Shown here: one piece after another, positions 1 through 64,000 of the stretch
Layout: each line of letters starts with the position of its first letter
Position numbering within the stretch: the first letter of the stretch is position 1
From: Candidatus Parcubacteria bacterium
GTDB taxonomy: Bacteria; Patescibacteriota; Minisyncoccia; Phycocordibacterales; CAIZLB01
Reading direction: 5' to 3'
Assembly (NCBI GenBank): GCA_039795775.1
Contig: JBDKLC010000004.1
Location: 21,982 to 85,981 of the forward strand
DNA: 64,000 bases
Notes under the pieces: generated by a model
Told to the model about the DNA's origin: nothing
Databases searched by the model: none
The model's input: only the letters and a program-made list of their open reading frames with translations
Made by a program: the position numbers and the translations under genes

Positions 1-63
1 GATCGTCCATACGTTTGTATTATCACCTACTTTTCCCGAATTTGAAAATCGCTTGTGGTGCAA

Positions 64-669
64 CTAAGCCTGAGTACCAGAATGCTGTGGTCGTTCTTCT
101 CTCTCTTCTCGTGGTTCACGAGTCTCACGTGATTCTCGTGATGAAGAGTTTTTCTTTGGAGAAGAATTCATAACGTACTTTCGAGGATTATCACACATGT
201 CGATAAAGTCGTCTGCTACTTCTCGAAGTTTACTAGAAGATGATTTACCGAAAGCAATAACTTCTACCTGACAACCTTCGTTTGTCTGAAGATATTCTAC
301 GAGTGGACAGAAGTCACCGTCACCTGAGGCGATGATAACTGTGTCGAGTTTTGGCGCAAGCTTAATAGCATCAACCGCGAGACCTACGTCCCAGTCGGCT
401 TTCTTTGCTCCACCTGTAAAGATTTGAAGGTTTTTTGTTTTAGCTTCAATGCCAAGTTTTCCAAGAGCGTCGAAGAAGTTGTTCTCTTCCCCACTTTCTG
501 TAGAGATTACGTATGCAACTGCTCGAATAAGAGCTCGTCCTGCTACGGCATCCTTCATGATCGCTCCGAAGTTTACACGACCATGATAAAGATTTTTTGC
601 ACTATGATAAAGATTTTGAGTATCGATAAAAATACCTACTCGCTGTTCTTTGTGTTTGATTACTGTCAT
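64..669 (-). CDS. NYN-domain (LabA-like) protein with low-complexity Ser/Arg/Glu-rich C-terminal tail
   Basis: 201-aa ORF; N-terminal region GIFIDTQNLYHSA...VIIASGDGDF matches the NYN/LabA nuclease-like fold motif pattern (FIDxxN...SGDGD). Confidence 0.65.
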   Translation of the reverse strand: MTVIKHKEQRVGIFIDTQNLYHSAKNLYHGRVNFGAIMKDAVAGRALIRAVAYVISTESGEENNFFDALGKLGIEAKTKNLQIFTGGAKKADWDVGLAVDAIKLAPKLDTVIIASGDGDFCPLVEYLQTNEGCQVEVIAFGKSSSSKLREVADDFIDMCDNPRKYVMNSSPKKNSSSRESRETREPREEREERPQHSGTQA

Positions 670-811
670 AAAAGGGTGTTTGTGTGGTCATCATTAATGA
701 AGCCAACAAACTTAAATTTAAATTATAAAAATTATCACGTACCGAAGTCACATATATAAAAACTTGCACAGTTCTTGCACTATTAGTGACGTATGTATTG
801 TATCAAAAGCA

Positions 812-833
812 AACGCTCCTTTGAAAGGAGCGA
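812..833 (-). terminator. Rho-independent terminator downstream of rpsO (minus strand)
   Basis: Hairpin CGCTCCTTTGAAAGGAGCG followed on minus strand by T-rich run. Confidence 0.5.
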
Positions 834-837
834 AGTG

Positions 838-1113
838 CTAGGCAGTCTTTGATTTGAGTCCGAGTTTCTTGATAACTGTTTCGTATCGCTTTTCACTCTT
901 CTTTTTCAAATACTTGAGATGTGTCTGTCGGTCAGCTACGAGCTGAAGGAGTCCACGTCGAGAGTGGTTATCTTTCGCATGCTTTTTGAGATGCGTAGTA
1001 AGCTCTTCGATTCTCTTTGTAATCAAAGCAATCTGAACATCAGGAGAACCTGTGTCTTTGTCATGAATTTTGACTTCTTTGATTGTTTTCTGCTTTTTTG
1101 ACTTCGTTAACAT
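838..1113 (-). CDS. rpsO: 30S ribosomal protein S15
   Basis: 91 aa; [38 protein letters not shown] is the conserved S15 core. Confidence 0.9.
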
Positions 1114-1235
1114 GATGTATAGATATTAGCATGAAAGCTTTATTTTAGCAAGGTATATAGGCCTATTATGACAATCCCCCCTCTTTTTTCGGTCTACTTC
1201 GGTAGTATTGTGGCCAATTTGCTATACTATTTATC

Positions 1236-2129
1236 ATGTCGCACAATCTCACTCAGTTAAAGCGTCAGTTCCTCGAACATATCGAAATTGAAAAAGGCCG
1301 AAGCCTAAAAACCGTCGAAAACTACGATAGATACCTCACAGCTTTCCTTGCCTACCTCAAATCGGACTCCCCAAGTGCCATTACTGCAGACACCGTTCGA
1401 GAGTACCGTCTCTGGCTCAATCGAAAGGTGGTGCAAATTAAGGCTGGAAGATCAGAAACCCTCAAAAAACGTACCCAAAACTACTATCTCATTGCCCTTC
1501 GGTCTTTCCTTAAATACATTGCAAAAAGAGAGATCAAGAGCCTTCCTGGGGACACTATTGAGCTTGCAAAGGTTCCGGAACGTTCGTTGGACCTCATTAC
1601 TCACGATGAGCTTATGCGTCTATTAAATGGCCCAGAATCTGAAGAAAATGAGCTTAAGCGTCTGCGAGATAAGGCTATTTTAGAGATGTTTTTCTCGACA
1701 GGACTGCGAGTTTCAGAGCTTTGTACCCTTCCCCATGATCTCGACCTTACAAAAGATGAATTTTCAGTCCGTGGAAAAGGAGAAAAGGTCCGAGTTGTAT
1801 TCCTCTCAGATGAGGCTAAGGCGGCAGTCAAAGCCTACACAGATAAGTTGCCTGATATCGATACAGATAGACTTTTTGATGTTACTCCGAGGTCTGTAGA
1901 GCGTTTAGTTAAGTATTATGCCATTAAGGCAGGTATCTCTAAGAAAGTCACTCCACACGTTATTCGGCACAGTTTTGCTACGGATTTGCTTCAAAATGGC
2001 GCTGATTTACGATCTGTACAAATGCTTTTAGGCCATGCAAATATTACGACAACCCAGATTTATACTCACGTAACAGACAAACACCTCCAGCAAGTACACA
2101 AAAACTTCCACAGCAAGAGAAATCGATAG
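1236..2129 (+). CDS. Tyrosine site-specific recombinase, XerC/XerD family
   Basis: 297 aa; C-terminal catalytic motifs HVIRHSFATDLL...LLGHANITTTQIYTHV (R-H-R-Y integrase fold); TATACT -10 element 7 nt upstream of ATG. Confidence 0.85.
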   Translation: MSHNLTQLKRQFLEHIEIEKGRSLKTVENYDRYLTAFLAYLKSDSPSAITADTVREYRLWLNRKVVQIKAGRSETLKKRTQNYYLIALRSFLKYIAKREIKSLPGDTIELAKVPERSLDLITHDELMRLLNGPESEENELKRLRDKAILEMFFSTGLRVSELCTLPHDLDLTKDEFSVRGKGEKVRVVFLSDEAKAAVKAYTDKLPDIDTDRLFDVTPRSVERLVKYYAIKAGISKKVTPHVIRHSFATDLLQNGADLRSVQMLLGHANITTTQIYTHVTDKHLQQVHKNFHSKRNR

Positions 2130-2177
2130 AAAAAGTGATTCCCTATGCTAGACTAAGGGTACTTTCACATTTTCTTT

Positions 2178-2996
2178 ATGAAAAATTCTAAAAAAGTTCA
2201 CACAATTGTGTCTTGGAACGTAAATGGTATTCGTGCTGTTATAAAAAAGGGCAATTTTCAAGATTTTTTGGCTACGTACGACCCAGATATCCTTTGCCTT
2301 CAAGAGACTAAAGCAGAGCAACACCAAAAAGAAATTGATTTACCTCAATATACTGAGTATTGGAATTCAGCTACAAAGAAGGGCTACTCCGGTACAGCTA
2401 TTTTTACAAAAACGAAGCCTCTTTCAGTAGTGAATGGCTTTCCCGCTGCTATTATCAAGAAATATGCAGTAAATGGCGATAAATATGGCGATCCCAACAC
2501 AGAAGGCCGTATTGTCGCTGCTGAGTTTGAACATTTTTATATTGTTACAGTTTATACACCTAATGCTAAGGACGACCTAAGTAGAGTGCCTCTTCGACAC
2601 AAGCAGTGGGATCCGGCTTTTTTGGCTTACTGTAAGCTTTTAGAGAAGAAAAAACCTGTTATTTTCTGTGGCGATCTCAATGTGGCTCATACACCAGACG
2701 ATCTTGCACGACCAAAGGAAAACGTGGGCATGAAAGGGTTTACCGATGAAGAACGAGCAGGTTTCCAGAATTTTATCGATGCAGGATTTATTGATACATT
2801 CAGAAAGTTCCACAAAGGAAACGGTTTTTATACATGGTGGTCAAATTGGTCTAATGCGCGAGAACGAAATGTTGGCTGGAGAATCGATTATTTCCTCGTG
2901 TCACCTACTCTCGAAAAAGATATTGTTTCAGCCAATATTCTCGCTGACGTATACGGCTCAGATCACTGTCCTATTGTCTTGAATATTCGAGTCTAA
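2178..2996 (+). CDS. xth: Exodeoxyribonuclease III (AP endonuclease, ExoIII/Xth family)
   Basis: 272 aa; N-terminal IVSWNVNGIRA...LCLQETK and C-terminal SDHCPI motifs typical of ExoIII. Confidence 0.85.
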   Translation: MKNSKKVHTIVSWNVNGIRAVIKKGNFQDFLATYDPDILCLQETKAEQHQKEIDLPQYTEYWNSATKKGYSGTAIFTKTKPLSVVNGFPAAIIKKYAVNGDKYGDPNTEGRIVAAEFEHFYIVTVYTPNAKDDLSRVPLRHKQWDPAFLAYCKLLEKKKPVIFCGDLNVAHTPDDLARPKENVGMKGFTDEERAGFQNFIDAGFIDTFRKFHKGNGFYTWWSNWSNARERNVGWRIDYFLVSPTLEKDIVSANILADVYGSDHCPIVLNIRV

Positions 2997-3533
2997 TTTG
3001 TTGTGTCCGACAAGTTTTTTGATTCAAAAAAACAGCACAAATTATAAAAGTCAAAAGTTATCCACAGATTCGTAATATTGTCCTTTACATGTCTTTTAAA
3101 GTGTATACAATGTAAAGCAGGTTAGCGCTCCACTGTCCCCGCGCATTGTCCTTTACAGGCTAGGTAATCTCGAAAGATTGAAGGTTAATTTGATTTGAGG
3201 CGGAAACAAATTCTCGCTATATCATATAGACACAGTTAGTGTCACAAATTTTTGGGATTTAGTTCCCTACTTCCTTTCTCGTTATCTCTTCAATAACACG
3301 ATTACAAGCCACTCTCGTTATAAGGGCTGCACCCGGACATTTTTCAATTAGCGCCGCGTGTGGCTCTTTTTGTTTACAATTTTTTATACAGGATAGATTC
3401 GAAACCTTTGACTTCTAGCTGCAATGTTTCTTGTGTAACACACTCTGCCTTGTTATTCACCCACTAGGATGCATGCCTATTTAAGAAAAAAGCCCTATAA
3501 ATAGGGCTTTTTTCTTGTTTCATGAGAAACAGG

Positions 3534-5054
3534 TTACTTAACGTAGTGTTTCTTGTTGATTTCGTCCATTAGTTGGGCTTCCTCCTCTTCTTTTCTACGT
3601 TTACCTTCTTGTCCTTTCTCTTTTAGTTCAGCTTCAGATAGACTTGAGAGCTCTGTTGAGCGCTTTTCGAGATATTCCACCGTGTTTAGTGCTGGATCCT
3701 CAAGTACTTCTTCAAGCAATGCATGAAGAATAAAGCCAATCTTAGGTCCTGGTGTTACATGTGTAACGTCCATAAGCCGTTTACCATCTATCTTGAGCAT
3801 CCCTACAGTAACTGGATCTCTGAGTACCTGCTCAATCATTGCTTGGTATTTTCTGAATCTATATGGGTTTTCCTTTGGTCTGCCAGTTCCTATTCGATCA
3901 CATATTCGTAGATTTATGAGGTCCCAAATGCTTTCCTCCCCTACATTGGCTACCATACGTCGAACAGCTGATAATGTAATCTGCTCTGTGTCTGAGAAAA
4001 ACATATGCCATCGAACCAGTTTCGTAACTGTCTCTATCGTTTTTGTTGGAAACTTCAGGTTTTTAAGGATCTTCTCTGTCATTCTCGCCCCTACTACCTC
4101 ATGTCCATAAAAGGTTACATCTCCTTTGTCGTCTGAGTAACGGCTAGTTCGAGGTTTACCGACGTCATGGAGCAAAGCCGCTAGTCTTACCTCAAATGGG
4201 TATTTCTTATCGGCTGCGTGCTGTACAGAGCGTAAGAGGTGCTCAAATACAGTATATGCATGTGCTTGATTTTGTTTCGCGTGTAACCCTTCTTCTAACT
4301 CTGGGATGATATAGCCTAGAATGCCTAACCGTTGAGCTAAACCCAATCCGAGCATTGGTTGATCTGAATTAAGAAGTTTTACAAGCTCGTCTCTAATGCG
4401 CTCCTTTGAAATCTTCTCAAGTACTGCCTTTTGAGCCACTATAGCCTCTGCTGTCTCAGTGTTAATCGTGAAACCTAAATCCGCGGCTAATCTTATGGCT
4501 CTTATGATTCTAAGGCCATCCTCTTTAAACCGGGTACCCGCATCCCCCACTGCTTTTAGTAGTGAGTCCTTTAGATCCTCTTGTCCATTATAAAGGTCAA
4601 TTATATGTCCTTTATCTATATCTAGGGCCATGGCGTTTATAGTGAAGTCACGTCTTTTAAGATCGTCTTCGAGCTTTGTGCTGAATGCTATCTCATTTGG
4701 GTGTCGTCCATCACTGTAGTCCCCTTCTATTCTGTACGGTGTTACCTCAACAACTTTGAGAGTTGGATCTTCTGTCGATTCTGATACTACACCTACAGTT
4801 CCAAATTTGTTTTCATAAAAGGTATTTGGAAAACCAGCAATGATCTGCTCTGGTGTTGCATTGGTTGTGAGGTCCCAGTCTTTAGGTGCTCTATTGAGAA
4901 GTAAGTCTCTCACACATCCCCCTACAAGATATGCCTCATAGCCCGCTGCTTTAAGCTGGTTTGATATTTCAAGTATTTCCTTTGGTATATGAGATATATT
5001 CATCATTTGAGCCTTCATTTCGCAATTGTAGTATAGGTTTTGATTTTTAGCCAT
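3534..5054 (-). CDS. cca: CCA-adding tRNA nucleotidyltransferase with HD domain (start could alternatively be the internal Met ~17 codons downstream)
   Basis: 506 aa; LVGGCVRDLLL nucleotidyltransferase head motif, HD-domain LHDVGK; bidirectional hairpin terminator at 3487-3520. Confidence 0.8.
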   Translation of the reverse strand: MAKNQNLYYNCEMKAQMMNISHIPKEILEISNQLKAAGYEAYLVGGCVRDLLLNRAPKDWDLTTNATPEQIIAGFPNTFYENKFGTVGVVSESTEDPTLKVVEVTPYRIEGDYSDGRHPNEIAFSTKLEDDLKRRDFTINAMALDIDKGHIIDLYNGQEDLKDSLLKAVGDAGTRFKEDGLRIIRAIRLAADLGFTINTETAEAIVAQKAVLEKISKERIRDELVKLLNSDQPMLGLGLAQRLGILGYIIPELEEGLHAKQNQAHAYTVFEHLLRSVQHAADKKYPFEVRLAALLHDVGKPRTSRYSDDKGDVTFYGHEVVGARMTEKILKNLKFPTKTIETVTKLVRWHMFFSDTEQITLSAVRRMVANVGEESIWDLINLRICDRIGTGRPKENPYRFRKYQAMIEQVLRDPVTVGMLKIDGKRLMDVTHVTPGPKIGFILHALLEEVLEDPALNTVEYLEKRSTELSSLSEAELKEKGQEGKRRKEEEEAQLMDEINKKHYVK

Positions 5055-5108
5055 TTATAATGTATGATGCCAATTACGCAATAGAAAGTAATACGTTTAT
5101 TGTGAATT

Positions 5109-5180
5109 GCACTTGTGGTGAAATGGATATCACAACGGTCTTCGGAACCGTTATTCTAGGTTCGAATCCTGGCAGGTGCA
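5109..5180 (+). tRNA. tRNA-Arg (anticodon TCG), no encoded CCA
   Basis: Manual cloverleaf fold: 7-bp acceptor GCACTTG/CAGGTGC (one G-U), D-arm GTGA/TCAC, anticodon stem ACGGT/ACCGT with loop CTTCGGA, T-loop TTCGAAT. Confidence 0.6.
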
Positions 5181-5221
5181 CAATTACCCTACTCTACTGA
5201 GTAGATAGTAAGAAATACAAT

Positions 5222-5292
5222 GCGGGTATGGTTTAGTGGTAGAACACGTCCTTGCCAAGGATGAGACGGGAGTTCGATTCTCCCTACCCGCA
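5222..5292 (+). tRNA. tRNA-Gly (anticodon GCC)
   Basis: Acceptor GCGGGTA/TACCCGC, anticodon loop TTGCCAA, T-arm GGGAG-TTCGATT-CTCCC; followed by hairpin terminator 5305-5335. Confidence 0.8.
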
Positions 5293-5631
5293 CCCAAGAA
5301 GAAGGCTCACTCTATATAGAGTGAGCTTTCTTCATTCTTACGCTATAAAAAAGCCCCGGAAAAGCCTTTAGACAGTTGTCCCAAAACTGTGGATAACTCT
5401 GTGTATATGTGTATAAAAGACAGAGTCCTTGATTTATAGGGACAATTGGTATTTGCATACTTTTTCGATAAATGGCTAACTTGCAAGGTGTTTTGGCTTT
5501 TAAGGACTTTAGACCAATATATTAAAATGTGGCACGTGAAACATATATTTTTGGTGTTAATCAGAGCATTTTATCTAGAATTTATTATATTTTTAGCCTT
5601 TCTTTATCATCGGAGGTCTATATTGTTTTTT

Positions 5632-6042
5632 ATGAAACTAAAAAATAAAAATTCAAATCAAAAGGTCAGCACCGGTAAAAAAGGGGAGTTGGTAGCTGAA
5701 AGATATTTGATCAAAAAGGGATACGAGGTCCTTGATAAGAACTATAGGAAGAAAGTAGGGGAAATAGACATTATTTGTAAAAAGGACGATATTTTACACT
5801 TTGTTGAAGTAAAGACAGTAAAAGTACCATATCCTGTCGAATTAAACCTGGGTATTCGACCAGAGGATAAACTAACCAAGCTAAAAGTAGGAAAAATTCG
5901 TACTGTAGGTGGAATGTATATAAAAGAAAGGGGATTAGTAGGTTTAGAGTATAAAATTGATGCCATAGCCGTATACCTTGGCTATACCAATAAAATTCTA
6001 CAGAGAGTTCAGGTTAAGTATATTCCGGCGATCAATGTTTAA
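5632..6042 (+). CDS. YraN-family (UPF0102) endonuclease-like protein
   Basis: GELVAERYLIKKGYEVLDKNYRKKVGEIDIICKKDDILHFVEVKT matches the YraN/UPF0102 signature; the longer ORF from 5446 is probably upstream read-through. Confidence 0.65.
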   Translation: MKLKNKNSNQKVSTGKKGELVAERYLIKKGYEVLDKNYRKKVGEIDIICKKDDILHFVEVKTVKVPYPVELNLGIRPEDKLTKLKVGKIRTVGGMYIKERGLVGLEYKIDAIAVYLGYTNKILQRVQVKYIPAINV

Positions 6043-6101
6043 TTTGTAATCAAATTGTACTCAAAGTTTGAGCCAAATTTTAATATGTGCTAAGCTGTTC
6101 T

Positions 6102-6177
6102 TGGTTTATAACGGGGTGTAGTGTAACGGCTAACATGCTTCACTTGGGCTGAAGTGACTCCGGGTTCGAATCCCGGC
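6102..6177 (+). tRNA. tRNA-Pro (anticodon TGG) with encoded CCA
   Basis: Acceptor CGGGGTG/CACCCCG, anticodon stem CTTCA/TGAAG loop CTTGGGC, T-arm CCGGG-TTCGAAT-CCCGG, then A-CCA. Confidence 0.8.
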
Positions 6178-6193
6178 ACCCCGACCAACAAGA

Positions 6194-6508
6194 ATGGATA
6201 CTCAAACAAAAAAGTTTACAAGAAAGAAGGAAGACTTCGTTTGTGAACACTGTAAGGCAGAAGTAAAGGGAAGTGGCTATACCAACCACTGTCCGGTATG
6301 TCTTTGGAGCAAACACGTAGATATTAACCCTGGTGACAGAGCGGCTCTTTGCCTTGGAATGATGAAACCTAAGAAAATTGAGGGACCGACAGATAAGTTC
6401 ATGATTGTTCATGAATGTATCGTCTGTGGCTATACAAAGCGAAATAGAATGGAGTCTAATGACTCATATGACGCTGCAGCTGCTATTGTGAAGTCTTCAA
6501 TCCGGTAA
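6194..6508 (+). CDS. RNHCP-domain zinc-ribbon protein
   Basis: 104 aa with CEHC...YTNHCPVC...CIVC; the NHCP tetrad and paired Cys motifs fit the RNHCP domain family. Confidence 0.55.
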   Translation: MDTQTKKFTRKKEDFVCEHCKAEVKGSGYTNHCPVCLWSKHVDINPGDRAALCLGMMKPKKIEGPTDKFMIVHECIVCGYTKRNRMESNDSYDAAAAIVKSSIR

Positions 6509-7808
6509 TAAGCAGTGATCGAAGGCGTTCTCTCTGAGAAGCGTCAAAATCCTCTTTGAGTGTCTGAGTACTAAGAGAAAGTATTTCAGAAAGGCTTGAT
6601 CTCTTATAGAGCGAAAGAGTTTCGTTTATATGTCGTACGGTTATTGCGTGTACGTATTTTCGGTCTAGGTTGTTACTAGAGAGTATTGTGGTAATCATAC
6701 CGATTAGATTGCCGTGTTCGTCTGTAACAGCCCCTCCTGAAGAGCCTGGTTCAGCTATAGGGGTAGTCTGAGTCTGGATCAGGTCAATATATTTACCATT
6801 GAAACTAAAGTAGTCTCGAACTGTTGTATTATCGACAAGACTTCTCAAAAGACTATTTATACTTTGTTTTTGGAGTACGAGGGCAGGGTACGCAGCAAGG
6901 ATAATCTTCTGATTTACATAAGGAGTCTCAGCAATACTCACGAGGGGGAGATATGAGAAAGACTGAGCGTTTTGGCCGTCATTCTTGAGTTTTAATAGGG
7001 CAAAATCAAATTCTCCAGTTTCCTGTGGTCTTTCTTGTGCGAGATTTTTGTAGTTAATCTCGACCCATCGTGGAGAAATATAGAGAATATCGAGGTCGTA
7101 GCTTACAGAAGTAGGGGAACCGAGGCGGGCACTACATTTTAGATTGATATTTGAAAAGTCTTTTAATAGCAATAGATATTGAGCTACGTGGGCGTTTGTA
7201 AGCACAATTCCTCTAGAATCTATGATTGTTCCACTTCCTGTGAGGATTTTCTCAGTGTTTCCTTCTTTTGTGGTGCAGTAGATGTTTACAAGTGAATTTT
7301 GAATTCGGGCCTGTAACTCATTTGATTCTGTTGGCAAAGCAATCTTCTGAACTGGCTCAGGTGTGTAAAATACTGTTGTACTGGCAACAAGAATCTTTTT
7401 TGTTGTGGTAGATGTATTTGAAAGAGGAGAGTTATCGTTGAATGTCCCATCTATTCGTGGTGTTTGAGGTGCTTTTGGATCTAAGGTCTTAATCGAGGTC
7501 TTAGCAGATTGGGATGTTGTAGCCGTAATAGCGACTTTTTGAATGATTTTTGGACCTGATGTTGGTGTTGAGGCCTTTTTTGAAGAAACTTTTGTAGAAG
7601 TAGCCGTACCTGTTATTTTAAGTACAGGCTCTTTTTGGGTAAGGGGAATAGATGTGTCTTGAATCTTGAGTTGCTGCTCTACCGCAGTAGGAAGAGGTTG
7701 TGTCGGTGTAGCCGCAGGTGGAAGGGGGGTAGAAGATCCAGTAATAAGGGTAGTAATACCAACAATAGAAGAGACAATCTTTTGGCCAATTTTTTCGATT
7801 AATGTCAT
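6483..7808 (-). CDS. Membrane-anchored trypsin-like (S1 family) serine protease with Pro/Thr-rich linker
   Basis: 441 aa; N-terminal TM helix, TPLPPAATPTQPLP linker, catalytic motifs TNAHV (His) and GSSGGAV (Ser). Confidence 0.7.
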   Translation of the reverse strand: MTLIEKIGQKIVSSIVGITTLITGSSTPLPPAATPTQPLPTAVEQQLKIQDTSIPLTQKEPVLKITGTATSTKVSSKKASTPTSGPKIIQKVAITATTSQSAKTSIKTLDPKAPQTPRIDGTFNDNSPLSNTSTTTKKILVASTTVFYTPEPVQKIALPTESNELQARIQNSLVNIYCTTKEGNTEKILTGSGTIIDSRGIVLTNAHVAQYLLLLKDFSNINLKCSARLGSPTSVSYDLDILYISPRWVEINYKNLAQERPQETGEFDFALLKLKNDGQNAQSFSYLPLVSIAETPYVNQKIILAAYPALVLQKQSINSLLRSLVDNTTVRDYFSFNGKYIDLIQTQTTPIAEPGSSGGAVTDEHGNLIGMITTILSSNNLDRKYVHAITVRHINETLSLYKRSSLSEILSLSTQTLKEDFDASQRERLRSLLITGLKTSQ

Positions 7809-7862
7809 GGGCAGAGTATAGCAAATTGTCTTTCTAATGTCTGTTTGCTATAGTATCCGTAC

Positions 7863-7936
7863 GCGGGATTGGTTTAGTGGTAGAATGACTGCCTTCCAAG
7901 CAGTAGACAAGGGTTCGATTCCCTTATCCCGCACCA
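7863..7936 (+). tRNA. tRNA-Gly (anticodon TCC) with encoded CCA
   Basis: Acceptor GCGGGAT/ATCCCGC, anticodon stem ACTGC/GCAGT loop CTTCCAA, T-arm AAGGG-TTCGATT-CCCTT, A-CCA. Confidence 0.8.
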
Positions 7937-8067
7937 GATAACAGAACAATAAAAAATATGACATATTTTCTTATTACTATCTTTGTGATCGTCTTGATTG
8001 GTTTCTTTATTACTCGAAAGCGAGGAATGTAAGTAGTAGACAGTTAGTATCTAAGTATAAATTGAAG

Positions 8068-8101
8068 GGTCCCCGCCGGCGTAGCCAGGCGGGGACCTTT
8101 T
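8068..8101 (+). terminator. GC-rich perfect hairpin terminator (GGTCCCCGCC-n10-GGCGGGGACC + TTTT)
   Basis: 10-bp perfect inverted repeat followed by TTTT on plus strand; sits between tRNA-Gly/mini-ORF and a GC-rich minus-strand gene. Confidence 0.55.
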
Positions 8102-8138
8102 GATGTTGTGAATCACGATATACAGGAGGTGAGTCGAG

Positions 8139-8693
8139 TTAGATCGTGACGTTAGGTTTGGGTGGATCCTGCGGTTGTATTTCGAGCAGTTGGTTGAACA
8201 TCTCCTTTTCGAGTTTGAGTCGCTCGAGGGGAGATTTGTCCCGCATCTTATCGATATAATCGATAAACACCTTACTACCCTTGTCATCGAGCGGAACAGG
8301 TTTGGCGTGATTTCCGTCATACAGAATGCTTACGACAATGCCACTTCTGAAATACGACACCATGCTGGGGTCACACTGTATGGTGAGTTCCGAGGGTTCG
8401 GAACTCCATTCATTGGTGACTAAGAGCATTCGCCCGTTCACGGTCAGCTCGCCGAAGCCATCGAATGATGCGCTATCGATGAGGTAGGTCTCCACCATGG
8501 TGTCTTCGGGTTGGACGAGGACTATTTTGTATTCGATGGTCTGGGGAGCCCTCGACGTCAGGAATGATAGCCTGTGGTTGATTTCGAATGCTAGATGTAG
8601 CAGGCAGACGGCTACAAACGCAAGCCCGATGATCAGGCCAAGGATACTTTTACGCGCAGTACCAGCGCTATTGTTGGATGGGTTGGTATTCAT
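8139..8693 (-). CDS. Hypothetical signal-anchored protein in a GC-rich (foreign-looking) segment
   Basis: ORF 8139-8759; likely start MNTNPSNN at 8693 followed by a TM helix ILGLIIGLAFVAVCLL; local GC and codon use (cgc/ggc/gcc) differ from the flanking genes. Confidence 0.45.
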   Translation of the reverse strand: MNTNPSNNSAGTARKSILGLIIGLAFVAVCLLHLAFEINHRLSFLTSRAPQTIEYKIVLVQPEDTMVETYLIDSASFDGFGELTVNGRMLLVTNEWSSEPSELTIQCDPSMVSYFRSGIVVSILYDGNHAKPVPLDDKGSKVFIDYIDKMRDKSPLERLKLEKEMFNQLLEIQPQDPPKPNVTI

Positions 8694-8833
8694 CAATCTG
8701 CACAGAAATATGCACAAATAAAAACAGAGGAGCAATCTGTACAAATTGATGAATATCAACTTGAAAAGATCTTACTGAGCCTGATAGTACAACTTTAAAA
8801 TTCTTCGTCAATTAAAAGTGTAGAAAATAACAT

Positions 8834-8868
8834 AAACAAAAAATCCGCATTGCTGCGGATTTTTTGTG
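8834..8868 (-). terminator. Rho-independent terminator of hup
   Basis: AATCCGCA-ttgc-TGCGGATT hairpin with T-runs on both sides. Confidence 0.6.
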
Positions 8869-8908
8869 TGGGTTGTATTCGAAACTGAAATATAAGTAGA
8901 GTTCTTAC

Positions 8909-9181
8909 TTATTTTACAGCGTCTTTGAGTGCTTTCGCAGCTCGGAACTTTGGAACATTCATAGATGGAACATTGATAGTTTCACCTGTTCGTGGGTTTC
9001 GTGCTGATCGAGCTTCTCGCTTCTTCACTGAGAAGATACCAAGACCTGCAATTGAAACTTCTTCACCTTTCTTAAGTGTTGCAATGATGTTTTCGATAAT
9101 TGTATCAACAACTTGTTCAGCCTGAACTTTTGTTGTACCGATAACGTCATGCACTTTTGCAACGATGTCTGCTTTGTTCAT
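8909..9181 (-). CDS. hup: DNA-binding protein HU
   Basis: 90 aa; MNKADIV...GLGIFSVKKREARSARNPRTGETI arm motif of HU/IHF family. Confidence 0.85.
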   Translation of the reverse strand: MNKADIVAKVHDVIGTTKVQAEQVVDTIIENIIATLKKGEEVSIAGLGIFSVKKREARSARNPRTGETINVPSMNVPKFRAAKALKDAVK

Positions 9182-9296
9182 AGTACTTGTTTTAAAGTAT
9201 TAAAGCTTTTAAATATTCGAACCTTCTGTCCTTAGAATTCATTATATAATAAGCCATTTTTTGCGCAATAGAATGAACAGTGCGACTCAAAGTTGC

Positions 9297-10829
9297 TTAT
9301 CGAGCAAATTCTATTGATCTAGTTTCTCGGATAACGTTTATTTTGATTTCTCCAGGGTATCGAAGCTCCTTTTCAATCCGTAAAGCTATATTTCTAGCCA
9401 TATTTTGTGATTCGAGGTCTGTGACTTCTTCAGGGAATACAAACACACGAATTTCTCGTCCTGCTTGAAGGGCATACGACTTTTCAACACCTTTATACGA
9501 ATTTGCAATAGCTTCGAGGTCTTCGAGTCGTTTGAGATAGTTTTCGATACTGTCTCGACGCGCTCCTGGTCTTCCTCCTGAAATTGCATCGGCTGTTTGT
9601 ACAATTCGTGATTCAAGTGTCTCGTACGGATATTCTTCGTGATGAGCTTGCATCGCTTTTACAATATCTTCATGTACACCGAACTTCTGAAGAATTCGTC
9701 TACCGATTTCTACGTGAGTGCCTGATACTTCGTGATCGAGAGCTTTTCCGAGGTCGTGGAGAAGGGCACCCGCTTTAGCAACAGAGACATTGGCACCGAG
9801 TTGTTCTGCAAGCATTCCTGCAATGAGAGCTGTTTCGATAGAGTGTTGAAGAACATTTTGTCCGTAACTTGTTCTAAAGTGAAGTCGTCCGAGAATTGCT
9901 ACAATACGTGGGTCGAGATTGAGAACTCCAGCTTCGAATACAGCATTTTCTCCTTTTTCTTTCATTACTTTATTTATATCTGTTCGAGCTTGTTCAACTT
10001 CTTTTTCAATCTTTGCTGGCTGAATACGGCCATCGAGCATGAGTGCTTCAAGAGCAGTCTTTGCAATTTGTCTTCGTACTGGATCAAATGAAGAGAGAGT
10101 GATTGCACCTGGTGTATCGTCTACAACAACTTCAACACCTGTTGCACGCTCAAATGCTTTTATATTTCGTCCTTCTTTTCCAATAACTTTACCTTTAATG
10201 TCATCTGAAGGAATTGGCACATGACTTGTGAAAAGATCTGCAGATACTGATGTAGCAAGTCGTTGAATTGTTGTTGTGAGGATCTCTCGAGATTTTTGTT
10301 CGAGTTGGTCTGTACCAAATGTCTCAAGCTTTCGCATTCGCACAAGTAAATCTTCCTCGGATTCTTTCTCGATAGTAGAGAAGAGTTCTTTCTTTGCATC
10401 TTCTGATGTAAGAGCCGCAACACGCTCAAGTTCTTTAGTCACTTGAGCCTGAGCTGTATCAACTTTATCCTTAATTTCCTTGATATTTTGGATACGAACT
10501 TTGAGATCCTCCACATCTTTGTCGAGGTCTTCTTGTCGTTTTTCCAAGGAATCCTCTTTTTTTATGAGGCGATCTTCAGTTTTTTTGAGATTTTCTTCCT
10601 TTTCACGTACTTCTTCACGCGCATCTTTGAGTGTATCGGATGCCTGTTGTTCTGCTTCGAGGGTAATTCGCTTCGCGTCCTCTTTTGCTTCCACCATCAT
10701 TTGCTTGATTTCAAGCTCAATTGAGCCTTTTTTACCAAGCGCTACGAGGATTCGAAGGATGTACCCAAATGCAAGTCCGACACTCCCCATGAACGCTGCA
10801 ATGAGGAGTACGGTTTGTAGTGGGACCAT
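9297..10829 (-). CDS. rny: Ribonuclease Y
   Basis: 510 aa; N-terminal TM anchor, coiled-coil, KH domain (GKEGRNIKAFERATGVEVVVDD) and HD domain (LLHDLGK). Confidence 0.9.
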   Translation of the reverse strand: MVPLQTVLLIAAFMGSVGLAFGYILRILVALGKKGSIELEIKQMMVEAKEDAKRITLEAEQQASDTLKDAREEVREKEENLKKTEDRLIKKEDSLEKRQEDLDKDVEDLKVRIQNIKEIKDKVDTAQAQVTKELERVAALTSEDAKKELFSTIEKESEEDLLVRMRKLETFGTDQLEQKSREILTTTIQRLATSVSADLFTSHVPIPSDDIKGKVIGKEGRNIKAFERATGVEVVVDDTPGAITLSSFDPVRRQIAKTALEALMLDGRIQPAKIEKEVEQARTDINKVMKEKGENAVFEAGVLNLDPRIVAILGRLHFRTSYGQNVLQHSIETALIAGMLAEQLGANVSVAKAGALLHDLGKALDHEVSGTHVEIGRRILQKFGVHEDIVKAMQAHHEEYPYETLESRIVQTADAISGGRPGARRDSIENYLKRLEDLEAIANSYKGVEKSYALQAGREIRVFVFPEEVTDLESQNMARNIALRIEKELRYPGEIKINVIRETRSIEFAR

Positions 10830-10841
10830 TGTAGTTTAAGG

Positions 10842-11411
10842 TTAGAGTACTTTGTCTACGATGCCGTATTTCTTGGCTTCGTCGGCTGACAGGAAGAAGT
10901 CTCGTTCTACGTCTTTTTCAATCTTAGAAAGAGGTTGACCTGTTGTTTTTGATAATATTTTGTTAGAAATTTCTCGGAGTCTGAGGATTCGTCGAGCACT
11001 GATTTCGATATCTGTTGCCTGGCCTTCAGCTCCGCCATGTGGCTGGTGAATCATGACATCAGAAGTAGGGAGGGCAAATCGCTTGCCTTTTGCACCAGAA
11101 GTGAGGATTATAGCGCCCATTGAAGCCGCGATACCTACGCAGATAGTAGAAACATCATTTTTGATATGATTCATAGTGTCTACAATAGCGAGACCAGCAG
11201 TAACTGATCCTCCTGGACTATTAATATAGAGATGGATGTCTTTCTTTGGATCTTCTGATTCCAAGAAAAGAAGCTGTGCAATGATAATATTGGCTACATT
11301 GTCATCAATTGGACCTCCGAGGAAGATAATATTGTCTCGAAGAAGTCGGGAATAGATGTCATATGCTCGTTCACCCAATGGTGACTTTTCGATAACTGTA
11401 GGGATAAGCAT
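10842..11411 (-). CDS. clpP: ATP-dependent Clp protease proteolytic subunit
   Basis: 189 aa; [18 protein letters not shown] and catalytic-Ser context typical of ClpP. Confidence 0.9.
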
Positions 11412-11452
11412 GCTGTTATTTAGTTAATTTGTGTGGTAATTTAGGTTCAATT

Positions 11453-12190
11453 ATGCGTTTACATCGATTTTTCGTAGCAGAAGGCTGTATAGACGGACAG
11501 AATTGTGTGGTAAAAGATGCAAAACTACTCAATCAATGGAGAAATGTGTTTCGGTATACTACTGGCAGCCGGGTACTCCTTTTTGATGGAACCGGAGCCG
11601 AATACTTGGCTCTTATCGCCAGTATAAACCCAGATAGGTCAGAACTCCAAATTTTGGAAAAAGAGATGCGTGCAACTGAAAAACAGGGTGCAAAAGGCGA
11701 TGGATCGTCAGGCCAAAAGATATATTTATTTCTTTCTATTTTAAAGAACAATAACTTTGACCTTGTACTACAAAAAGCAGCTGAAATTGGCGTAGATGTG
11801 ATCGTTCCTATTGTTTCAGATCGGGTAATCAAGAAAGGTGTGAACATGGAACGTTCGAAACGTATTTTGATAGAAGCATCAGAACAGTCTGGTCATGTGT
11901 CTGTGCCAGAACTTGAAGAACCACAGAATCTGAAAGATGCTTTAGAAAATTTTGATGGAAAACTCATCGTCTGTCAGTCAGGTGCCACACCGTGGAATAA
12001 GAAGTTAATCAGTGGTAGCAAAGATGTTTCATTCGTCATTGGACCAGAAGGGGGATGGTCACCAAATGAAACAATGTTGTTTGAGAAACTTGTTGAAAAT
12101 AAAAAATGTCAGATGGTTTCATTGGGTAATCAGACATTGCGTGCGGAAACAGCCGCAATCGCAGTCCTTAGTCTGGCGTTGCTCCAGTAA
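11453..12190 (+). CDS. rsmE: 16S rRNA (uracil1498-N3)-methyltransferase RsmE
   Basis: MRLHRFFV N-terminus characteristic of RsmE, C-terminal SPOUT-like region (VIGPEGGWS); start chosen at internal Met of ORF 11429-12190. Confidence 0.75.
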   Translation: MRLHRFFVAEGCIDGQNCVVKDAKLLNQWRNVFRYTTGSRVLLFDGTGAEYLALIASINPDRSELQILEKEMRATEKQGAKGDGSSGQKIYLFLSILKNNNFDLVLQKAAEIGVDVIVPIVSDRVIKKGVNMERSKRILIEASEQSGHVSVPELEEPQNLKDALENFDGKLIVCQSGATPWNKKLISGSKDVSFVIGPEGGWSPNETMLFEKLVENKKCQMVSLGNQTLRAETAAIAVLSLALLQ

Positions 12191-12275
12191 AGTTAAAAGA
12201 AAAAACATATGCGTCAGAGCATATGTTTTTTCTTTGTTTGTAAAAGTAGGAATTATTCCTACTTTTATACGTTAA

Positions 12276-13325
12276 CTATTTTACTTCTTCGAGGAATTTC
12301 CAAACCTTTTCGTTTGTAAGCATTGTCTCTACATAGACTGTTGCTTTCATTGGATCGGCATCCTTGTAGTAATTCAAGATAGCATCAACTTCTTTTTTCA
12401 CTTCTTCGTCTGTAACAGTGATGTTTTCTTTTACAGCGATGTCATTGAGAATGATTTGTGACTTAGCTCGCTTTTCAGCTTCTGGAGTCCATTCTTTTTT
12501 GAGATCTTCGAGTGTTTTATTGATGTGTTTCAAGTACATATCTACGTTGAGGCCCATCTGAGAAACTTGTGAAGAGAGTTCACCGAGCATTCGGTTGAGT
12601 TCTGATTCAACAAGAATATGAGGCATTGTGATAGTAGATTTTTCGATAATAGCGTCAACGGTAAGGATTCGCTTTTTATCTTTTTCTTTCTTTTCTTTTT
12701 CTGCTTTGATACTGATACCGATTTTCTTTTTGAAATCTTCAACAGATTCAAAAGCACCAAACTTAGAAATAAATTCTTCGTTTACTTCTGGGAGTGCGAG
12801 ATCACCGTGGTCATGTGAATGATCCTCAGGATTTTTCTGGTGGTGTTCTGTGTGGGCAACCTGCTGCTGAAGTTCTTTTATAGCGTCTTCGATTTCTTTA
12901 TCTTCAACTGTTACTTCTACTGAAGCAGACATTTCTTTCTTTGCGATTTTTTTGTAATCAGCAATTTCAATCTCAGGTAGGAGAGCTGTTTTGATTTTGA
13001 AACCAAAGGCTTCACCTGGAGCAACTTTAGTAATTGTTACAGCTGGAGAACCAATTGGTTTAATTTTTACTGATGTAACAATTTCTTCGTAGTGTTTTTC
13101 AAGAGCGATTCGGCCTGCTTCTTCAATGATAGCTACTTCACCAAGTCGTTCAACGAGAATCTTTTCAGGAACTTTTCCTGGTCGGAAGCCGTCCATTTTT
13201 AAGTCAGCACCAATAGTTGCAAGAGCCTCAGCTCGAAACTTAGCTACTTCTTCAGCTGTGATTTCACCTTCGATTTCGTATTCACCTGGAACTGGTGAGC
13301 CTTTCTTAATGATTGTAAATGACAT
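12276..13325 (-). CDS. tig: Trigger factor (short form)
   Basis: 349 aa; N-terminal ribosome-binding domain with GFRPGKVP motif; adjacent to clpP as in the canonical tig-clpP arrangement. Confidence 0.8.
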   Translation of the reverse strand: MSFTIIKKGSPVPGEYEIEGEITAEEVAKFRAEALATIGADLKMDGFRPGKVPEKILVERLGEVAIIEEAGRIALEKHYEEIVTSVKIKPIGSPAVTITKVAPGEAFGFKIKTALLPEIEIADYKKIAKKEMSASVEVTVEDKEIEDAIKELQQQVAHTEHHQKNPEDHSHDHGDLALPEVNEEFISKFGAFESVEDFKKKIGISIKAEKEKKEKDKKRILTVDAIIEKSTITMPHILVESELNRMLGELSSQVSQMGLNVDMYLKHINKTLEDLKKEWTPEAEKRAKSQIILNDIAVKENITVTDEEVKKEVDAILNYYKDADPMKATVYVETMLTNEKVWKFLEEVK

Positions 13326-13353
13326 ATCTAGTTTATCTTTTCTTTAATTATTC

Positions 13354-13884
13354 TTAATTATGCTTTGGATACTTTGCTGTGTACTGTGTTCGAGACTTTT
13401 CGAAAGCTGCCTTAGCTGCTACTGCATCGCCGTATCCGTGAGTTGTCACTTCTTTTTTCTGAAGCTTTTTGTATGTAAGGAAGAAGTGATCAATTTCCTT
13501 GAGTGTATGAGGGTTGATATCTGCGAGATCTTTTACAGCATCCCATCGTGGATCTTCTTCTGGAACTGCAATAATTTTTGCATCAGAGTCGCCACCGTCG
13601 ATCATACTAAGTACTGCAACTGGTCGAACTTTTACGAGAACGCCAGGGAAGAGAGGATAGGTAGTAAGAACTACAACATCGAGAGGATCACCATCGTCCC
13701 AAAGAGTCTGAGGAACAAAACCATAATCAAATGGATAGTCCTGAGATGTGTGAAGTACTCGGTCGAGAGCAATCATTCCTGTTGCTTTATCTACCTCGTA
13801 TTTGTTCTTTGAACCTTTGTTAATTTCGATGATAGTCGTCATGCTGTCCGCTGTACCAGCATCAATGTCGTGCCACAAATTCAT
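13354..13884 (-). CDS. ppa: Inorganic pyrophosphatase
   Basis: EINKGSKNKYEVDKATG...DGDPLDVVVL family I PPase motifs; start at MNLWHD within ORF 13354-13926. Confidence 0.85.
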   Translation of the reverse strand: MNLWHDIDAGTADSMTTIIEINKGSKNKYEVDKATGMIALDRVLHTSQDYPFDYGFVPQTLWDDGDPLDVVVLTTYPLFPGVLVKVRPVAVLSMIDGGDSDAKIIAVPEEDPRWDAVKDLADINPHTLKEIDHFFLTYKKLQKKEVTTHGYGDAVAAKAAFEKSRTQYTAKYPKHN

Positions 13885-13955
13885 ATGTTTATTTTTTATA
13901 TAACTTTTGTTAATAACAAACCTCAACTAATTTCGCGCAATTATGCGATGCAAAA

Positions 13956-15140
13956 TTATTCTTCGTCTTGAATATTGAACTGAGCTTTAGCAGCATCGAG
14001 TACTTCTTCTGTCGATTCATCTGTTGATGCAACTTTTACAGATTGAATATCAATTCTCCAACCTGTGAGTTTTGCAGCAAGTCGAACGTTCTGTCCTCCT
14101 TTACCGATAGCGAGTGACTGCTGATCTTCAGCAACTTGTACGACAGCTGTTTTATCTGTTTCGTTGAGAGTTACACTGATAACTTTTGCAGGTGAAAGAG
14201 AGTCTTCAATGAATTTAGCCTGATCTTCTGACCATTCGATGATGTCGATTTTTTCTCCACCGAGTTCACTTGTAACAGTGTTAACACGAACACCTCGCTG
14301 ACCTACCATTGAACCTACTGGATCAATGTGTGCGTCTGTTGAGTGAACAGCAATTTTTGATCGTGAGCCAGCTTCTCGAGCAATAGCTTTGATTTCTACT
14401 GTACCAGCAACAATTTCTGGTACTTCAACTTTGAAAAGTTCTGCGAGGAACTTTGGATGAGATCGTGAGAGTCTAAGGAAAATACCACGTGGAGTTTCTT
14501 CTACACGCATGAGGAACATTCGAAGTCGTTCACCTTGTCGGTAGTGTTCACCAGGAATTTTTTCTTCGTATGGAAGCATACCAACAGCTCGTCCCATATC
14601 GATGAATACATTTCCTCGTTCTTCTCGTTGAACTGTACCTGAAACGATTTCATTTTCTCGTTTTCCGAATTCACCAAGAACAGAAACTTTTTCAGCTTCT
14701 CGGATCTTCTGGATGATAACTTGCTTGGCTGTCTGAGCAGCGATTCGGCCGTAATCATCTTTTTGTTCAAGAGGGAACACGAGTTCTTCTCCAACTTGGA
14801 TGTCTTTTTTAATTTTTCGAGCGTCGTCGATAAGGATGTGTTGTTCTTCGTTGTATCGAACTTTTTCTTCTTCGCCTTCTGCTGGAGCTTCTGTTGATTC
14901 TGCATCTTCTGATTCAAAAACAACTTGTGATGGATCAACAGCAACTTTTACTTGTACAAAGTTAGCTGTTCCTGTGTTTACATCAAACTGCGCTCGAATA
15001 AACTGACCTCGTCGGCCGTATTCTTTTTTGTATGCTGTAGCGAGAGCCATTTCGATAGCCTCGATGATTTTTTCTCGAGGAATACCTCGTTCTTCTTCCA
15101 ACTGGTCTAATACTGAGTGAATTACTTTTAAGTCAAACAT
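13956..15140 (-). CDS. nusA: Transcription termination/antitermination factor NusA
   Basis: 394 aa; N-terminal domain, S1 and tandem KH domains (IGKGGQNVRLAAKLTGWRIDI). Confidence 0.9.
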   Translation of the reverse strand: MFDLKVIHSVLDQLEEERGIPREKIIEAIEMALATAYKKEYGRRGQFIRAQFDVNTGTANFVQVKVAVDPSQVVFESEDAESTEAPAEGEEEKVRYNEEQHILIDDARKIKKDIQVGEELVFPLEQKDDYGRIAAQTAKQVIIQKIREAEKVSVLGEFGKRENEIVSGTVQREERGNVFIDMGRAVGMLPYEEKIPGEHYRQGERLRMFLMRVEETPRGIFLRLSRSHPKFLAELFKVEVPEIVAGTVEIKAIAREAGSRSKIAVHSTDAHIDPVGSMVGQRGVRVNTVTSELGGEKIDIIEWSEDQAKFIEDSLSPAKVISVTLNETDKTAVVQVAEDQQSLAIGKGGQNVRLAAKLTGWRIDIQSVKVASTDESTEEVLDAAKAQFNIQDEE

Positions 15141-15541
15141 ATATTTATTTGTGTATTTAATTGTTATTTTCCTTATTCTTAGCCATATTTTAGCTGTTTT
15201 TGATCAAAAATTGCTTAAAAATCAATCAAAACGTCAAAATTCGGCAAAAAATTAAGCCCGCCGGTGGAGGCGAACTTCTGAATACGGCTATAATAAGGCA
15301 TTTTTCTGTATATGTCAACCTGTTGTGATGGCTAATGTAAGCCATTTTTAGCCTTTTTCGGCCTTTTTATACTATATATAGTGCCTTTTGGTCTCTTTTT
15401 AACACAAATTGTGTATAAAATGCTTGATATTTTATACAATATCTTGTATAGTTTGTATAGACATTCTGTCTCACTTCACGTTACCGAGTCACTGACGTTC
15501 GTTAACACAACCACAACAAACCAAACCCATAAGGAGGGTTC

Positions 15542-17896
15542 ATGAAAACAAACCAAACACGTCTGATGTTGGCCGCCTTGTGGCTGCTAACTTTCTTCAC
15601 TGCAACTGCTCGCAGCGACACGATCAATGGCTATTATGGCTACACCGTGGCGCCCGCGCGCGATGATTATCCTGACTATCCGGTGTTCCAAACCTGGAGC
15701 ATTGATTTTCAGGGAAGTCTCTACAACGGAGCGGACTCGCCTAGCCAGGGGGTTCCGCATTCATATAAGCTCTTCCGTTCGGGAGGTATGCACGTTGAAG
15801 CTCATCGTCTCATCTCTTCGGTGACGACGCTCGGGCTATGGGAATCGGAGATCGACGCAAACCGTCCTCCGCTCCCTGGGGAGACACAACAAAATCCCTT
15901 CAATATCCAGAAAGGCAATCAACTCGTCCTCGGAATCCGGCTGCAAAGCCAAACCAAATTCCGACTTAAGGATATTGTCTATGGGGTGGGAACTACGAGT
16001 TCCTCTGGGATCTTCGGATACCAGAAAGACATGGCTGCACAAGCCACGTTTAAGATCCCATTCATTCTGGGCCGTTACTACGGAGCAGATGGCATCGCCG
16101 GCACGCCGGATGATGTCTCCTACGGAAACTTCACGCCGAATACGGCGCCGATCAACGAGATCACAATCATCATTGGTCAAGGCATAAACATGGATGCTGA
16201 GACCGGAACAACTGATGCTGAGCGTCTTCATAAAGCGCTTTCGAAATTCAACGAAGACTTCCAAGTCTGGGCCACCGCTAAGGTATGGCCCTACGATGAT
16301 TCGAGGACTACAACGCCTTTCGAGGTGACGGGTCCCCAGCTCACTGTTCTCGCGGTGAATCCCATCATTCGCACTGCTCCGACTTCACAATCGGCGCGGC
16401 GCGGACACAACGCTACCTTTACGGTGAGCGCGACAGGCAAAGACTTGAGTTACCAATGGTTCCGCGACGGGGCGACGATTGATGGTGCGACAAGCGCCAG
16501 CTACACAATCAGCTCAGTAACGGACGCCGACGATGCAGCACAACTGCGCGTAACGGTAACGAATAGTTTTGGTGAGGCAGTCAGCGATGACGTCTCGCTC
16601 ACGGTGACACCACCGTTTGCACCCACAGCTGTGACTGGTAGCGCCTCTGGCGTAACCACAAACAGTGCGGTGCTTTCGGGCACCGTGAACACCAACGAGG
16701 AACCCTCAACAGTCTGGTGGATAGAGTACGGGGACAACAACTCGTATTCGAATCTCACACCCCTGACGGCGCTTCAAACGTCGGCAGATATGCAACAAGT
16801 TTCGGTCGCCATCGGCGATTTGATTCCACGTCGGGACTACATGTTCCGGATCGTTGCACAAGGGCCAGGCGGCACAACCTACGGTGAAGATCACTTCTTT
16901 ACTACGGCGACGCCGACACAACCCTTCCTGGGTGTGAGCGGGACCTTCCAAGGTCTCATTGGTGATAATGGCGAGGGGATGATGAATATCACACTCGCCA
17001 AGACTGGTAAGTTTACTGCTGTAGTTTCCTTCGGGGGCAAGCGGTATAGCGTCAAAGGTCGTTTCGACAATGACGGCAAATTCTTGGTTCAGCTCGGCAA
17101 GTCCGGGTTGCTCCTGAGCTTGTCGCTCGATGTTTACGATACCGGCGAACTTACGGGTGGAATTGTTGGTGCAGGAGGTGGAGACGTTCAATTCGTCCGC
17201 CGCGCGGTGTATAGCCGCAAAAATCCAGCACCACAAACAGGGGACTACACCTTGCTTGCGCATCCGACGGAAATCGTCGGTCCAATTCCTCAGGGCGACG
17301 CGAGTCTGCTCATGAAGGTCACCAAAACCGGCCACGTTACACTGGTCGGTAAACTACCGGACAACACGCCAATCTCCCAAGGAGGAGCTCTGGCAACCGA
17401 TAACTCATTTCGCGTCTTCACTCGCCCCGGGCGAAAAGGCGTGATCGCTGGATTTGTGGCCTTCGAGGCTACGACCACAAAAGATCTCTCCGGAGATCTC
17501 TACTGGAACAAGCCAGCAAATGAGAAGGCAAAGCAGTATCCGCAAGGATTCGCTGCAAGCCTGTCGGCCGAAGGTTCTCGCTATGTCGCGGAGCCTTGGA
17601 CACAGTCGTGTCCGCCTGCTAGCCTCTCTCTTGAAAGAGGCAATCTTTTGAGCGAAATCAATCGTTCGCTCACCGGCACACCGAAGGGATTCGTTGTGCA
17701 AAACCCTGGAGGTGAAGGCCTTCAGTTGAAAAGAACAAGCAGAGGGTTGGTAACCGGGAGCTTCGTGCACCCGCTCACCAACAAACGTGTCCCATTGAGG
17801 GGCGTATTACTCCAGAAATCTGGAGGGGGTGGTGGCTACTTCGTAGGTCCTCAAGAGACCGGAAGTGTGGTTGTCGAGTTAGCTACTGGAATGTAG
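15542..17896 (+). CDS. Large secreted Ig-like plus FN3-like domain protein (adhesin-like), compositionally foreign
   Basis: 784 aa; signal peptide MKTNQTRLMLAALWLLTFFTATA; Ig I-set-like segment YQWFRDGATIDGATSASYTISSVTDADDAAQLRVTVTN; FN3-like segment; perfect SD AAGGAGGG 6 nt upstream; GC roughly 55% or higher against ~40% flanks. Confidence 0.6.
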   Translation: MKTNQTRLMLAALWLLTFFTATARSDTINGYYGYTVAPARDDYPDYPVFQTWSIDFQGSLYNGADSPSQGVPHSYKLFRSGGMHVEAHRLISSVTTLGLWESEIDANRPPLPGETQQNPFNIQKGNQLVLGIRLQSQTKFRLKDIVYGVGTTSSSGIFGYQKDMAAQATFKIPFILGRYYGADGIAGTPDDVSYGNFTPNTAPINEITIIIGQGINMDAETGTTDAERLHKALSKFNEDFQVWATAKVWPYDDSRTTTPFEVTGPQLTVLAVNPIIRTAPTSQSARRGHNATFTVSATGKDLSYQWFRDGATIDGATSASYTISSVTDADDAAQLRVTVTNSFGEAVSDDVSLTVTPPFAPTAVTGSASGVTTNSAVLSGTVNTNEEPSTVWWIEYGDNNSYSNLTPLTALQTSADMQQVSVAIGDLIPRRDYMFRIVAQGPGGTTYGEDHFFTTATPTQPFLGVSGTFQGLIGDNGEGMMNITLAKTGKFTAVVSFGGKRYSVKGRFDNDGKFLVQLGKSGLLLSLSLDVYDTGELTGGIVGAGGGDVQFVRRAVYSRKNPAPQTGDYTLLAHPTEIVGPIPQGDASLLMKVTKTGHVTLVGKLPDNTPISQGGALATDNSFRVFTRPGRKGVIAGFVAFEATTTKDLSGDLYWNKPANEKAKQYPQGFAASLSAEGSRYVAEPWTQSCPPASLSLERGNLLSEINRSLTGTPKGFVVQNPGGEGLQLKRTSRGLVTGSFVHPLTNKRVPLRGVLLQKSGGGGGYFVGPQETGSVVVELATGM

Positions 17897-17918
17897 CAGC
17901 TCTCGAATCCCGTCGTTT

Positions 17919-17944
17919 CCCCCGGGTGCGCAAGCACCCGGGGG
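17919..17944 (+). terminator. GC-rich hairpin terminator after the foreign gene
   Basis: CCCCCGGGTGC-gcaa-GCACCCGGGGG followed 11 nt later by a T9 run. Confidence 0.5.
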
Positions 17945-18090
17945 AACGATGAGGATTTTTTTTTGCATTTTTTTGCAAAAAGTTTTTTATAAACACAACT
18001 TCATTGTATGTAGGGTTCAGATTGATTATAATTGGAGAAGCAAAATAGTCTTCTCTATTTTTTATAATTTATATTCTTGCGTATCAAATA

Positions 18091-18435
18091 ATGTTTATGA
18101 AAGAATCTCTCCGTACTTTTTTTAGAAATAATAAAAAACTCATTTTGAGCGTATTTATTGTCTGGGGTTTTGTTCTTATTGCTGTTCTTGTAGTAGCTGC
18201 ATATAGAAATAGTTTACAGCAGTCGAGTTTGACACCAAAAGTTCCTCCTGGATATATTGCTCCAATTCCTCAATCTAAAAAAGAACTTATTTTAAATGAA
18301 ACTGATCCGTATGCAGTACCTGTTATTATTTCTGACACTCAGAAACAAAAACTATTAAATAAGAAAGATACTGGAGCTATAAAAACACCAAATCTATCAA
18401 ACCAAGAGAAAGAATTAATTATTCAAGGAAATTAA
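18091..18435 (+). CDS. Hypothetical small membrane-anchored protein (first gene of pilus-associated operon)
   Basis: 114 aa; single N-terminal TM helix, no recognisable domain. Confidence 0.4.
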   Translation: MFMKESLRTFFRNNKKLILSVFIVWGFVLIAVLVVAAYRNSLQQSSLTPKVPPGYIAPIPQSKKELILNETDPYAVPVIISDTQKQKLLNKKDTGAIKTPNLSNQEKELIIQGN

Positions 18436-18438
18436 TTT

Positions 18439-19512
18439 ATGAAAAAGAAAATCACACTCGTAGTTCACTTTCTTTTGCTTCTCATACTTCTTGTTGGAGG
18501 AATTGCTGTTCATCGAACCGTAATGGCTCAGGTCTCAACAGGAAATGTCACAGGATGGGCATGGTCAGACAACATTGGATGGGTAAGTTTCAATTGTTCT
18601 GACGTCTCAGATTTGTGTACAACGGCTTCATATGGAGTAGATGCAGATCCAGACACTGGGGCTCTTTCTGGGTATGCTTGGTCGGAAAGTGTTGGATGGC
18701 TTAGTTTTAATCCAGGGGATACAGGAGGATGTCCTGATGGAACTAATTGTGAAGCTAAAGTAGATTTTGCTACAGGAAAAATTACTGGATATGCACGTTT
18801 TTGTTCGGCTACTGCCAATGGCAATTGTACTGGAGGTATAGGTCCAGATGGATGGGACGGTTGGTTGAAACTTTCTTCGCCAGGTTCACCAAGTCTTTCA
18901 TCTCCAGTACTCGATGGGTCACAAGGTGCAACATATGATGCAAATACAACAAAAATTATGGGATATGGATGGGGAGGTGATGTTGTTGGATGGCTCAAGT
19001 TTAATAATTCATACAACGGAGTAAAAATTACTATAGATGTAAATAATCTTAAATGTAAGATCGACGAAACTGAATTTGATCTCAATACATTTATTACACG
19101 GTATAAGACAGGAGTAGCAACATCCACAGAAGCTTGTGAGTCATACTCTTCAACTTGTGAACAAGTAACTCCAACAGAAGCTGACTGGAACACAGATATT
19201 ACACCTATAGCTGACGGAACATATTCATATAGTACATGTACAGTTTCTTCAAGTACTTCGTGTGCAGAAGGAAATAACCCTTGTGATATTTCTGCATATA
19301 CTCAGGGTACAAATCTAGGACAGACAATGTCGTGTGGTGAGCAACGAAAGTTTTATAAACAAAAAGTTGTAGTAAACAACGCTGCTGGAACTATCTCATG
19401 TGAATCAAATGGAAATGCCGCTGTGCGAGTATGTGACAACGGAGTACTTACAGGTGATTCTTCATTCAACAAAGTTATTTGTCGAGTGAATCCGTATCAG
19501 AAAGAGCGATAG
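18439..19512 (+). CDS. Secreted Cys-rich repeat protein with tandem GxAWSxxxGWxSFN repeats
   Basis: 357 aa; signal peptide; repeats TGWAWSDNIGWVSFN, SGYAWSESVGWLSFN, MGYGWGGDVVGWLKFN plus a degenerate copy; many Cys; start overlaps previous stop by 4 nt (operonic). Confidence 0.5.
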   Translation: MKKKITLVVHFLLLLILLVGGIAVHRTVMAQVSTGNVTGWAWSDNIGWVSFNCSDVSDLCTTASYGVDADPDTGALSGYAWSESVGWLSFNPGDTGGCPDGTNCEAKVDFATGKITGYARFCSATANGNCTGGIGPDGWDGWLKLSSPGSPSLSSPVLDGSQGATYDANTTKIMGYGWGGDVVGWLKFNNSYNGVKITIDVNNLKCKIDETEFDLNTFITRYKTGVATSTEACESYSSTCEQVTPTEADWNTDITPIADGTYSYSTCTVSSSTSCAEGNNPCDISAYTQGTNLGQTMSCGEQRKFYKQKVVVNNAAGTISCESNGNAAVRVCDNGVLTGDSSFNKVICRVNPYQKER

Positions 19513-19586
19513 AAAATAAAAGTATCTGGGGAAACTCAGATACTTTTGTTGTAAGTTTGGTATAATTATTGAGATAACACATTAAC

Positions 19587-20549
19587 ATGATGAAACAAGT
19601 AGTACATATAATAAAAGTAATAATAATTGTTGGAGTATTGTTGGTTGGAGGACAATATCTCTATGCCTTTGGTCCGACATGTGCTCCACCAGATTGTAAC
19701 TCTGATGCTCCTATCAATGCGAGTTCAACTGATCAGATTAAGACAGGAGGTCTTACTATAGGTAAGAATATGTTTATTCAAGGAGCTACATGGGTTACGG
19801 GTCTCGACCCACAAGATAACGTTACTCCTCTCCAAATAGGTCTCGTTGTTCAAAACGGCCAAGTGTTGCTCGGTACAACAACACCAGTGGCGAACGCATC
19901 TAGTACTATGAGACTTGTTGTAAATGGTGGAGCTGGAGCGAGTGAATTCTGTGATCCAAGTGGAGTAAATTGTATTCCGTGGGATGCTTTGTACGATAGT
20001 GTATACAGTCCAGGTGGTTTCAACTGTTCTTCTGTTCCAACATTTACTACGTTGTACAATAAAGAGACAGGATATTACTTCAATCAACCTGTATTTGGAG
20101 AAAGTGGATACTACGGTGCTTCGTCTGCTCGAGGTTGGCAAAAAGTGAGCATGCCAGCTGCATGTTCAGAACCTGATGGTTGTATTATTCGAACAAAGAT
20201 TTATAAACGATATTCTGTACCAGGTTGGACATGTAATAACAGTGGTTGTACAGGTTGGTACGAAGATAAGCTGTATAAGATTACTGATACTGAATATCGA
20301 CAAGAAGCTGGTTCTGGTGCTCAGCTTTGGTGGAGTGCCTTCTCTACAAGTGGAAAACTCAAAAACGGCGATACTACGTCTTCAAACATTACATCAGGTG
20401 CTGGATCAATTGAATCTGGTGCATACAACCTCAGAGATGATCGAAATGCAACACTTTCTGCAGATGATGAACTCTCAAATGCACAATGGAGTCCATTTGA
20501 CAGTACTCGAAGTTACGGAGCAGAAGTATTTGTTTGTACAAACTCATAG
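19587..20549 (+). CDS. Hypothetical signal-anchored Cys-rich protein upstream of pilB
   Basis: 320 aa; N-terminal hydrophobic helix VIIIVGVLLVGG, paired Cys throughout; hairpin terminator at 20577-20615. Confidence 0.45.
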   Translation: MMKQVVHIIKVIIIVGVLLVGGQYLYAFGPTCAPPDCNSDAPINASSTDQIKTGGLTIGKNMFIQGATWVTGLDPQDNVTPLQIGLVVQNGQVLLGTTTPVANASSTMRLVVNGGAGASEFCDPSGVNCIPWDALYDSVYSPGGFNCSSVPTFTTLYNKETGYYFNQPVFGESGYYGASSARGWQKVSMPAACSEPDGCIIRTKIYKRYSVPGWTCNNSGCTGWYEDKLYKITDTEYRQEAGSGAQLWWSAFSTSGKLKNGDTTSSNITSGAGSIESGAYNLRDDRNATLSADDELSNAQWSPFDSTRSYGAEVFVCTNS

Positions 20550-20666
20550 GTATTGTTTCTCTCAATTAAATATCAAAAAGAAAACATCCGGATAACTTCC
20601 GGATGTTTTCTTTTTGTGTACTTCTACTTCTGATATAATAAGAACGTATTTGAAAAAATAATTTTC

Positions 20667-22424
20667 ATGTTTCTCGAACCTACCCAATTAAAAAAGTTTA
20701 TTTCAGACTCAGGTCTTGTTACTCAAGACGATATTACTGCTGCAGAAAAAGTAGCTGAAGAAAAGAAGCAAAATCTCGGTGAAGCCCTAGTGTCTGCCGG
20801 AAAGATTACAGAAGACGATTATCGACGAATCCAAGCGTACCTCATTGGTATTCCATTCGTAGACCTCAAGAGTCAAAAGCTTGAATTTGATGTGCTTTCG
20901 CTTATTCCGGAACCTATTGCTCGAAATCACAATATCGTAGCTATTAAGAAGAAGGACAATGCTCTTGAAGTAGCCATGCTTGATACAGACGACCTCTCTG
21001 CGATCGACTTCATCAAAAAGAAGACTGGCCTCAAAGTTCTTCCTCGACTTACAAACACTGAGTCAATGCGTGCTGCTCTTATTCAGTACCAAAAGAGTTT
21101 GAAAGCTGACTTCGGAGATATCATTCAACAAGAAGCATCATCTCTCAAGATGGTAGCTCAAGACTCTGCGCCAGGGGAGGAAGTATCAGGAGACGACCTC
21201 AAGAAGCTCGCTGAAGACTTGCCTGTAGTACGTATTGTGGACACATTGCTCAAGCATGCAGCTCTCCAAGGTGCATCAGATATTCATATAGAACAGATGG
21301 AAAATGAAGTAGTCGTACGATATCGAATCGACGGTATGCTTCGAGATGCCATGATTTTGCCTAAAGCAGCCGGCGCAAGTATCACTGCTCGTATCAAAGT
21401 ACTCTCGAACCTCAAGCTCGACGAAAAACGACTCCCACAGGACGGACGATTCAAGATTGAACTCAATGATGAAAAGATTTCGTTCCGAGTATCTATTTTG
21501 CCTACATATTATGGTGAAAAGACTGTAATGCGACTTTTGCGAGAAAGTGTATCTGGGTTCTCACTCGAAACTCTTGGCTTCCACGGACAGGGTCTTGAAG
21601 CTATTCATGATGGAACACAAATGACAGAAGGTATGATGCTTACCACTGGTCCTACTGGTTCTGGTAAGACAACGACACTCTATACAGTGCTCGATCTCCT
21701 CAACACACCTGATGTAAACATCTCTACAGTAGAAGATCCAGTTGAATATCAGATGAAACGAGTAAATCAGACACAAGTAAAACCTGAAATCGGATTTACA
21801 TTCTCTTCAGGTCTCCGATCTCTTCTCCGACAAGACCCAGACATCATTATGGTGGGAGAAATTCGAGATAACGAAACAGCGTCACTTGCTATTAATGCGG
21901 CCCTCACAGGTCACGTAGTGCTCTCTACGCTTCACACCAACTCAGCAGCGGGTGCTATCCCACGACTTATTGATATGAAGTGTGAGCCGTTCCTTCTTGT
22001 ATCTACACTCAAGGTGGTAGTAGCGCAACGACTTGTGCGACGACTGAGTAAAGCAAAAGAAGAATATTTCCTTACAAAAGACGAATTGGCTTCTATTAAA
22101 AAGAAAATTGACATGGATCGAGTACTCAAGGCTCTCAAAGATGAAAAAATTGTAAAGCCTGATGCTGAATGGAAAGACATTCCACTGTATCGACCGAAAG
22201 CTGACAAAGATTCTGACGATGGCTACCACGGCCGAGTTGGTATTCATGAAGTTCTCAAGATGAGTACACCCATTAAAGAATTGATTATTAAGGGTGGCAC
22301 ATCTGACCAAATTGAAGAACAAGCAAAGAAGGAAGGTATGCTTACGATGATTGAAGACGGTGTATTCCAGGCGGTACAAGGGATGACATCGATTGAAGAA
22401 ATCTTGCGAGTAGTTTCTGAATAA
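20667..22424 (+). CDS. pilB: Type IV pilus assembly ATPase PilB (GspE family)
   Basis: 585 aa; N-terminal GSPII_E_N-like domain, Walker A TTGPTGSGKTTTL, Asp/His boxes of secretion ATPases. Confidence 0.85.
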   Translation: MFLEPTQLKKFISDSGLVTQDDITAAEKVAEEKKQNLGEALVSAGKITEDDYRRIQAYLIGIPFVDLKSQKLEFDVLSLIPEPIARNHNIVAIKKKDNALEVAMLDTDDLSAIDFIKKKTGLKVLPRLTNTESMRAALIQYQKSLKADFGDIIQQEASSLKMVAQDSAPGEEVSGDDLKKLAEDLPVVRIVDTLLKHAALQGASDIHIEQMENEVVVRYRIDGMLRDAMILPKAAGASITARIKVLSNLKLDEKRLPQDGRFKIELNDEKISFRVSILPTYYGEKTVMRLLRESVSGFSLETLGFHGQGLEAIHDGTQMTEGMMLTTGPTGSGKTTTLYTVLDLLNTPDVNISTVEDPVEYQMKRVNQTQVKPEIGFTFSSGLRSLLRQDPDIIMVGEIRDNETASLAINAALTGHVVLSTLHTNSAAGAIPRLIDMKCEPFLLVSTLKVVVAQRLVRRLSKAKEEYFLTKDELASIKKKIDMDRVLKALKDEKIVKPDAEWKDIPLYRPKADKDSDDGYHGRVGIHEVLKMSTPIKELIIKGGTSDQIEEQAKKEGMLTMIEDGVFQAVQGMTSIEEILRVVSE

Positions 22425-22466
22425 TATTCAGAATGAGATGGAGATACGGTGATATAATGTATATAA

Positions 22467-23678
22467 ATGAAATTTTCGTACACGGCTAAAAAGCCTGATG
22501 GCTCAACATACGACAGTACAATGGAAGCTGCTGATAAAGCTGCCTTCTATCGTGAACTACGAAAAATAGGTGATACTCTGATTAGTGTAAAGGAAGGGAA
22601 GAAAAGTGTTGGACAAATGGAAATTAACCTTCCATTTCTCAATCGTATAAAAATGATCGATAAGATCACGTTTGCTCGAAACATTAGTGGAATGCTCGAA
22701 GCTGGATTGCCACTCTCTCGTGCCTTAGCAGTATCTGAAAGACAAGCTTCAAATGTAAAACTCAAAAAGATTTATAAAGAGATCAACGAGTTTATTACAT
22801 CTGGTAAAACATTTCATGAAGCATTGGCACAGCATCCAAAGGTGTATTCAAGTCTCTTTATCTCAATGGTAAAAGCTGGCGAAGAAAGTGGAGATCTCGC
22901 AGGTTCTCTCAAGCATCTCGCTTCACAGATGGAAAAAACATACGTTATTCAGCGAAAGATTAAAGGTGCCATGATGTATCCAGGTATTATTCTTTCAGTT
23001 ATGGTACTCATCGGTATTTTGATGATGATTTTCGTAGTGCCGGCACTTACAAAGACATTTAAGGATTTGGGTACAAAGCTTCCAGCTTCTACTACATTTA
23101 TTATTGCTACAAGCGACTTTGCCTCAAATCATTACATCTTGTTAGTTCTTATCATTTTGGCAGCCGTCGTTGTCTTTATCTTGCTCCTTAAGACAAAAAT
23201 TGGTAAACGATACGCAGATTTTATTGTGTTACACTTGCCGGTTATTTCACTTATTGTAAAAGAGAGTAATGCTGCACGAACAGCTCGAACGCTTTCGTCA
23301 CTTCTTTCGGCTGGTGTTGATTTGCTCCTCGCGGTAAAGATCACTGGTGAAGTAATGCAAAACTCATTTTATAAAGAAGTTCTTCAGAGAACTGAAGTAG
23401 CTGTAGAAAAGGGGGACCCAGTATCAAAAATCTTTGAAGAAGAAACAAATTTGTATCCAGTATTCGTAGGAGAAATGATGAGTGTGGGTGAAGAAACTGG
23501 TAAATTTGCTTCAATGCTTACTGGTGTAGCTGTGTTCTATGAAAACGAAGTAGAAGAAAAAACAAAAGATCTTTCTACTATTATCGAACCAGTACTTATG
23601 GTGATTATCGGTGCCGGTGTAGGATTCTTCGCTGTCTCTATGATTATGCCGATGTATTCAGTGATGAATAATTTGTAA
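22467..23678 (+). CDS. pilC: Type IV pilus inner-membrane platform protein PilC (GspF family)
   Basis: 403 aa; duplicated GspF domains with three TM segments. Confidence 0.85.
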   Translation: MKFSYTAKKPDGSTYDSTMEAADKAAFYRELRKIGDTLISVKEGKKSVGQMEINLPFLNRIKMIDKITFARNISGMLEAGLPLSRALAVSERQASNVKLKKIYKEINEFITSGKTFHEALAQHPKVYSSLFISMVKAGEESGDLAGSLKHLASQMEKTYVIQRKIKGAMMYPGIILSVMVLIGILMMIFVVPALTKTFKDLGTKLPASTTFIIATSDFASNHYILLVLIILAAVVVFILLLKTKIGKRYADFIVLHLPVISLIVKESNAARTARTLSSLLSAGVDLLLAVKITGEVMQNSFYKEVLQRTEVAVEKGDPVSKIFEEETNLYPVFVGEMMSVGEETGKFASMLTGVAVFYENEVEEKTKDLSTIIEPVLMVIIGAGVGFFAVSMIMPMYSVMNNL

Positions 23679-23710
23679 AGATTGAGTATACTAAGGTCTC
23701 TAAATTTATT

Positions 23711-24055
23711 ATGAAGAAAATAAAAACTATATCTAAAGCGATCGTTGGAACATTTTGTGTATATGTGTTGGGTATGCTCATGACTACATCTCCAGTAGAT
23801 GCCGTAATGCGAGCAAATTTTCCTGATGCCAACCAACTTCAACCACTTCCACAGTCTATAGCCCCAAGTCCAAAGGGGAATATAAATGCTACACATAAAG
23901 TAGCTCCCGACGTACAAAAAAATCCTGCACCAGTAGAGGAGGCAACGACTTCTCCAATACAAAAAGCCGAGGGTTTCTCTCTCCCTTGGCTTATAAGTAC
24001 GCTCTCTGTTGTTTTGTTAGTAATTGCTTTGACTCTCGTTCTCAAAAAGAAATAA
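23711..24055 (+). CDS. Small secreted protein with C-terminal hydrophobic anchor and KKK tail
   Basis: 114 aa; N-terminal signal, Pro-rich middle, C-terminus FSLPWLISTLSVVLLVIALTLVLKKK. Confidence 0.4.
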   Translation: MKKIKTISKAIVGTFCVYVLGMLMTTSPVDAVMRANFPDANQLQPLPQSIAPSPKGNINATHKVAPDVQKNPAPVEEATTSPIQKAEGFSLPWLISTLSVVLLVIALTLVLKKK

Positions 24056-24068
24056 TCTTTATTTCTCT

Positions 24069-25454
24069 TTAATTACTTGTCCAACTGAGTGGTTGATATC
24101 CTGAACTTGAAAGAGGAAAGCTTGGTGGTGCCGCGTAGAGAAGATTACTATCATATGTACTTTCTGTTGTCTGATATCCGGATGTAACATCATCTGAGCC
24201 ATTGACCCATGTCCATGTCCACTGACCGAATGTCATAATCGATCCGTACACTGTGATTTTATTTTTAATTTCACCTGAATAGAAAAAGAATTGTGCACTT
24301 CCGTTTTGAGCAATAAGTGCGGCGTCTATTTCGAGGTCATCAGGTGCTCTGTATGTCACCACGATATCTTTTTGTGCAAGAAGGCCAAGAGAATGATTAC
24401 CATCTTTTGCGAGGTAGGTAATATTATTTGGAATATAGATTGTTGGAGCGGTTGCTGCATTATAAGGGAGTTTTGATGCCGCAACCATGACACGTCCATT
24501 TACTACACCTTCTACCCACACGTTATCTTCGATATATATAATCCCGTTCGATGGAATAGCTTGGGTTGAAAGAAGTGTTCTGTTTTTATAGTCAATATCT
24601 TCGTTTCGTGCGTTTCCTGCAACATCCCAACCTGATGGTGTAGACCAAACACTTGTTACCTTGTAGATGCTTACAGTACCGTTTGAGTTGAATACGAGAG
24701 AATATCCTTGGCTGTTTGATGGAGCGAGATAAATACCGCCTGATTGTGCGTTTGCTTTCATACCAGCGAGGTTTGATGTGAGGGCAGAGAAGTCTACGGC
24801 CGGTACAGGATACTGCCAGAAATTTTTTGTTGTTTGGTTTGCGCTTCCCCAAATGCCAGCTTTTGTTGTAGGACAAGGACTTCCTTGTGAAGAAGGACAA
24901 CTATAAGTAGATTTTGCCGATGTAATAGGAGCATTTCCTGTTCCATCGAATCGAATTCCGTTATTAGACTTGAGCTGACCGTTAACTGTTTCATTGTCGC
25001 CCACCCAGATGACTGCATTTGTAAGGAAAGAGTATTGTGCAAGGGAAGGGATACCGTATTTTGCAGTAATTGTTCGCTTTATTTGCGGCTGATCTGTAGT
25101 CCAGCCAGTAGAAGAAATAGTGACTACAGTAGAGCCTGTTGGTGGAGGTGTGATAGTGAGACTGTATGTGCCGAGAACTTTTTGAGTATCAGTATCGACA
25201 TAGTTTCTAATATATGGACCAGATGTAGCTGTACCGTTTGTGTAGTCAGTTGGATAGTGAGCCAATCGCCACTGATAGTAGTTAATACCAGCCTCAGCAA
25301 TTTGTAGAGCCTGTTCTTTTGAAACAGTGGTAGCAAGTACTCGTGTTCGGATGACAAGCGATTGAATGATAGGCATCATCATCAACGAAAATATAAAGAT
25401 GACGATAAGAAGTAACACTAATATTTCTCCACGTTGTTTGTTTTGATGAGCCAT
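24069..25454 (-). CDS. Large pilus-associated protein (PilX/minor-pilin-like), N-terminal hydrophobic anchor
   Basis: 461 aa; N-terminus RGEILVLLLIVIFIFSL hydrophobic helix, Thr/Ser/Asn/Gly-rich remainder; co-oriented with two prepilin genes upstream. Confidence 0.4.
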   Translation of the reverse strand: MAHQNKQRGEILVLLLIVIFIFSLMMMPIIQSLVIRTRVLATTVSKEQALQIAEAGINYYQWRLAHYPTDYTNGTATSGPYIRNYVDTDTQKVLGTYSLTITPPPTGSTVVTISSTGWTTDQPQIKRTITAKYGIPSLAQYSFLTNAVIWVGDNETVNGQLKSNNGIRFDGTGNAPITSAKSTYSCPSSQGSPCPTTKAGIWGSANQTTKNFWQYPVPAVDFSALTSNLAGMKANAQSGGIYLAPSNSQGYSLVFNSNGTVSIYKVTSVWSTPSGWDVAGNARNEDIDYKNRTLLSTQAIPSNGIIYIEDNVWVEGVVNGRVMVAASKLPYNAATAPTIYIPNNITYLAKDGNHSLGLLAQKDIVVTYRAPDDLEIDAALIAQNGSAQFFFYSGEIKNKITVYGSIMTFGQWTWTWVNGSDDVTSGYQTTESTYDSNLLYAAPPSFPLSSSGYQPLSWTSN

Positions 25455-25459
25455 CTAAT

Positions 25460-26113
25460 TTAGTTTCCTAAGTTTGTTTTTAAGCTTCGAAGTGTTCCAC
25501 CGGCTTGAATTGTATACGTCGTTGTCGCTGTTCGAATATTTTGTACCTTAACGAGTAGATTCATTTTAGCAAATTTTACCTGAGTGATGTTCACAGGTTG
25601 TGTAAGTGCAGATGTTGTTCCTGCATATGTATCAGCATAGTAATAAAATATTGGTGTTGATGTCCCGTTAGAAACATCAGTGAGTACAGTAGAAACTGTT
25701 TCAGAAGCAGAGTTGTATGTCAGCGGATTTCCAGACGGTGTAATAATGCCTTTGAAAAGAGAAGTGCCTGAAAGATAATAACGAACACGTCGTACAGTTG
25801 TAGAGCTGTTTGAGCCGAATGTTGTGTAAAGAATAATTTGAGATGAACTTGCATCATTGAGAGCCGCCGCACCATTATTTGCCGTTGTAGAGTTCCGTAA
25901 TTCGTTCGAAAAGTTAAAGACTACCAATCGAGCCTGATCAACGCCGTTGATTGCTTTTGTTTGTTGAGTAGATGTAACAAATATTTCTCGGAGCATTGTT
26001 GTAGCTCCAAGCATGATGATTGAGAATATACCGATAGTTACTACTGTTTCTACAAGTGTGTAACCAGGCATATATGACCGTGCATATTTTTTTGAACTTA
26101 TTTTCATGTGCAA
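25460..26113 (-). CDS. Type IV pilin-like protein (prepilin-type N-terminal cleavage/methylation domain)
   Basis: 217 aa; PGYTLVETVVTIGIFSIIM matches the class III signal (G|[FY]TLxE plus hydrophobic helix). Confidence 0.65.
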   Translation of the reverse strand: MHMKISSKKYARSYMPGYTLVETVVTIGIFSIIMLGATTMLREIFVTSTQQTKAINGVDQARLVVFNFSNELRNSTTANNGAAALNDASSSQIILYTTFGSNSSTTVRRVRYYLSGTSLFKGIITPSGNPLTYNSASETVSTVLTDVSNGTSTPIFYYYADTYAGTTSALTQPVNITQVKFAKMNLLVKVQNIRTATTTYTIQAGGTLRSLKTNLGN

Positions 26114-26122
26114 TATGTTTGC

Positions 26123-27916
26123 CTAAGAACTAAGCAACACTGTAAGTACATTATATCCGCTTATGTTCAAATTTGTTACTGTCTTTGTTGTATAACCTGT
26201 CATAGATGTTTGCACTTGATAGTCATTTGCAGCACTGAGTCCAGGGAACATAACTTGTCCCGGAGTAAAGCAACCTGATACATAGTTCACATCGAGGCTT
26301 GTAAGTACGGGTGTAACTGTTGTTGTACTGTTACTAAGATATGCTTTGTATCGAAGATATCGGTTATTGTTGTGAACACTACTAATAGATGTACCTGGCA
26401 CCGTGTAGTAGGTAGTTGAGGCACCATCTGGACCTAAGAAATTCCACGTAGTAGTCGAACCATCGTTACTTGAGGCAATTTGGAATCGTAGGGTTGTTGA
26501 AGCTGTTTGAGACTGAGGTTCCCAGTTGAGAGTCGTATAGAGGGTTGATGTTGAACCAGAATCAAATGTAGAAGACTGCAACCAGCCTGATGATGAATAA
26601 ACACCGAATGTTTTCTTGAGTCGTACACCAGTAGGGAGAGTAGCTGTATCAATATTTCCATCATTTGAGAAATACATAGTACTTGTACCCATATTTGCTT
26701 GTCCTACACCACCTGTCCAATCTTGTTGAGAGAAGGCACTACCGCCAGTAATAAGAGTATCGTCATACCCAGATCGTGTGAGTCGTACATTTGCTCCTTC
26801 GATAGCCACTCCAGTTGCAGCATCTTTTACAATTACCAAAAGACTATTTGTTGTTATAGGGCCAACAATAAGGTTAAAGTTCTGAGATGTCTGAGGAAGG
26901 ATGTTAATTTGCTGGATAGGAGATGATCCATAAATCATATAACTTGAAGTAGAGAGTGCTGGGGTATAGTTGTCCCATTCAATATTTGAAAGCACCACTT
27001 GGCCACTACCGTTTGATGTATAGGTATTATTAAACTTGTAGACACTCGGAGTACCAATGATTTTTGCACCTTTTACCCCGATTCCGACATTTGATAGAGG
27101 TGCACAGCTCTGGTTGAGGGTATTAAAGGTAAGATTACTCAACTTATCGATAGAAAAACTGATTTGAGTCACTGTTCCATTCAAAATCGTAGCATCTGGC
27201 TTAGTTGGGTTAGGGTTTCCAACTGAGACAGGATATGTCTGATCTGAAGAATACCCTGTTTTTGTAGCAGTTACATGATAGTTATTTGAACTCTGAGGGA
27301 GACCCACTTCTGTCCAGTAGCCATTGGCATCAGTGGTTCGGGTAATGTTGATATCTGGGGTTAAAGCCGTATTTGTGATGTTTATTTGGGCTCCAGGCAC
27401 AGGCTGACCTACGGCGTCGAATACTTGTACTGTAAAAGCACCCGCATTATTGGTGTTTTCAAGACCTGCTGGGGTGATATTAGTAACAAATGTTGTTACT
27501 ACGTTAGTTCGGGTGTTTTTTATGTTTAATTTGACCTGTTTGTAGTCTGTTGGGGCAGGATCAGTGCTTGACGCGATTGTTCCATCTGCTGGGTCGTCTA
27601 CAAAGCTACTTTCATAGTAGATTTGATAGGTAATGTTGTTATAGCTTGTCGATGTGGCATTTGGAAGGTCTACAAGGATACCAGTCGGGTTACCGTTTAC
27701 GGTACCAACCTGGCTATAGGGAAGGTTTCTAACAATTTCCATATACTGAGCAGCGAGATTTGAAATAGTAGTGTTTTCTCGATACACACCCGCGAGCTTA
27801 ATAATAAGCGTACTTGTAGAGTAGACAGTAAGAGCGAGCCCAGCAAAAATACCGATACTAATAAGTGTTTCAATTAAAGTAAATCCTTTTTGATTTCTAG
27901 AGATAGAACGTTTCAT
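26123..27916 (-). CDS. Large type IV pilin (prepilin N-terminus plus ~560-aa Thr/Ser/Asn-rich domain)
   Basis: KGFTLIETLISIGIFAGLALT canonical prepilin motif; start placed at MKRSIS within ORF 26123-28006. Confidence 0.7.
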   Translation of the reverse strand: MKRSISRNQKGFTLIETLISIGIFAGLALTVYSTSTLIIKLAGVYRENTTISNLAAQYMEIVRNLPYSQVGTVNGNPTGILVDLPNATSTSYNNITYQIYYESSFVDDPADGTIASSTDPAPTDYKQVKLNIKNTRTNVVTTFVTNITPAGLENTNNAGAFTVQVFDAVGQPVPGAQINITNTALTPDINITRTTDANGYWTEVGLPQSSNNYHVTATKTGYSSDQTYPVSVGNPNPTKPDATILNGTVTQISFSIDKLSNLTFNTLNQSCAPLSNVGIGVKGAKIIGTPSVYKFNNTYTSNGSGQVVLSNIEWDNYTPALSTSSYMIYGSSPIQQINILPQTSQNFNLIVGPITTNSLLVIVKDAATGVAIEGANVRLTRSGYDDTLITGGSAFSQQDWTGGVGQANMGTSTMYFSNDGNIDTATLPTGVRLKKTFGVYSSSGWLQSSTFDSGSTSTLYTTLNWEPQSQTASTTLRFQIASSNDGSTTTWNFLGPDGASTTYYTVPGTSISSVHNNNRYLRYKAYLSNSTTTVTPVLTSLDVNYVSGCFTPGQVMFPGLSAANDYQVQTSMTGYTTKTVTNLNISGYNVLTVLLSS

Positions 27917-28047
27917 TGAGGTTTGGAGAACTGAGTAAATTTTACCACATATGTGAGATGTGTGTGGAGCAAAATGATGTGGTCTGGTGTGTATTTTGAG
28001 GTACAACTATCTCCCGTCTATTTCTTACATCTGCTATAATTTCGAAC

Positions 28048-28857
28048 ATGAAGAAAAACAAGAAGCCGTTCATTATTGGAAACTGGAAAATGACACCAAG
28101 TTCTCTCGATCAAGCAAAGAAGCGATTCATCTCTATTAGAAAAGCCGCACTCAAGCATCGAAATATTGAAGTCGGTATCTGTCCACCATCTCCTTATGTA
28201 TTTCCTCTTGCACAGCTAGCAAAGAAAGGAAAAATTAAAATTGGTAGTCAGGACGTCTCTGTACATAGTGAAGGATCACACACAGGTGAAATAGGAGCTT
28301 CAATGTTCGAAACATCAGGAGCAGTCATGACACTCATCGGACATTCAGAACGAAGAGCTGCGGGTGACACAGACGCAATTGTTGCTACAAAGATTTCTCA
28401 GGCTTTAAAAACTGATATGACAATCGTATTATGTGTCGGCGAATCTGATCGAGATGATCATGGAGAGTATCTCAATGTAATTCGAAAGCAGCTCAAAGAA
28501 GCTATCAATCAACTTGGACGATCACAGTTTGCACAGCTCGTTATTGCGTATGAACCTGTGTGGGCAATTGGAAGAAAAGATAACGTAGCCATTACATCTC
28601 ACGATCTGCATCAAATGGTTATCTTTATCAAAAAGTTTTTGAAAGAATTGTGGGGAGAAACTATTTCTTCTATTGTTCCTGTTTTATATGGTGGTTCTGT
28701 AACAGCAGAAAATGCTCATGACATTTTGTGGAATGGAGAAGTAGATGGGTTGCTCATAGGTAGAGCAAGTTGGGAAGTAGAAAGTCTCAGTGCTATCTTT
28801 GATGCAATAGATGTTCCAAGAAAAACACTTCAAGTAAAAAAGAAAGCAAAACGATAA
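28048..28857 (+). CDS. tpiA: Triosephosphate isomerase
   Basis: 269 aa; IIGNWKM N-terminus and AYEPVWAIG active-site region. Confidence 0.85.
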   Translation: MKKNKKPFIIGNWKMTPSSLDQAKKRFISIRKAALKHRNIEVGICPPSPYVFPLAQLAKKGKIKIGSQDVSVHSEGSHTGEIGASMFETSGAVMTLIGHSERRAAGDTDAIVATKISQALKTDMTIVLCVGESDRDDHGEYLNVIRKQLKEAINQLGRSQFAQLVIAYEPVWAIGRKDNVAITSHDLHQMVIFIKKFLKELWGETISSIVPVLYGGSVTAENAHDILWNGEVDGLLIGRASWEVESLSAIFDAIDVPRKTLQVKKKAKR

Positions 28858-28875
28858 TTTAAATATAATTTACTT

Positions 28876-30000
28876 ATGACTATACAAGCACTTCAGGATG
28901 TCCAGGATATCAAAGGAAAACGAGTGATTGTTCGAGTAGATTTCAACGTTCCTCTCCAAGATGACAAAGTTGTAGATGATATGCGAATTCAAAAAAGTTT
29001 GCATACGATCAACTTTTTACGAGAAGGCGGAGCTCGAGTCATTCTCATTTCTCATATAGAAGGAAAGGGGGGAGTAAGTCTCGCACCTGTAGCGGCGTAT
29101 CTTAAAGCTCTTTTTCCTCTCACCTTTGTAAAAGATTTCCTCAATGAAAGTACGGCTCAGCTCGTAGCTTCTATGAAAGACGGTGATGTTGTTCTCTTCG
29201 AAAACCTTCGAGTAGATGAAGGTGAAAAAAATAATGACGACGCATTTGCACGACGACTTGCTGCGTATGCAGATATGTATGTAAATGATGCATTCTCAGT
29301 ATCACATCGAGCACACGCTTCTGTTGTTGCTCTTCCAAAGCTTCTTCCTCATTACGCGGGATTCGAACTTCTCGAAGAAATCGAGCATCTCAAGACAGTA
29401 TTTAATCCACCACGACCATTTGTATTTATTCTCGGTGGTGCAAAGTTTGAAACAAAGATTCCTCTTATAGAAAAGTTTCTCACACTCTCAGATTATATTT
29501 TCGTGGGTGGCGCACTCGCAAACAATTTCTTTAAAGAGAAGGGTCTCAATGTTGGTAAGTCACTTGTGTCTGATGGGTACTTTAATTTGAAAGAGCATTT
29601 TGGTGATCAGCGACTAGTATTACCACTCGATTTGATTGTGAAAAATAATGGCGTTGTATCTACAAAAAAGCCAGAAGAAATAAGTGGTGATGATGTGATT
29701 GTCGATGTTGGCCCGGCATCTGTTCTCAAAATAAAAGAACTTGTTGCTGACGCGAAGTTTGTTTTGTGGAATGGTCCAATGGGCAATTACGAAGAAGGAT
29801 TTAAAGATCAGACAATTGGTATTGCGAAAGTAATTGTTGAATCAGGTGTTCACGCCGCACTCGGAGGTGGTGATACGACCGCAGCCGTAGCCGCGCAAGG
29901 TCTCGAAAAAAATAAAAATATTTTCGTTTCTACCGGTGGTGGCGCAATGCTTCAGTATCTTCTCGATGAAACACTTCCTGGTATCGATGCCCTGAAATAA
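28876..30000 (+). CDS. pgk: Phosphoglycerate kinase
   Basis: 374 aa; RVDFNVPL N-terminal motif and C-terminal GGGA/GGGD nucleotide-binding motifs; hairpin terminator 30019-30053. Confidence 0.9.
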   Translation: MTIQALQDVQDIKGKRVIVRVDFNVPLQDDKVVDDMRIQKSLHTINFLREGGARVILISHIEGKGGVSLAPVAAYLKALFPLTFVKDFLNESTAQLVASMKDGDVVLFENLRVDEGEKNNDDAFARRLAAYADMYVNDAFSVSHRAHASVVALPKLLPHYAGFELLEEIEHLKTVFNPPRPFVFILGGAKFETKIPLIEKFLTLSDYIFVGGALANNFFKEKGLNVGKSLVSDGYFNLKEHFGDQRLVLPLDLIVKNNGVVSTKKPEEISGDDVIVDVGPASVLKIKELVADAKFVLWNGPMGNYEEGFKDQTIGIAKVIVESGVHAALGGGDTTAAVAAQGLEKNKNIFVSTGGGAMLQYLLDETLPGIDALK

Positions 30001-30050
30001 GCAAAAGTTAGGAAATAAAAAACTCCAGCAACAGGCTGGAGTTTTTTGTT

Positions 30051-30485
30051 TTATGAGAGTGAAATTTCTGTTTTGATCTTTTCGAGTACTTGTTCAGCTT
30101 CGCCTTGTACGTATGTCTTGTGTGGCATATCTTCAATTCCATCATCAGATATTCTCGGAATAAGGTGAATATGAGTGTGAGAGACTTGTTCTCCATTCAT
30201 CATTACCATCATTCCATCAGAATCAACCGCATTTCGTATATCGATGGCTAGCTTTCGGGCCGTAATGATAAGACGACACATTGTTTCGTCTGGGGTAGTA
30301 AGGATATTTTCGAAATGGTCTTTTGGAATAACAAGCGTGTGTCCAGGATTTATTGGTTTAATATCGAGAAAAGCAAAGGTATTGTCGTCCTCATATACCT
30401 TATGAGCTGGGATTTCCCCTGTAATAATTTTACAAAAAATACAATCGTTGTGTGTTTGGTGTAGGTCTTGAGTCATAAGGCACAT
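30051..30485 (-). CDS. HIT-family (histidine triad) hydrolase
   Basis: CIFCKI...HTHIHLIP histidine-triad motif; start at internal Met of ORF 30051-30542. Confidence 0.75.
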   Translation of the reverse strand: MCLMTQDLHQTHNDCIFCKIITGEIPAHKVYEDDNTFAFLDIKPINPGHTLVIPKDHFENILTTPDETMCRLIITARKLAIDIRNAVDSDGMMVMMNGEQVSHTHIHLIPRISDDGIEDMPHKTYVQGEAEQVLEKIKTEISLS

Positions 30486-30521
30486 TGTATGATAAAATCG
30501 GCGAATAGCAATTGCTACCTT

Positions 30522-32219
30522 ATGCCAAATTACGCATTTCAACCCTCAAATGGCACTACGTTGACCGAACAACTCTTGTTCAGTCGAGGCCATAAAACAA
30601 AAGAGGCGCAAGATGCATTTCTTAGTCCAGACTACGATAGGGGTATTCACGACCCATTTCTCCTCAAAGATATGGATGTAGCCGTAGAACGGATTGTTCG
30701 AGCAATCAAAAACAATGAAAGAATTGTTGTGTATGGTGATTTCGATGCAGATGGGGTACCCGCGTCAGTGCTTATGCATGATTTTTTTAAGAAAATTTCA
30801 TATACCAATTTTTCAAATTACATCCCACATCGACATCTTGAGGGGTTTGGACTCCACAAGGATGCCATTTCGAAAGTGAAGGAAGAGGGAGCCCAGCTTC
30901 TCATTACGCTCGATTGCGGCATTACTGATGTTGATGAAGTCGACTTTGCAAACAGCCTCGGCATTGACGTCATTATCACGGATCACCATTTGCCAGGGCC
31001 TGAGTTGCCACAGGCGGTGGCTGTTGTAGATCCAAAACGTGCTGACTGCTCGTATCCATTCGATATGCTCTGTGGAGCCGGTGTTGCATTCAAACTTGTT
31101 CAAGGACTTCTTGCATATGATCGATCTCATGAAAACGTCTGGAATGTAAAAGAAGGATGGGAAAAGTGGCTTCTCGATATGGTGGGCATTGCCACACTTT
31201 CTGACATGGTGCCGCTTCATGGCGAAAACAGAGTGCTCGCATATTTTGGTTTGAAAGTTCTTCGAAAGTCACCTCGACTTGGTTTGGTGAAATTACTTAA
31301 ATCACTCGATATCAAACAACAACATCTTGTTGAAGATGACATCGGATTTTTGATCACGCCTCGTATCAATGCTGCATCTCGAATGGCAAACCCAATGGAT
31401 GCTTTCAATATGCTTACAGCTGCTACTGATGAAGAAGCAGAACGAACTGTTACATTTTTGAATACATTAAATGTTGAAAGAAAAAGTGCTGTTGCTGTAA
31501 TGATGAAAGAAATTAAAAAGAAAGTTGAAGGAAGAGATCTTACATCAAAATCTGTTTTTGTTTTAGGAAATCCAAATTGGAAACCGTCGCTTCTTGGACT
31601 TGTTGCAACATCACTTGTTCGTGAATATGACCGACCTGTTTTTTTGTGGGGGAGATCAGAAGACGGAACGCTCAAGGGTTCAACACGATCAGATGGTCGA
31701 GTCGACATTGTTCAACTTATGCGTGCGGTACCACGAGAAATATTTATAGACTTTGGTGGTCACGTAATGTCAGGTGGATTTTCTTTGACCGACGATCATG
31801 TTCATCGATTTGAAGATGAACTTTGTACAGCACATGATTCACTTTCGAAACAAGAAATAAATTCTTCAGTACTTATTGATGCGCGTATCACATCAAATGA
31901 TGTGACATGGGACTTATTTTCAACGATTGAAAAACTTGCACCATTTGGAGAAGCAAATCCGAAACCACTTTTTATGGTGGAGAATGTTGTGCTTACTAAT
32001 GCAAAAACGTTTGGTAAAACAGGTGATCACTTTGAGGTTACATTTACAGGTGCGAAGGCAAAGAAACTTTCAGCTATTAAGTTTTTTATTGAAGATAACG
32101 AAATATACAAGAATTTAAAACCGGGTGATAAAGTTCATCTTGTTGCAAATTTAGAGAAGTCTATGTTCAGAAATTTTCCTGAGCTTCGACTGCGAATTGT
32201 TGATATACTACCAGCATAA
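30522..32219 (+). CDS. recJ: Single-stranded-DNA-specific exonuclease RecJ (start uncertain: alternative TTG at 30561)
   Basis: DHH (VVYGDFDADGV, ITDHH) and DHHA1 (GGH) motifs; the long ORF from 30468 would overlap the divergent HIT gene. Confidence 0.8.
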   Translation: MPNYAFQPSNGTTLTEQLLFSRGHKTKEAQDAFLSPDYDRGIHDPFLLKDMDVAVERIVRAIKNNERIVVYGDFDADGVPASVLMHDFFKKISYTNFSNYIPHRHLEGFGLHKDAISKVKEEGAQLLITLDCGITDVDEVDFANSLGIDVIITDHHLPGPELPQAVAVVDPKRADCSYPFDMLCGAGVAFKLVQGLLAYDRSHENVWNVKEGWEKWLLDMVGIATLSDMVPLHGENRVLAYFGLKVLRKSPRLGLVKLLKSLDIKQQHLVEDDIGFLITPRINAASRMANPMDAFNMLTAATDEEAERTVTFLNTLNVERKSAVAVMMKEIKKKVEGRDLTSKSVFVLGNPNWKPSLLGLVATSLVREYDRPVFLWGRSEDGTLKGSTRSDGRVDIVQLMRAVPREIFIDFGGHVMSGGFSLTDDHVHRFEDELCTAHDSLSKQEINSSVLIDARITSNDVTWDLFSTIEKLAPFGEANPKPLFMVENVVLTNAKTFGKTGDHFEVTFTGAKAKKLSAIKFFIEDNEIYKNLKPGDKVHLVANLEKSMFRNFPELRLRIVDILPA

Positions 32220-32242
32220 AGACAAGCATAAGAAAAGCTACA

Positions 32243-32977
32243 ATGAATATGAAAGAAGTTACAATTTTTACTGATGGAGCATCACGAGGTAATCCAGGTC
32301 CGGGAGGTTGGGCTGCGGTGACTGTGTTTCCTGATGCTCATGGAGTTATGCATGTCGATGAACTTGGCGGACGTGAAGCTCTCACTACAAACAACAGAAT
32401 GGAGATGATGGCTGCGCTCAAATCTCTCCAACACTTTGATGGATTTTATGAAAATTTTAAAGAAGTAACATTTACTATTTTTACGGATTCTTCATACCTT
32501 TTAAACGGTGCTACAAAATGGGTATTTGGATGGGTAAAAAATAATTGGAAAACAGGAAAAGAAGAGGTGAAAAATAGAGACATTTGGGAAGGGATTTTAA
32601 AAGCAATGGAAGGCAAACACATCACATGGAAATTGCTCAAGGGACACTCTGGTGTGCCTGGAAATGAACGATGTGATGTTATTTCAACTGAGTTTGCTGA
32701 TGAAAAAGATGTGGAATTGTACAAAGGTACTCTCAGTGCATATGGCATAAAATATGTGATGAATACCAGCGTGTTACCTGTTTCACAGACTAAAAAGAAG
32801 TCATCTTCTTCAGAAAAAGCTTATTCTTACGTGAGTTTGGTAGATGGTAACATTGAAACTCACACAAACTGGGGAGACTGCGAAAAGAGAGTAAAGGGGG
32901 CTAGCAAGGCTCGATTTAAGAAATCTTTCTCAAAAGAAGATGAAGCTGCGATTATTGCAGACTTTCTTCAGAAATAA
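32243..32977 (+). CDS. rnhA: Ribonuclease HI with C-terminal RNA/DNA hybrid-binding (Cauli_VI-type) domain
   Basis: N-terminal FTDGASRGNPGPGGWAAV RNase H fold; C-terminal KAYSYVSLVDGNIETHTNWGDCEKRVKGASKARFKKSFSKEDEAAIIADFL resembles the eukaryotic RNase H1 HBD (ARFKKF...EDEA). Confidence 0.8.
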   Translation: MNMKEVTIFTDGASRGNPGPGGWAAVTVFPDAHGVMHVDELGGREALTTNNRMEMMAALKSLQHFDGFYENFKEVTFTIFTDSSYLLNGATKWVFGWVKNNWKTGKEEVKNRDIWEGILKAMEGKHITWKLLKGHSGVPGNERCDVISTEFADEKDVELYKGTLSAYGIKYVMNTSVLPVSQTKKKSSSSEKAYSYVSLVDGNIETHTNWGDCEKRVKGASKARFKKSFSKEDEAAIIADFLQK

Positions 32978-33032
32978 TTCAGCCAGACTGTAAATATTTT
33001 TTACAAAAATTTAATACGTATAGACATAAGAT

Positions 33033-34439
33033 ATGAGCATGAAAAGTGCTCATATTTTTTTATTAATTTCTATTGTTTCAATTGTGGCACTCCGGTGGCA
33101 CTTTTTGCCCACAGACAGTCCACAAATCGCACAATTTTTGCTGTCATTACCGAGCAGTACAAGTAGTGTGCAAATGATAGGAAATATTATTGATGAACCA
33201 GAAAAAAAGAAGACCCACATAAACGTGTTGATAGAGGTTGAACAATATGGATTAGCGAGTAGCACGGACATGGACAACACCGTTCAAGTTCAATATAAAA
33301 AGAACGTCCTTGTCCTTGCCTCGATCCCACAATTTAGTTCAGTCAATTATGGTGACAAAATTAAAGTTGTCGGAAAAATAAAAAAGCCTGAAGTTATCAT
33401 TTCTGAAGATGGGTCTGAATTTAACTATCCGGCATATCTTGCAAAGAGCAACATTTTTTATGTGATGGATGCCAAGAGTTCTGAGATCATCTCAACTGGA
33501 GGAGGTAATCCAATTAAGTCAGATCTTTTGTTGTTCAAGAAACAGCTTTTGCAAAACATAAATAACGTACTACCAACACCTCACTCTTTTTTAGCAGGTG
33601 GTTTGATTATTGCAGGAAAGGGATCGCTTGATGATGAACTTCAGGAAGAATTTAAAAGGGCAGGACTTGTACATATTGTTGTGCTATCGGGTTTCAATAT
33701 TACGATTGTTGGGCAATTCATTATTTCTATATTCTCTTTTTTGCCACTGATGCTTAAAAGTATATTTGGAAGTTTGGGAATTATTGCGTTTTCAGTTATG
33801 GCAGGTAGTAGCGCAACTGTTGTCCGGTCGGTGGTCATGTCTATTATTGGATTGTATGCACGGGTATCCGAAAAAAGTTATGACGCTCTCCGTGGTCTGT
33901 TGGTTGCTGGTGTTGGTATGGTTGTTCACAATCCAAGAATTCTTTTGTATGATCCGTCGTTTCAACTTAGTTTTATGGCAACGCTCGGACTTATTCTTTT
34001 GGGTTCGACTGTTCAGAAATTTTTTATGTGGGTTCCTGAAACATTAGGGATGAGAGAAATTGTTACATCAACTTTTGCTACTCAGATATTTGTGACACCT
34101 CTTATCTTACATTTGTCAGGAATGATCTCTCTTGTTTCACTTTTTGTGAATATCTTAGTGCTTCCTGTTATTCCCTTGACCATGTTGTTCGCGTGTCTTT
34201 GCGGTGTGGTCAGTTTCATACATCCAAGTTTTTCAATACCATTCTCATTTGTTTCATACATTCTTCTTACATACGAGCTTTCACTAGTGCACATTTTTTC
34301 ATCACTTTCGTTCGCCGCAATTTCTCTTCCTAAAATTTCTACAGGCGCAACCTTAGCGGTATATTCAATATATGGAGTTATTTTTATTTGCATACAATTC
34401 GTACAAAAAATTTATAAAACAAAAAGCCCGCCAACATAG
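33033..34439 (+). CDS. comEC: ComEC/Rec2 DNA-uptake channel protein, N-terminal plus competence domain only (no MBL domain)
   Basis: 468 aa polytopic membrane protein; GLVHIVVLSGFNITIV competence-domain motif. Confidence 0.7.
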   Translation: MSMKSAHIFLLISIVSIVALRWHFLPTDSPQIAQFLLSLPSSTSSVQMIGNIIDEPEKKKTHINVLIEVEQYGLASSTDMDNTVQVQYKKNVLVLASIPQFSSVNYGDKIKVVGKIKKPEVIISEDGSEFNYPAYLAKSNIFYVMDAKSSEIISTGGGNPIKSDLLLFKKQLLQNINNVLPTPHSFLAGGLIIAGKGSLDDELQEEFKRAGLVHIVVLSGFNITIVGQFIISIFSFLPLMLKSIFGSLGIIAFSVMAGSSATVVRSVVMSIIGLYARVSEKSYDALRGLLVAGVGMVVHNPRILLYDPSFQLSFMATLGLILLGSTVQKFFMWVPETLGMREIVTSTFATQIFVTPLILHLSGMISLVSLFVNILVLPVIPLTMLFACLCGVVSFIHPSFSIPFSFVSYILLTYELSLVHIFSSLSFAAISLPKISTGATLAVYSIYGVIFICIQFVQKIYKTKSPPT

Positions 34440-34546
34440 CGGACCTTTGTGAAACTCTTTTTTCGCCTTAGTTCATGTCTCTCTGATTGATGGTATTCAT
34501 CACGCTGTGCAACCAGTGAAAGATGTGTCACACATCATCTTCAAAA

Positions 34547-35140
34547 CTATGAAACGTATGAATTGAACCGTTCCTCAACCTTGAGGGAGTTGATGTTCTT
34601 AAAGAATGCCTCAACATAGTTCTTCTTTTCTCCTGGAACATAGTCGAGCATGTATGAGTGCTCCCACATATCGAGAGCGAGCACTACCTTGAGGCCAGTG
34701 AGGTGACCAAGATGCTGTTCATCTACCCATGCATTCATAAGTCGCTTTGTCTCTGGGTCGTAGTAGAGAATCGCCCATCCAATACCTCGAGTCATCGCTA
34801 CGGCTTTAAATCGAGCAAGCCAAGCATCAAATGAACCCCATTCTTCAGCAATCTTCTTTGAGAGAGCACTATCGGCTGAAAACTCTGATGCGCCGCCTTC
34901 AAACTGTTCGAAATAATATTCGTGGTTTCGCATACCATCGAATTCAAATCCAAACCGTCGCTGAAGTTCGCCCATAGCATAGGCATTCTTTTCGGCGTCA
35001 GCAGACATCTCTTTGATCTTGTCGATGATCAAATTTGAGTGTTTAACATAGCCAGCATACAACTTAAGGTGCTCATCAATAGATTTCTTTGAAATACCAT
35101 TGAGTTCGCCAATTGAGAATGTTCGTTCTGTAAATGACAT
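34547..35140 (-). CDS. sodA: Fe/Mn superoxide dismutase
   Basis: 197 aa; HxxxH N-terminal and DMWEHSY C-terminal metal-ligand motifs. Confidence 0.85.
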   Translation of the reverse strand: MSFTERTFSIGELNGISKKSIDEHLKLYAGYVKHSNLIIDKIKEMSADAEKNAYAMGELQRRFGFEFDGMRNHEYYFEQFEGGASEFSADSALSKKIAEEWGSFDAWLARFKAVAMTRGIGWAILYYDPETKRLMNAWVDEQHLGHLTGLKVVLALDMWEHSYMLDYVPGEKKNYVEAFFKNINSLKVEERFNSYVS

Positions 35141-35158
35141 AAAACTAAATTAAAGATA

Positions 35159-36064
35159 ATGAGTAATCTAACGAAGCTAGTATATCACGGGCATTTTCTG
35201 GCAATACTTGTGCTCGTCCCACTTGTATTGAATATTTTTGTGACGTATGTTCTTTTTCAGGAAAAGGCTTTAAATACTGACTTTTTACAAGTTACATACC
35301 TTGATATCGGCCAAGGTGATTCAATATTTATTCAAGCCCCACATGGCCAGACCATGTTGATAGATGCGGGGCTTCCAACGAGCAATGCACTCGCTGGTAT
35401 AGGTAAACTGGTGCCATTCTACGAAAAATCAATCGATGTTGTAATGGCTAGTCATCCGGATGCAGATCATATAGGAGGTTTGCCGAATGTTATAAAAAAC
35501 TATAAACCCGGTGTATTTATTGAGTCTGGTGTAAGTGCTCGGACAGAAATTGATACTGCTCTTCATGACGAATTGAGAAAGCAAAACATACATACATTAT
35601 TTGCACGAAGAGGAATGAAAATACTACTGGACGAAACAAATAATGTTGTTATAGATATTCTATTCCCAGACCGTGATGTATCAACTTGGACAAAGAATAC
35701 GAATGACGCATCAATTGTTGCGCGTCTAAAATATGGAAATGAGACATTCTTGTTTAATGGTGATTCACCTATAAAAATAGAAGAACACCTAATTCAAACT
35801 CTTAGAAAAGAGGCTTTAAATATAGATGTTTTAAAGGTGGGACACCACGGTTCACGTACATCTACGAGTGATATATTCGTAAAATATATTCAACCTCGGA
35901 TTGCAATTATTTCAGCTGGTAAAGAAAATAGATACAAGCATCCACATAACGAGGTCATTGAAGTTCTAAAAAAGAATAATGTGGAGATTTTACGGACAGA
36001 TCAACAGGGAACTATTACGTATGAAACCGATGGAAAACAACACCGTACTCGCAACAAAAAGTAA
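35159..36064 (+). CDS. Membrane-anchored MBL-fold hydrolase corresponding to the ComEC C-terminal nuclease domain
   Basis: 301 aa; TYLDIGQGDSIFIQ...HPDADHIGG...LKVGHHGS motifs of the ComEC/Rec2-type metallo-beta-lactamase domain; N-terminal TM helix. Confidence 0.7.
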   Translation: MSNLTKLVYHGHFLAILVLVPLVLNIFVTYVLFQEKALNTDFLQVTYLDIGQGDSIFIQAPHGQTMLIDAGLPTSNALAGIGKLVPFYEKSIDVVMASHPDADHIGGLPNVIKNYKPGVFIESGVSARTEIDTALHDELRKQNIHTLFARRGMKILLDETNNVVIDILFPDRDVSTWTKNTNDASIVARLKYGNETFLFNGDSPIKIEEHLIQTLRKEALNIDVLKVGHHGSRTSTSDIFVKYIQPRIAIISAGKENRYKHPHNEVIEVLKKNNVEILRTDQQGTITYETDGKQHRTRNKK

Positions 36065-36084
36065 TGTACAACAGCGCAAAAAGA

Positions 36085-36113
36085 AAAAGCTCAACCGAAG
36101 TTGAGCTTTTTCT
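36085..36113. terminator. Bidirectional hairpin terminator between MBL gene and rpmB
   Basis: AAAAAGCTCAAC-cgaa-GTTGAGCTTTTT. Confidence 0.6.
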
Positions 36114-36132
36114 TTTGATTTATATATAAAGA

Positions 36133-36375
36133 CTAGATAAGGCCTGCTTTCTTCAATGTAGCAAAGGCACCATTTTTCTGAATAGTTTTGATAGCCTTTG
36201 TTGAAATTGTAAGAGTAAGACTCTTTTTGAGTTCAGGAATATAAATTCGCTTCTTCTGAAGATTTGGGTACTTTCGAGACTTTCCTACAGGGTTATACTG
36301 TGTAGCTCGAGTTTTGTTTGAGTATCCGCCTCCGTTTTGAGAAGACTTATTTGTAATTGGACAAGCTTTTGCCAT
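36133..36375 (-). CDS. rpmB: 50S ribosomal protein L28
   Basis: 80 aa; MAKACPITNKSSQNGGGYS... Confidence 0.85.
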   Translation of the reverse strand: MAKACPITNKSSQNGGGYSNKTRATQYNPVGKSRKYPNLQKKRIYIPELKKSLTLTISTKAIKTIQKNGAFATLKKAGLI

Positions 36376-36449
36376 ATGGACCTAGATACTAACATAGCTT
36401 ATAGCATCTCGCAACTCGGTCACTTTAAATTGTGATATATTAGTGACAT

Positions 36450-37058
36450 ATGGAACTCACCGCACTATTTTCACTAGCAATTCTCGTTATATCTATTGTT
36501 ATTCATGAAGTGGCTCACGGTATAGCTGCCTTGTCTCAGGGAGACTCAACAGCTAAATATGCCGGAAGACTTACTCTCAACCCGATTTCACATATAGATC
36601 CAGTAGGTTCTATCGTTGTACCGCTTATCTTCGCCCTTTTACCAGGTAGCCTTATGTTTGGATGGGCAAAACCAGTACCTATCAATCCTTACAATTTTCG
36701 TAATAAACGTTGGGGTGAAGCCATTGTTGCCTTTGCCGGGCCTTTTTCAAACATCTGTATAGCAGTGCTCGCTGGGCTGGCTCTTCGGTTCTTTGGGGCA
36801 GCAATCCCTGATGCTACGGCTCAAATCCTCATTATTACAGCACTTACTAACCTAGTATTGGCAATTTTCAACCTTGTACCAGTTCCACCGTTAGACGGTT
36901 CTAAGATACTTTTCTCTTTTCTTCCACAAAGTATGGCTCACCTTAGGGCTAATCTAGAAAAATATGGCTTTTTTGTCACACTTTTCTTTATTTTCTTCCT
37001 TTGGGAGTACTTTACACCTGTTATTTTCTATATTTTCTACGGTTTGACTGGACTATAG
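36450..37058 (+). CDS. Site-2 protease family (M50-like) zinc metalloprotease, short form
   Basis: 202 aa polytopic; HEVAHG (HExxH) in first TM, downstream NLVPVPPLDGSKI motif. Confidence 0.6.
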   Translation: MELTALFSLAILVISIVIHEVAHGIAALSQGDSTAKYAGRLTLNPISHIDPVGSIVVPLIFALLPGSLMFGWAKPVPINPYNFRNKRWGEAIVAFAGPFSNICIAVLAGLALRFFGAAIPDATAQILIITALTNLVLAIFNLVPVPPLDGSKILFSFLPQSMAHLRANLEKYGFFVTLFFIFFLWEYFTPVIFYIFYGLTGL

Positions 37059-37125
37059 AACATAATTTGCATTTCTCTTGTTTCTGTAGTAATCTAGCCA
37101 CACATGCTTTTTTAAGCATTTAAAT

Positions 37126-37542
37126 ATGCCTACACTTAATCAATTAGTTAAACGAAAGCGATCAAAAACACCCCGAAAAAGTAAGGCGGTGGCTTTAACT
37201 CGTGGTTTCAACACAATTCATAACCGGCCAGTATTTTACAATGCTCCGTTCAAAAAGGGTGTATGTACAAAAGTAACAACAAAGACTCCAAAGAAGCCTA
37301 ACTCAGCTATTCGAAAGATTGCTCGAGTTCGACTCTCAAACGGAATGGAAGTTACTGCCTACATCCCAGGTGAAGGTCACAACCTTCAGGAACACTCAGT
37401 AGTAATGCTACGAGGAGGACGAGTAAAAGACGTAGGTCTCCGATACACTATCGTACGAGGTGTACTCGATACACAGGGTGTTGAAAAGCGACGAAAGCAG
37501 CGATCTGCATACGGTACAAAGCGACCTAAGGCTAAAAACTAG
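37126..37542 (+). CDS. rpsL: 30S ribosomal protein S12
   Basis: 138 aa; [12 protein letters not shown]...PKKPNSA. Confidence 0.95.
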
Positions 37543-37642
37543 CCTCAAACAGCTATCCAGGAGAGAGTAAGCACATGCAATGACGCATTCATGCTGAACA
37601 GAATCTCTACAATTATTAATTTCAGAATTAGAATCTAAACCA

Positions 37643-38113
37643 ATGCGAAGAAAAGTAAAAAATCGAAATATCGTAACTGCTGAAGCAACATTTGACTCAG
37701 TAGCTGTAGCAAAATTTATCAACTACTGTATGTGGGATGGCAAGAAAGTAGCAGCACAAAATGCTGTGTACGGCGCCCTCGAAGCTATCAAAGAAATGGC
37801 TAAGACTGAGAACCCTATCGAAATTTTCGATACAGCTCTCAAGAATACAGCCCCTTCAGTAGAAGTTCGATCACGACGAGTCGGTGGTGCAAACTACCAG
37901 GTACCTCGAGAAGTTCGACCAGAACGACGACAGTACCTCTCAATGAAATGGATTATCGACGCAGCTCGATCAAAGAAAGGTAAGCCAATTCACATGAAGC
38001 TCGCTGAAGAAATCATTGCAGCATCAAAGAACGAAGGTGAAGCCATCAAGAAGAAAGAAAACACTCACAAGATGGCGGAAGCAAACAAAGCGTTTGCACA
38101 CCTCACTTGGTAA
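37643..38113 (+). CDS. rpsG: 30S ribosomal protein S7
   Basis: 156 aa; hairpin terminator CACCC-agca-GGGTG+T6 at 38127-38148. Confidence 0.95.
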   Translation: MRRKVKNRNIVTAEATFDSVAVAKFINYCMWDGKKVAAQNAVYGALEAIKEMAKTENPIEIFDTALKNTAPSVEVRSRRVGGANYQVPREVRPERRQYLSMKWIIDAARSKKGKPIHMKLAEEIIAASKNEGEAIKKKENTHKMAEANKAFAHLTW

Positions 38114-38236
38114 TATCAAACAAAAAAGCACCCAGCAGGGTGTTTTTTGTTTATATAGATTTTTCGCAAAGTGAGTCTTTTCCTCAGTTTTAATTGTTTA
38201 TCTAAAATAAAGGGTGTTACAATAGTGGTAAATACT

Positions 38237-39070
38237 ATGGAAAAAATAAAAAACTTTTTGGTAAAAATAGTTAAGTTCGTATGGGAGTATGTAAGAAAAT
38301 TTTTAGCGTATCTATACAGTGGCCTACATAATTCAGTAATTATTTCTGTGTGTATAGCGAGTTTCTTTGTTGCACTTTCTGCGGGCATCTTAGCATCAGG
38401 AATAGAAAACATCATGTCGACTTCCGCGACTGTGTCTGTGAAGGGAACTATGAGCACAAATGTCACATCTGATACTGGTGTTTACTCTGTGACTCTAGAA
38501 ATGACAGGGTTAAAAGAAGATCGTAAAAATCTCTACAAACAGTTTGATACTGAAACTGATCGATTTCTTAAGTTTTTGGCTGATAGAGGTGTAAATGATA
38601 GTGACATCACAAGTATAAAAAAAGGACTAGTTGATGAGGAGGTAATAGAGGAATATTCTCAGTATAATAACGATGGGAAACTGGTAAAATTTAATCCAGC
38701 AAAATCAACATTAACAAGAAATATTAGAGTGGATTCATCTGATGTCTATCTCATAAAAAAGCTAGCTGACAGCAGATTAGACCTTGTTAATGAAGAATTT
38801 GAGCTTACAGGAAACCCTACTGTTGCATATACATACTCAAAGTTAGCTGATATTCGAAAAGACTTACTCAAGGACGCTACAAGAGACGCACAAGAAAGAG
38901 TTGAGTCAATTGCTTCAAATACAGGCCAAACTGTAGGTAAAATTTCAGATATTGATTCAGGCTCTATTTCTGTGTATGCAGAGGGAGATGAAGATGGTAA
39001 CTCTTACGATACGGAATCAATAAACAAAACAGTTGTTGTAACAGTGCGGGCTACATTTATCTTGTACTAG
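38237..39070 (+). CDS. Hypothetical membrane-anchored protein, possibly SIMPL/DUF541-like
   Basis: ORF 38171-39070; N-terminal TM, then beta-rich region; similarity to SIMPL family is by recollection of general architecture only. Confidence 0.35.
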   Translation: MEKIKNFLVKIVKFVWEYVRKFLAYLYSGLHNSVIISVCIASFFVALSAGILASGIENIMSTSATVSVKGTMSTNVTSDTGVYSVTLEMTGLKEDRKNLYKQFDTETDRFLKFLADRGVNDSDITSIKKGLVDEEVIEEYSQYNNDGKLVKFNPAKSTLTRNIRVDSSDVYLIKKLADSRLDLVNEEFELTGNPTVAYTYSKLADIRKDLLKDATRDAQERVESIASNTGQTVGKISDIDSGSISVYAEGDEDGNSYDTESINKTVVVTVRATFILY

Positions 39071-39233
39071 TAGAGTAAGTATTGAGTCGGTAATAATCAG
39101 TAGGAGGGTTAAGACTCTAATTGCAAAAAGCCCCAATTAATGCTATTTTATCCCCACGACTTAGGGCTTTTTGTATTCTCTATAGTCGGTGCTTAAACCA
39201 TTAGAAATTAAATTTAATTAGCTAGTTTATTTT

Positions 39234-41378
39234 ATGAACAGAGACTATCCACTCGAGCGAGTACGAAACTTCGGTATTATCGCTCACATTGACGCTGGTA
39301 AAACAACTACGTCAGAACGAATTCTTTATTACACAGGTATGAGTCACAAGATCGGTGAAGTTCACGAAGGTGAAGCCACAACCGACTGGATGGAACAAGA
39401 AAAAGAACGAGGTATTACAATTACCGCGGCTGCTATCACATGTTTTTGGAATCCATCATACATGGGAGCAGATCTCTCTAAAAAGCACCGATTCAACATT
39501 ATCGACACACCAGGACACGTAGACTTCACAGTAGAAGTAGAACGATCTCTCAAAGTTCTCGACGGAGGAGTAGTAGTATTCGACGGAGTAGCGGGTGTAG
39601 AACCACAGTCAGAAACAGTATGGCGACAGGCTGACAAGTATAACGTTCCACGAGTTTGTTTCATTAACAAGCTTGACCGAACTGGTGGTTCATTTGAACG
39701 ATCTTACGCATCTATCCTCGAACGACTCAACAAAAACGCAGTACGAATGCAGCTCCCAATCGGATCTGAAGGTGATTTCGAAGCGGTTGTTGATCTTCTC
39801 AAAATGAAAGCATATTACTTCGAAGGTGATATGGGTATTGATGTAGTAGAAAAAGAAATTCCAGAAAACATGGTTGCTGATGCAACTAAGTACCGAGCTG
39901 AACTCGTTGAAAAAATCGTTGAATTCGATGAAACAATGATGAATGCATATCTCGAAGGTAAAACAGATTTCACAATCGACGAACTCAAAGCAACTTTGCG
40001 AAAGGGAGTTATTGCGAACAAGATCTTCCCAGTATTCACAGGTTCTGCTCTCAAGAACAAAGGAACACAGCTCGTACTCGACGCTGTAGTAGATTATCTT
40101 CCATCTCCACTCGATGTACCTCCAGTTCACGGTATTGATCCAAACACAGGAGATACAATTGAACGAAAGGCTTCTGATTCAGAACCATTCGCTGCTCTTG
40201 CTTTCAAACTTCAGACAGACCCATTCGTAGGTCAGCTTACCTTCTTCCGAGTGTACTCTGGTACAGTAGAATCAGGTTCATACCTCTACAACTCAACAAC
40301 AGGTCAGAAAGAACGACTTGGACGAATCGTACGACTTCAGGCAAACAAGCGAGAAGAAGTGAAGAAAGTATACGCCGGAGAAATTGCTGCAGCCGTAGGC
40401 CTTAAGGATGCAAAAACATCTCACACATTCTGTGATGAAAATGCACCAATCATTCTCGATCCAATTAAATTTGCTGAACCAGTAGTATCTTTGAAAATTG
40501 AACCAAAGACAAAAGCTGATCAGGAAAAAATGGGTACAGCTCTTAAGAAGCTTGGGGATGAAGATCCAACATTCCGAATCTCTTCAAACGCAGAAACAGG
40601 TGAAACTATTATTTCAGGTATGGGAGAACTCCACCTCGAAATTATGATTGACCGAATGAAACGAGAATTCGGTGTTGAAGCAAACGTTGGTAAACCACAG
40701 GTAGCATACCGAGAAACTATCCTCGGAGAAGCAGAAGAAGAACACAAGTACATCAAGCAGTCTGGAGGTAAAGGTCAATACGGTCACGTACGACTTATCA
40801 TCAAGAAGCTTCAGCCCCTTGAAGAAGGAAAGAAACTTCCTAAGAACGTACACCGAGAAGATGGATTTGAATTCATCGACTCTATCAAGGGAGGTGTTAT
40901 TCCAGTTGAATTCATCCCAGCAGTAGAAAAGGGTGTGAAGGAAGCTATGGAACGAGGTATCGTTGCGGGATTCCCAATGGTAGACGTTTCTTGTGAACTT
41001 ACATTCGGTTCTTACCACGATGTAGACTCATCTGAAATTGCGTACAAGATTGCTGCGTCACAGGCATTCCAGGCAGCTGCCAAGAAAGCTCGACCAGTAA
41101 TTCTCGAACCAATCATGAAAGTAGAATGTGTTATGCCAGAACAATTCATGGGAGACGTAACAGGTTCTCTTTCATCTAAGCGAGGTCAGATCGAAGGTAT
41201 GGAAGAACGAGGTTTGAACCGAGTTCTTAAAGCAAAAGTACCTCTATCAGAAATGTTCGGTTATACAACTGATATCCGATCTATGACTCAGGGACGAGGT
41301 TCTGCAACTATGGAATTCGATCACTACGATGTAGTACCACCAAACGTTGAAAAGGCGATTGTTGATGCTCGAAAATAA
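39234..41378 (+). CDS. fusA: Elongation factor G
   Basis: 714 aa; [10 protein letters not shown]1 motif, DTPGHVDF, full five-domain length; strong hairpin terminator 41430-41463. Confidence 0.95.
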
Positions 41379-41664
41379 TTCACTCTGAATTAATTCAATA
41401 TAGAACCAAAAGATACAATAATGAAACAAAAAACTCCCCGCATGCGGGGAGTTTTTTGTTTAGCCTGCATTTATGGGCGATATTTCGGCTTGATAGGGAC
41501 AAAGATTGAGGGTAAACTCTCTTTTTTATCTTATTTTACGAAAATAGGCCTATATTGAGCCATTTCATTGCTTTTTGTCCGGCTATGGGAGGGCCTATCG
41601 CAAGTGAACAGGGGAACCCCTTCTATAAGACAAATATAGGTCTAGGAATAAGGCTATCTGCGTG

Positions 41665-41692
41665 TTGACATTCCCTATGTTTTTGATACTAT
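41665..41692 (+). promoter_or_regulatory. Sigma-70-type promoter TTGACA-16-TGaTACTAT upstream of tuf
   Basis: Consensus -35, 16-nt spacer, extended -10; about 235 nt upstream of tuf ATG. Confidence 0.5.
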
Positions 41693-41926
41693 CACCTGTA
41701 CGCGTTCTTAAACGCTTTTTTAGTCTGGCATCTTACAGGTTGTTTGATTACTTGCAGGCACAATACATACAAGTGTGAACTTGTACCAATCTCAAACTGC
41801 ATTTCATAAACCTTCTTGTAAGCACTACCGACGAATTTATTAAAAAATAATTAATATTAACGGTTAGTTACTAGCTATTGGCACACTCGCGCGTCAATAA
41901 CTGGTGATTAACCGTCGCACAAATAT

Positions 41927-43120
41927 ATGGCAGATGCTTTCGATCGATCAAAGCCACACGTAAACGTGGGCACAATTGGTCACGTTGACCACGGAAAGAC
42001 AACTCTTACAGCGGCAATTCTTAACACATTGTCACGAGCTGGTATGCAGGCAACAGTTAAAGATGTAAGTGATATTGACAAGGCTCCAGAAGAAAAGGCC
42101 CGAGGTATTACAATCTCACTCTCACACAGTGAATATTCATCTGCAACACGACACTACGCTCACGTAGACGCCCCAGGTCACGCTGACTACATCAAGAACA
42201 TGATTACTGGTGCAGCTCAGATGGACGGTGCTATCCTCGTAGTAGCAGCTACAGACGGTGCAATGCCACAGACACGAGAACACGTTCTCTTGGCTAAGCA
42301 GGTAGGTGTACCAAAGCTCGTAGTATTCCTCAACAAGTGCGATATGGTTCCAGATGCGGATCTTATCGACCTCGTAGAAGCTGAAATCCGAGAACTCCTT
42401 ACAAAGAACGGATTCGATGGAGACAATGCTCCAGTTATCCGAGGTTCTGCTCTTAAGGCGCTCGAAGACGAATCAGGAAAGGGTGAATGGTCTACAAAGG
42501 TTCTTGACCTTGTAAACGCACTCGATACTTACATCCCAGTTCCAGTTCGAGAAACTGACAAACCATTCCTTATGCCTCTTGAAGACATCTTCTCTATCGA
42601 AGGACGAGGAACAGTAGTAACAGGACGAATTGAACGAGGTATCGTAAAGGTTGGTGAAGAAGTTGAAATCGTTGGTCTCAAAGATACAGCGAAGACAACA
42701 GTTACAGGTATCGAAATGTTCAACAAGCAGTTGAACGAAGGTATGGCTGGAGACAACGCTGGTATCCTTCTCCGAGGTGTTAAGAAAGAAGATCTTACAC
42801 GAGGACAGGTTATCGCTAAACCAGGAACAGTTATCCCTCACACAGAATTCGAAGCTGAAGTGTACATTCTTAAGAAGGAAGAAGGCGGTCGACACACTCC
42901 ATTCTTTACAGGTTATAAGCCACAGTTCTACGTACGAACTACAGACGTTACTGGAGAAGTAACTCTCAAGGAAGGTGTAGAAATGGTTATGCCTGGTGAC
43001 ACAGTTACATTCTTCGTGAAGCTTGTAGCTCCTATTGCCCTTGAAGATCAGCAGCGATTTGCGATCCGAGAAGGTGGTAAGACTGTAGGTGCCGGTGTAG
43101 TAACAAAGATCACAAAATAG
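41927..43120 (+). CDS. tuf: Elongation factor Tu
   Basis: 397 aa; [26 protein letters not shown] motifs. Confidence 0.95.
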
Positions 43121-43202
43121 CTCGTAGAGAGTAGTGAGTAGCTGTAGCCAAGCTTTCGAGCTTGGTTATAAGCTACTCGTTACTAGCTACCTGCCTACTT
43201 AT

Positions 43203-43556
43203 ATGGCAACAAAAGAAGTAAAAAAGAAAACAGGTTCAAAAGAAGAAGTTACATCAAAGCTTAGAATCCGAGTTCGTGCATACGAATCAAAGATTCTCGA
43301 CGCTTCTGTAAAACAGATCATGGATACTGCTCTTCGATTCGATGCGCAGGTTCTTGGTCCAGTACCTCTTCCAACTGAAATCAAAAAGTTCACAGTAAAC
43401 CGTGCTTCATTCGTGTACAAAAATGCGCGAGAACAGTTTGAAATGCGAGTTCACAAGCGACTTCTTGATATCATCAATCCTTCAGCGAAGGTGATTGAAT
43501 CTCTCACAAACCTAAGTCTTCCATCTGGTGTCAACATCGATGTGAAGATGATGTAG
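43203..43556 (+). CDS. rpsJ: 30S ribosomal protein S10
   Basis: LRIRVRAYESKILDASVKQIMDTA core; start at internal Met of ORF 43134-43556. Confidence 0.9.
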   Translation: MATKEVKKKTGSKEEVTSKLRIRVRAYESKILDASVKQIMDTALRFDAQVLGPVPLPTEIKKFTVNRASFVYKNAREQFEMRVHKRLLDIINPSAKVIESLTNLSLPSGVNIDVKMM

Positions 43557-43578
43557 TAGTCCGAATATCCCTATTATC

Positions 43579-44178
43579 ATGAAATTTATCCTTGGAACAA
43601 AACAGCAGATGACACAAGTCTTCGATGAAGACGGTCGTGTTCATCCTGTAACAGTCCTCAAAACTGGCCCAGTCACAGTCACACAGGTGAAGACAACAGC
43701 AAAGGACGGTTACGAAGCTATCCAAATTGGCTTTGGAGAAAAGAAAGCAAAGAATATCAACAAGGCTCAGAAGGGTCACATGAAAGATCTCGGTAATTTC
43801 CAGTATCTTAAAGAAGTAAAAGGAGTGAATGCTCCTGCTGTAGGTGAAAAGATTGATGCGACTCTCGCAGCTGGCGACAAAGTTACAGTAACTGCCATCT
43901 CTAAATCAAAGGGCTTTCAGGGTGTAGTAAAGCGACATGGCTTTGCCGGTGGTCCACGATCACACGGTCAGAAACACTCAGAACGAGAACCAGGTTCTAT
44001 TGGTGCCGGTGGTAACCAGCGAGTATTCAAAGGCCGACGAATGGCTGGCCGAATGGGTGGTGATCAAATAACAGTAAAGAATCTCATTGTCGTTGCATAC
44101 GACAAAGAAAATGGAGAACTCTTCGTACGAGGAGCTATTCCAGGTCGACGAGGTACTTTAGTAGAAGTACGAGGCTAA
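43579..44178 (+). CDS. rplC: 50S ribosomal protein L3
   Basis: 199 aa; GKGFQGVVKRHGFAGG. Confidence 0.9.
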   Translation: MKFILGTKQQMTQVFDEDGRVHPVTVLKTGPVTVTQVKTTAKDGYEAIQIGFGEKKAKNINKAQKGHMKDLGNFQYLKEVKGVNAPAVGEKIDATLAAGDKVTVTAISKSKGFQGVVKRHGFAGGPRSHGQKHSEREPGSIGAGGNQRVFKGRRMAGRMGGDQITVKNLIVVAYDKENGELFVRGAIPGRRGTLVEVRG

Positions 44179-44188
44179 TTCAACTTAT

Positions 44189-44938
44189 ATGGCAAAGACA
44201 ACAAAAACGTCAGCTACAAAAGCTGTAAAAGAACCAAAAGCAAAGAAAGCAGCAAAAACTGTTTCTCTTGAAGCTCAGGTAGTAACACAAGAAGGAAAGA
44301 GTGCTGGAACAGTGAATCTTCCTGAATCAGTATTCGGTCTTCCTTGGAACGCCGACCTTGTTCATCAGGTGGTAACATCTATGCGAACAGACGCACGAGA
44401 ACCTATTGCTCACACAAAGACACGAGGTGAAGTGCGAGGAGGTGGAAAGAAGCCTTGGAAACAAAAAGGTACAGGCCGAGCACGACACGGATCTACTCGA
44501 TCTCCGATCTGGGTAGGTGGAGGTGTTGCTCATGGTCCACGAAATGACAAGAACTTTGATCGAAAGGTAAACAAAAAGATGAAAGCGAAAGCTCTCTTCA
44601 CTATTCTTTCTCGAAAACATCGAGATGGAGAAGTTCTCTTTGTTAAAACTCTTTCACTCGAAGCTCCAAAAGCAAAAGAAGCGCGAGAAGTGTTCACAAA
44701 GCTTGGATCTGTAAAAGGATTTGAACTTATGGGTGCACGACGAAACAATGCAGCTCTCATTGCTGTTGCGAGTCTTGATCAGAACGTAAAGCGAGGATTT
44801 AGTAACTTCGGAAATCTTGAAGTAAGTGAAATCCGAAATATTAACCCGCTTTCTGTACTCAAATACAAGTATCTCGTGATCTCATCACCTGAAGAGGCAT
44901 TCACATCATTGACAGCTAAGATGGAAAAATCTAACTAA
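44189..44938 (+). CDS. rplD: 50S ribosomal protein L4 (Lys/Ala-rich N-terminal extension)
   Basis: 249 aa; GGGKKPWKQKGTGRARHGS. Confidence 0.9.
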   Translation: MAKTTKTSATKAVKEPKAKKAAKTVSLEAQVVTQEGKSAGTVNLPESVFGLPWNADLVHQVVTSMRTDAREPIAHTKTRGEVRGGGKKPWKQKGTGRARHGSTRSPIWVGGGVAHGPRNDKNFDRKVNKKMKAKALFTILSRKHRDGEVLFVKTLSLEAPKAKEAREVFTKLGSVKGFELMGARRNNAALIAVASLDQNVKRGFSNFGNLEVSEIRNINPLSVLKYKYLVISSPEEAFTSLTAKMEKSN

Positions 44939-44944
44939 ACTACT

Positions 44945-45241
44945 ATGTCAAAAATCTCAACACAGAAGCATAGTAATGCTGTCATTAAGAATCCTCGAAT
45001 CACAGAAAAGGCGACTGTTTCTGCAGAAAAGAACCAGTTCGTATTTGAAGTGTCACCAGAAGCCACAAAAGCTTCAGTAGCAGCTGCTGTGAAGCAACTC
45101 TACAAGGTTACACCTGTGAAAGTAAATATCGTCCGATTGCCTGCAAAGAAGGTGTTCGTTCGAGGTCGAGCAGGAACAAAAAGTGCAATCAAGAAAGCAT
45201 ATGTTTTCCTCAAAAAGGGAGACAAGATTGAACTTGCTTAA
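44945..45241 (+). CDS. rplW: 50S ribosomal protein L23
   Basis: 98 aa. Confidence 0.85.
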   Translation: MSKISTQKHSNAVIKNPRITEKATVSAEKNQFVFEVSPEATKASVAAAVKQLYKVTPVKVNIVRLPAKKVFVRGRAGTKSAIKKAYVFLKKGDKIELA

Positions 45242-45255
45242 GTAAATCCACTACC

Positions 45256-46098
45256 ATGAAACGATATAAACCAACATCAAAATCACGGCGAAATATGGTT
45301 ACCATCTCTTACCGAGATGTCCTTACAACAGGAACACCATTCAAGGGCCTTACTAAAGGTTTCAAACGATCAGTAGGACGAAACAACACAGGACGAATCA
45401 CTACTCGACACAAAGGTGCAGGTAACAAACGTGTATATCGAGACATCGACTTCACTTATGATAAGAAAGATATTCCAGCTAAGGTTCTTACTGTAGAGTA
45501 CGATCCAAACCGAACTGGATTTATTTCTCTTCTCTCATATGCTGACGGTGCAAAGCGATATATTCTTTCTCCAAAGTCTGTAAAAGTAGGAGACACACTT
45601 CTCGTAGGTGAAAAAGCAGAGGTAAAACCAGGTAACCGACTCCCTCTTGCGAATATTCCAGTAGGTACATTTGTGTACAACATCGAAATTCGACCAGAAG
45701 GCGGCGCAAAGCTCGTTCGAGCTGCTGGTAACTTCGCTGAAGTAATTGGTCACGACGAAGGCTACACACAGATCAAGATGCCATCTTCAGAGGTTCGAAA
45801 GATTCTCGAAACAGCATGGGCATCTATCGGTGAAGTATCTAACGAAGAAAACCGACTTCAAAAGTACGGTAAAGCTGGACGATCTCGATGGAAGGGTATC
45901 CGACCAACAGTTCGAGGTACAGCCATGAACCCAGTAGACCATCCACACGGAGGAGGTGAAGGACGACAGGGCCGAGGACGACGACGAGCCATTTCTATCT
46001 ATGGAAAGCCAACAGGAAAGGGTCAGAAGTCTCGAAAGCCAAAGAAATACTCATCTCGACTTATCGTCTCTCGACGAAAAGTTGGAAAGAAGAGATAA
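45256..46098 (+). CDS. rplB: 50S ribosomal protein L2
   Basis: 280 aa; RHKGAGNKRVYR, NPVDHPHGGGEG. Confidence 0.95.
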   Translation: MKRYKPTSKSRRNMVTISYRDVLTTGTPFKGLTKGFKRSVGRNNTGRITTRHKGAGNKRVYRDIDFTYDKKDIPAKVLTVEYDPNRTGFISLLSYADGAKRYILSPKSVKVGDTLLVGEKAEVKPGNRLPLANIPVGTFVYNIEIRPEGGAKLVRAAGNFAEVIGHDEGYTQIKMPSSEVRKILETAWASIGEVSNEENRLQKYGKAGRSRWKGIRPTVRGTAMNPVDHPHGGGEGRQGRGRRRAISIYGKPTGKGQKSRKPKKYSSRLIVSRRKVGKKR

Positions 46099-46244
46099 AT
46101 TACAACACAGAACGACCATTGGGTCTCTGTGTCTGCAGATAAACGTCTTCAGACACAGGGAACTAAAAGTCAAATATTTGACTAACTTTTGTTTTCTGGT
46201 AGGATAGCTTCACAAGCTCCAGGTGAGCTTTTTGTTTACTAAAA

Positions 46245-46589
46245 ATGACACGATCACTAAAAAAAGGCCCATACGTTGAAGAAAAACTCTTGAAAAAGAT
46301 CGAAGGCAAAAACCCTCGAGAAACAGGGGTTATTAAGACTTGGGCACGACGAAGTCAGATTTCACCAGAAATGGTTGGATTCATCTTCGGCGTACACAAT
46401 GGCAAGAACCATATTGAAGTTCTTGTTTCAGAAGAAATGGTAGGTCACCGATTGGGCGAATTCTCTCCAACACGTAAGTTCAACCGACACGGAGGAAAGA
46501 TGCAGAAGGAACTCGATCAGGCTAAGAAGGATGCTGAAATTGCAGCAGCTAAATCAGCCAAGGCCGCCACAACTACAGAAAAGAAATAA
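46245..46589 (+). CDS. rpsS: 30S ribosomal protein S19 (with ~25-aa Lys/Ala-rich C-terminal tail)
   Basis: 114 aa; [11 protein letters not shown]...[10 protein letters not shown]. Confidence 0.9.
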
Positions 46590-46608
46590 TTTACTATAAT
46601 TTACTCAC

Positions 46609-46986
46609 ATGAAAGCCGCACTTAATAATTACCGACAATCACCACGAAAAGTTGCTCTCGTTGCAGGGCTTATTCGAGGTAAGACAGCGGCTGAAGCTCT
46701 CCGATCTCTTCAGTTCACAGTAAAACGTGCATCTGATCCAGTTCTTAAGCTTCTCGAAAGTGCAATTGCAAACGCGCGAAACGCTGGTATTTCTGACGTT
46801 GAATCTCTCATCGTAAAAGAAATCCAGGTAAATAAGGGCGTAACATTGAAGCGAATCATGCCACGAGCACGAGGTTCAGCTTCACGAATTAACAAACGAT
46901 CAAGTCACGTAACAATCATTCTTGCAGAAGCCGCTCCAAAGGTTTCTCTTAAGAAACCTAAAGCAGCTAAAAAAGCTACAAAATAA
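46609..46986 (+). CDS. rplV: 50S ribosomal protein L22
   Basis: 125 aa. Confidence 0.9.
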   Translation: MKAALNNYRQSPRKVALVAGLIRGKTAAEALRSLQFTVKRASDPVLKLLESAIANARNAGISDVESLIVKEIQVNKGVTLKRIMPRARGSASRINKRSSHVTIILAEAAPKVSLKKPKAAKKATK

Positions 46987-46994
46987 GCAAATAT

Positions 46995-47720
46995 ATGACA
47001 CACCAGGTTCACCCATTTTCACATAGACTCGGCATCATCAAAGATTGGAAATCTCGATGGTTCTCTATGCATTCAAAGTTCCGAGTGAACTTGAAGGGTG
47101 ATATTTTGCTTCGAGAATATCTCGAAAAGAAACTCCGAGGTCAGTATGTTGCTGATATCGAAATCGAACGAAATGAAAAAGCTCTTCGAGTAATTCTCAA
47201 GACTTCTCGACCTGGTATGGTTATTGGCCGAAACGGCGAAGGTGCTGTTAAGCTCAAGAATGATATTCAGGCTTTCATTTCAAAGATTAACCGAGATACA
47301 GCAGTACAGCTCGGCTACAAATATTCTAAGGATTCTGAAACTCTCAAGAACAAAATTGCTGAACTTAAAACAGACATCAAAGTTGATATTGAAGAAGTTA
47401 AGTCTCCAGAAGCTAGTGCGGCTATCGTAGCTCACATGATTGCGGAAGGTCTCGAAAAACGAATGCCTTTCCGACGAGTTATGAAGCAGATGATTGATAA
47501 AGTTATGGCTAACCGAGAAGTAAAGGGAGTGCGAATCTTCCTTGCCGGACGACTCGGAGGCGCAGAAATGGCACGACGTGAGGAACTCAAGAAGGGTCGA
47601 ATTCCTCTCCAGACCTTTAGAGCAGATATTGATTTCGTTCGATATAAGGCACATCTTCCATACGGAGATATCGGTATAAAGGTTTGGATCTATAAGGGCG
47701 ATATCTTTGCTAAAAAATAA
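46995..47720 (+). CDS. rpsC: 30S ribosomal protein S3
   Basis: 241 aa; KH and S3-C domains. Confidence 0.9.
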   Translation: MTHQVHPFSHRLGIIKDWKSRWFSMHSKFRVNLKGDILLREYLEKKLRGQYVADIEIERNEKALRVILKTSRPGMVIGRNGEGAVKLKNDIQAFISKINRDTAVQLGYKYSKDSETLKNKIAELKTDIKVDIEEVKSPEASAAIVAHMIAEGLEKRMPFRRVMKQMIDKVMANREVKGVRIFLAGRLGGAEMARREELKKGRIPLQTFRADIDFVRYKAHLPYGDIGIKVWIYKGDIFAKK

Positions 47721-47744
47721 TAGCAAGGCATTAATTCAACTACC

Positions 47745-48167
47745 ATGTTAACTCCAAAGAAAGTAAAACACCGAAAATGGCAAACTAAGCGAATCAACCC
47801 GAATCGAATCGGTGTTGAGTCACGAGGTATTAACCTTGACTTCGGATCATTCGGAATCAAGTCACAGACAGCTGCTCGAATCACTTCAAACCAGATTGAA
47901 TCTGCTCGAAAAGTTATTTCACGAGAAATCGGTAAAACAGGCCGAATCTGGATTCGAATTTTCCCTGATCGACCTGTAACACAGAAGGCTCCTGAACTTC
48001 CGATGGGTAAGGGTAAGGGTGATCCTGATCACTTCTGTGCTGAAGTTAAGCCAGGACGAATCATTTTCGAAATTGATGGAGTTACTGAAGCTATCGCTAA
48101 AGAAGCCCTTCGAAAGGCTGGAACAAAACTTCCAGTTAAGACTAAGATGGTTGCACGAGACCACTAA
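47745..48167 (+). CDS. rplP: 50S ribosomal protein L16
   Basis: 140 aa; MLTPKKVKHRK. Confidence 0.9.
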   Translation: MLTPKKVKHRKWQTKRINPNRIGVESRGINLDFGSFGIKSQTAARITSNQIESARKVISREIGKTGRIWIRIFPDRPVTQKAPELPMGKGKGDPDHFCAEVKPGRIIFEIDGVTEAIAKEALRKAGTKLPVKTKMVARDH

Positions 48168-48185
48168 TTACGTAGTATTAAATAT

Positions 48186-48395
48186 ATGACAGATTTTAAA
48201 GGAAAAAACAAAAAGGACTTGGTAAAGACACTCATTGAAAAACGAGATGCTCTTCAGAGTTTCCGATTTAATATTGCAGGTGCTCGAACAAAGAATGTTA
48301 AAGAAGGCCGATCAATCCGAAAGGACATTGCTCGAATCGAAACAGAATTGACTTCTATTGCTAAGGCAGAATCTGCTGAAGTAAAGAAAGCATAA
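48186..48395 (+). CDS. rpmC: 50S ribosomal protein L29
   Basis: 69 aa. Confidence 0.8.
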   Translation: MTDFKGKNKKDLVKTLIEKRDALQSFRFNIAGARTKNVKEGRSIRKDIARIETELTSIAKAESAEVKKA

Positions 48396-48413
48396 ATTTA
48401 TTAAAAAAAAGTC

Positions 48414-48671
48414 ATGAAAACAGAAACAACAACAACTGCACAATCAAAGAAACGAGTACTCGGAGGAGTTGTCGTTTCTGATAAGATGAAAGATACAATC
48501 GTTGTATTGGTAGAGCGATATGTAAAGCTCCCTAAGTACAACAAATACGTTACTAAGACAAAAAAGTACAAAGCTCACGATGCTGGCAACACAAAGAAAA
48601 TCGGAGAAAAAGTACAGATTGAAGAGTGTCGACCAATCTCAAAGGATAAGCGATTCACTGTCGTTAAATAA
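48414..48671 (+). CDS. rpsQ: 30S ribosomal protein S17
   Basis: 85 aa. Confidence 0.85.
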
Positions 48672-48690
48672 TTTTTGTAATTAAACCACC

Positions 48691-49062
48691 ATGCTTCAAC
48701 CACGATCATTAGTTTCAATAGCAGACAACTCAGGCGCTACAATCGGCCGAGTGTTCAAAGTTCTTGGAAGTGCTGCAAAGCGATACGCTCAGATTGGTGA
48801 CGTTGTAGTTTTCTCAGTACAGAAAGCTCAGCCACGAAAAAGTGTAAAGAAGAAAGATGTACTCCAAGGTGTAGTTGTTCGACAGAAGAAAGCTTTCCGA
48901 CGAAAGGACGGGTCATACGTTCGATTTGATGAAAACGCAGTTGTTGTACTCGAAAAGGGTAAGCAAGAACCTCTCGCTGGTCGAATCTTCGGACCGATTC
49001 CTCGAGAACTCTCAGAACTTGGTTATCAGACTATTGCTTCACGAGCTTCAGAAATCGTATAG
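48691..49062 (+). CDS. rplN: 50S ribosomal protein L14
   Basis: 123 aa; MLQPRSLVSIADNSGA. Confidence 0.9.
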   Translation: MLQPRSLVSIADNSGATIGRVFKVLGSAAKRYAQIGDVVVFSVQKAQPRKSVKKKDVLQGVVVRQKKAFRRKDGSYVRFDENAVVVLEKGKQEPLAGRIFGPIPRELSELGYQTIASRASEIV

Positions 49063-49079
49063 CTTCTAATTATAAAGAT

Positions 49080-49379
49080 ATGAAAATCAAGAAAGGAGAC
49101 AATGTAATAATCGTAGCAGGTAAGGACAAAGGTAAAACTGGAAAGGTTCTTATTGCTATGCCTAAAGAAGATAAGGTTCTTGTTGAAGGAATCAACATCA
49201 AGAAGCGACATCAGAAATCTCGAACACAGGGCGGTAAAGGTTCTGTGGTAGAAATTGCAACACCAGTTCACGTTTCAAACGTAATGGTTGCAGTTGAAGG
49301 CAAGCCAGCTCGAGTAGGGAAGAAGCTTGTTGGTGAAAAGTTTGTTCGAATCAATCGAAAAACAGGTAAGACAATATAA
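49080..49379 (+). CDS. rplX: 50S ribosomal protein L24
   Basis: 99 aa; KOW motif. Confidence 0.85.
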   Translation: MKIKKGDNVIIVAGKDKGKTGKVLIAMPKEDKVLVEGINIKKRHQKSRTQGGKGSVVEIATPVHVSNVMVAVEGKPARVGKKLVGEKFVRINRKTGKTI

Positions 49380-49397
49380 CTTTAATTACGTACTATT

Positions 49398-49946
49398 ATG
49401 AAACACCACACAGTAAAAGAAAAAGCCGCTGGCGTTAATGAAGCCCTCAAAGGTTCATTTGGCTATAAGAACGTAATGCAATCTCCAAAGATTGTAAAAG
49501 TTGTTCTCTCTTCAACAACAGGTTCTATCAAGGACCCAAAGAAGAAAGATCTTATCGGTAATCGACTTGCTCGAATCGCTGGTCAGAAGGCTACTCCTAC
49601 TGCAGCAAAGAAATCTATCGCTACCTTCAAGGTACGACAGGGTGATGCTGTAGGATGGCAGGTAACACTTCGAGGTGAGAGAATGTGGAGTTTCCTTGAG
49701 AAGCTCATTAACGTTGCTCTCCCACGAACACGAGACTTCCGAGGTATTGATGCTAAGTCAATCGACGCTCTTGGTAACTACACTCTCGGTATCAAAGAAC
49801 ACACAGTGTTCCCAGAAACCGCAGATGAAGAAATCAAAGACGTGTTCGGTTTCGCTGTAAACATCGTTACTTCATCACGAAAGAAGGAAGAAACTAAGGC
49901 TCTCTTAGAGCACCTTGGATTCTTGTTTAAGAAGAAGGAACAATAA
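49398..49946 (+). CDS. rplE: 50S ribosomal protein L5
   Basis: 182 aa. Confidence 0.9.
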   Translation: MKHHTVKEKAAGVNEALKGSFGYKNVMQSPKIVKVVLSSTTGSIKDPKKKDLIGNRLARIAGQKATPTAAKKSIATFKVRQGDAVGWQVTLRGERMWSFLEKLINVALPRTRDFRGIDAKSIDALGNYTLGIKEHTVFPETADEEIKDVFGFAVNIVTSSRKKEETKALLEHLGFLFKKKEQ

Positions 49947-50057
49947 TAACAAAAAAACGAGGCTAAACCACGCAAAATTTGACTTTGAGCTACAAAATTG
50001 ATAGCATGCTCAAAGCTCAACTTGAGCTATTTTTTATCTCAAAAGATACACAAAAGT

Positions 50058-50243
50058 ATGGCTAAAACATCCGTAATTGCACGAGCATTAAAGAAACCAA
50101 AATTCCAGAGTCGAGTAGTTCGACGATGTTTTCGATGCGGTCGAAAAAGAGGATATATGCGAGATTTTGACATGTGTCGAATCTGCTTCCGAGAAGCCGC
50201 AAACGAAGGCCGAATTCCAGGTATTAAGAAATCATCATGGTAG
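50058..50243 (+). CDS. rpsZ: 30S ribosomal protein S14 type Z (zinc-binding)
   Basis: 61 aa [16 protein letters not shown]...[23 protein letters not shown] (four Cys); start at internal Met of ORF 49998-50243. Confidence 0.85.
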
Positions 50244-50629
50244 ACATCACAGCAGAACTCATCATCAAACTTAAGAACGCAAACGTTGCAGGTAAGGCAA
50301 CAGTATCTTTCCCATACTCAAAGATGCGAGAGGCTATTCTCGAAGCTCTTAAGAAAGAAGGATTCATTAAGTCAGTATCTTCAAAAGGTAAAACAGTAGC
50401 AAAGTCTCTCGAAGTAGAACTTGCATACGAAGACAACAAGTCACCTAAAATTCAGGGTGTAGAACAAATTTCTAAATACTCTCGACGAGTGTATCAGAAG
50501 GCCTCAGAAATGAGACCAGTTCGAAACAACTTCGGTGCTCTTATCCTTACAACTCCAAAGGGCATTATGTCAGGCCGAAATGCTCGAAAAGAAAACGTAG
50601 GAGGTGAGGCCCTCTTTAAGATTTGGTAA
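50237..50629 (+). CDS. rpsH: 30S ribosomal protein S8
   Basis: 130 aa; overlaps rpsZ stop. Confidence 0.9.
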
Positions 50630-50645
50630 AAATAAACAGAAATAT

Positions 50646-51179
50646 ATGTCACGAATTGGAAAACAAATCATTCAAATCCCAGCAACTACTCAAGTATCAT
50701 ATACTGATGGTTTGTTAACTGTTAAAGGTCCTAAGGGAGAACTCAAAAAAGAGTTCAAGCCTACTGTCGCTATCAAGATTGAAAACAATCAGGTTACTCT
50801 TGAGCCAGTAAAGAAGGATCTTCAGACACAGGCTCTTTGGGGCACATATTCTGCCCATGTTGCAAACATGGTTCAGGGTGTTACAACTCCTTACGTTAAG
50901 AAGCTTATTCTCGAAGGTATCGGTTACAAAGCAGAAGTTCAGGGAACTACACTTAAAATGGCTCTTGGTTTCTCTCACCCAGTAAACCTCGAAATCCCAG
51001 CTGGCCTTACTGTTACATCTGAAAAAGGTGTTGTTACAGTAACTGGTCCAGACAAAGAACTTGTAGGCCAGTTCACTGCGATTGTTCGAGATCACAAGAA
51101 ACCTGAACCGTACAAGGGGAAAGGATTCCGATACGATAACGAAGTTATTAAGCGAAAGCAGGGTAAAAAGACAGCTTAA
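50646..51179 (+). CDS. rplF: 50S ribosomal protein L6
   Basis: MSRIGKQIIQIP start within ORF 50604-51179. Confidence 0.9.
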   Translation: MSRIGKQIIQIPATTQVSYTDGLLTVKGPKGELKKEFKPTVAIKIENNQVTLEPVKKDLQTQALWGTYSAHVANMVQGVTTPYVKKLILEGIGYKAEVQGTTLKMALGFSHPVNLEIPAGLTVTSEKGVVTVTGPDKELVGQFTAIVRDHKKPEPYKGKGFRYDNEVIKRKQGKKTA

Positions 51180-51202
51180 GCTAAATACTAAAGACTAAAT
51201 TT

Positions 51203-51547
51203 ATGAAACAGACTATTACTTCATCATCACGAGACCGACGTCGAAAGCGAATTCGATCTACTGTATCAGGTACAGCAGAACGACCACGACTTTCTGTATA
51301 CAAATCAAACACAGCGACTTACGCTCAGCTTATTGATGATGAACGAGGTGTTACTTTGGTAGCTGCTTCATCTATGAACGTGAAAGGCAACAAAACAGAA
51401 GCTGCTAAAAAAGTAGGCATCGAAGTTGCAAAGAAGGCCGTAGAACAGAAGATTGCTAAAGTAGTCTTTGACCGAGGCGGATTTATTTACACTGGTCGAA
51501 TCAAAGCTCTTGCAGAAGGTGCTCGAGAAGGAGGACTCAACTTTTAA
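51203..51547 (+). CDS. rplR: 50S ribosomal protein L18
   Basis: 114 aa. Confidence 0.85.
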
Positions 51548-51559
51548 TACAAGAAATAT

Positions 51560-52180
51560 ATGACTGAAGAACAAAACGTACAACCAACTAACGAAGCACC
51601 TGCAGCCGCTCCAGCAGCACAGGCTCCTTCTTCATTCGCTCCACGAGGTCCTCGAGGACGAAACTCATCATCACGACCAGGAGGTGACCGATCTAAAGGC
51701 GGTGATCGACGAGGTGGACCACGACGAGAACCACGAGCTAAGCCAGAATACGATCAGAAAATTATCGACATTCGACGAGTAACTCGAGTATCATCAGGAG
51801 GACGACGATTCAGTTTTGCTGTATCTCTCGTTGCAGGTGATCGAAAAGGTAAAATTGGCGTAGGAACAGGAAAGGGAGGTGATACATCTCTCGCTGTAGA
51901 AAAGGCATTCCGAAATGCAAAGAAGAACATGATCAACATACACCTTACAAAAACAGGTAGTATTGCTCACGAAGTTCTTACAAAATTTGCTAGTGCTACA
52001 GTTCACATCCAGCCAGCTCCAGGACGAGGAATCGTAGCTGGTAGTTCAGTTCGAGATGTTATCGAACTCGCTGGTATCAAAGACATCACAGCTAAACTCC
52101 GATCTGGTACAAAGAACAAGCTTAACAACGCACGAGTAGCTGTACAGGCTCTCTCAATGGTTAAGAAGGCTCGATCATAA
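51560..52180 (+). CDS. rpsE: 30S ribosomal protein S5 (with ~45-aa Ala/Pro/Arg/Gly-rich N-terminal extension)
   Basis: 206 aa; core IIDIRRVTRVSSGGRRFSFAVSLVAGDRKGKIGVGTGK. Confidence 0.9.
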   Translation: MTEEQNVQPTNEAPAAAPAAQAPSSFAPRGPRGRNSSSRPGGDRSKGGDRRGGPRREPRAKPEYDQKIIDIRRVTRVSSGGRRFSFAVSLVAGDRKGKIGVGTGKGGDTSLAVEKAFRNAKKNMINIHLTKTGSIAHEVLTKFASATVHIQPAPGRGIVAGSSVRDVIELAGIKDITAKLRSGTKNKLNNARVAVQALSMVKKARS

Positions 52181-52197
52181 TCTCTAACTTTACTATC

Positions 52198-52638
52198 ATG
52201 CAGATCCACAACCTAAAGCGAGAAACCGCTAACAAAAAGAAAATCCAAGTAGGCCGAGGGGCTAAACGAGGTAAGACATCTGGCCGAGGAACAAAAGGAC
52301 AGAACGCTCGAGCTGGTCACAAAAAGCGACCAGAAATGCGAGATATCATCAAGAAGATTCCAAAGCTTCGAGGACGAGGTAAGAACTCTCTCCATTCTAT
52401 TCAGGCTGATGCTGTTGCCGTAAACTTGAACCTTCTCTCAGTATTCAAGGCTGGTGAAACAGTAACTCCAAAGACTCTTGCTGAAAGTGGTGTTATCACT
52501 ATGTACAAGGGACGATACCCACGAGTAAAAATTCTCTCTACTGGTGACATTTCTACTAAACTTAACTTCGCAAACTGTGAAGTATCAGCAGGTGCTAAGG
52601 CAAAGATCGAACAGGTTGGTGGTACAATTAAAGGGTAA
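52198..52638 (+). CDS. rplO: 50S ribosomal protein L15 (directly after rpsE; no rpmD/L30 between)
   Basis: 146 aa; GRGAKRGKTSGRGTKGQNARAGH. Confidence 0.9.
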   Translation: MQIHNLKRETANKKKIQVGRGAKRGKTSGRGTKGQNARAGHKKRPEMRDIIKKIPKLRGRGKNSLHSIQADAVAVNLNLLSVFKAGETVTPKTLAESGVITMYKGRYPRVKILSTGDISTKLNFANCEVSAGAKAKIEQVGGTIKG

Positions 52639-52659
52639 TACAAAATAATTATTTGCTCT

Positions 52660-53931
52660 ATGAACACATTTTTCCAAAAAATCCGAGCAATACTAACAGA
52701 CGCAGGGCTTCGAAACAAAATCCTATTTGTATTGGGAGCTCTTGTGGTATACCGATTCCTTTCTGTTATTCCTATTCCAAGTGTGAATCAGGCAGCTCTC
52801 GCACAGTTTTTAAATAACAACCAGTTCTTTGGTCTTTTGAACATCTTCTCTGGAGGTGGACTTTCTACACTCTCTATTGTGATGCTTTCAGTAAGTCCAT
52901 ACATCACAGCTTCTATCATCATGCAGCTCCTTACGATGATGTCTTCAAAGTTGAAGGATCTCTATCAGAATGAAGGAGAGCTAGGCCGAAAGAAGTTTTC
53001 TCAGTACACACGACTCATTACTGTACCTCTAGCATTCGTTCAGGGTTTTGGATTCCTCGTACTTCTTCAGCGACAGGGGATTGTAGGCAATCTCGGGATT
53101 GAAGCTCTTCTTACAAGCGTGATTACAGTAGTTGCCGGTTCTCTTCTTGTAATGTGGCTTGGAGAACTTATCTCAGAATTCGGTATCGGTAACGGTCTCT
53201 CAATGATTATCTTTGCAGGTATCGTTGCACGAATTCCTGCTACAATCGGTCAGCTCCAGTTTACACTCGACGCAGCACAGCTTCCACTTTTTATCGGTCT
53301 CGTGATTCTCGGTATCATCACTATTGCTGCGGTTATCTTCATCACAGAAGCTGAACGACCAATTCCAGTTACTTATGCAAAGCAGGTACGAGGTAGTCGA
53401 GTGTACGGCGGTACATCTACATACCTTCCACTTCGACTCAACCAGTCTGGTGTTATTCCAATCATCTTCGCACTTTCTATTCTTCTTCTCCCACAGATGG
53501 TTCTCAACCTTCTTACTTATTCAGGTAGTCCAACAATCGCAAGTATTTCACGGTTTGTAACAGACCTCATGGCTAATCCATGGTTCTACGCTGCGGCATA
53601 CTTCGTCCTTGTATTCTTCTTCACATTCTTCTACACAGCCGTTACATTTGATCCTCAGACAATTTCTACAAACCTTCAGAAGAATGGTGCATTTATCCCA
53701 GGTGTACGACCAGGCGATCCAACATCAACTTACTTGAGTAAAGTAGTGACTCGAATCACTCTCGTCGGAGCACTCTTCCTTGGCGTGATTGCGGTTCTCC
53801 CAGCTATCATTCATGCGGTGACTGGCAACCAAGCAATTACAATCGGAGGTACAGCACTTCTCATCGTAGTATCAGTAGTAATTGACCTCATCAAAAAGGT
53901 TGATGCTCAGCTCTCAATGCGAGAATATTAA
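52660..53931 (+). CDS. secY: Protein translocase subunit SecY
   Basis: 423 aa, 10-TM profile; hairpin terminator GGCTCTCC-gtaa-GGAGAGCC+T run at 53958-53990. Confidence 0.9.
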   Translation: MNTFFQKIRAILTDAGLRNKILFVLGALVVYRFLSVIPIPSVNQAALAQFLNNNQFFGLLNIFSGGGLSTLSIVMLSVSPYITASIIMQLLTMMSSKLKDLYQNEGELGRKKFSQYTRLITVPLAFVQGFGFLVLLQRQGIVGNLGIEALLTSVITVVAGSLLVMWLGELISEFGIGNGLSMIIFAGIVARIPATIGQLQFTLDAAQLPLFIGLVILGIITIAAVIFITEAERPIPVTYAKQVRGSRVYGGTSTYLPLRLNQSGVIPIIFALSILLLPQMVLNLLTYSGSPTIASISRFVTDLMANPWFYAAAYFVLVFFFTFFYTAVTFDPQTISTNLQKNGAFIPGVRPGDPTSTYLSKVVTRITLVGALFLGVIAVLPAIIHAVTGNQAITIGGTALLIVVSVVIDLIKKVDAQLSMREY

Positions 53932-53991
53932 TTCTCAATTTTCCTTAAAGAAATAATAAAGAAAAGGCTCTCCGTAAGGAGAGCCTTTTCT

Positions 53992-54528
53992 TTGTTGATT
54001 TTTTGTTTATATAAAGTATGCTTTTGGCAGATGAACCCAACTCCACGCAATTCGTTTGTCGTGCTTGTGATGTCAGGACTCATCCTTGTAATTACGTATT
54101 TTCTCATCGAACTAGATATCGTCGATGCAAAAACTGGCCTACAGCTATTTCTTCTTGGGCAAGCTGTACTGCTTGTAGGACATGGAACCAACATGTTTAT
54201 TCCTTGGCTGCGAAACCGGTCACAGATGAAAATTACACGACTTGAAGCTTTGGTCTTGGATCAAGTTCGTCGTGCTATCAATGAGATAGTCGAGCGCCAG
54301 CACATGTTGGCAAAGTTCCGGATTTACTTCAAGGTAGATTCCGAAGAAGACTTCGAATTTGTAATCGATGGCCAGAAAGTTGTCGCCTACATATTTAAAG
54401 GGGGAAGTGTATCTATCATAGGACCACACCAAGCTCTTCTTTTGTTCGAAAGAGAAATAAAATTACGTAATCTCGAGGATTGGTCTTTTCAACCACTGCC
54501 CGAATCCACTGACTATGCAACTATTTAA
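53992..54528 (+). CDS. Hypothetical membrane-anchored protein (atypical codon usage)
   Basis: 178 aa, N-terminal TM helix; cgt/cgc/gcc-type codons; followed by GC-rich hairpin CCGCCGCAG-n8-CTGCGGCGG at 54531-54556. Confidence 0.4.
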   Translation: MLIFCLYKVCFWQMNPTPRNSFVVLVMSGLILVITYFLIELDIVDAKTGLQLFLLGQAVLLVGHGTNMFIPWLRNRSQMKITRLEALVLDQVRRAINEIVERQHMLAKFRIYFKVDSEEDFEFVIDGQKVVAYIFKGGSVSIIGPHQALLLFEREIKLRNLEDWSFQPLPESTDYATI

Positions 54529-54584
54529 CCCCGCCGCAGCCAAAGGACTGCGGCGGTTTCACTTTATGCTTTTAGTTCCTTATG

Positions 54585-55472
54585 TTATTTCCAAAAGAAG
54601 TACCCTACGATGGCAAATGTGAAAAGCGGAGAAAGCCAGCTCGGAATATGACCTCCAAGCGAATCTACGAGCATAATGATGCCCAAGACAGCAATGGAGT
54701 ACATAGCACCGTTCTTGAGGTATTTATAGCGCTTTACACGCTCTATATTGCCAATTGTGAGCCGACGTACCACTATGGCCCCAATACCGTTCCCAATGAG
54801 AATTAGGGGTATAGAAAGGGTAAAGGCAAAAGCTCCCAAAACTCCGTCTATAGAGAAGCACGCGTCAATGGCTTCAAGGTACAAAAGCATGGCTATATCT
54901 GACCTTCCTTTTGACCCATGCTCGAGAATTTCTCGTTCAGCTTGTTCTGCATTTTCTTTAAATCCATGAATGATAAAGAAGTCTGTTGAACCAACGACAG
55001 CACCGAATGCAAGCATTGGGTTGATGTGTATACCTTTCCATACAACAAACATAAGAATTACAGATGCGAGAGCGTAAAACCAAACTCCATGTCGGTGAAT
55101 AAACTTCTCACCAATGAGACCGTATTCTTTTCTCTCAAGGAAAAGCCAATGGAGAAATAGGAAGATAAGGAAGATGCCCGCACCTCCGAGGAGAATTGGA
55201 GCCGTTTTATCAATGATTTCGACTACTCGGGGATCGGCACTAAATGAAGCCATAAAAGCTTCTTTTGCACTAAGACCTCCCGCTGTCATGAGGATAAGCC
55301 AAGGAAGGAGTCCTCGAACAGCAAATACACCGATAAATATTCCCCAGGTAAGGAAGAGTTTTTTTGCTCGCTCAGACATTTTGCCGAGTACTTCTGCATT
55401 GATAACAGCATTGTCGATACTATTAACAATTTCAAAAAGGACGAGTCCCGCAAGTGTAAAAATGATATTCAT
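54585..55472 (-). CDS. DUF475/TerC-related integral membrane protein
   Basis: 295 aa polytopic; N-terminal FEIVNSIDNAVINAEVL motif characteristic of the TerC/DUF475 superfamily. Confidence 0.5.
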   Translation of the reverse strand: MNIIFTLAGLVLFEIVNSIDNAVINAEVLGKMSERAKKLFLTWGIFIGVFAVRGLLPWLILMTAGGLSAKEAFMASFSADPRVVEIIDKTAPILLGGAGIFLIFLFLHWLFLERKEYGLIGEKFIHRHGVWFYALASVILMFVVWKGIHINPMLAFGAVVGSTDFFIIHGFKENAEQAEREILEHGSKGRSDIAMLLYLEAIDACFSIDGVLGAFAFTLSIPLILIGNGIGAIVVRRLTIGNIERVKRYKYLKNGAMYSIAVLGIIMLVDSLGGHIPSWLSPLFTFAIVGYFFWK

Positions 55473-55516
55473 ACTATTTTCTATTATAATATGTACAACT
55501 AATTAAACACATACGT

Positions 55517-56074
55517 ATGATTGAATTTACAAAACCTATTCGAGTACTGATTTTGGCCAGTATGGTAATGACGTTAGCCTTTGGTATTTTTACTCCGTTT
55601 TATGTAGTTTTCATTCAATCGCTTAAAGGGAGCCTCTCCTTTGCTGGACTTTCTATGGGAGTATTTTCGATTGTGAGTGGAATCTTCATTCTGTTTATTG
55701 GAAGACTAGAATCTCATCATAAGAATAAAAAACATTTACTTGCTGTGGGATATTTCTTGAGAGGGCTAGCTTTTGTTAGTTTATCAGTTGCTGTAACAAA
55801 TATTCATCTGCTTCTTATTCAGGTTCTTTTAGGAATGGGTTCGGCATTCACTGTTCCTGCGTTCGATGCCCTGTATACAAAGTATGTTAATAGAGAAGAT
55901 TCAACAATGCAGTGGGCTGGGCTTCAAAGTATGACAAGTATTTCTACTGGTATTGCGGCCCTTGCCGGAGGTATTTTTATTGAATACTTTGGTTTTCAAA
56001 GTATATTTCTATCACTTGGATGTATTTCAATAGTGCTGTCTCTCTATATTTTCTCTAACAAAGAGTTGATCTAG
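55517..56074 (+). CDS. Six-TM membrane protein resembling half of an MFS transporter (possibly truncated)
   Basis: 185 aa with about 6 predicted hydrophobic helices; no stop-interrupted partner seen. Confidence 0.35.
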   Translation: MIEFTKPIRVLILASMVMTLAFGIFTPFYVVFIQSLKGSLSFAGLSMGVFSIVSGIFILFIGRLESHHKNKKHLLAVGYFLRGLAFVSLSVAVTNIHLLLIQVLLGMGSAFTVPAFDALYTKYVNREDSTMQWAGLQSMTSISTGIAALAGGIFIEYFGFQSIFLSLGCISIVLSLYIFSNKELI

Positions 56075-56090
56075 CTGATATAATTTATAT

Positions 56091-56687
56091 ATGACCCCAA
56101 AAACATTCATTCTTATCGGCCGATCTGGATCTGGAAAGGGAACACAAGCAAAACTTCTTCGAGAAGCACTTGCATCAAAAGAAACTGAAGGAAGAAACAT
56201 CTATTATGTAGAAACAGGCGCACGGTTCCGAGAATTTATTCAAGGTGAGAGCTACTCAAGTTCACTCGCTGCTGAGATAAATAAAATTGGCGCAAGACAG
56301 CCGGACTTTCTCGCTGTGTGGAATTGGGCGCACTATCTCGTTCATGACATGACAGGTGAAGAACATCTCATGTTTGACGGTACACCTCGTTCTTATGGAG
56401 AGGCTGTTATTATTGACGGCGCACTTAAGTTTTATAAAAGAGAAAAGCCGATTGTTGTGTATCTCAATGTAAGTCGAGAGTGGTCTCGAAAGCATCTCCT
56501 CGCTCGAGGAAGAATGGACGACAAAACAGAAGATGAAGTAGATCGAAGACTCAATTGGTTTGATACAGACGTAATGCCTGCGGTTGAATACTTTAAAAAA
56601 CACCCAGAATATCAGTTTGTCGATGTGCATGGAGAGCAGAGTATCGAAGAAGTGCATCAAGAAATTATAAAAGCGGTGAATCTTTAA
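56091..56687 (+). CDS. adk: Adenylate kinase family nucleoside monophosphate kinase (divergent)
   Basis: 198 aa; P-loop GRSGSGKGTQAKLL, LID-like GRMDD; position after secY as in canonical spc operon. Confidence 0.65.
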   Translation: MTPKTFILIGRSGSGKGTQAKLLREALASKETEGRNIYYVETGARFREFIQGESYSSSLAAEINKIGARQPDFLAVWNWAHYLVHDMTGEEHLMFDGTPRSYGEAVIIDGALKFYKREKPIVVYLNVSREWSRKHLLARGRMDDKTEDEVDRRLNWFDTDVMPAVEYFKKHPEYQFVDVHGEQSIEEVHQEIIKAVNL

Positions 56688-56743
56688 ATCTTCGAAAAAG
56701 GTTTATTTTTCCTTGATTTTCTGTTAATGTAGCCTCACATACA

Positions 56744-57529
56744 ATGGTTAAACTTAAGACAAAAGAAGAGATCGCTATCCTCCGAGAAGCTGGCAAAAAG
56801 GCAGCCTTTATTTTGAATGAACTAAAAAAGGACTGTGTTCCTGGGGCTTCTACTATGGATATCAATAAAAAGGCCCTCCAGATGTGTAAAGACGCTGGTG
56901 CAGAGCCTTCTTTCTTGGGGTACCAGCCATGGACAGCACCTCGACCATTTCCTGCAGCACTCTGTGTTTCTGTAAATGATGTGATTATTCACGGTATTCC
57001 AAACGAAAAACCAATCGTTCTCAAAGAAGGTGATATTGTATCGCTTGATATTGGTCTTATTTACAAAGGACTCTTTGTCGATACTGCCGTAAGTATTGGC
57101 GTAGGTGAAATAGATACCAAGGCTGCTAAGCTCCTTGAAGCAGGACAGAAGTCACTCGACGCTGCTATTTTTGTGTGTAAGCCAGGTATTCGAACAGGTG
57201 ACATTGGTCATGCTGTGGAATCTGCAATGGCATATTATAAAAAGACATATGGTTTCAATCTCGCGGATCCTGTCCTTGGCGGTCACGGTGTAGGACACGG
57301 TGTACATGAAGATCCATTTGTACCAAACTCAAGTGCAAAGAATCAGGGGTACCAGCTCAAACCAGGACTTGTTATTGCTATCGAACCAATGGTTAACGAA
57401 GGAACATGGAGAATCAAAGCAGACAACGACGGATATACCTACAGAACAGGCGACGGCAAGCGAAGTGTTCATTTTGAACACACTGTTGCTATCACAGAAG
57501 ACGGAGTTGAAGTTCTTACTGAACTCTAA
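56744..57529 (+). CDS. map: Methionine aminopeptidase type I
   Basis: 261 aa; pita-bread fold metal ligands (D..D..H..E..E pattern: SLDIGL, HGVGHGVHE, IEPM). Confidence 0.85.
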   Translation: MVKLKTKEEIAILREAGKKAAFILNELKKDCVPGASTMDINKKALQMCKDAGAEPSFLGYQPWTAPRPFPAALCVSVNDVIIHGIPNEKPIVLKEGDIVSLDIGLIYKGLFVDTAVSIGVGEIDTKAAKLLEAGQKSLDAAIFVCKPGIRTGDIGHAVESAMAYYKKTYGFNLADPVLGGHGVGHGVHEDPFVPNSSAKNQGYQLKPGLVIAIEPMVNEGTWRIKADNDGYTYRTGDGKRSVHFEHTVAITEDGVEVLTEL

Positions 57530-57599
57530 TTTTTCAAATTTCTCAGACAATTGAATAACTGCATTCATAATACGCACGTGTTGAGATATAATATGCGTA

Positions 57600-60410
57600 A
57601 TGGAAAAAATATTTTCTTCAAACGAACTTCCACAATTTAAATCTCCTGAAGAAGAACTCAACTATCTTCGACAAGTTGTTGCATCACGAGAATCAGCATC
57701 TCACAGCGAAGGGGAGAAGGTTGATCGTGCGGCAATCATTTCTGAAGAGCTCGCGCAGTATCGTGTTCAAGATGCCGACCGGGTACTTCACGAACACTTT
57801 AAAATTGCTGAAGCCGAGAAACAAGAAATAGTACTTGAGCTTTCACCAGAAACTCACGACAAAAAGATAGAAGAACTTCTTCCAATTCTCTACGAAAAAG
57901 GTATTTACAATACGCTTTCTATTATTGATGCGATGAATAGTCCTCACCTTGATGACGATTTTCACCGTTTTCTTATTGAATATATAAAGAAGGGCTATCC
58001 AGTGACGGGGCTTTCAGAAGATGCGCCTTTGTATAAAACGCTTACGCACACTCTCTACGAAGTAGCCCTCCCTGAAACAAAGAAAGAAGACCAAGCTAAA
58101 GCCCTCAAAGAGCTCTTGTCTTCTATGGAGCAGTTTTATGCAGGTATGCTTTCTGTAGCTCCAACAGCCAAAGGACACGGATTTAATGAATCTCAGTTTA
58201 CTATTGAGCTCGCAGTTGCCGATGGCAGCGATGAGTTTGTGTTTTATGTATCTGTCCCAAATGGCAAAACTGATCTGTTTGAAAAACAAATCCTTTCTAT
58301 TTTTGCCAATGCTCGTATTAGTGAAAAGAAGGACGATTACAATGTATTCAACTCAGAGGGTATTGCCGTTGCATCTGTTGCTACGCAAGCAAAGAATTCA
58401 ATTTTTCCAATAAAGACTTACGAAGGTTTTGACTATGATCCGCTCAACGTTATTTTGAATACACTTTCCAAGCTTGAAAAAACAGGAGAAGGTGCGGCAA
58501 TTCAAATTATTATCAATCCAGTAGGGGATTATTATGTAAAACACTACAAGGGTGCTCTCGATGAAATTCAAAAAGGTACAAGTGTAAGTAAGGCAATTGA
58601 TATTCAGCATTCATTCTGGGGAGAATTTAAAAAACTTGGACGAGATCTTGCTAAAGATTTGGTAAATGATGTTGTAAAAGGGGATAAGAAAAAGGATGAC
58701 AAACCTCCTGTTATTGATTCGATTGCCGTAGATCAGATTACAAAAAAAGTTTCTACTCCTATTGTAGAGACAAATATTCGAGTAGTTGCCTCTGCGTCGA
58801 GCCGGTCAAGAGCAGAACATATTATTTCTGATATCGAGTCTTCATTCAATCAGTTCCAAAACTCACTTGGAAATACATTGTCTTTCAAACGACAAGATGC
58901 TGGTTCACTCAAAAAAGCACTTCACAATTTCTCATATCGAATATTTACATCTGAAGAAGCCGTTCCATTGTCTCTTCATGAACTTACAAGTGTAATGCAC
59001 TTTCCAGTAGTAAGTTCTGGCTCATCACCACAACTCAAGCAGTCTAAAGCGGGAACAGCGCCAGCTCCACTCGATCTTCCAAAAGAAGGACTCTTCCTTG
59101 GTACAAACAAGCATCGAAACGTAGAAACTAAGGCATATATTGGCAAAGAGGACCGACTCAGACACTTCTATGCTATTGGGCAAACAGGTACAGGTAAGTC
59201 TACAATGCTCCGAAATATGATCATTCAGGATATAAAAGCCGGTCACGGCGTTTGTTTCATCGATCCGCACGGTTCAGATGTTCAAGATATTCTTTCTCAT
59301 ATTCCACCTGAACGGTACGACGACCTTATCTATTTTGATCCAAGTCATACTGATCGGCCTATGGCTCTCAACATGCTCGAATACAATCGAGATTTTCCAG
59401 AGCAAAAAACATTCGTAGTGAATGAGCTTTTTAGTATTTTCCAAAAACTGTACGGAGGTGTTCCCGAATCTATGGGGCCAATGTTCGAACAGTATTTCCG
59501 AAATGCGACTATGCTTGTTATCGAAGATCCGGATAGTGGTTCAACACTTCTCGATGTGTCACGAGTAATGGCGGTGAAAAGTTTCCGAGATATGAAGATT
59601 TCAAAGTGTAAAAACCCTGTGGTAGTACAGTTTTGGAAAGATATTGCTGAAAAAGCGGGTGGGGAAGGATCTCTTCAAAACATGGTGCCGTACATCACCA
59701 GTAAGTTCGACGTATTCTTGGCGAACGATATTATGCGACCAATCATCGCTCAAGAAAAATCTAGTTTCAACTTCCGTGAAATCATGGATTCAAAGAAGAT
59801 TCTTTTAGTAAATCTTGCAAAGGGCCGACTCGGTGATATCAACTCATCACTTATTGGTCTCATTCTCGTAGGTAAAATCCTTATGGCTGCACTTTCTCGA
59901 GTAGATTCGTTTGGTAAGGACATGAATGATTTCTATCTTTATATCGACGAGTTCCAGAACATTACGACACCATCTATTTCAACTATCCTTTCGGAAGCCC
60001 GAAAATACAAACTTTCGCTCAACATTGCGCATCAGTTTATTGCTCAGCTCGACGAAAAGATTAAAGACGCCGTGTTTGGTAACGTGGGCTCTATGGCTGT
60101 ATTCCGAGTCGGAGCAGAGGATGCTGAATTCCTCCAAAAGCAGTTTGAACCAGTATTTACAGCTAACGATATTATGAATATCGATAACATGAATGCATAT
60201 ATCAAAATGCTCTCACGTGGCCGACCAACCCGACCATTCAACATCGAATTTACATGGCCTCCAAAAGGAAATGAAAAGATTGTCGAAGACCTCAAACAGC
60301 TTTCGTATCTCAAGTATGGTCAGGATAGAGCAGAAGTAGAAGCCGCAGTAATGGAAAAATATAAAAAAGAACCTCTGATTCCGCGGCCATCACTGGTAGA
60401 TCAAAAGTAA
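57600..60410 (+). CDS. Soluble VirD4/TraG-like (FtsK-HerA superfamily) ATPase with ~500-aa uncharacterised N-terminal region
   Basis: 936 aa; Walker A GQTGTGKST, Walker B FYLYIDEFQN, TraG-D_C-like LNIAHQFIAQL...GNVGSMAVFRVGAED; no TM segments; TATAAT 11 nt upstream of ATG. Confidence 0.55.
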   Translation: MEKIFSSNELPQFKSPEEELNYLRQVVASRESASHSEGEKVDRAAIISEELAQYRVQDADRVLHEHFKIAEAEKQEIVLELSPETHDKKIEELLPILYEKGIYNTLSIIDAMNSPHLDDDFHRFLIEYIKKGYPVTGLSEDAPLYKTLTHTLYEVALPETKKEDQAKALKELLSSMEQFYAGMLSVAPTAKGHGFNESQFTIELAVADGSDEFVFYVSVPNGKTDLFEKQILSIFANARISEKKDDYNVFNSEGIAVASVATQAKNSIFPIKTYEGFDYDPLNVILNTLSKLEKTGEGAAIQIIINPVGDYYVKHYKGALDEIQKGTSVSKAIDIQHSFWGEFKKLGRDLAKDLVNDVVKGDKKKDDKPPVIDSIAVDQITKKVSTPIVETNIRVVASASSRSRAEHIISDIESSFNQFQNSLGNTLSFKRQDAGSLKKALHNFSYRIFTSEEAVPLSLHELTSVMHFPVVSSGSSPQLKQSKAGTAPAPLDLPKEGLFLGTNKHRNVETKAYIGKEDRLRHFYAIGQTGTGKSTMLRNMIIQDIKAGHGVCFIDPHGSDVQDILSHIPPERYDDLIYFDPSHTDRPMALNMLEYNRDFPEQKTFVVNELFSIFQKLYGGVPESMGPMFEQYFRNATMLVIEDPDSGSTLLDVSRVMAVKSFRDMKISKCKNPVVVQFWKDIAEKAGGEGSLQNMVPYITSKFDVFLANDIMRPIIAQEKSSFNFREIMDSKKILLVNLAKGRLGDINSSLIGLILVGKILMAALSRVDSFGKDMNDFYLYIDEFQNITTPSISTILSEARKYKLSLNIAHQFIAQLDEKIKDAVFGNVGSMAVFRVGAEDAEFLQKQFEPVFTANDIMNIDNMNAYIKMLSRGRPTRPFNIEFTWPPKGNEKIVEDLKQLSYLKYGQDRAEVEAAVMEKYKKEPLIPRPSLVDQK

Positions 60411-60501
60411 AGAAAATTAAAGGACAGCGACTATGAGACAAATCCCCGAAAAGGGGATTTTCCACATCTACAAATATAAAAAAGGTGTATAATCAAGGAC
60501 A

Positions 60502-61536
60502 ATGAAAGAGTCAAAGTTGTTACAATCTTCACAATCACTTCAAACACCTATCAAAAAGGAGATTGAAGCCGAGGTGTCACAACTTTCTAAACGACAATAT
60601 CTCCGATCAGCGATAGCAGCAGCAGGGGCTCTCACTATGGATGCCTTCTATCAGGATAGTGCACATAGCTCAACAGAATACACGACAGGACTTTTGTGGC
60701 TTCATGAAAAAGCATTGTCTGACGAAAAAGAACAAATTTCATTTTTCGTAGAAACTCCTACAAACAAAGAATGGATTAAACAAAAGCAGGGGAAGAGTCT
60801 TTGTGCCGAATTTGATATTCGAGAAATTACAAAGATAATTGCAGATCGACCTACATATCTCGAAATTGTTCACACACATACGTTAGCCGCTGTACAAGAA
60901 CCACAAAAACAGTATTTCAAAGGACGAGATATTTCCACACGAGAGATTGATGCGCTCGCACATCAGCCACCTACATTTATCGAAGTGCTCACTTCAAAAT
61001 ATTTCAATGAAATGTTTAAGGAATCAGGTGTAGATATTGTATATAAGATCGTGACACCACAAGGGGTATGGCGATACAGCATTGACCCTGAATCTGAGTT
61101 TATGGATCACTATTACATCTTTTCTCGAAGAGAAGATGATTTCATTCAGAAAGTTTCTCAGGATGATGCCGTAAAGATGTTCTTACAGCACAATCCAGGC
61201 ATTATGCACGATATGGAATTCGAAGATATTCGAAAACAGTTCCTCAGTCCTTCATCAAAGTTTTACGCTATTTTGCCTCATTATTTGAAACAAGAAGCTC
61301 ATACTCTCATGGCGTTCAAAAAAGAACATATTGACTCAAATCACGACTTCGAAGACATGATGGAACTCGAACACGATATGACCCTTCGAATGACATTTGC
61401 GTGTCCTGGAGAAAAGCAGAGAATCGTAAATGAGGACATCACATTGAAGAGACGACTTGGTATTGATCTCTCATTTACAGCAATCGAGCACATTCAGGCT
61501 GAGAAAGAAGCAAAAGTGGCAGAAGAAGATAAATAG
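60502..61536 (+). CDS. Hypothetical protein
   Basis: 344 aa, no recognisable motifs; co-directional with preceding ATPase gene. Confidence 0.4.
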   Translation: MKESKLLQSSQSLQTPIKKEIEAEVSQLSKRQYLRSAIAAAGALTMDAFYQDSAHSSTEYTTGLLWLHEKALSDEKEQISFFVETPTNKEWIKQKQGKSLCAEFDIREITKIIADRPTYLEIVHTHTLAAVQEPQKQYFKGRDISTREIDALAHQPPTFIEVLTSKYFNEMFKESGVDIVYKIVTPQGVWRYSIDPESEFMDHYYIFSRREDDFIQKVSQDDAVKMFLQHNPGIMHDMEFEDIRKQFLSPSSKFYAILPHYLKQEAHTLMAFKKEHIDSNHDFEDMMELEHDMTLRMTFACPGEKQRIVNEDITLKRRLGIDLSFTAIEHIQAEKEAKVAEEDK

Positions 61537-61595
61537 CAGTACGAAACCACCTTGGTCAAAGTGGTTTCTCTTATAAGATATGTTTTAATACAACC

Positions 61596-62201
61596 ATGAC
61601 AATTCATCACAAACCAGAGAGAACATTAGTAGTCATCAAACCAGACGGTGTTCAGCGAGCACTCATCGGGGAGATTATGCAGCGATATGAGCGAACAGGC
61701 CTCAAGCTTGTCGCTATAAAAATGCTTCAAGTAACTGGTGACTTTGTAGAAAAGCATTATACGCTCGACCCTCAGTGGAGACGAATAACAGGCGAAAAGA
61801 CAATTAAGGGATATCTCGACAAAGGAATGACTCCACCTACAACAGATCCTCTCGAAGTAACTGGTTTGTTGCTTGATAAACTAAAAAAATATATTACGAG
61901 TGGTCCGGTGATAGCAATGGTTTGGGAAGGTACACACGCGGTGCAGATTGTAAGAAAAATTACTGGAGGAACTGAACCTCTCACTGCATCTATTGGAAGT
62001 ATAAGAGGGGATTATCTTGTGGATTCATATGAAATGTCAGACTATTCGCAGCGATCTATTCGAAATCTTGTACACGCATCTGGAGCAGTCGCAGAAGCGG
62101 AAATGGAGATACCACACTGGTTCACAAAAGATGAATTAATTGACTATTCACACCACCGAGAACAGATTCTCTATTCAAAAGAGTTGAGCGACATATTTTA
62201 G
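61596..62201 (+). CDS. ndk: Nucleoside diphosphate kinase (long variant with internal insertion)
   Basis: ERTLVVIKPDGVQRALIGEIMQRYERTGLKLVAIKML N-terminal NDK signature, NLVHASG catalytic-His region; ~50 aa longer than typical. Confidence 0.7.
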   Translation: MTIHHKPERTLVVIKPDGVQRALIGEIMQRYERTGLKLVAIKMLQVTGDFVEKHYTLDPQWRRITGEKTIKGYLDKGMTPPTTDPLEVTGLLLDKLKKYITSGPVIAMVWEGTHAVQIVRKITGGTEPLTASIGSIRGDYLVDSYEMSDYSQRSIRNLVHASGAVAEAEMEIPHWFTKDELIDYSHHREQILYSKELSDIF

Positions 62202-62452
62202 TATTTGTCGACTCTTGCATTATTTTTTGACGGGTATATAAATAATATAGGACTGCTGAGGGCACATTGACTTAAGTTATATTTTTTTCAGGGAGTCCAG
62301 AGTAACAGTACGCCTTGGTGTACTGTTTAGGGCACCCACCTAGTTAATCGCTAGGTCAAATATCTCTTGGTAGTCCAAATAAAAACATCTCGCCTTCGGG
62401 TGAGGTGTTTTTGTTATATTTAACCCTTTCAAACAAACTTTGTTATAATCAA

Positions 62453-62842
62453 CGCATGTCTTTACGACTACGGCTTCTTTTCACGACATTCTTCATTTGT
62501 ATGTTATTTGCTGTTGATATTGTGGCAAATAAGCTGTATTTGTACTGGACATATACCTGGTTGGATAAAACTATGCATGTAATGGGTGGGTTTGCGGCCG
62601 GGCTTTTGGGGCTTATCTGTTATGAATATATGCGACGAAAGCCCGGCCGATTACTCACAGCTCTTATTGGGGCTTTGATTATCGGAAGTATGTGGGAACT
62701 CCTAGAGTACATTCTTCATATTTCACGGTTGGGCCCTCAATTTCTTATCGACACAGCATCGGATCTTACTATGGATATTATTGGCGGATTAATTGCTTAC
62801 CTTATATGGAAAAAACTTCCTCAACGAACACAACAACAATAA
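62453..62842 (+). CDS. Hypothetical small polytopic membrane protein (VanZ-like by architecture)
   Basis: start MSLRLRLLF within ORF 62405-62842; four hydrophobic helices. Confidence 0.4.
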   Translation, partial: RMSLRLRLLFTTFFICMLFAVDIVANKLYLYWTYTWLDKTMHVMGGFAAGLLGLICYEYMRRKPGRLLTALIGALIIGSMWELLEYILHISRLGPQFLIDTASDLTMDIIGGLIAYLIWKKLPQRTQQQ

Positions 62843-64000
62843 AGAATACAAAAGAACTCACTATCACGTTTTGTGGAGGTGTTGGTTCTGTAACGGGAGC
62901 AAATTTTTTACTCCAAGGACCTGACAAAGAAAACGTATATCGAAATATTTTAGTTGATTGCGGAATGGAACAGGGAAGTCATGACGCTGACGAATCAAAT
63001 CGAAAGTCTTTTATATATAATCCGGCGGAGATGGAGTTGTTGCTCATTACTCATGCGCACATGGATCACATCGGTCGGATCCCAAAACTGGTGCGTGATG
63101 GATTCAATGGCACAATTTACTCTTCACCTGAAACACAGAAGCTTGCTGTTATCATGCTTGAAGATTGTTTAAAAATTATTACACAGGAAGCTGAACGACA
63201 AAAAATTGATCCGTTGTTTGAATCAAAAGATGTAACAAAAGCCATTTCTCTTTGGAAATCAATTCCATATCACACAAAGACAGAGCTGTATCCTGGGTAT
63301 TCTGTTTATCTCAAAGACGCAGGACATGTTCTTGGGTCAACAATGTTTGAAATCACTTATTCAGGTCCAGCTACAGAAGCCCCTCGAAAGCTTGTATTTA
63401 CAGGCGACTTAGGAAATAGCCCAACACCACTTCTTAGAGATACTGAAGATATTACAGATGCTGACTATCTTGTTATGGAAAGTGTGTATGGTGACAGAAA
63501 TCACGAAGACCGAGAACATCGACTCGATAAATTCGAAGACGTCATTCAAGAAACAGCAAAGATCGGCGGTACTCTTATTATCCCAATCTTTTCACTTGAG
63601 AAATCTCAGGAAATGATTTATGAGCTCAATAATCTTGTTGAAGAACATCGAGTTCCACCAATGCCTGTGTACTTGGATTCGCCGCTCGCAATCAAAATCA
63701 CTGAGGTGTATAAGCAGATGATTGATGACTTCAACGCTACAGCCCAAGAGAAAGCTAAGCACGACGACTTGTTCAAGTTTAAGAATCTTCACTTTGTAAA
63801 TACAAGCGAAGAATCAAAAGCGATCAAGGACGTACCATCTCCAAAGATCATTATGGCTGGTTCAGGTATGTCGAATGGAGGACGAGTACTTCATCATGAA
63901 CTCAACTATCTCTCTGACCCAAAGACTATTTTGCTTCTCGTGGGCTATCAGGCTGTAGGTACTCTGGGTAGACACATTCAAGATGGAGCGAGCGTTGTAA
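62806..64000 (+). CDS. MBL-fold beta-CASP RNA-metabolising hydrolase (RNase J-like), 3' partial at window edge
   Basis: Open frame from ATG 62806 to window end (not in ORF track because no stop); ITHAHMDHIGRIP (HxHxDH) MBL motif and beta-CASP-like downstream region; 5' end overlaps previous gene by 37 nt. Confidence 0.7.
   Translation, partial: MEKTSSTNTTTIKNTKELTITFCGGVGSVTGANFLLQGPDKENVYRNILVDCGMEQGSHDADESNRKSFIYNPAEMELLLITHAHMDHIGRIPKLVRDGFNGTIYSSPETQKLAVIMLEDCLKIITQEAERQKIDPLFESKDVTKAISLWKSIPYHTKTELYPGYSVYLKDAGHVLGSTMFEITYSGPATEAPRKLVFTGDLGNSPTPLLRDTEDITDADYLVMESVYGDRNHEDREHRLDKFEDVIQETAKIGGTLIIPIFSLEKSQEMIYELNNLVEEHRVPPMPVYLDSPLAIKITEVYKQMIDDFNATAQEKAKHDDLFKFKNLHFVNTSEESKAIKDVPSPKIIMAGSGMSNGGRVLHHELNYLSDPKTILLLVGYQAVGTLGRHIQDGASVV

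Follow-up and report, generated by a model that had tools for sequence, protein, structure and literature searches.

The window analysed here, a stretch of 64,000 nucleotides from a Candidatus Parcubacteria bacterium, carries a gene for a 784 aa protein that had first been singled out as a GC-rich insertion between nusA and a pilus locus. The placement is correct: the upstream neighbour is the NusA gene, which is divergent, and the downstream neighbours encode PilB (T2SSE), PilC (T2SSF) and N_methyl pilins. The features are as follows.

15424..15452, + strand: putative sigma-70-like promoter of the gene, TTGATA-17-TATAGT, within AT-rich DNA (consensus scan)
15460..15541, + strand: 5′ leader of ~80 nt, CA-rich and ending in the SD; the GC step starts here
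15530-15538, + strand: SD, TAAGGAGGG (anti-SD duplex energy)
15542..17896, + strand: coding sequence, 784 aa (ORF call)
15542..15613, + strand: signal-peptide-like N-terminus, MKTNQTRLMLAALWLLTFFTATA followed by RS, without a lipobox Cys (translation, by inspection only)
15614..16357, + strand: N-terminal domain, residues 25-272, with no Pfam or NCBIfam match and, among the matches listed, shared by three orthologues only
16359..16606, + strand: Ig-like domain, residues ~273-355 (Pfam Ig_3)
16620..16903, + strand: tentative FN3-like domain, residues ~360-454 (fn3 below cut-off; matches to PF00041 and PF16656 proteins)
16904..17893, + strand: C-terminal domain, residues 455-784, all-beta with ~24 strands, from a large family without a Pfam model
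17904..17968, + strand: Rho-independent terminator, an extended GC-rich hairpin followed by a T-run (fold energy, orthologue folds)

The GC content of the gene is 0.541 and that of the remaining window 0.404, close to the ~55% and ~40% originally estimated by eye, and sharp GC steps bound it at ~15480-15500 and ~17950. It stands out in tetranucleotide composition as well as in the sliding GC profile, the two checks that had been proposed; its tetranucleotide distance (z = 7.1) is the window maximum. The GC3 is 0.576, against 0.23-0.42 in the 36 other window ORFs of at least 200 aa. Codon preference is reversed relative to the host genes, again as had been claimed: among Arg codons, CGA makes up 0.06 in the gene vs 0.65 in host genes, and CGC 0.35 vs 0.01, with similar shifts for Pro, Ser, Thr, Val and Leu. 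The RSCU of the gene correlates with that of donor-like genes at r = 0.32-0.60 and with that of the host at r = -0.07 to 0.39. GC3, tetranucleotides and RSCU are thus all off the host values, which is the composition looked for in horizontally transferred genes. A mobility signature is not evident: no direct or inverted repeats flank the gene, the closest tRNAs are ~7.5 kb away or farther, and neither an integrase, repeats nor a tRNA site is found at the gene.

The gene is genuine and did not arise through misassembly. A Logan contig assembled from the single run SRR35181295 is 100% identical to the window over 19,992 bp and spans both junctions, and the same gene arrangement is found at the nusA/pilus position in SRR11567522 and GCA_964500215.1. 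An HMM search with the protein, of the kind the original prediction had called for, gives these syntenic orthologues as the best and only full-length matches among the 150 best listed. The amino acid identity between orthologues is 46-48%; for the flanking proteins it is 85% (NusA), 79% (Tig) and 51-64% (h357). The GC island is found in all three carrier loci, and the promoter, SD and terminator are conserved across all three. Relatives with the same gene, locus and composition, which had been named beforehand as the outcome contrary to a foreign insertion, are therefore what came out.

The distribution of the gene outside these carriers is patchy. A three-gene tree, which omits one carrier (L003) as its pilB is incomplete, groups this genome with the other (L002), and the gene is not found in the sister clade, where one locus (L004) is an empty site and the other (L005) has unrelated cargo. 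In none of 80 reference relatives, the sister clade included, does the gene lie next to nusA; absence from close relatives, a further mark of horizontal transfer, is thus observed. Metagenome scans with the N-domain as query gave no match, and those with the full-length protein gave Ig-domain matches only. A literature search found nothing specific to this case.

The putative promoter is a 29-nt block that both orthologous loci retain, one of them with 2 mismatches and the other with 5. The block is not found in sister-clade intergenic regions; homology to the sister clade stops at the nusA promoter, and carrier-specific DNA starts just past it. Promoter capture was considered and rejected: the block is missing upstream of the pilus genes in 80 relatives. 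The CA-rich leader that had been described before the SD can be read from the sequence. Its fold is not significant (z = 0.18), and with no match in Rfam either, a riboswitch or structured leader was discarded.

The SD is exceptional within the window. The TAAGGAGGG/anti-SD duplex has an energy of -12.4 kcal/mol, and the best of the 38 other genes is no better than -5.9 kcal/mol, which agrees with the view that the neighbouring genes are SD-less. Irrespective of gene calls, it is the sole AGGAGG in the 64 kb that lies 3-11 nt before the start of an ORF of at least 80 aa. The earlier description of a textbook SD, the only one in the window, holds for its uniqueness and not for its spacing: the arrangement is AAGGAGGG-TTC-ATG, with 3 nt rather than 6 beyond the 8-mer. 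The orthologue SD duplexes are of similar energy, -12.6 and -11.9 kcal/mol.

The terminator has a core consisting of a perfect 13-bp stem (17917-17929/17934-17946), a GCAA loop and a T-run, and the extended hairpin is predicted to fold at about -45.5 kcal/mol (z = -7.9). No other terminator in the window is as stable, and none of the others is GC-rich. In composition it is indeed unlike the host terminators, as originally stated; otherwise the difference is smaller than was supposed, and host long hairpin terminators reach -30 to -40 kcal/mol with A/T-rich stems. The orthologue terminators fold alike (-45.3 and -33.3 kcal/mol), and the L003 stem has another sequence yet forms a perfect hairpin.

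The predicted protein is modular, and the secreted Ig/FN3 architecture first proposed is broadly right, with a signal peptide recognized by inspection and an FN3 assignment that is tentative. The N-domain has no Pfam or NCBIfam match. An exhaustive HMMER search against 1.84 billion representatives gave a list of 150 matches, of which P0121 and P0122 alone cover it; identity among orthologues is 48-49%, and an AF2 model with a pLDDT of 31 is not interpreted. The Ig-like domain passes the Pfam Ig_3 (PF13927) gathering cut-off over residues 274-341, with 32.6 bits vs 30 and E = 1.2e-7; Pfam I-set (PF07679) gives 22.1 bits, under its cut-off of 23.7. Thus, the domain that had been called I-set-like is Ig-like, although these profile scores do not establish it as an I-set domain. 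It is matched by some 200 multi-Ig proteins with 40-60% identity, and its closest relatives lie on contigs with a median GC of 0.58 (80 Ig-only contigs). The FN3-like domain first reported is likewise in part supported: the region matches PF00041- and PF16656-bearing proteins with 35-38% identity over 15-18% of the query, but Pfam fn3 (PF00041) scores 14 bits, under the cut-off of 25.

The C-terminal domain is modelled with a pLDDT of 92.7 and, judging from the model, probably consists of three tandem 8-stranded barrels. It belongs to a family with 3,613 cluster representatives in the HMMER search of 1.84 billion representatives, and has no sequence relatives in PDB. The nearest non-orthologous proteins with this domain, among the best 150 matches, are 29-38% identical. 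The contigs of three family members have a GC of 0.56-0.61 and are of diderm type, with ExbBD, TPS or PATR neighbours. LPXTG, a lipobox Cys and the class III N-methyl pilin motif are all absent from the translation; the neighbouring pilins have an N_methyl Pfam match and this protein does not. A phage receptor-binding protein was also considered, and BFVD gave no match.

The region between nusA and pilB is itself of interest. The gap varies from 150 bp to 6.5 kb among relatives, and further GC-rich cargo is found in it, a PEP-CTERM ORF in one locus (L024) and a reverse transcriptase (RT) element in L005. This reveals a cargo hotspot whose contents vary across Paceibacteria and are repeatedly GC-rich, in one case with a PEP-CTERM signal, a result that can be used again in other studies. 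A strong SD and GC-rich terminator are not a general trait of the cargo, as the other GC-rich cargo genes have no strong SDs.

Taken overall, the best explanation, and one we regard as probable, is that the gene is functional and has long resided in a small sub-clade of the Paceibacteria (Parcubacteria). A single old gain within the nusA-pilB cargo hotspot is likeliest. An ancestor would have received the gene once, in the variable region between the divergent nusA and pilB. The gene probably now forms a transcription unit by itself, in which a host-type promoter is followed by the ~80-nt leader and its strong SD, then by the coding sequence, and last by a strong intrinsic terminator. Its product would be exported via the N-terminal signal peptide, having no lipobox, LPXTG or pilin motif, to form an extracellular, modular, beta-rich protein with an orphan N-domain, Ig-like and FN3-like domains and a C-terminal module of perhaps three small beta-barrels. 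Its role would most likely be ligand or surface binding outside the cell, and may be tied to the adjacent type IV pilus genes. The foreign GC-rich composition and the SD have been kept in all three lineages despite synonymous turnover.

As the Ig and C-terminal modules belong to families whose members, where sampled, are on GC-rich contigs, at least part of the gene would be foreign, and the sequence comparisons are best read as horizontal transfer of that part or more. The horizontal acquisition first proposed therefore retains its support, i.e. foreign composition, absence in the sister clade and module relatives on GC-rich contigs, but not as an event that is recent or private to this genome, since syntenic orthologues exist. 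The N-domain has no relatives beyond the three orthologues among the matches listed, and a native or recent de novo origin is therefore possible for a portion of the gene. It should be pointed out that, with only three carriers, loss in the sister clade is inseparable from gain.

This raises the question of whether the gene might be native and lineage-specific and have never been transferred, with its GC content set by a gene-specific constraint (e.g. on mRNA or translation rate) and the gene lost from relatives. Such an origin would suit the host-type promoter, which is conserved, the restriction of the N-domain to the sub-clade (among the 150 matches listed) and a composition stable through saturation. 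It is nevertheless unlikely: the sampled members of the Ig and C-terminal families are on GC-rich contigs, the gene is lacking both in the sister clade and in the remaining reference relatives, its RSCU is nearer to that of donor-like genes than to that of the host, and its SD has no counterpart among genes that are otherwise SD-less.

Slightly less probable still are repeated independent acquisitions, in which three lineages would each have recently imported a different allele from GC-rich donors. The hotspot does hold other GC-rich genes in other lineages, the synonymous divergence of the gene exceeds that of its housekeeping flanks, and an unameliorated GC would need no selection. However, the carriers share the AT-rich promoter block, the junction layout and a homologous leader and terminator, and no outside full-length or N-domain relative appears among the 150 best matches or in the metagenome scans.

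A recent horizontal insertion private to this genome, with too little time for amelioration, was implied at first, and the strong compositional contrast, the foreign codons and the gene's own SD and terminator would agree with it. It is now very improbable, as the full-length matches among the best 150 listed are orthologues of 46-48% identity, at the same locus in two lineages, where promoter, SD, terminator and GC island all recur, and their fourfold sites are randomised. Diversity-generating retroelements (DGRs) are common in CPR bacteria, and a reverse transcriptase lies in the same gap of the related L005 locus; a DGR variable protein diverging rapidly by targeted mutagenesis is still harder to accept, given that no reverse transcriptase lies in the 64-kb window, that no segment of the gene has a template-like repeat there and that divergence extends over the whole protein rather than one variable region. 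Least credible is the assembly chimera originally offered as an alternative, in which a fragment of a GC-rich organism would have been joined into a contig of Parcubacteria: GC does change abruptly at both gene ends, but two precise mis-joins framing one gene plus its leader and terminator would be needed, both junctions are reproduced over 20 kb in the single-run assembly, and the arrangement recurs with diverged sequence in two other samples.

If the gene is a single old gain, its composition is puzzling. Fourfold-site identity between orthologues is 0.27-0.35, where 0.25 is expected, and the synonymous divergence of the gene is greater than that of the housekeeping flanks. The GC4 of the gene in the carriers is 0.53-0.56, that of the flanks 0.10-0.31 and that of the host about 0.2; GC3 is 0.52-0.58 in the orthologues, 0.64-0.69 in donor-like genes and about 0.30 in the host. 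Because frames of 663-784 codons stay open though fourfold sites are random, the gene appears to be under purifying selection. Synonymous sites are already randomised, and simple decay should therefore be finished.

Under an F81 amelioration model, the ancestral GC4 would have to range from 0.78 up to values above 1, although this is a crude model and codon-bias constraint may have skewed its calibration on the flanks. Codon usage of the gene is almost flat (Nc 56-58) and the L002 gene drifts somewhat toward host codon usage; slow amelioration fits both observations better than codon-specific selection does, and the near-flat usage rules against the latter. Between active maintenance of composition and SD and slow passive amelioration, the former looks more likely. 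It is nonetheless rather doubtful that the gene, through active maintenance of its GC-rich composition and its strong SD, sits at a compositional equilibrium of its own within an AT-rich, SD-less (leaderless-style) genome. If it does, its expression may be tuned via a separate SD-dependent, rare-codon route. It is also possible that the gene was captured from the diderm bacteria to which these episymbionts attach, and now binds their surface.

The amelioration model for transferred genes is said to have been put forward by Lawrence and Ochman in 1997. The gene resembles what such a model describes in being apparently foreign, in having a GC3 intermediate between donor-like and host genes, and in its nearly flat codon usage; it differs in its randomised synonymous sites and in the extreme ancestral GC4 needed. 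Horizontally acquired genomic islets for surface or secreted proteins are similar in atypical GC and codons, patchy distribution, a variable location flanked by conserved genes and a product that is secreted and modular. Here, however, there is a single gene, and it is accompanied by neither an integrase nor a tRNA, nor by repeats in direct or inverted orientation. It is old, keeps its place in three diverged lineages without having ameliorated, and joins a host-type promoter to a foreign-type SD.

The protein shares an Ig_3-type domain (40-60% identity), an FN3-like domain and the C-terminal domain family with Ig/FN3 extracellular proteins of Verrucomicrobiota, Planctomycetota and Acidobacteriota. 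Those proteins have long Ig arrays, whereas here one Ig copy is found with an orphan N-domain in a CPR host. CPR bacteria are generally thought to be without an outer membrane. The C-domain can also be compared with Gram-negative eight-stranded soluble barrels (the NHBA C-domain, fHbp, TbpB/LbpB lobes, HpuA and hemophilin), to which identity is only 9-16%. The scores are just as good for OmpA-like, avidin and de novo barrels, and the match to surface-lipoprotein barrels is therefore generic. In contrast to those lipoproteins, the protein has no lipobox and no TbpB/fHbp/NHBA-type Pfam or NCBIfam match, and has what are probably three barrels in tandem.

Two further side results can be used elsewhere. 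The family that shares the C-terminal multi-barrel domain has more than 3,600 representatives and no Pfam model or solved structure. In addition, since its foreign composition outlasts synonymous saturation, the gene is a clean natural test case for amelioration theory.

Little is known of the partners of Parcubacteria, which are reduced and uncultured, or of how they attach to them. An adhesin function for the protein is plausible, and it may take part in host attachment, as the original prediction had it. A conserved, predicted-exported, binding-type protein encoded beside pilus genes is thus a concrete candidate for surface interaction. Type IV pili (T4P) have been implicated in DNA uptake by CPR bacteria. 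If the gene was indeed captured from attached diderm bacteria, the nusA-pilB hotspot beside the T4P genes would document which genes came from hosts, and as such offer a clue to host identity.

The 784-aa reading frame between nusA and the pilus locus has a GC content of 0.541, against 0.404 in the remainder of the window, and a GC3 of 0.576, against 0.23–0.42 across the 36 other window ORFs of at least 200 aa. The GC-richer segment of the original prediction is thus confirmed, as are its opposite codon preferences: the CGA fraction of Arg codons is 0.06 in this gene vs 0.65 in host genes, that of CGC is 0.35 vs 0.01, and similar shifts are seen for Pro, Ser, Thr, Val and Leu. In sliding 200-nt windows, GC rises sharply at the left end of the gene (from about 0.32–0.38 to above 0.51 between 15400 and 15600) and falls at the right end (from 0.49 to 0.35 between 17800 and 18100). 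The tetranucleotide distance is maximal on the gene, with a z-score of 7.1, above every other 2.4-kb stretch of the window. The features of the gene, its product and its downstream side are as follows.

15542–17896, plus strand: target ORF, 784 aa
N-terminus of the protein: putative signal peptide MKTNQTRLMLAALWLLTFFTATA/RS, by inspection only
Residues 25–272: N-domain, Pfam and NCBIfam searches without a match
Residues about 273–355: Ig_3 domain, above the Pfam threshold
Residues about 360–454: FN3-like domain, below the Pfam threshold, with matches to fn3/PF16656 proteins
Residues 455–784: C-domain, a large family with no Pfam model
17917–17929/17934–17946: terminator, perfect 13-bp core, loop GCAA
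18439–19512: h357, a 357-aa protein with GWAWSxNIGWISF-type repeats, no Pfam match

An exhaustive HMMER search with the protein revealed two homologues that match the N-terminal part too, P0121 (771 aa) and P0122 (663 aa). Both genes sit between nusA and pilus genes, one in a contig of SRR11567522 (locus L002) and the other in GCA_964500215.1 (locus L003). The orthologue proteins are 46–48% identical to the window protein; the proteins of the flanks are much closer, with identities of 85% for NusA, 79% for trigger factor and, among the three carriers, 51–64% for the downstream, pilus-associated h357. The GC island is repeated at both orthologous loci (0.51–0.56 vs about 0.40). A tree of NusA, PilB and Tig, which leaves out L003 on account of its incomplete pilB, groups the window with L002 as a clade (85.8% identity); the gene is missing from their sister clade (L004 and L005, about 77%). 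No homologue is present within 10 kb of nusA in any of 80 reference genomes (NusA identity 66–84%). Most simply, the gene was gained once, by the common ancestor of the three carriers; a less simple alternative is its loss in the sister clade. Simple recent horizontal transfer, as implied by the original prediction, does not account for orthologues that are so diverged and yet share locus, GC island, promoter, Shine-Dalgarno sequence (SD) and terminator. The gene is old and lineage-restricted, and it is probably foreign-derived. Nor is it an assembly artefact, the other explanation first offered: a 29.4-kb Logan single-run contig from SRR35181295 covers both junctions and matches the window at 100% identity over 19,992 bp, and a mis-join cannot explain one arrangement found with diverged sequences in three samples. 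The identical protein is also on record from a contig of 91.5 kb in a Candidatus Parcubacteria MAG.

The SD, TAAGGAGGG, has an anti-SD pairing of -12.4 kcal/mol, whereas the best among 38 other genes is no better than -5.9. Independently of gene calls, it is the sole AGGAGG in 64 kb that is 3–11 nt before the start codon of an ORF of at least 80 aa. The textbook SD of the original prediction is therefore unique in the window and strong, but the spacer between AAGGAGGG and the ATG is 3 nt (TTC), not 6. The orthologues keep an AAGGAGG SD (-12.6 and -11.9 kcal/mol), and a 29-nt promoter block, TTGAT(A/T)-17-TATA(G/A/T)T, is common to all three carriers. The full terminator hairpin, which is longer than the core, has a folding energy of -45.5 kcal/mol (z = -7.9). 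It is kept as a long hairpin in the orthologues, and the L003 stem differs in sequence yet pairs perfectly. The hairpin had been considered unlike those of the host; however, the host also has long hairpin terminators (-30 to -40 kcal/mol) with A/T-rich stems, and therefore the difference is in its GC-rich composition and not in kind. As the gene has its own terminator, its transcription unit is separate from that of the type IV pilus genes.

Host genes are without an SD (e.g. those with starts at 1236, 6483 on the minus strand, 22467, 28048 and 57600). Many have a TATAAT-like box just 6–12 nt ahead of the ATG, which suggests that host mRNAs are mostly leaderless. The convergent genes rsmE and tig have a putative bidirectional terminator between them (12190–12276), made up of two long, A/T-rich hairpins of -32 to -37 kcal/mol, which appears typical of the host terminator style.

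The divergent nusA/pilB layout is conserved across the examined Paceibacteria, and the gap ranges from empty sites of about 150 bp up to 6.5 kb. In the nusA loci of the reference relatives (L004–L083) this gap is a variable cargo hotspot. L004 has a gap of 341 bp, effectively an empty site. The gap of L005, the closest reference relative, contains an RVT_1 reverse transcriptase, a TrmB-like regulator and two GC-rich ORFs of 469 and 259 aa, with GC3 of 0.63 and 0.64 against a background of 0.42 (4443–9651, minus strand); this cargo is possibly a retroelement, for example a DGR or a retron. L024 has a 243-aa ORF (3861–4592, minus strand; GC 0.54, GC3 0.58, background 0.38) whose product has a signal peptide and ends in a PEP-CTERM motif (23.9 bits vs a cut-off of 20.7), a diderm exosortase sorting signal that is out of place in this Parcubacteria-type genome. 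A GC-rich 165-aa ORF is found in the gap of L012. Homology between carriers and sister clade reaches no further than the nusA promoter and the conserved hairpin of its leader, and the carrier-specific DNA spans about 15320 to about 17960. Flanking repeats, an integrase or a nearby tRNA, which would mark a mobile element, were not found around the gene.

Upstream of nusA (15254–15318, minus strand) is a promoter-like TTGACA-17-TATTAT, directly followed by a hairpin and T-run, AAGTTCGCC-loop-GGCGGGCTT AATTTTTT. Across five genomes (the window, L002, L003, L004 and L005) the loop varies but the stem is conserved, and the hairpin resembles a promoter-proximal terminator or attenuator of the nusA leader. 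Homologues of h357 adjoin nusA in L024, L026, L035, L038, L040, L058, L059, L066 and L067; in many relatives a gene of this type usually comes first next to nusA, and it diverges quickly among the carriers.

The fourfold sites of the target gene are essentially randomised between orthologues, with an identity under conserved residues of 0.27–0.35 vs 0.25 predicted from composition, and GC4 is 0.53–0.56 in all three vs 0.10–0.31 in flanking genes. Synonymous identity in the housekeeping flanks is 0.42–0.62 vs 0.32–0.37 expected. It should be pointed out that the fast-evolving h357 has a synonymous saturation equal to that of the target gene in comparisons involving the window, and thus the signal of the flanks may reflect codon-bias constraint. 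With an F81 decay model, passive amelioration needs an ancestral GC4 of 0.78–0.95 under the most lenient calibration, and an impossible value above 1 when the model is calibrated on the gene itself. It is concluded that the foreign composition outlasts the prediction of simple theory. Active codon selection on the gene is disfavoured by its near-flat codon usage (Nc 56–58 vs 41–46 in the host). The L002 copy is tilted slightly to host usage; RSCU correlations are 0.32–0.60 with donor-like genes and -0.07 to 0.39 with the host. Independent re-acquisition by three lineages is unlikely, since a promoter and a junction layout specific to the carriers are common to the three loci, and no outside source of the N-domain was found among the 150 HMMER hits listed or in metagenome scans.

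The N-domain is matched solely by the two orthologues among those 150 hits (1.84 billion representatives searched). The C-domain family numbers 3,613 representatives at E <= 1e-3, of which 2,353 reach E <= 1e-10. The domain mostly forms the very C-terminal end of a larger secreted protein, and its partner domains include InlB-B-repeat-like, Big_9, cadherin-like, trypsin-like peptidase and fn3. Judged by the number of strands and the aligned length, the C-domain probably consists of about three tandem small barrels; the L003 orthologue (L003:10001–11992) lacks about 110 C-terminal residues, which correspond roughly to the third barrel, and stops in frame just ahead of the conserved terminator. 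Non-orthologous C-domains are 29–38% identical to the target at best, among the matches listed. Three such proteins are on contigs of GC 0.56–0.61, have gene GC3 of 0.64–0.69, and neighbour ExbB/ExbD, a TPS protein, a PATR protein or DUF1080. The closest Ig modules are on 80 metagenome contigs with a median GC of 0.58 (0/80 below 0.45), vs 0.41 for Paceibacteria nusA loci, and named Ig-only matches include Planctomycetes, Verrucomicrobiota, Acidobacteriota and Chlorobi-group MAGs.

The reading frame is open and conserved, with conserved expression signals, and an Ig-like plus multi-barrel beta architecture is directly supported. The secreted Ig-like/FN3 protein first proposed is upheld in its Ig domain and in part in its FN3-like domain and signal peptide. 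The protein would be exported and may bind extracellular ligands or surfaces, perhaps with some link to the neighbouring type IV pilus genes. Inspection of the translation revealed no lipobox, LPXTG or pilin motif as an anchor, and ‘adhesin’ is a reasonable working hypothesis. The finding, a predicted secreted-protein gene that lies next to the pilus genes in a cargo hotspot, is more structured than simple recent transfer. The amelioration anomaly, the nusA-pilB hotspot and the uncharacterised C-domain family are noteworthy; the foreign composition is unusually persistent, and the gene has an SD inside an SD-less genome.

Follow-up and report, generated by a model that had tools for sequence, protein, structure and literature searches.

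Among the closest described counterparts of the locus analysed here are the type IV pilus (T4P) loci of Patescibacteria/CPR, with those of Saccharibacteria as an example (PMC12206443 and PMC10633639), the Com-type T4P of monoderm bacteria, and the mosaic adhesive trimer (MAT) fibres of Bdellovibrio bacteriovorus, such as Bd2133. The MAT fibres serve in prey recognition, and their authors raise a possible interplay with T4P (Caulton et al. 2024, PMC10769870). We examined a locus at 18091-28006 of a 64,000-nt stretch (the window) from a Candidatus Parcubacteria MAG, an ultrasmall bacterium. An earlier note had read it as a type IV pilus locus preceded by unannotatable secreted proteins specific to this lineage. 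All nine ORFs listed in that note are present where it placed them (Table 1), and the presence of PilB, PilC and pilin-type genes supports the identification as a T4P locus. We give an even chance to the region being two separate things: an incomplete but otherwise ordinary T4P module and, upstream of it, a separately transcribed cassette.

Table 1. Genes and hairpins of the locus, numbered from the first letter of the window
Feature	Coordinates	Strand	Description
ORF1	18091..18435	+	114 aa; N-terminal membrane anchor, three loose K/Q-rich repeats
ORF2, 'GW-repeat' protein	18439..19512	+	357 aa; Sec-type leader (…VMA↓QV)
Terminator-like hairpin after ORF2	19515..19550	+	dG -20.4 kcal/mol, z -7.3
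ORF3, short F3-family member	19587..20549	+	320 aa; Sec leader (…LYA↓FG); conserved N-terminus GPTCAPPDCNSDAPINASSTDQIKTGGL
Perfect 19-bp palindromic hairpin, ORF3-pilB gap	20570..20619	.	dG -28.9 kcal/mol, z -10.2
pilB, T4P extension ATPase	20667..22424	+	585 aa; N-terminal MshEN domain
pilC, T4P platform protein	22467..23678	+	403 aa
ORF6	23711..24055	+	114 aa; signal peptide, Pro-rich middle, C-terminal hydrophobic segment ending KKK
PilX/GspK-like minor pilin	24069..25454	-	461 aa
217-aa minor pilin	25460..26113	-	N_methyl 8e-5; weak GspJ/PilW-like matches
Large modular pilin	26123..27916	-	most likely ~597 aa from internal Met 27916 rather than 627 aa; mechanical ORF (627 aa) reaches 28006

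An incomplete type IV pilus module

The proposed identities of pilB and pilC were upheld. PilB matches T2SSE (3.9e-120) and MshEN (1.6e-13) in Pfam and TIGR02538 in NCBIfam (1.8e-156, below the equivalog cut-off), and PilC matches T2SSF in two stretches (Pfam, 8.3e-53) and GspF/PilC models at ~1e-86 to 1e-89. PilB orthologues in pilB-linked loci of the same lineage are 59-88% identical. The locus shares its MshEN-bearing PilB, PilC and G↓F/Y-T-L-x-E pilin-type proteins with Patescibacteria/CPR T4P and monoderm Com-type T4P. As in monoderm T4P, the window holds no secretin, which is expected for a monoderm cell. The locus differs from the T4P of Patescibacteria by the absence of a major pilin, PilD, PilM/N/O and PilT. 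Pfam scans covering 50 ORFs (110 aa or longer) agree with the earlier observation that pilD, pilM/N/O and pilT do not lie in the window; nor does a major pilin, just two prepilin motifs being present in all six frames. These components must be encoded elsewhere in the genome.

The convergent block proved to hold three pilin-type genes, two of which the earlier note had called pilins. The large pilin carries a prepilin leader (MKRSISRNQKG↓FTLIE; motif KGFTLIE at 27886) and matches N_methyl (8.3e-6) and CarboxypepD_reg (7.2e-13) in Pfam as well as TIGR02532; its CarboxypepD_reg-like beta-sandwich occupies aa 192-267 of the 627-aa ORF. The 217-aa pilin has the prepilin motif PGYTLVE at 26065 and weak GspJ and ComGF matches in NCBIfam. 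The match of the 461-aa protein to PilX_N is below the Pfam cut-off (E 4e-5; 24.0 bits vs 25.5), and its N-terminal hydrophobic segment, …QRGEILVLLL, is without Glu5 and precedes a large beta-rich body. Homologues of the large pilin lie directly after pilC and on the same strand in the related loci L005, L046, L054 and L076, and those of the 217-aa pilin are found in L005 and L054; the 461-aa protein has a homologue (34% identity) in L005, where it is the last gene of the equivalent three-gene block. In L005 the 627/217/461 order follows pilC directly on the same strand. The block is inverted in the lineage of the window, resulting in the convergent layout, and it is unlike the pilin set of L081, the closest relative. 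The large modular, GspJ/PilW-like and PilX/GspK-like proteins of this block would prime and cap the pilus fibre.

ORF6 has no family match in Pfam, NCBIfam or PHROGs and no homologue by tblastn in 84 related loci, and a search of 23500-24200 found no pilin remnant. Its codon-position GC is coding-like (GC1>GC2>GC3), and L081 carries a 153-aa N_methyl pilin where ORF6 stands. Judged from sequence, ORF6 is a lineage-specific ORF at the site of the small pilin of relatives. Downstream of the T4P locus, at 2.5-5 kb, lie comEC (33033-34439) and recJ.

The upstream genes and their families

The genes upstream of pilB-pilC had been described as joined by overlapping or short junctions. This is correct for ORF1 and ORF2, separated by 3 nt, but not for ORF2 and ORF3 (74 nt) or ORF3 and pilB (117 nt). 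Each of the two longer gaps contains a very stable hairpin, T residues and a TATAAT-like box. Behind the hairpin after ORF2 come TTTTGTTG and, ahead of ORF3, a TGGTATAAT box; behind the hairpin after ORF3 comes a TATAAT box ahead of pilB. This second hairpin was picked up by the terminator scan, none of 200 shuffles was as stable, and its palindromic sequence could serve as a bidirectional intrinsic terminator. The terminator-like hairpins and -10 boxes suggest that the three upstream genes are probably not in one operon with pilBC. ORF1, ORF2 and ORF3 are real genes, because homologues exist for them.

ORF2 is 100% identical to RL094_163 of a Candidatus Parcubacteria MAG. It contains a conserved ~160-aa all-beta domain with G[YW]AWSxx[IV]GW[ILV]xF repeats at aa 39-51, 78-90 and 175-187 and DGWDGW at aa 137-142, followed by a variable, Cys-rich C-terminal half and the tail …NPYQKER. 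The GW family comprises at least 568 homologous protein clusters and was confirmed at 576 or more loci of GTDB species genomes. Its N-terminal Trp/Gly-repeat domain, which shows invariant Gly and Trp columns in the alignment, and a short C-terminal tail are conserved, and the C-terminal modules vary (PKD, DUF4215, Cys-rich). In the AF2 model of ORF2, pLDDT is mostly above 90 at ~aa 40-200 and drops under 50 over most of 268-357; neither the model nor the sequence finds a relative in PDB. No Pfam or NCBIfam family matches ORF2 at E<=0.1, including CW_binding_1, SH3b/GW modules, LysM and PG_binding.

Trp/Gly-rich repeats are typical of wall- or carbohydrate-binding modules. They are consistent with the cassette encoding surface proteins unrelated to the pilus, the GW protein being a wall- or glycan-binding anchor and F3, the family of ORF3, a free-standing fibre, with the adjacency to pilBC a matter of gene order inherited within Paceibacteria. 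The lack of a match between the GW domain and any known wall-binding family argues against this explanation, which we regard as possible, if somewhat doubtful.

F3 proteins start with a Sec leader and a conserved "AWTxPTxxPPxxN…QxKxGxL" N-terminus, continue in fibre repeats and end in variable tips. Judged by inspection, the signal peptide of ORF3 is the AF2 helix at aa 2-23 before the putative cleavage site, and AxA-type sites are seen family-wide. One degenerate fibre repeat and a GAxxFCDxxGxNC loop precede a predicted C-terminal beta-sandwich tip. An iterated HMM recovered, in addition to ORF3, 78 F3 ORFs in 53 of the 80 loci, mostly beside a GW gene, and the family has 280 representatives at E<=1e-3 among 1.84e9 proteins. 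The families of ORF2 and ORF3 are spread across Patescibacteria and are not specific to this lineage.

Nor is the ORF3 family beyond annotation. The F3 family profile (A4) matches the Bdellovibrio MAT fibre Bd2133 (8OND) over the repeat, with an E of 5.9e-5, and its next two matches are annotated 'Cell wall surface anchor family protein', as is used for Bdellovibrio MAT proteins; F3 can thereby be tied to tail-fibre-like MAT fibres. As a family, F3 agrees with the MAT architecture described in PMC10769870 in the succession of signal peptide, conserved N-terminal region, GNVGIGTxxPxxKLxVxG-type fibre repeats and exchangeable C-terminal tip. Also common to both are S74 and non-S74 subtypes, several paralogues per genome, and organisms that live by attaching to other cells. 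F3 proteins are shorter, mostly ~200-700 aa compared with ~1,000, and their N-terminus is a Pro-rich segment of ~35-60 residues that looks different from the ~130-aa beta-rich MAT N-domain (the MAT PDB entries are C-terminal fragments). Unlike those of MAT fibres, their genes are accompanied by one for a GW-domain partner and one for a small anchor, and the cell is monoderm. ORF3 itself has a single degenerate repeat, and the profile of its own subfamily (A3) does not reach the MAT structures.

Peptidase_S74 forms the tip in 6 of 67 F3 members; other tips include Gly_rich_2, dockerin and TSP1. The AF2 model of ORF3 (mean pLDDT 73, C-terminal half beta-rich) has no significant fold match, tip included. 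Of the structure predictions suggested earlier, those for ORF2 and ORF3 gave models, neither with a significant structural neighbour. Thirteen BLAST links connect the parts of GW proteins that follow the GW domain with the parts of F3 proteins that follow the N-terminus. Together with the varied C-terminal halves of GW proteins, and within the explanation that we favour, they may well mark swappable payloads. ORF3 would be a Sec-secreted fibre-type protein on the plan of a phage tail fibre or a Bdellovibrio MAT fibre, with a conserved segment for docking at its N-terminus, then a fibre motif, and at its C-terminus a binding tip that can be exchanged. It would possibly form trimeric fibres, and the GW domain would be a second kind of conserved N-terminal 'handle' that would display variable modules, some of them common to F3 proteins.

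The S74 chaperone domains, coiled-coil C-terminal ends and fibre repeats of F3 proteins are also found in phage tail fibres and tailspikes, whose C-terminal Peptidase_S74 domain is an intramolecular chaperone, and the upstream genes might be a prophage tail-fibre remnant. Alternatively, since T2SS pseudopili are known to push exoproteins, they might encode cargo exported by the pilus machine acting as a type II-like secretion piston. We consider this pair of explanations very improbable. There are no phage genes around the cassette, the GW domain was not found in the 2.9 million viral contigs of IMG/VR, and ORF1, ORF2 and ORF3 have no PHROGs match. Unlike phage fibres, F3 genes carry Sec leaders and occupy a stable chromosomal site between housekeeping genes in many lineages. 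Nothing specific favours secretion by the pilus.

ORF1, with the repeats SKKELILNE, TQKQKLLNK and NQEKELIIQG, has no match in Pfam or NCBIfam; homologues stand at the equivalent position in L001 (41% identity) and L081 (111 aa). Its sequence suggests that it is probably the counterpart of the small 'sEEKxxILxxL'-repeat anchor proteins that neighbour the GW and F3 genes of relatives. Among small TM ORFs, two or more EEK-type repeats occur in 13 of the 51 that adjoin the cassette and in none of the 84 found elsewhere (p = 1e-6). ORF1 was missed by the seed HMM built for this repeat family and is matched solely by the iterated profile, a profile that also drifts. As a small membrane-anchored repeat protein, ORF1 probably anchors the ORF2 and ORF3 proteins or helps their assembly.

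Genomic context of the cassette

In 35 of 48 well-flanked loci the GW gene has F3 genes no more than 3 kb away; they share its strand and are often tandem paralogues. Of the 33 fully flanked loci, 12 have T4P genes no further than 8-10 kb from the GW gene, compared with 3-10% expected (binomial p = 2e-7 at 6% background; enrichment 4- to 10-fold). The upstream families are thus found near pilus genes more often than expected by chance. The linkage takes three forms: nusA, cassette, pilBC; GW, rny…pilBC; and pilD, small gene, F3, GW, four minor pilins. In the last, seen in L027, L043 and L063, the GW gene is 16-100 nt from the first minor pilin, and in L027 the T4P genes missing from the window are clustered. 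The recurrence of linkage in three non-homologous arrangements, one of them between pilD and minor pilins, and the enrichment over background both argue against surface proteins unrelated to the pilus.

That explanation draws its strength from the 21 remaining loci, about two-thirds, in which no T4P gene is nearby and the cassette lies among ribosomal, tRNA-synthetase and repair genes. L045 and L071 keep nusA, cassette and tpiA without pilBC at the same site, the synteny with nusA and tig is as strong as the linkage to pilB, and terminators stand between ORF3 and pilB. Since linkage to nusA is as frequent as linkage to pilB (24 vs 22 loci), part of the linkage is gene order inherited among related lineages. 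The variable context unlinked to pili, which the earlier note named as evidence against its proposal, is thus seen in part. A direct role in the pilus tip or in DNA uptake, which it had also proposed, is unsupported given these housekeeping neighbourhoods, the two loci without pilBC and the terminators before pilB.

PilY1/PilC of Pseudomonas and Neisseria resemble the GW protein in being Sec-exported non-pilins that combine a conserved domain with a variable adhesin part. pilY1 lies within fimU-pilVWXY1E operons, and the GW gene immediately upstream of the four-gene minor-pilin operon in L027, L043 and L063 has the same position. The GW protein, the F3 protein or both might be carried by the pilus, with GW docking on the minor-pilin tip complex as a functional analogue of PilY1/PilC and F3 fibres standing at or along the pilus as exchangeable host-recognition tips. 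The conserved handle and variable adhesin end of each protein would fit, as would the interplay with T4P raised for MAT fibres (PMC10769870). We find this unlikely. ORF2 has no match to the Pfam Neisseria_PilC propeller at E<=0.1, nor does it resemble PilY1/PilC in sequence or fold; the conserved domain lies at the N-terminus of GW proteins and at the C-terminus of PilY1/PilC, and the likeness is one of analogy only. GW and F3 proteins have no pilin-type leader, many cassettes are far from pil genes, and the cassette of the window is transcriptionally insulated, with ORF2 upstream of pilB behind terminators.

A proposed role in attachment and host recognition

The explanation we favour, held with confidence midway between doubt and certainty, is that the cassette makes secreted attachment proteins working alongside the pilus, next to an ordinary incomplete T4P module. 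Leaders and family features support the earlier description of the upstream proteins as secreted or anchored and are consistent with exported, adhesin-type proteins. The conserved handles would fix ORF2- and ORF3-type proteins to an element of the cell surface, and the variable ends would bind host or substrate. If the cassette and the pilus act in one attachment process, this would explain why the cassette is so often encoded next to or inside T4P clusters; physical docking of its proteins on the minor-pilin tip is possible. What the genes are, the families they belong to, their conservation and linkage, and the transcription signals around them are observed; export, surface location, trimeric fibres, adhesion and coupling to the pilus are inferred.

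A dedicated host-recognition apparatus of Patescibacteria, consisting of T4P that carry exchangeable tail-fibre-like tips, seems improbable to us. If it did exist, the GW protein would be a non-homologous PilY1 analogue that links F3 fibres to the minor-pilin cap or shows modules of its own, and the small repeat protein would assist its assembly from the membrane side. Docking would be through conserved ends of the two proteins, the C-terminal tail in GW and the N-terminus in F3. Under the favoured explanation, the locus contains a widely conserved and hitherto undescribed cassette of Patescibacteria that probably encodes host-attachment proteins, one family of which is related to the MAT fibres of Bdellovibrio.

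Pilus genes and their surroundings

All nine open reading frames (ORFs) of the locus were found at the coordinates reported in the earlier note (table). PilB (T2SSE, 4e-120, together with MshEN) and PilC (T2SSF, 8e-53) are unambiguous in Pfam and NCBIfam scans, and the opposite strand carries three pilin-type genes. The 461-aa protein lacks Glu5, as do cap pilins of the GspK/PilX type. Apart from the large and 217-aa pilins, no prepilin motif was found in all six frames of the window. The type IV pilus (T4P) locus is real, ordinary and of an already known kind; it is incomplete, since Pfam scans of 50 ORFs bore out the reported absence of PilD, PilM/N/O and PilT from the window.

Coordinates of the features discussed, as positions in the window
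Feature	Position	Strand	Description
784-aa secreted protein	15542-17896	+	Ig_3/I-set and fn3-like domains; in a 54% G+C island
Terminator	17909-17955		GC-rich, dG -44.5
ORF1	18091-18435	+
ORF2	18439-19512	+	Trp/Gly-repeat (GW) family
C-terminal tail of ORF2	19489-19512		NPYQKER
ORF3	19587-20549	+	Fibre (F3) family
pilB	20667-22424	+
pilC	22467-23678	+
ORF6	23711-24055	+
461-aa protein	24069-25454	-	PilX_N-type N-terminus (E 4e-5, slightly below the Pfam cut-off)
217-aa pilin	25460-26113	-	PGYTLVE motif; weak GspJ/ComGF-like matches
Large pilin	26123-27916	-	Leader MKRSISRNQKG/FTLIE; CarboxypepD_reg-like domain; 627-aa mechanical ORF, true start most likely the internal Met at 27916 (about 597 aa)
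recJ to metallo-beta-lactamase gene	30468-36064		2.5-8 kb downstream of the pilus genes; includes an RNase H gene
recJ	30468-32219
comEC	33033-34439		Competence and DUF4131 domains
Metallo-beta-lactamase gene	35159-36064		Separate gene near comEC
936-aa protein	57600-61536 (range includes the 344-aa ORF after it)		Weak TraG-D_C, TrwB and T4SS-DNA_transf matches

Four related loci (L005, L046, L054, L076) carry the 627/217/461 pilin set of the window in the same internal order after pilC and on the same strand. The closest relative with the entire region (L081, ORF2 64% identical) has the order nusA, 771 aa, 111 aa, GW, F3, pilB, pilC, four same-strand pilin-type genes of another set (153, 162, 180 and 609 aa) and tpiA-pgk. 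By this distribution, the convergent layout is a lineage-specific inversion or replacement. Around the pilin block we found only short imperfect pairs of inverted repeats, which are no evidence for a recent inversion. ORF6, whose composition is coding-like, sits where relatives have a small pilin; a small-pilin remnant around it was looked for and not found, and it has no homologue in the related loci searched.

The window has a G+C content of about 40% and otherwise carries housekeeping genes typical of Patescibacteria: Pfam scans place rny, clpP, tig, ppa and nusA upstream of the region, and tpiA, pgk, a HIT protein, recJ, rnhA, comEC, the S12-S7-EF-G-EF-Tu and ribosomal protein operons and secY downstream. 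With comEC and recJ 2.5-5 kb away, a DNA-uptake role for the pilus itself is plausible; for the three genes upstream of pilB, we see no indication of it. The metallo-beta-lactamase gene may be a split C-terminal domain of ComEC, and the order recJ, RNase H, comEC, metallo-beta-lactamase is seen again in L048. The 936-aa protein resembles a VirD4-type coupling protein and is followed by a 344-aa ORF without any Pfam family; the pair may be part of a Patescibacteria type IV secretion system.

Upstream of ORF1, the 784-aa Ig-domain gene has a GC3 of 0.57, against 0.16-0.36 in neighbouring genes. At the corresponding position, L001 carries a homologue with 47% identity and L081 one of 771 aa (52.7% G+C). 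Database searches match its Ig domain alone, and the proteins matched come from Acidobacteriota, Planctomycetes, Verrucomicrobiota and Chlorobi. The gene appears to encode a surface protein and to have been gained by horizontal transfer, its composition being unadapted to the genome.

The overlapping or short junctions described for the genes leading into pilB hold for ORF1/ORF2 only (3 nt); the remaining junctions are not of this kind, and hairpins follow ORF2 and ORF3. The hairpin 3' of ORF2 (16 bp, dG -20.4, z -7.3) leads into a T-run and a TGGTATAAT box, and a perfect 19-bp palindrome 3' of ORF3 (dG -28.9, z -10.2) has a TATAAT box next to it, before pilB; the GC-rich terminator ends the 784-aa gene. 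Together, the hairpins and -10-type boxes, consensus-type signals read from sequence, argue for three putative transcription units: ORF1-ORF2, ORF3 and pilBC(-ORF6).

Protein families of the cassette

The three genes upstream of pilB form a cassette. A Candidatus Parcubacteria MAG encodes both ORF2 and ORF3 with 100% identity, as hypothetical proteins RL094_163 and RL094_164, respectively. ORF2 has no family in Pfam, NCBIfam or PHROGs, and its 568 homologous clusters are all Patescibacteria hypothetical proteins; at least 576 GW loci were confirmed among GTDB species genomes. The conserved part of the GW family is a leader and a domain of about 160 residues, with several invariant Gly and Trp columns; in ORF2, G[YW]AWSxx[IV]GW[ILV]xF repeats at aa 39-51, 78-90 and 175-187 are joined by a DGWDGW element. 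The AF2 model gives an all-beta domain at aa ~40-200 (pLDDT mostly >90; C-terminal part not modelled), for which Foldseek found no relative in the PDB (best E 0.37), and the GW profile gave only chance antibody matches among PDB sequences. We rejected PilY1 homology, as there is no Pfam family and no PDB fold or profile match.

The C-terminal half of GW proteins is variable: Cys-rich in ORF2, with PKD, PF25788 or DUF4215 modules elsewhere. By eye, most end in a P-x-[FYW]-x-E-[FI] tail (L003, L008, L011, L022, L028-L032 and others; for ORF2 see table). A strict pattern matches 25 of 75 complete GW proteins; among F3 proteins the count is 0 of 74, and among other ORFs it is 5 of 1,071, where at least three of the five group by sequence with the GW/F3 families. 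The tail (P-x-[FYW]-x-E-[FI]-COOH or LPxWKE[IV]xP) is common to proteins with unrelated C-terminal domains and is not followed by a membrane segment; it may tag the proteins for recognition or docking by a partner.

The family of ORF3 is visible only by exhaustive HMMER search (280 representatives); a single-sequence search of a word-indexed database returned just two proteins, with a single relative among them. An iterated HMM over 80 related loci recovered 78 F3 ORFs in 53 loci in addition to ORF3, nearly all adjoining a GW gene on the same strand and often as two or three tandem paralogues. Their signature comprises a hydrophobic leader with an AxA-type site at its end, a conserved mature N-terminus, (A)WTxPTxxPPxxNxxAPINVxxxxQxKxGxL, repeats of the GNVGIGTxxPxxKLxVxG type, often followed by a GAxxYCDxxGxNC loop, and a variable C-terminus. 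A tail-fibre intramolecular chaperone had been foreseen from the coiled-coil ends, and the Pfam census bore it out: Peptidase_S74 is present in 6 of 67 members. ORF3 is a short, degenerate member with the N-terminal signature plus an extra Cys pair, one weak repeat and the Cys loop; its predicted tip is a beta-sandwich (pLDDT about 75-86) with no significant structural neighbour.

Against the PDB, the F3 family profile matches Bdellovibrio Bd2133 (8OND), with E 5.9e-5 across the fibre repeat. Ranked after it, at E about 0.4, are two entries deposited under the name 'Cell wall surface anchor family protein', by which the mosaic adhesive trimer (MAT) fibre proteins of Bdellovibrio are annotated; a profile built on the closest relatives of ORF3 did not reach the MAT structures. 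A MAT, by definition, combines a signal peptide with a conserved N-domain, an intertwined trimeric beta-prism and a variable tip, and the group splits into S74 and non-S74 subfamilies (Caulton et al., PMC10769870). They lie on the predator surface and were shown to serve prey recognition; what their N-domain binds at the surface is unknown, and the authors consider interplay with T4P possible (PMC10769870). Patescibacteria are absent from their MAT lists (PMC10769870), and no paper in the literature searched brings the two together. We place ORF3 in the F3 family, which appears to be a variant of tail-fibre-like MAT adhesins and which we call MAT-like rather than assigning it to the MAT superfamily.

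Single F3 members bear other domains (Dockerin_1, TSP1_ADAMTS, AXH or Hint). One member of the family alignment (67 proteins, L001-L080) matches Pfam Shufflon_N (E 5.7e-14), the domain that makes up the constant part of R64 PilV, a thin-pilus tip adhesin; none of ten F3 members scanned individually has this match. The best full-length ORF3 homologue outside its own lineage (38% identity; L082:10001-10960, GCA_013565735.1, JACCDR011561529.1) has neither a GW gene nor pil genes beside it; its neighbours are DsbB, cytochrome b5 and DoxX genes, a setting consistent with an exported protein rich in disulfides.

GW or F3 genes of relatives have as immediate neighbour a gene for a protein of about 90-150 aa, which combines an N-terminal TM segment with two to four sEEKxxILxxL-type repeats. 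The strict repeat pattern occurs in 13 of 51 cassette-adjacent small TM ORFs vs 0 of 84 elsewhere (p = 1e-6), and about 33 matches to a seed HMM (E<1e-3) are nearly all cassette-adjacent. ORF1 shares size, topology and position with these small anchors, and its three repeats are loose. It escapes the seed HMM and is picked up only by an iterated profile, one that drifts to an unrelated small protein as well. ORF1 is a probable member of this family; its orthologues in L001 (41%) and L081, the two closest relatives, are clear. Further TM-anchored companions of about 150-185 aa (clusters c132/c166/c167) recur after F3 genes in L009, L031, L032 and L036, with no counterpart in the window.

Association of the cassette with pilus genes

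Gene maps of the 80 loci reveal three arrangements with pilus genes. That of the window, nusA(-), cassette, pilB pilC, pilins, tpiA pgk, recurs in L001, L028, L032, L035, L036, L040, L046, L057, L066, L068, L074, L080 and L081. In L009, L054, L062, L076 and L077, GW is followed by rny, a histidine-kinase-like gene, a response regulator and pilB pilC pilin. In L027, and similarly L043 and L063, the cassette lies within a full T4P cluster: L027:423-13394 reads pilB, response regulator, pilT-like ATPase, pilC, three near-identical major pilins, pilD, small repeat protein, F3, 198-aa TM protein, GW, four minor pilins, ligA, and 16-100 nt separate the GW end from the first minor pilin in the three loci. 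These superclusters are compact and belong to Nealsonbacteria-type MAGs. Physical display of the cassette proteins on the pilus itself is, in our estimate, unlikely. Elsewhere the cassette adjoins the ribosomal protein/secY operon or sits amid tRNA synthetase, uvr, gyrB and other housekeeping genes. A prophage origin was rejected on these housekeeping neighbours, the empty PHROGs search (no match for ORF1, ORF2, ORF3, ORF6 or the pilins) and the absence of the GW domain from IMG/VR; that the cassette is a phage remnant or secretion cargo is highly improbable.

Of the 80 loci, 23 have T4P genes near the cassette; of the 33 with at least 8 kb on both sides, 12 do, against an expected 3-10% (16-20-kb span, genome <1 Mb). 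Here p is between 1e-10 and 5e-5, values that take the loci as independent although they share phylogeny, and nusA is linked to the cassette as often as pilB. The stronger argument for T4P linkage is the three distinct arrangements. They also speak against surface proteins unrelated to pili, an alternative that we entertain tentatively. Against coupling stand the two thirds of cassettes that have no pil neighbour, and L045 and L071, which retain nusA, cassette and tpiA without pilBC.

With about even confidence, we read the cassette as encoding secreted attachment proteins functionally allied with the T4P. Leaders recognised by eye and AF2 helices point to Sec export; S74 domains and the family-level MAT match suggest that F3 proteins would form trimeric fibres. 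The proteins would be located at the surface, act in adhesion and take part in the same attachment process as the pilus. Because 13 links join post-GW-domain regions of several GW proteins to post-N-terminal regions of some F3 proteins (28-47% identity), GW and F3 look like two alternative conserved 'handles' with interchangeable modules.

Implications for host attachment

How ultrasmall epibiotic bacteria recognize and hold their hosts is largely unknown; in the one genetically manipulable group, type IV pili and unnamed adhesins are essential (PMC10633639, PMC11665869). No entry of Pfam (2025), NCBIfam (2026) or PHROGs covers the GW domain family, the F3 family and its N-terminal signature, or their cassette; these, like the small anchors, are not described in the Patescibacteria literature searched either. 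The present analysis names and delimits three unannotated families whose genes occur together across hundreds of Patescibacteria genomes; one of them, F3, is tied at the family-profile level to Bdellovibrio prey-recognition fibres, and pilus gene clusters repeatedly enclose the cassette. This provides a testable connection between pili and fibre adhesins and concrete candidates for host-specificity determinants, whose variable tips, like their tandem paralogues, are expected to vary with host range.

Follow-up and report, generated by a model that had tools for sequence, protein, structure and literature searches.

What is the exported, Cys- and Trp-rich protein encoded at 18439..19512 of the window (the whole 64-kb stretch of DNA analysed here), does it belong to a known family, and how might it act at the cell surface? 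An identical protein (P0001) carries the annotation 'hypothetical protein RL094_163, Candidatus Parcubacteria bacterium', and the target locus was also found in an independent Logan assembly. The gene and the parts of its product are as follows.

18439..19512, + strand: target open reading frame of 357 amino acids, with 16 Cys and 10 Trp
18439..18528, + strand: putative Sec-type signal peptide, residues 1-30, composed of MKKK, a hydrophobic core and V-M-A/Q (slash, cleavage point), recognised by sequence inspection and the family pattern
18541..19041, + strand: conserved four-hairpin Trp-rich module, residues 35-201, the family-defining domain of ~165 amino acids
18547..18594, + strand: hairpin of unit 1, residues 37-52, VTGWAWSDNIGWVSFN, followed by a C53-C60 loop
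18664..18711, + strand: hairpin of unit 2, residues 76-91, LSGYAWSESVGWLSFN, followed by a C98-C104 loop
18781..18876, + strand: degenerate hairpin of unit 3, residues 115-146, ITGYARFC...GWDGWLKLS, with a turn insertion bounded by C122-C130
18955..19005, + strand: hairpin of unit 4, residues 173-189, IMGYGWGGDVVGWLKFN
19042..19479, + strand: lineage-specific Cys-rich C-terminal region, residues 202-347, with 9 Cys, the variable part of the protein
19480..19509, + strand: C-terminal tail, residues 348-357 (CRVNPYQKER), conserved and corresponding to a shifted form of the tail motif of the family

Both the open reading frame and the fourfold repeat proved genuine, far beyond chance. The hairpin cores lie at residues 39-51 (GWAWSDNIGWVSF), 78-90 (GYAWSESVGWLSF) and 175-188 (GYGWGGDVVGWLKF), and the degenerate third core, at residues 117-145 (GYARFC...GWDGWLKL), carries a Cys-stapled insertion in its turn, so that the spacing from core to core is 39, 39 and 58 residues. 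The pattern G[WY].W.{3,5}GW occurs three times in the target, and just 17 of 20,000 composition-preserving shuffles contained it at least once. In a profile-profile comparison across the family, R1 matched R2 at E=1e-23, R2 matched R4 at E=2e-19 and R1 matched R4 at E=7e-16, and R3 matched the other units only as two half-hairpins (E of about 1e-4). The sequence-only reading, which had described four copies of a repeat with one of them degenerate, was thus borne out, with profile matches among R1, R2 and R4 on the order of 1e-16 to 1e-23. The units are not repeats at the DNA level, indicating that the duplication is old.

Each unit has three elements: a beta-hairpin rich in Trp, with the sequence G-[YW]-A-W-S-x-N-[IV]-G-W-[IV]-S-F; a short linker stapled by a disulfide; and a 'YGV' strand. 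Eight residues (G39, W42, G47, W48, G86, W87, G117 and W185) are invariant across 109 homologues, and the linker cysteines are kept in pairs, 53/60 in 88 of the 109 and 98/104 in 81-82 of them, with an optional pair, 122/130, present in 33-34. The earlier claim that every repeat is followed by a Cys-containing linker holds for units 1 and 2 and fails for unit 3, where the Cys pair is inside the hairpin. MdbA/VKOR-type disulfide machinery is enriched in CPR bacteria (PMC6744442). An AF2 model of the module, a check that the same reading had proposed, was all-beta and compact, with about 15 short strands (pLDDT 89.2, pTM 0.86), and in this model the four units are predicted to fold jointly into one domain.

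Next to the repeat, the protein had been described as secreted and Cys-rich, and its Sec-type signal and 16 Cys agree with this. Among family signal peptides, 97% have K/R within the first 12 residues and the hydrophobic run has a median of 18 residues; the [AV]xA Sec cleavage site falls 7-8 residues ahead of hairpin 1 (206 family members), the family pattern being [AV]-x-A at -10/-8 relative to the first hairpin Gly, which in the target reads V-M-A/Q. Pfam hmmscan found no pilin-type N_methyl motif in the target, and the neighbouring pilin-like genes do match. A TM-like segment beyond residue 70 is missing from 117/120 homologues, and an LPXTG-like string is present in only 2/120. Sortase- or exosortase-type sorting, with a motif, a TM helix and a basic tail, was rejected, as the conserved tail ends the protein and all but 3 of the 120 homologues lack the TM helix. 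Judged from its sequence, the target has neither a membrane anchor nor a sortase or pilin signal.

Searches for known relatives of this protein returned very little. With hmmscan (E<=1), nothing relevant to the target was found in Pfam or NCBIfam; a Pfam scan of 109 homologues (E<=1e-3) gave no match on the module; a profile search with the module gave none among PDB sequences; and Foldseek gave none at E<0.3 against PDB (full-length and domain models) or BFVD. The best Foldseek TM scores, 0.33-0.39, were to 8-stranded barrels (GID4, HphA, TbpB) and are not taken as evidence. PHROGs yielded only a 12-residue noise match for the target, and no description of the family was found in the literature on its motif strings and on CPR surface and pilus proteins. 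Several individual candidates were rejected as well. A beta-propeller, suggested by the sequence-only reading and taken here to have at least four four-stranded blades round an axis and typically at least 200-300 amino acids, was not supported, the module being a single compact domain of only 165 amino acids whose Foldseek propeller alignments reached TM 0.14-0.15 at E>=0.75. The Asp-box motif is SxDxGxTW; the turn of the module, S-[DE]-N-[IV]-G-W, is spaced differently, and there was no BNR match in Pfam. Membership in PilY1/Neisseria_PilC found no support (no PF05567 match in Pfam and no propeller similarity by Foldseek), nor did membership in CW_binding_1 (PF01473), unmatched by the target at E<=1 and by the 109 homologues at E<=1e-3. 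A phage origin of the module was rejected, with tblastn against 50,697 phage records empty, and so was a DGR-diversified surface protein, a kind often met in CPR, since no TR/VR-like repeats were present and the repeat pairs of the window were tRNA genes or chance matches. The conclusion that the protein falls in no named family therefore stands, given the blank Pfam and NCBIfam results for the target and the 109 homologues without a module match, and the module is best read as a new, unnamed domain family of unproven function.

This family is large: it comprises more than 8,000 clusters of 50% identity at E<=1e-10 and at least 591 species genomes, and all named sources of its members are Patescibacteria. 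In 97% of members the module starts ahead of residue 80, and 197/229 proteins have a single copy of it, with the number of units per module fixed at four. In some giant homologues it is internal or near the C-terminus, a placement equally compatible with a role in binding and with one in anchoring, and the giants preserve, at their C-terminal end, an unbroken unit in which 150-300 amino acids separate the module from the tail. What follows the module in relatives (Ig_Rha78A_N, PKD, CARDB, Big_7, fn3, DUF4215 or Cys-rich repeats) is always either a beta-sandwich of the stalk or adhesion kind or an orphan sequence, never an enzyme or a toxin. The C-terminal region of the target was found, among the sequences compared, only in P0002 (67%), P0003 and L001 (49%), and the AF2 model of the full-length target is of low confidence past residue 259. 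A search with the C-terminal 162 amino acids against a set of 5.8 billion proteins gave zero matches and missed its own cluster too, and is hence uninformative; kinship of this domain with the protein encoded downstream was rejected (BLASTP E=0.43).

The tail is the second conserved element of the family, with the form Px[FYW][KQE]E[FIL]-COOH, also summarised as Px[FYW]xE[FI]-COOH. In its strict form it is carried by 84/120 homologues, 53/78 complete locus copies and 68/109 further representatives, compared with 11/533 other neighbouring ORFs and 0/54 ORFs of the fibre family described below. It is thus family-specific, and its absence from other secreted neighbours argues against a general sorting signal. 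Across three orthologues with an overall identity of 50-64% the last 11 residues are identical.

The genes and structures that immediately flank the target are as follows.

18091..18435, + strand: small single-pass membrane 'leader' protein of 114 amino acids, in which a single TM helix precedes three degenerate [ST]xEEKxxILxSL-type repeats
19518..19547: palindromic hairpin (11 bp) directly past the target stop, found by the consensus scan in minus orientation only
19587..20549, + strand: secreted fibre-like partner of 320 amino acids, whose signal peptide precedes a mature N-terminus, FGPTCAPPDCNSDAPINASSTDQIKTGGL, that is conserved in its family
20574..20616: second palindromic hairpin (19 bp), in the interval that separates pilB from the gene of the fibre-like protein

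In the window copy of the leader the repeats read KKELILNE, QKQKLLNK and QEKELIIQ; its stop codon lies 3 nt ahead of the target ATG, and AAGGAA is found inside its 3' end. The leader matched no family in Pfam or NCBIfam. An iterated HMM placed the leader family in 45/80 related loci, with the window copy at E=9e-19, and 34 of 39 same-strand matches abut either a target-family gene (18) or a fibre-family gene (16). The gap from leader to target is -23 to 27 nt in the 17 abutting loci, and the leader is within 4 kb in 34. The coupling to an upstream membrane protein that had been claimed for this locus is hence confirmed, the tight leader junction being conserved across the family. Counting against a tether, the leader was detected beside the target in no more than about one to two fifths of the loci, so it cannot be the universal anchor unless it has diverged beyond detection. 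The hairpin at 19518-19547 may be a terminator or a transcript-end structure.

Fibre-like proteins, with the consensus AWTGPxxxPPxxNxxAPINxGxxxQxKxGxL, are the commonest neighbours of all: 58 ORFs in 44/80 loci, always on the same strand and mostly at positions -1, +1 and +2. Long members carry a Peptidase_S74 tail-fibre chaperone domain and GNVGIGT-type fibre repeats; the window copy matched nothing in Pfam or PHROGs. Like phage tail fibres (Peptidase_S74), the family combines a conserved N-terminus with a variable distal part, but it is cellular and Sec-exported and has a distinct N-terminus, AWTGPxxxPPxxNxxAPINxG. Rosetta-stone fusions of the module with the N-terminal motif of the fibre family were sought and found in 0/238. 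The family-wide partners of the target are the membrane leader and the fibre-like proteins, not the pilus genes.

Tentatively, we propose that the target is a modular surface or adhesion protein of Parcubacteria/Paceibacteria, exported via Sec, stabilised by disulfides and displayed non-covalently. Cleavage of the signal peptide would make the conserved ~165-aa module the mature N-terminus, with the interchangeable, lineage-specific region after it and the short conserved tail at the end. The module, possibly with the tail, would form the docking end and hold the protein non-covalently on the envelope of its producer; the likeliest docking partner would be the coupled single-pass membrane protein with its three EEKxxILxSL repeats, and the alternative a cell-wall or S-layer glycan. 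The variable region would face outward and bind a host cell, prey or substrate. Instead of being displayed, the protein could also be released into the medium.

Of the competing explanations, the most probable, though still unlikely, is a carbohydrate-binding module. It would act as a lectin or wall-binding domain, like the choline-binding, GW and SLH anchors, on a glycan of either the producer or the host. Beta-hairpins arranged in tandem and bearing invariant Gly-Trp and aromatic residues suggest this, as do the absence of a covalent or membrane anchor and the position of the module right after the signal peptide and ahead of variable domains, which resembles known non-covalent anchors. However, no carbohydrate- or wall-binding family in Pfam was matched even at E<=1, the lectin matches of Foldseek were insignificant (TM 0.2-0.25, E>4), the copy number is fixed at four in one compact predicted domain rather than an open solenoid, and the Trp residues may belong to the core rather than bind a ligand. 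The choline-binding repeats (CW_binding_1; pneumococcal LytA and PspA) provide the best analogy for a non-covalent anchor, as they share with the module tandem beta-hairpins, Gly and Trp/Tyr, export, the lack of a covalent anchor and the pairing of a conserved repeat block with variable functional domains. They differ in that the period of the module is 39-58 amino acids and not about 20, that their HMM does not match, that the module is N-terminal, and that their arrays are long, variable in number and wound as an open superhelix, whereas the module has exactly four disulfide-stapled units and is predicted to be compact. SLH triplets and GW modules likewise share few fixed repeats beside the signal peptide and many paralogues with the same anchor and a different payload, but their folds are different (helical for SLH, SH3-like for GW) and no sequence or Pfam match links them to the module.

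A pilus-associated adhesin, as had been suggested for the target, is rather improbable. In this explanation the target, a non-pilin with a PilY1-like role, would attach to the tip complex of minor pilins, for example via its conserved C-terminal strand, so that its variable domain is exposed at the pilus tip. The pilus genes of the window, listed here as context only, are the following.

20667..22424, + strand: PilB-type assembly ATPase (T2SSE and MshEN; Pfam E=4e-120)
22467..23678, + strand: PilC-type platform protein (T2SSF; Pfam E=8e-53)
24069-25454, 25460-26113 and 26123-28006, - strand: three genes for pilin-like proteins that carry PilX_N or N-terminal methylation motifs, the last also with a CarboxypepD_reg module

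The genes at 24069..28006 are candidates for modular pilins of the pilus encoded alongside. The target does not lie directly upstream of pilB, as had been stated; the 320-aa ORF (19587..20549) and two palindromic hairpins intervene. Nor are homologues always beside pilB/pilC, a check that the sequence-only reading had called for: of the 46 loci whose downstream sequence spans at least 8 kb, 16 have pilB downstream on the same strand at a distance of 0.2-6.5 kb, compared with 3/47 that have it upstream. This frequency lends some support to a pilus link, since chance alone should place pilB within 10 kb on either side in a few percent of cases if the genome is ~1 Mb (an estimate, not a measurement), and so do the adjoining pilB, pilC and pilin-like genes of the window, several loci that keep the pilB linkage without a detected nusA, and three rearranged loci (L026, L031 and L047) in which the gene is still <7 kb from pilB. 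Yet pilB is downstream in 8/9 nusA-linked loci and in only 2/26 loci without nusA, and the linkage could therefore be inherited gene order. Furthermore, the signal is of Sec type and not of pilin type, the target is outside the minor-pilin operon, which lies on the opposite strand, the adjacent pilins are modular themselves (the CarboxypepD_reg graft) and could supply the adhesin function, and the leader and the fibre family are stronger, family-wide partners. PilY1/PilC tip adhesins share with the target Sec export, a non-pilin nature and a gene near pilus genes; the target differs in having no Pfam or propeller match, in its place outside the minor-pilin operon and in a pilB linkage largely confined to one syntenic block. 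The pilus link is thus not family-wide and rests largely on gene order in one lineage block (nusA-X-pilBC), and it should not be extended to the family at large. Under our preferred reading, a non-covalently displayed surface protein, the cassette of the window lineage is part of a conserved nusA-[cassette]-pilB-pilC-pilins block and may therefore act together with type IV pili in attachment.

It is still less probable, in our judgement, that the module, the tail, the leader and the fibre-like neighbours together constitute an undescribed, Patescibacteria-specific surface-appendage system, in which the membrane tether would nucleate docking or head-to-tail polymerisation via insertion of a strand between module and tail. 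If true, this system would be a non-pilin attachment fibre by which episymbionts hold their hosts.

That the target is a self-assembling fibre subunit, its tail serving as a donor strand into the next N-terminal module or into a fibre-like partner and its filament standing on the small membrane protein, we consider very improbable. Module and tail are inherited together whatever stands between them, as seen also in the intact C-terminal unit of the giants; the tail is not found on other secreted neighbours, and orthologues share it unchanged although their C-terminal domains have only 49-67% identity. Against this, the case is purely architectural, the tail has a pLDDT of about 50 in the AF2 monomer, and about 30-40% of members miss the strict motif. 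The logic of a conserved acceptor domain and a terminal strand framing a variable body is shared with donor-strand pili (chaperone-usher, and type V of Bacteroidia), but the target is not homologous to them and lacks a lipoprotein signal, an usher and an Rgp-type processing site.

Finally, it is scarcely credible that the target is an ordinary member of a characterised repeat family (choline-binding, BNR/Asp-box, MORN or beta-propeller blades) missed by reading, for the superficial likeness to aromatic hairpin repeats and the Asp-box-like turn are set against Pfam, NCBIfam, homologue, PDB profile and Foldseek searches that all came back without a relevant match.

Patescibacteria/CPR account for a large part of bacterial diversity and spend their lives attached to other cells; to our knowledge, their attachment machinery, with the exception of type IV pili, is almost unknown. 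The module described here marks thousands of exported proteins and combines a confident predicted fold without a detectable relative with conserved gene partners. It thus offers a handle, both as a candidate Pfam-level family and as a target for structure determination, and it raises the testable hypothesis that these bacteria may expose variable binding proteins on their surface with neither sortase nor lipid anchors.

We analysed the following features of the window:

18439..19512, plus strand: target ORF, 357 aa
18091..18435, plus strand: leader, a small membrane protein of 114 aa with one TM helix
19587..20549, plus strand: member of the fibre-like family, with its conserved mature N-terminus

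The target is identical to a database protein named 'hypothetical protein RL094_163, Candidatus Parcubacteria bacterium', and an independent Logan assembly contains the same locus. It holds 10 Trp and 16 Cys residues, with three near-identical hairpin cores (residues 39-51, 78-90 and 175-188) and a degenerate one (residues 117-145) that carries an insertion bounded by Cys in its turn. The protein contains three instances of G[WY].W.{3,5}GW, a pattern present at least once in just 17 of 20,000 shuffled versions of its sequence. When the four units (R1 to R4, R3 being the degenerate copy) were excised from the 109-sequence family alignment and compared profile against profile, R1 matched R2 at E=1e-23, R2 matched R4 at E=2e-19 and R1 matched R4 at E=7e-16, and R3 matched as two half-hairpins only; a repeat search of the window found no DNA-level repetition left among them. 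Core positions, shuffles and unit profiles thus confirm the sequence-only reading of a repeat with three near-identical copies and one degenerate; the Cys linker that it placed after every unit does not hold for unit 3, whose Cys pair sits within the hairpin.

The four units form a module (residues ~35-201) with the family consensus NLSGYAWSDNIGWISFNC..C..YGV...G.LSGYAWSDNIGWISFN..GCP.G.C.A...G...GWARAL...GWDGWI.LS...YGV...F.GYAWGSDVVGW.SF...GV, in which G39, W42, G47, W48, G86, W87, G117 and W185 are invariant across 109 sequences. In the family alignment Cys residues are kept as pairs (53/60, 98/104 and an optional 122/130), a pattern from which it follows that the protein is extracytoplasmic and stapled by short disulfides. 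Ahead of hairpin 1, 206 members show a basic N-terminus, an 18-residue hydrophobic run and [AV]-x-A (V-M-A before Q in the query), which by sequence rules puts the predicted mature start 7-8 residues before that hairpin. AlphaFold2 with the family alignment modelled residues 31-201 as all-beta, with ~15 short strands (pLDDT 89.2, pTM 0.86). In the full-length model confidence was confined to the module part, and the C-terminal 100 residues, for which there are only two orthologues, were for that reason modelled poorly.

The family is large. A word-indexed search gave 568 clusters at 90% identity, and an exhaustive profile search of 50%-identity representatives gave 12,419 (E<=1e-3), 8,336 (E<=1e-10) and 3,924 (E<=1e-30), counts which include some representatives attracted by generic Ig/PKD columns; the module was present in 109 of 118 new top representatives. 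At least 591 genomes carried the family in a GTDB scan of one genome per species, and the organism names among the matches listed were all Patescibacteria, mainly Parcubacteria/Paceibacteria lineages (Nealson-, Yanofsky-, Taylor-, Kaiser-, Niyogi-, Yonath- and Portnoybacteria). Most proteins have one module (197, against 18 with two and three in 2), and in 97% of members the first begins ahead of residue 80.

What follows the module varies. Query residues 196-357 are common only to its two orthologues among the sequences compared, and the corresponding region of other members matches Ig_Rha78A_N, PKD, CARDB, Big_7, fn3, SprB, DUF4215 or nothing recognisable; Pfam found no enzyme or toxin domains in these post-module regions. 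No TM-like segment occurs beyond residue 70 in 117 of 120 homologues, and an LPXTG-like string in just 2 of 120. The family also has a conserved C-terminus, which the sequence-only reading did not mention. Present irrespective of the preceding domain, it is ...[IVN]-P-x-[FYW]-[KQE]-E-[FIL]-COOH (PGFKEF, PVYKEF, PIFEEF or PTYQEI, for example), in extended form W[KR]E[IV]xP[FR], and WKEIxPF in PKD-containing members. A strict regex for this tail matched 84 of 120 homologues; among complete locus copies it matched 53 of 78, and among further representatives 68 of 109. It matched 0 of 54 fibre-family ORFs and 11 of 533 other neighbouring ORFs, and those few are cytoplasmic proteins matching by chance. 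The query tail, CRVNPYQKER, is a variant shifted by one residue (compare CRIKPVYKEF and CRLNPNFKEF), and it does not differ between orthologues with just 49-67% identity in their C-terminal domains. In giant homologues the unit of module, 150-300 aa and tail is intact at the C-terminal end, and thus module and tail act as a single frame round a variable insert. The tail (window 19480-19509; C-termini of the homologues P0002-P0238) has no TM helix after it and is absent from neighbouring secreted proteins; docking strand, processing site and PDZ-type ligand are candidate roles.

Genomic context was drawn from 80 related loci. The commonest neighbour is a Sec-exported fibre-like family (58 ORFs in 44 loci), always co-oriented with the module gene and mostly at positions -1, +1 or +2, whose mature N-terminus is invariant (AWTGPxxxPPxxNxxAPINxGxxxQxKxGxL) and whose distal parts are variable and fibre-like; a Peptidase_S74 tail-fibre chaperone terminates its long members. 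This family has no name, its variable regions carry GNVGIGT repeats and its genes are frequently in tandem copies. The leader belongs to a fast-evolving, single-pass family, with no match in Pfam or NCBIfam, in which three tandem [ST]xEEKxxILxSLS repeats follow the TM helix; most members are ~105-150 aa (at loci L022 7082-7423, L063 2826-3164 and L055 9458-9862, for instance). An iterated HMM found it in 45 of the 80 loci (window copy, E=9e-19), and of 39 same-strand matches 18 lie immediately upstream of, and abut, a module-family gene and 16 a fibre-family gene; weaker minus-strand matches beside trigger factor may be false positives. Between leader and target gene the gap is -23 to 27 nt in 17 loci. 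The translational coupling to a preceding membrane protein noticed in the window is thus borne out as a conserved feature, common also to the fibre genes. Perfect palindromic hairpins directly follow the stop codons of the target (19518-19547, 11 bp stem) and the fibre-like gene (20574-20616, 19 bp stem), which suggests that transcripts end separately, or are processed, at these sites inside an apparent operon upstream of pilB.

Family members combine an export signal, a compact, disulfide-paired Trp-hairpin module at the mature N-terminus, an interchangeable adhesion-type or orphan middle and a family-specific C-terminal tail, without covalent or membrane anchor and with conserved coupling to leader and fibre-like proteins. 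Tentatively, we suggest that the invariant parts would be docking elements and the variable part an outward-facing binder, the same logic as in SLH, choline-binding or phage-fibre proteins. As tether, the co-encoded leader would be the most economical choice, because it precedes both secreted families, each with a conserved mature N-terminus, and because that is the end emerging beside the membrane.

The closest analogy to the module is with the repeat anchors that hold Gram-positive surface proteins non-covalently. A module binding glycan or wall would be close in spirit to docking on the leader, with another partner; we consider it rather unlikely.

A PilY1-like accessory adhesin of the pilus draws on the position of pilB, which lies downstream of the target, not directly as first read: a 320-aa ORF and the two palindromic hairpins intervene. 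The window follows a recurrent order, nusA(-) / module gene / (fibre) / pilB / pilC / pilins / tpiA / pgk, and pilB is downstream in 8 of 9 nusA-linked loci with enough sequence, whereas it is so in 2 of 26 without nusA. Across the family pilB lies within 10 kb of the module gene in 21 of 80 loci. Of 46 loci with at least 8 kb of sequence on the downstream side, 16 have pilB there; on the upstream side the count is 3 of 47, and pilB-linked copies are spread over several clades of a rough NJ tree. The linkage is real at the window's orthologous position, is not a family property and is inseparable from inherited gene order. The pilus-associated adhesin of the sequence-only reading keeps that local linkage, which argues weakly for it, and a PilY1-like role is distinctly unlikely. 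At one locus (L070 9875-15111) two tandem module-family paralogues, each with its own small TM leader gene ahead, lie between nusA and tpiA/pgk in an otherwise conserved block lacking pilB/pilC; the cassette therefore persists without adjacent pilus genes.

Three pilin-like genes (24069-28006, minus strand) include a 627-aa protein with an N_methyl motif and a CarboxypepD_reg/prealbumin-like graft and a 461-aa PilX_N-like protein, and these modular pilins could themselves be pilus adhesins; the window ORFs scanned yielded no pilM/N/O, pilT or pilD. Between pilC and these convergent genes, a 114-aa ORF (23711-24055, plus strand) encodes a signal-like segment at its N-terminus and a TM helix at its C-terminus; Pfam, NCBIfam and PHROGs gave it no family, and the 80 loci no homologue at E<1e-5. 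A 784-aa exported protein (15542-17896, plus strand) has Ig-like and fn3-like matches, and in PHROGs it matches phage tail and Hoc-like decoration proteins in their Ig-like parts. Its gene has a GC of 0.54 vs 0.405 for the genome, and its orthologue at locus L001, in the same place between nusA and the cassette, 0.53 vs 0.407. Mis-assembly was ruled out by its presence in the independent Logan assembly, and it is either a foreign gene long retained without amelioration or one under composition constraint.

A fibre self-assembling by donor-strand is very improbable. That the module belongs, unrecognised, to some known repeat family has next to no likelihood: no family was found in Pfam and NCBIfam (query, E<=1) or PHROGs, nor any relative when a profile was run against every PDB chain sequence, in Foldseek against PDB (full-length and module models) or BFVD, or by tblastn against phage genomes, and Pfam matches in each of 109 homologues all fell after the module. 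CW_binding_1, BNR, propeller, pilin, PilY1 and sortase-substrate identities failed on every testable membership feature, and the beta-propeller once suggested goes with them. The repeat lies outside any named family, as first supposed. Domain family and partner families are both new, inside a kind of system that is familiar, modular exported surface proteins.

CPR bacteria are enriched for MdbA/VKOR disulfide machinery and T4P (PMC6744442), which fits an oxidised, surface-located protein set. With a large, lineage-defining family, whose function we infer, an orphan predicted fold and a conserved cassette, the attachment biology of Patescibacteria becomes more testable.
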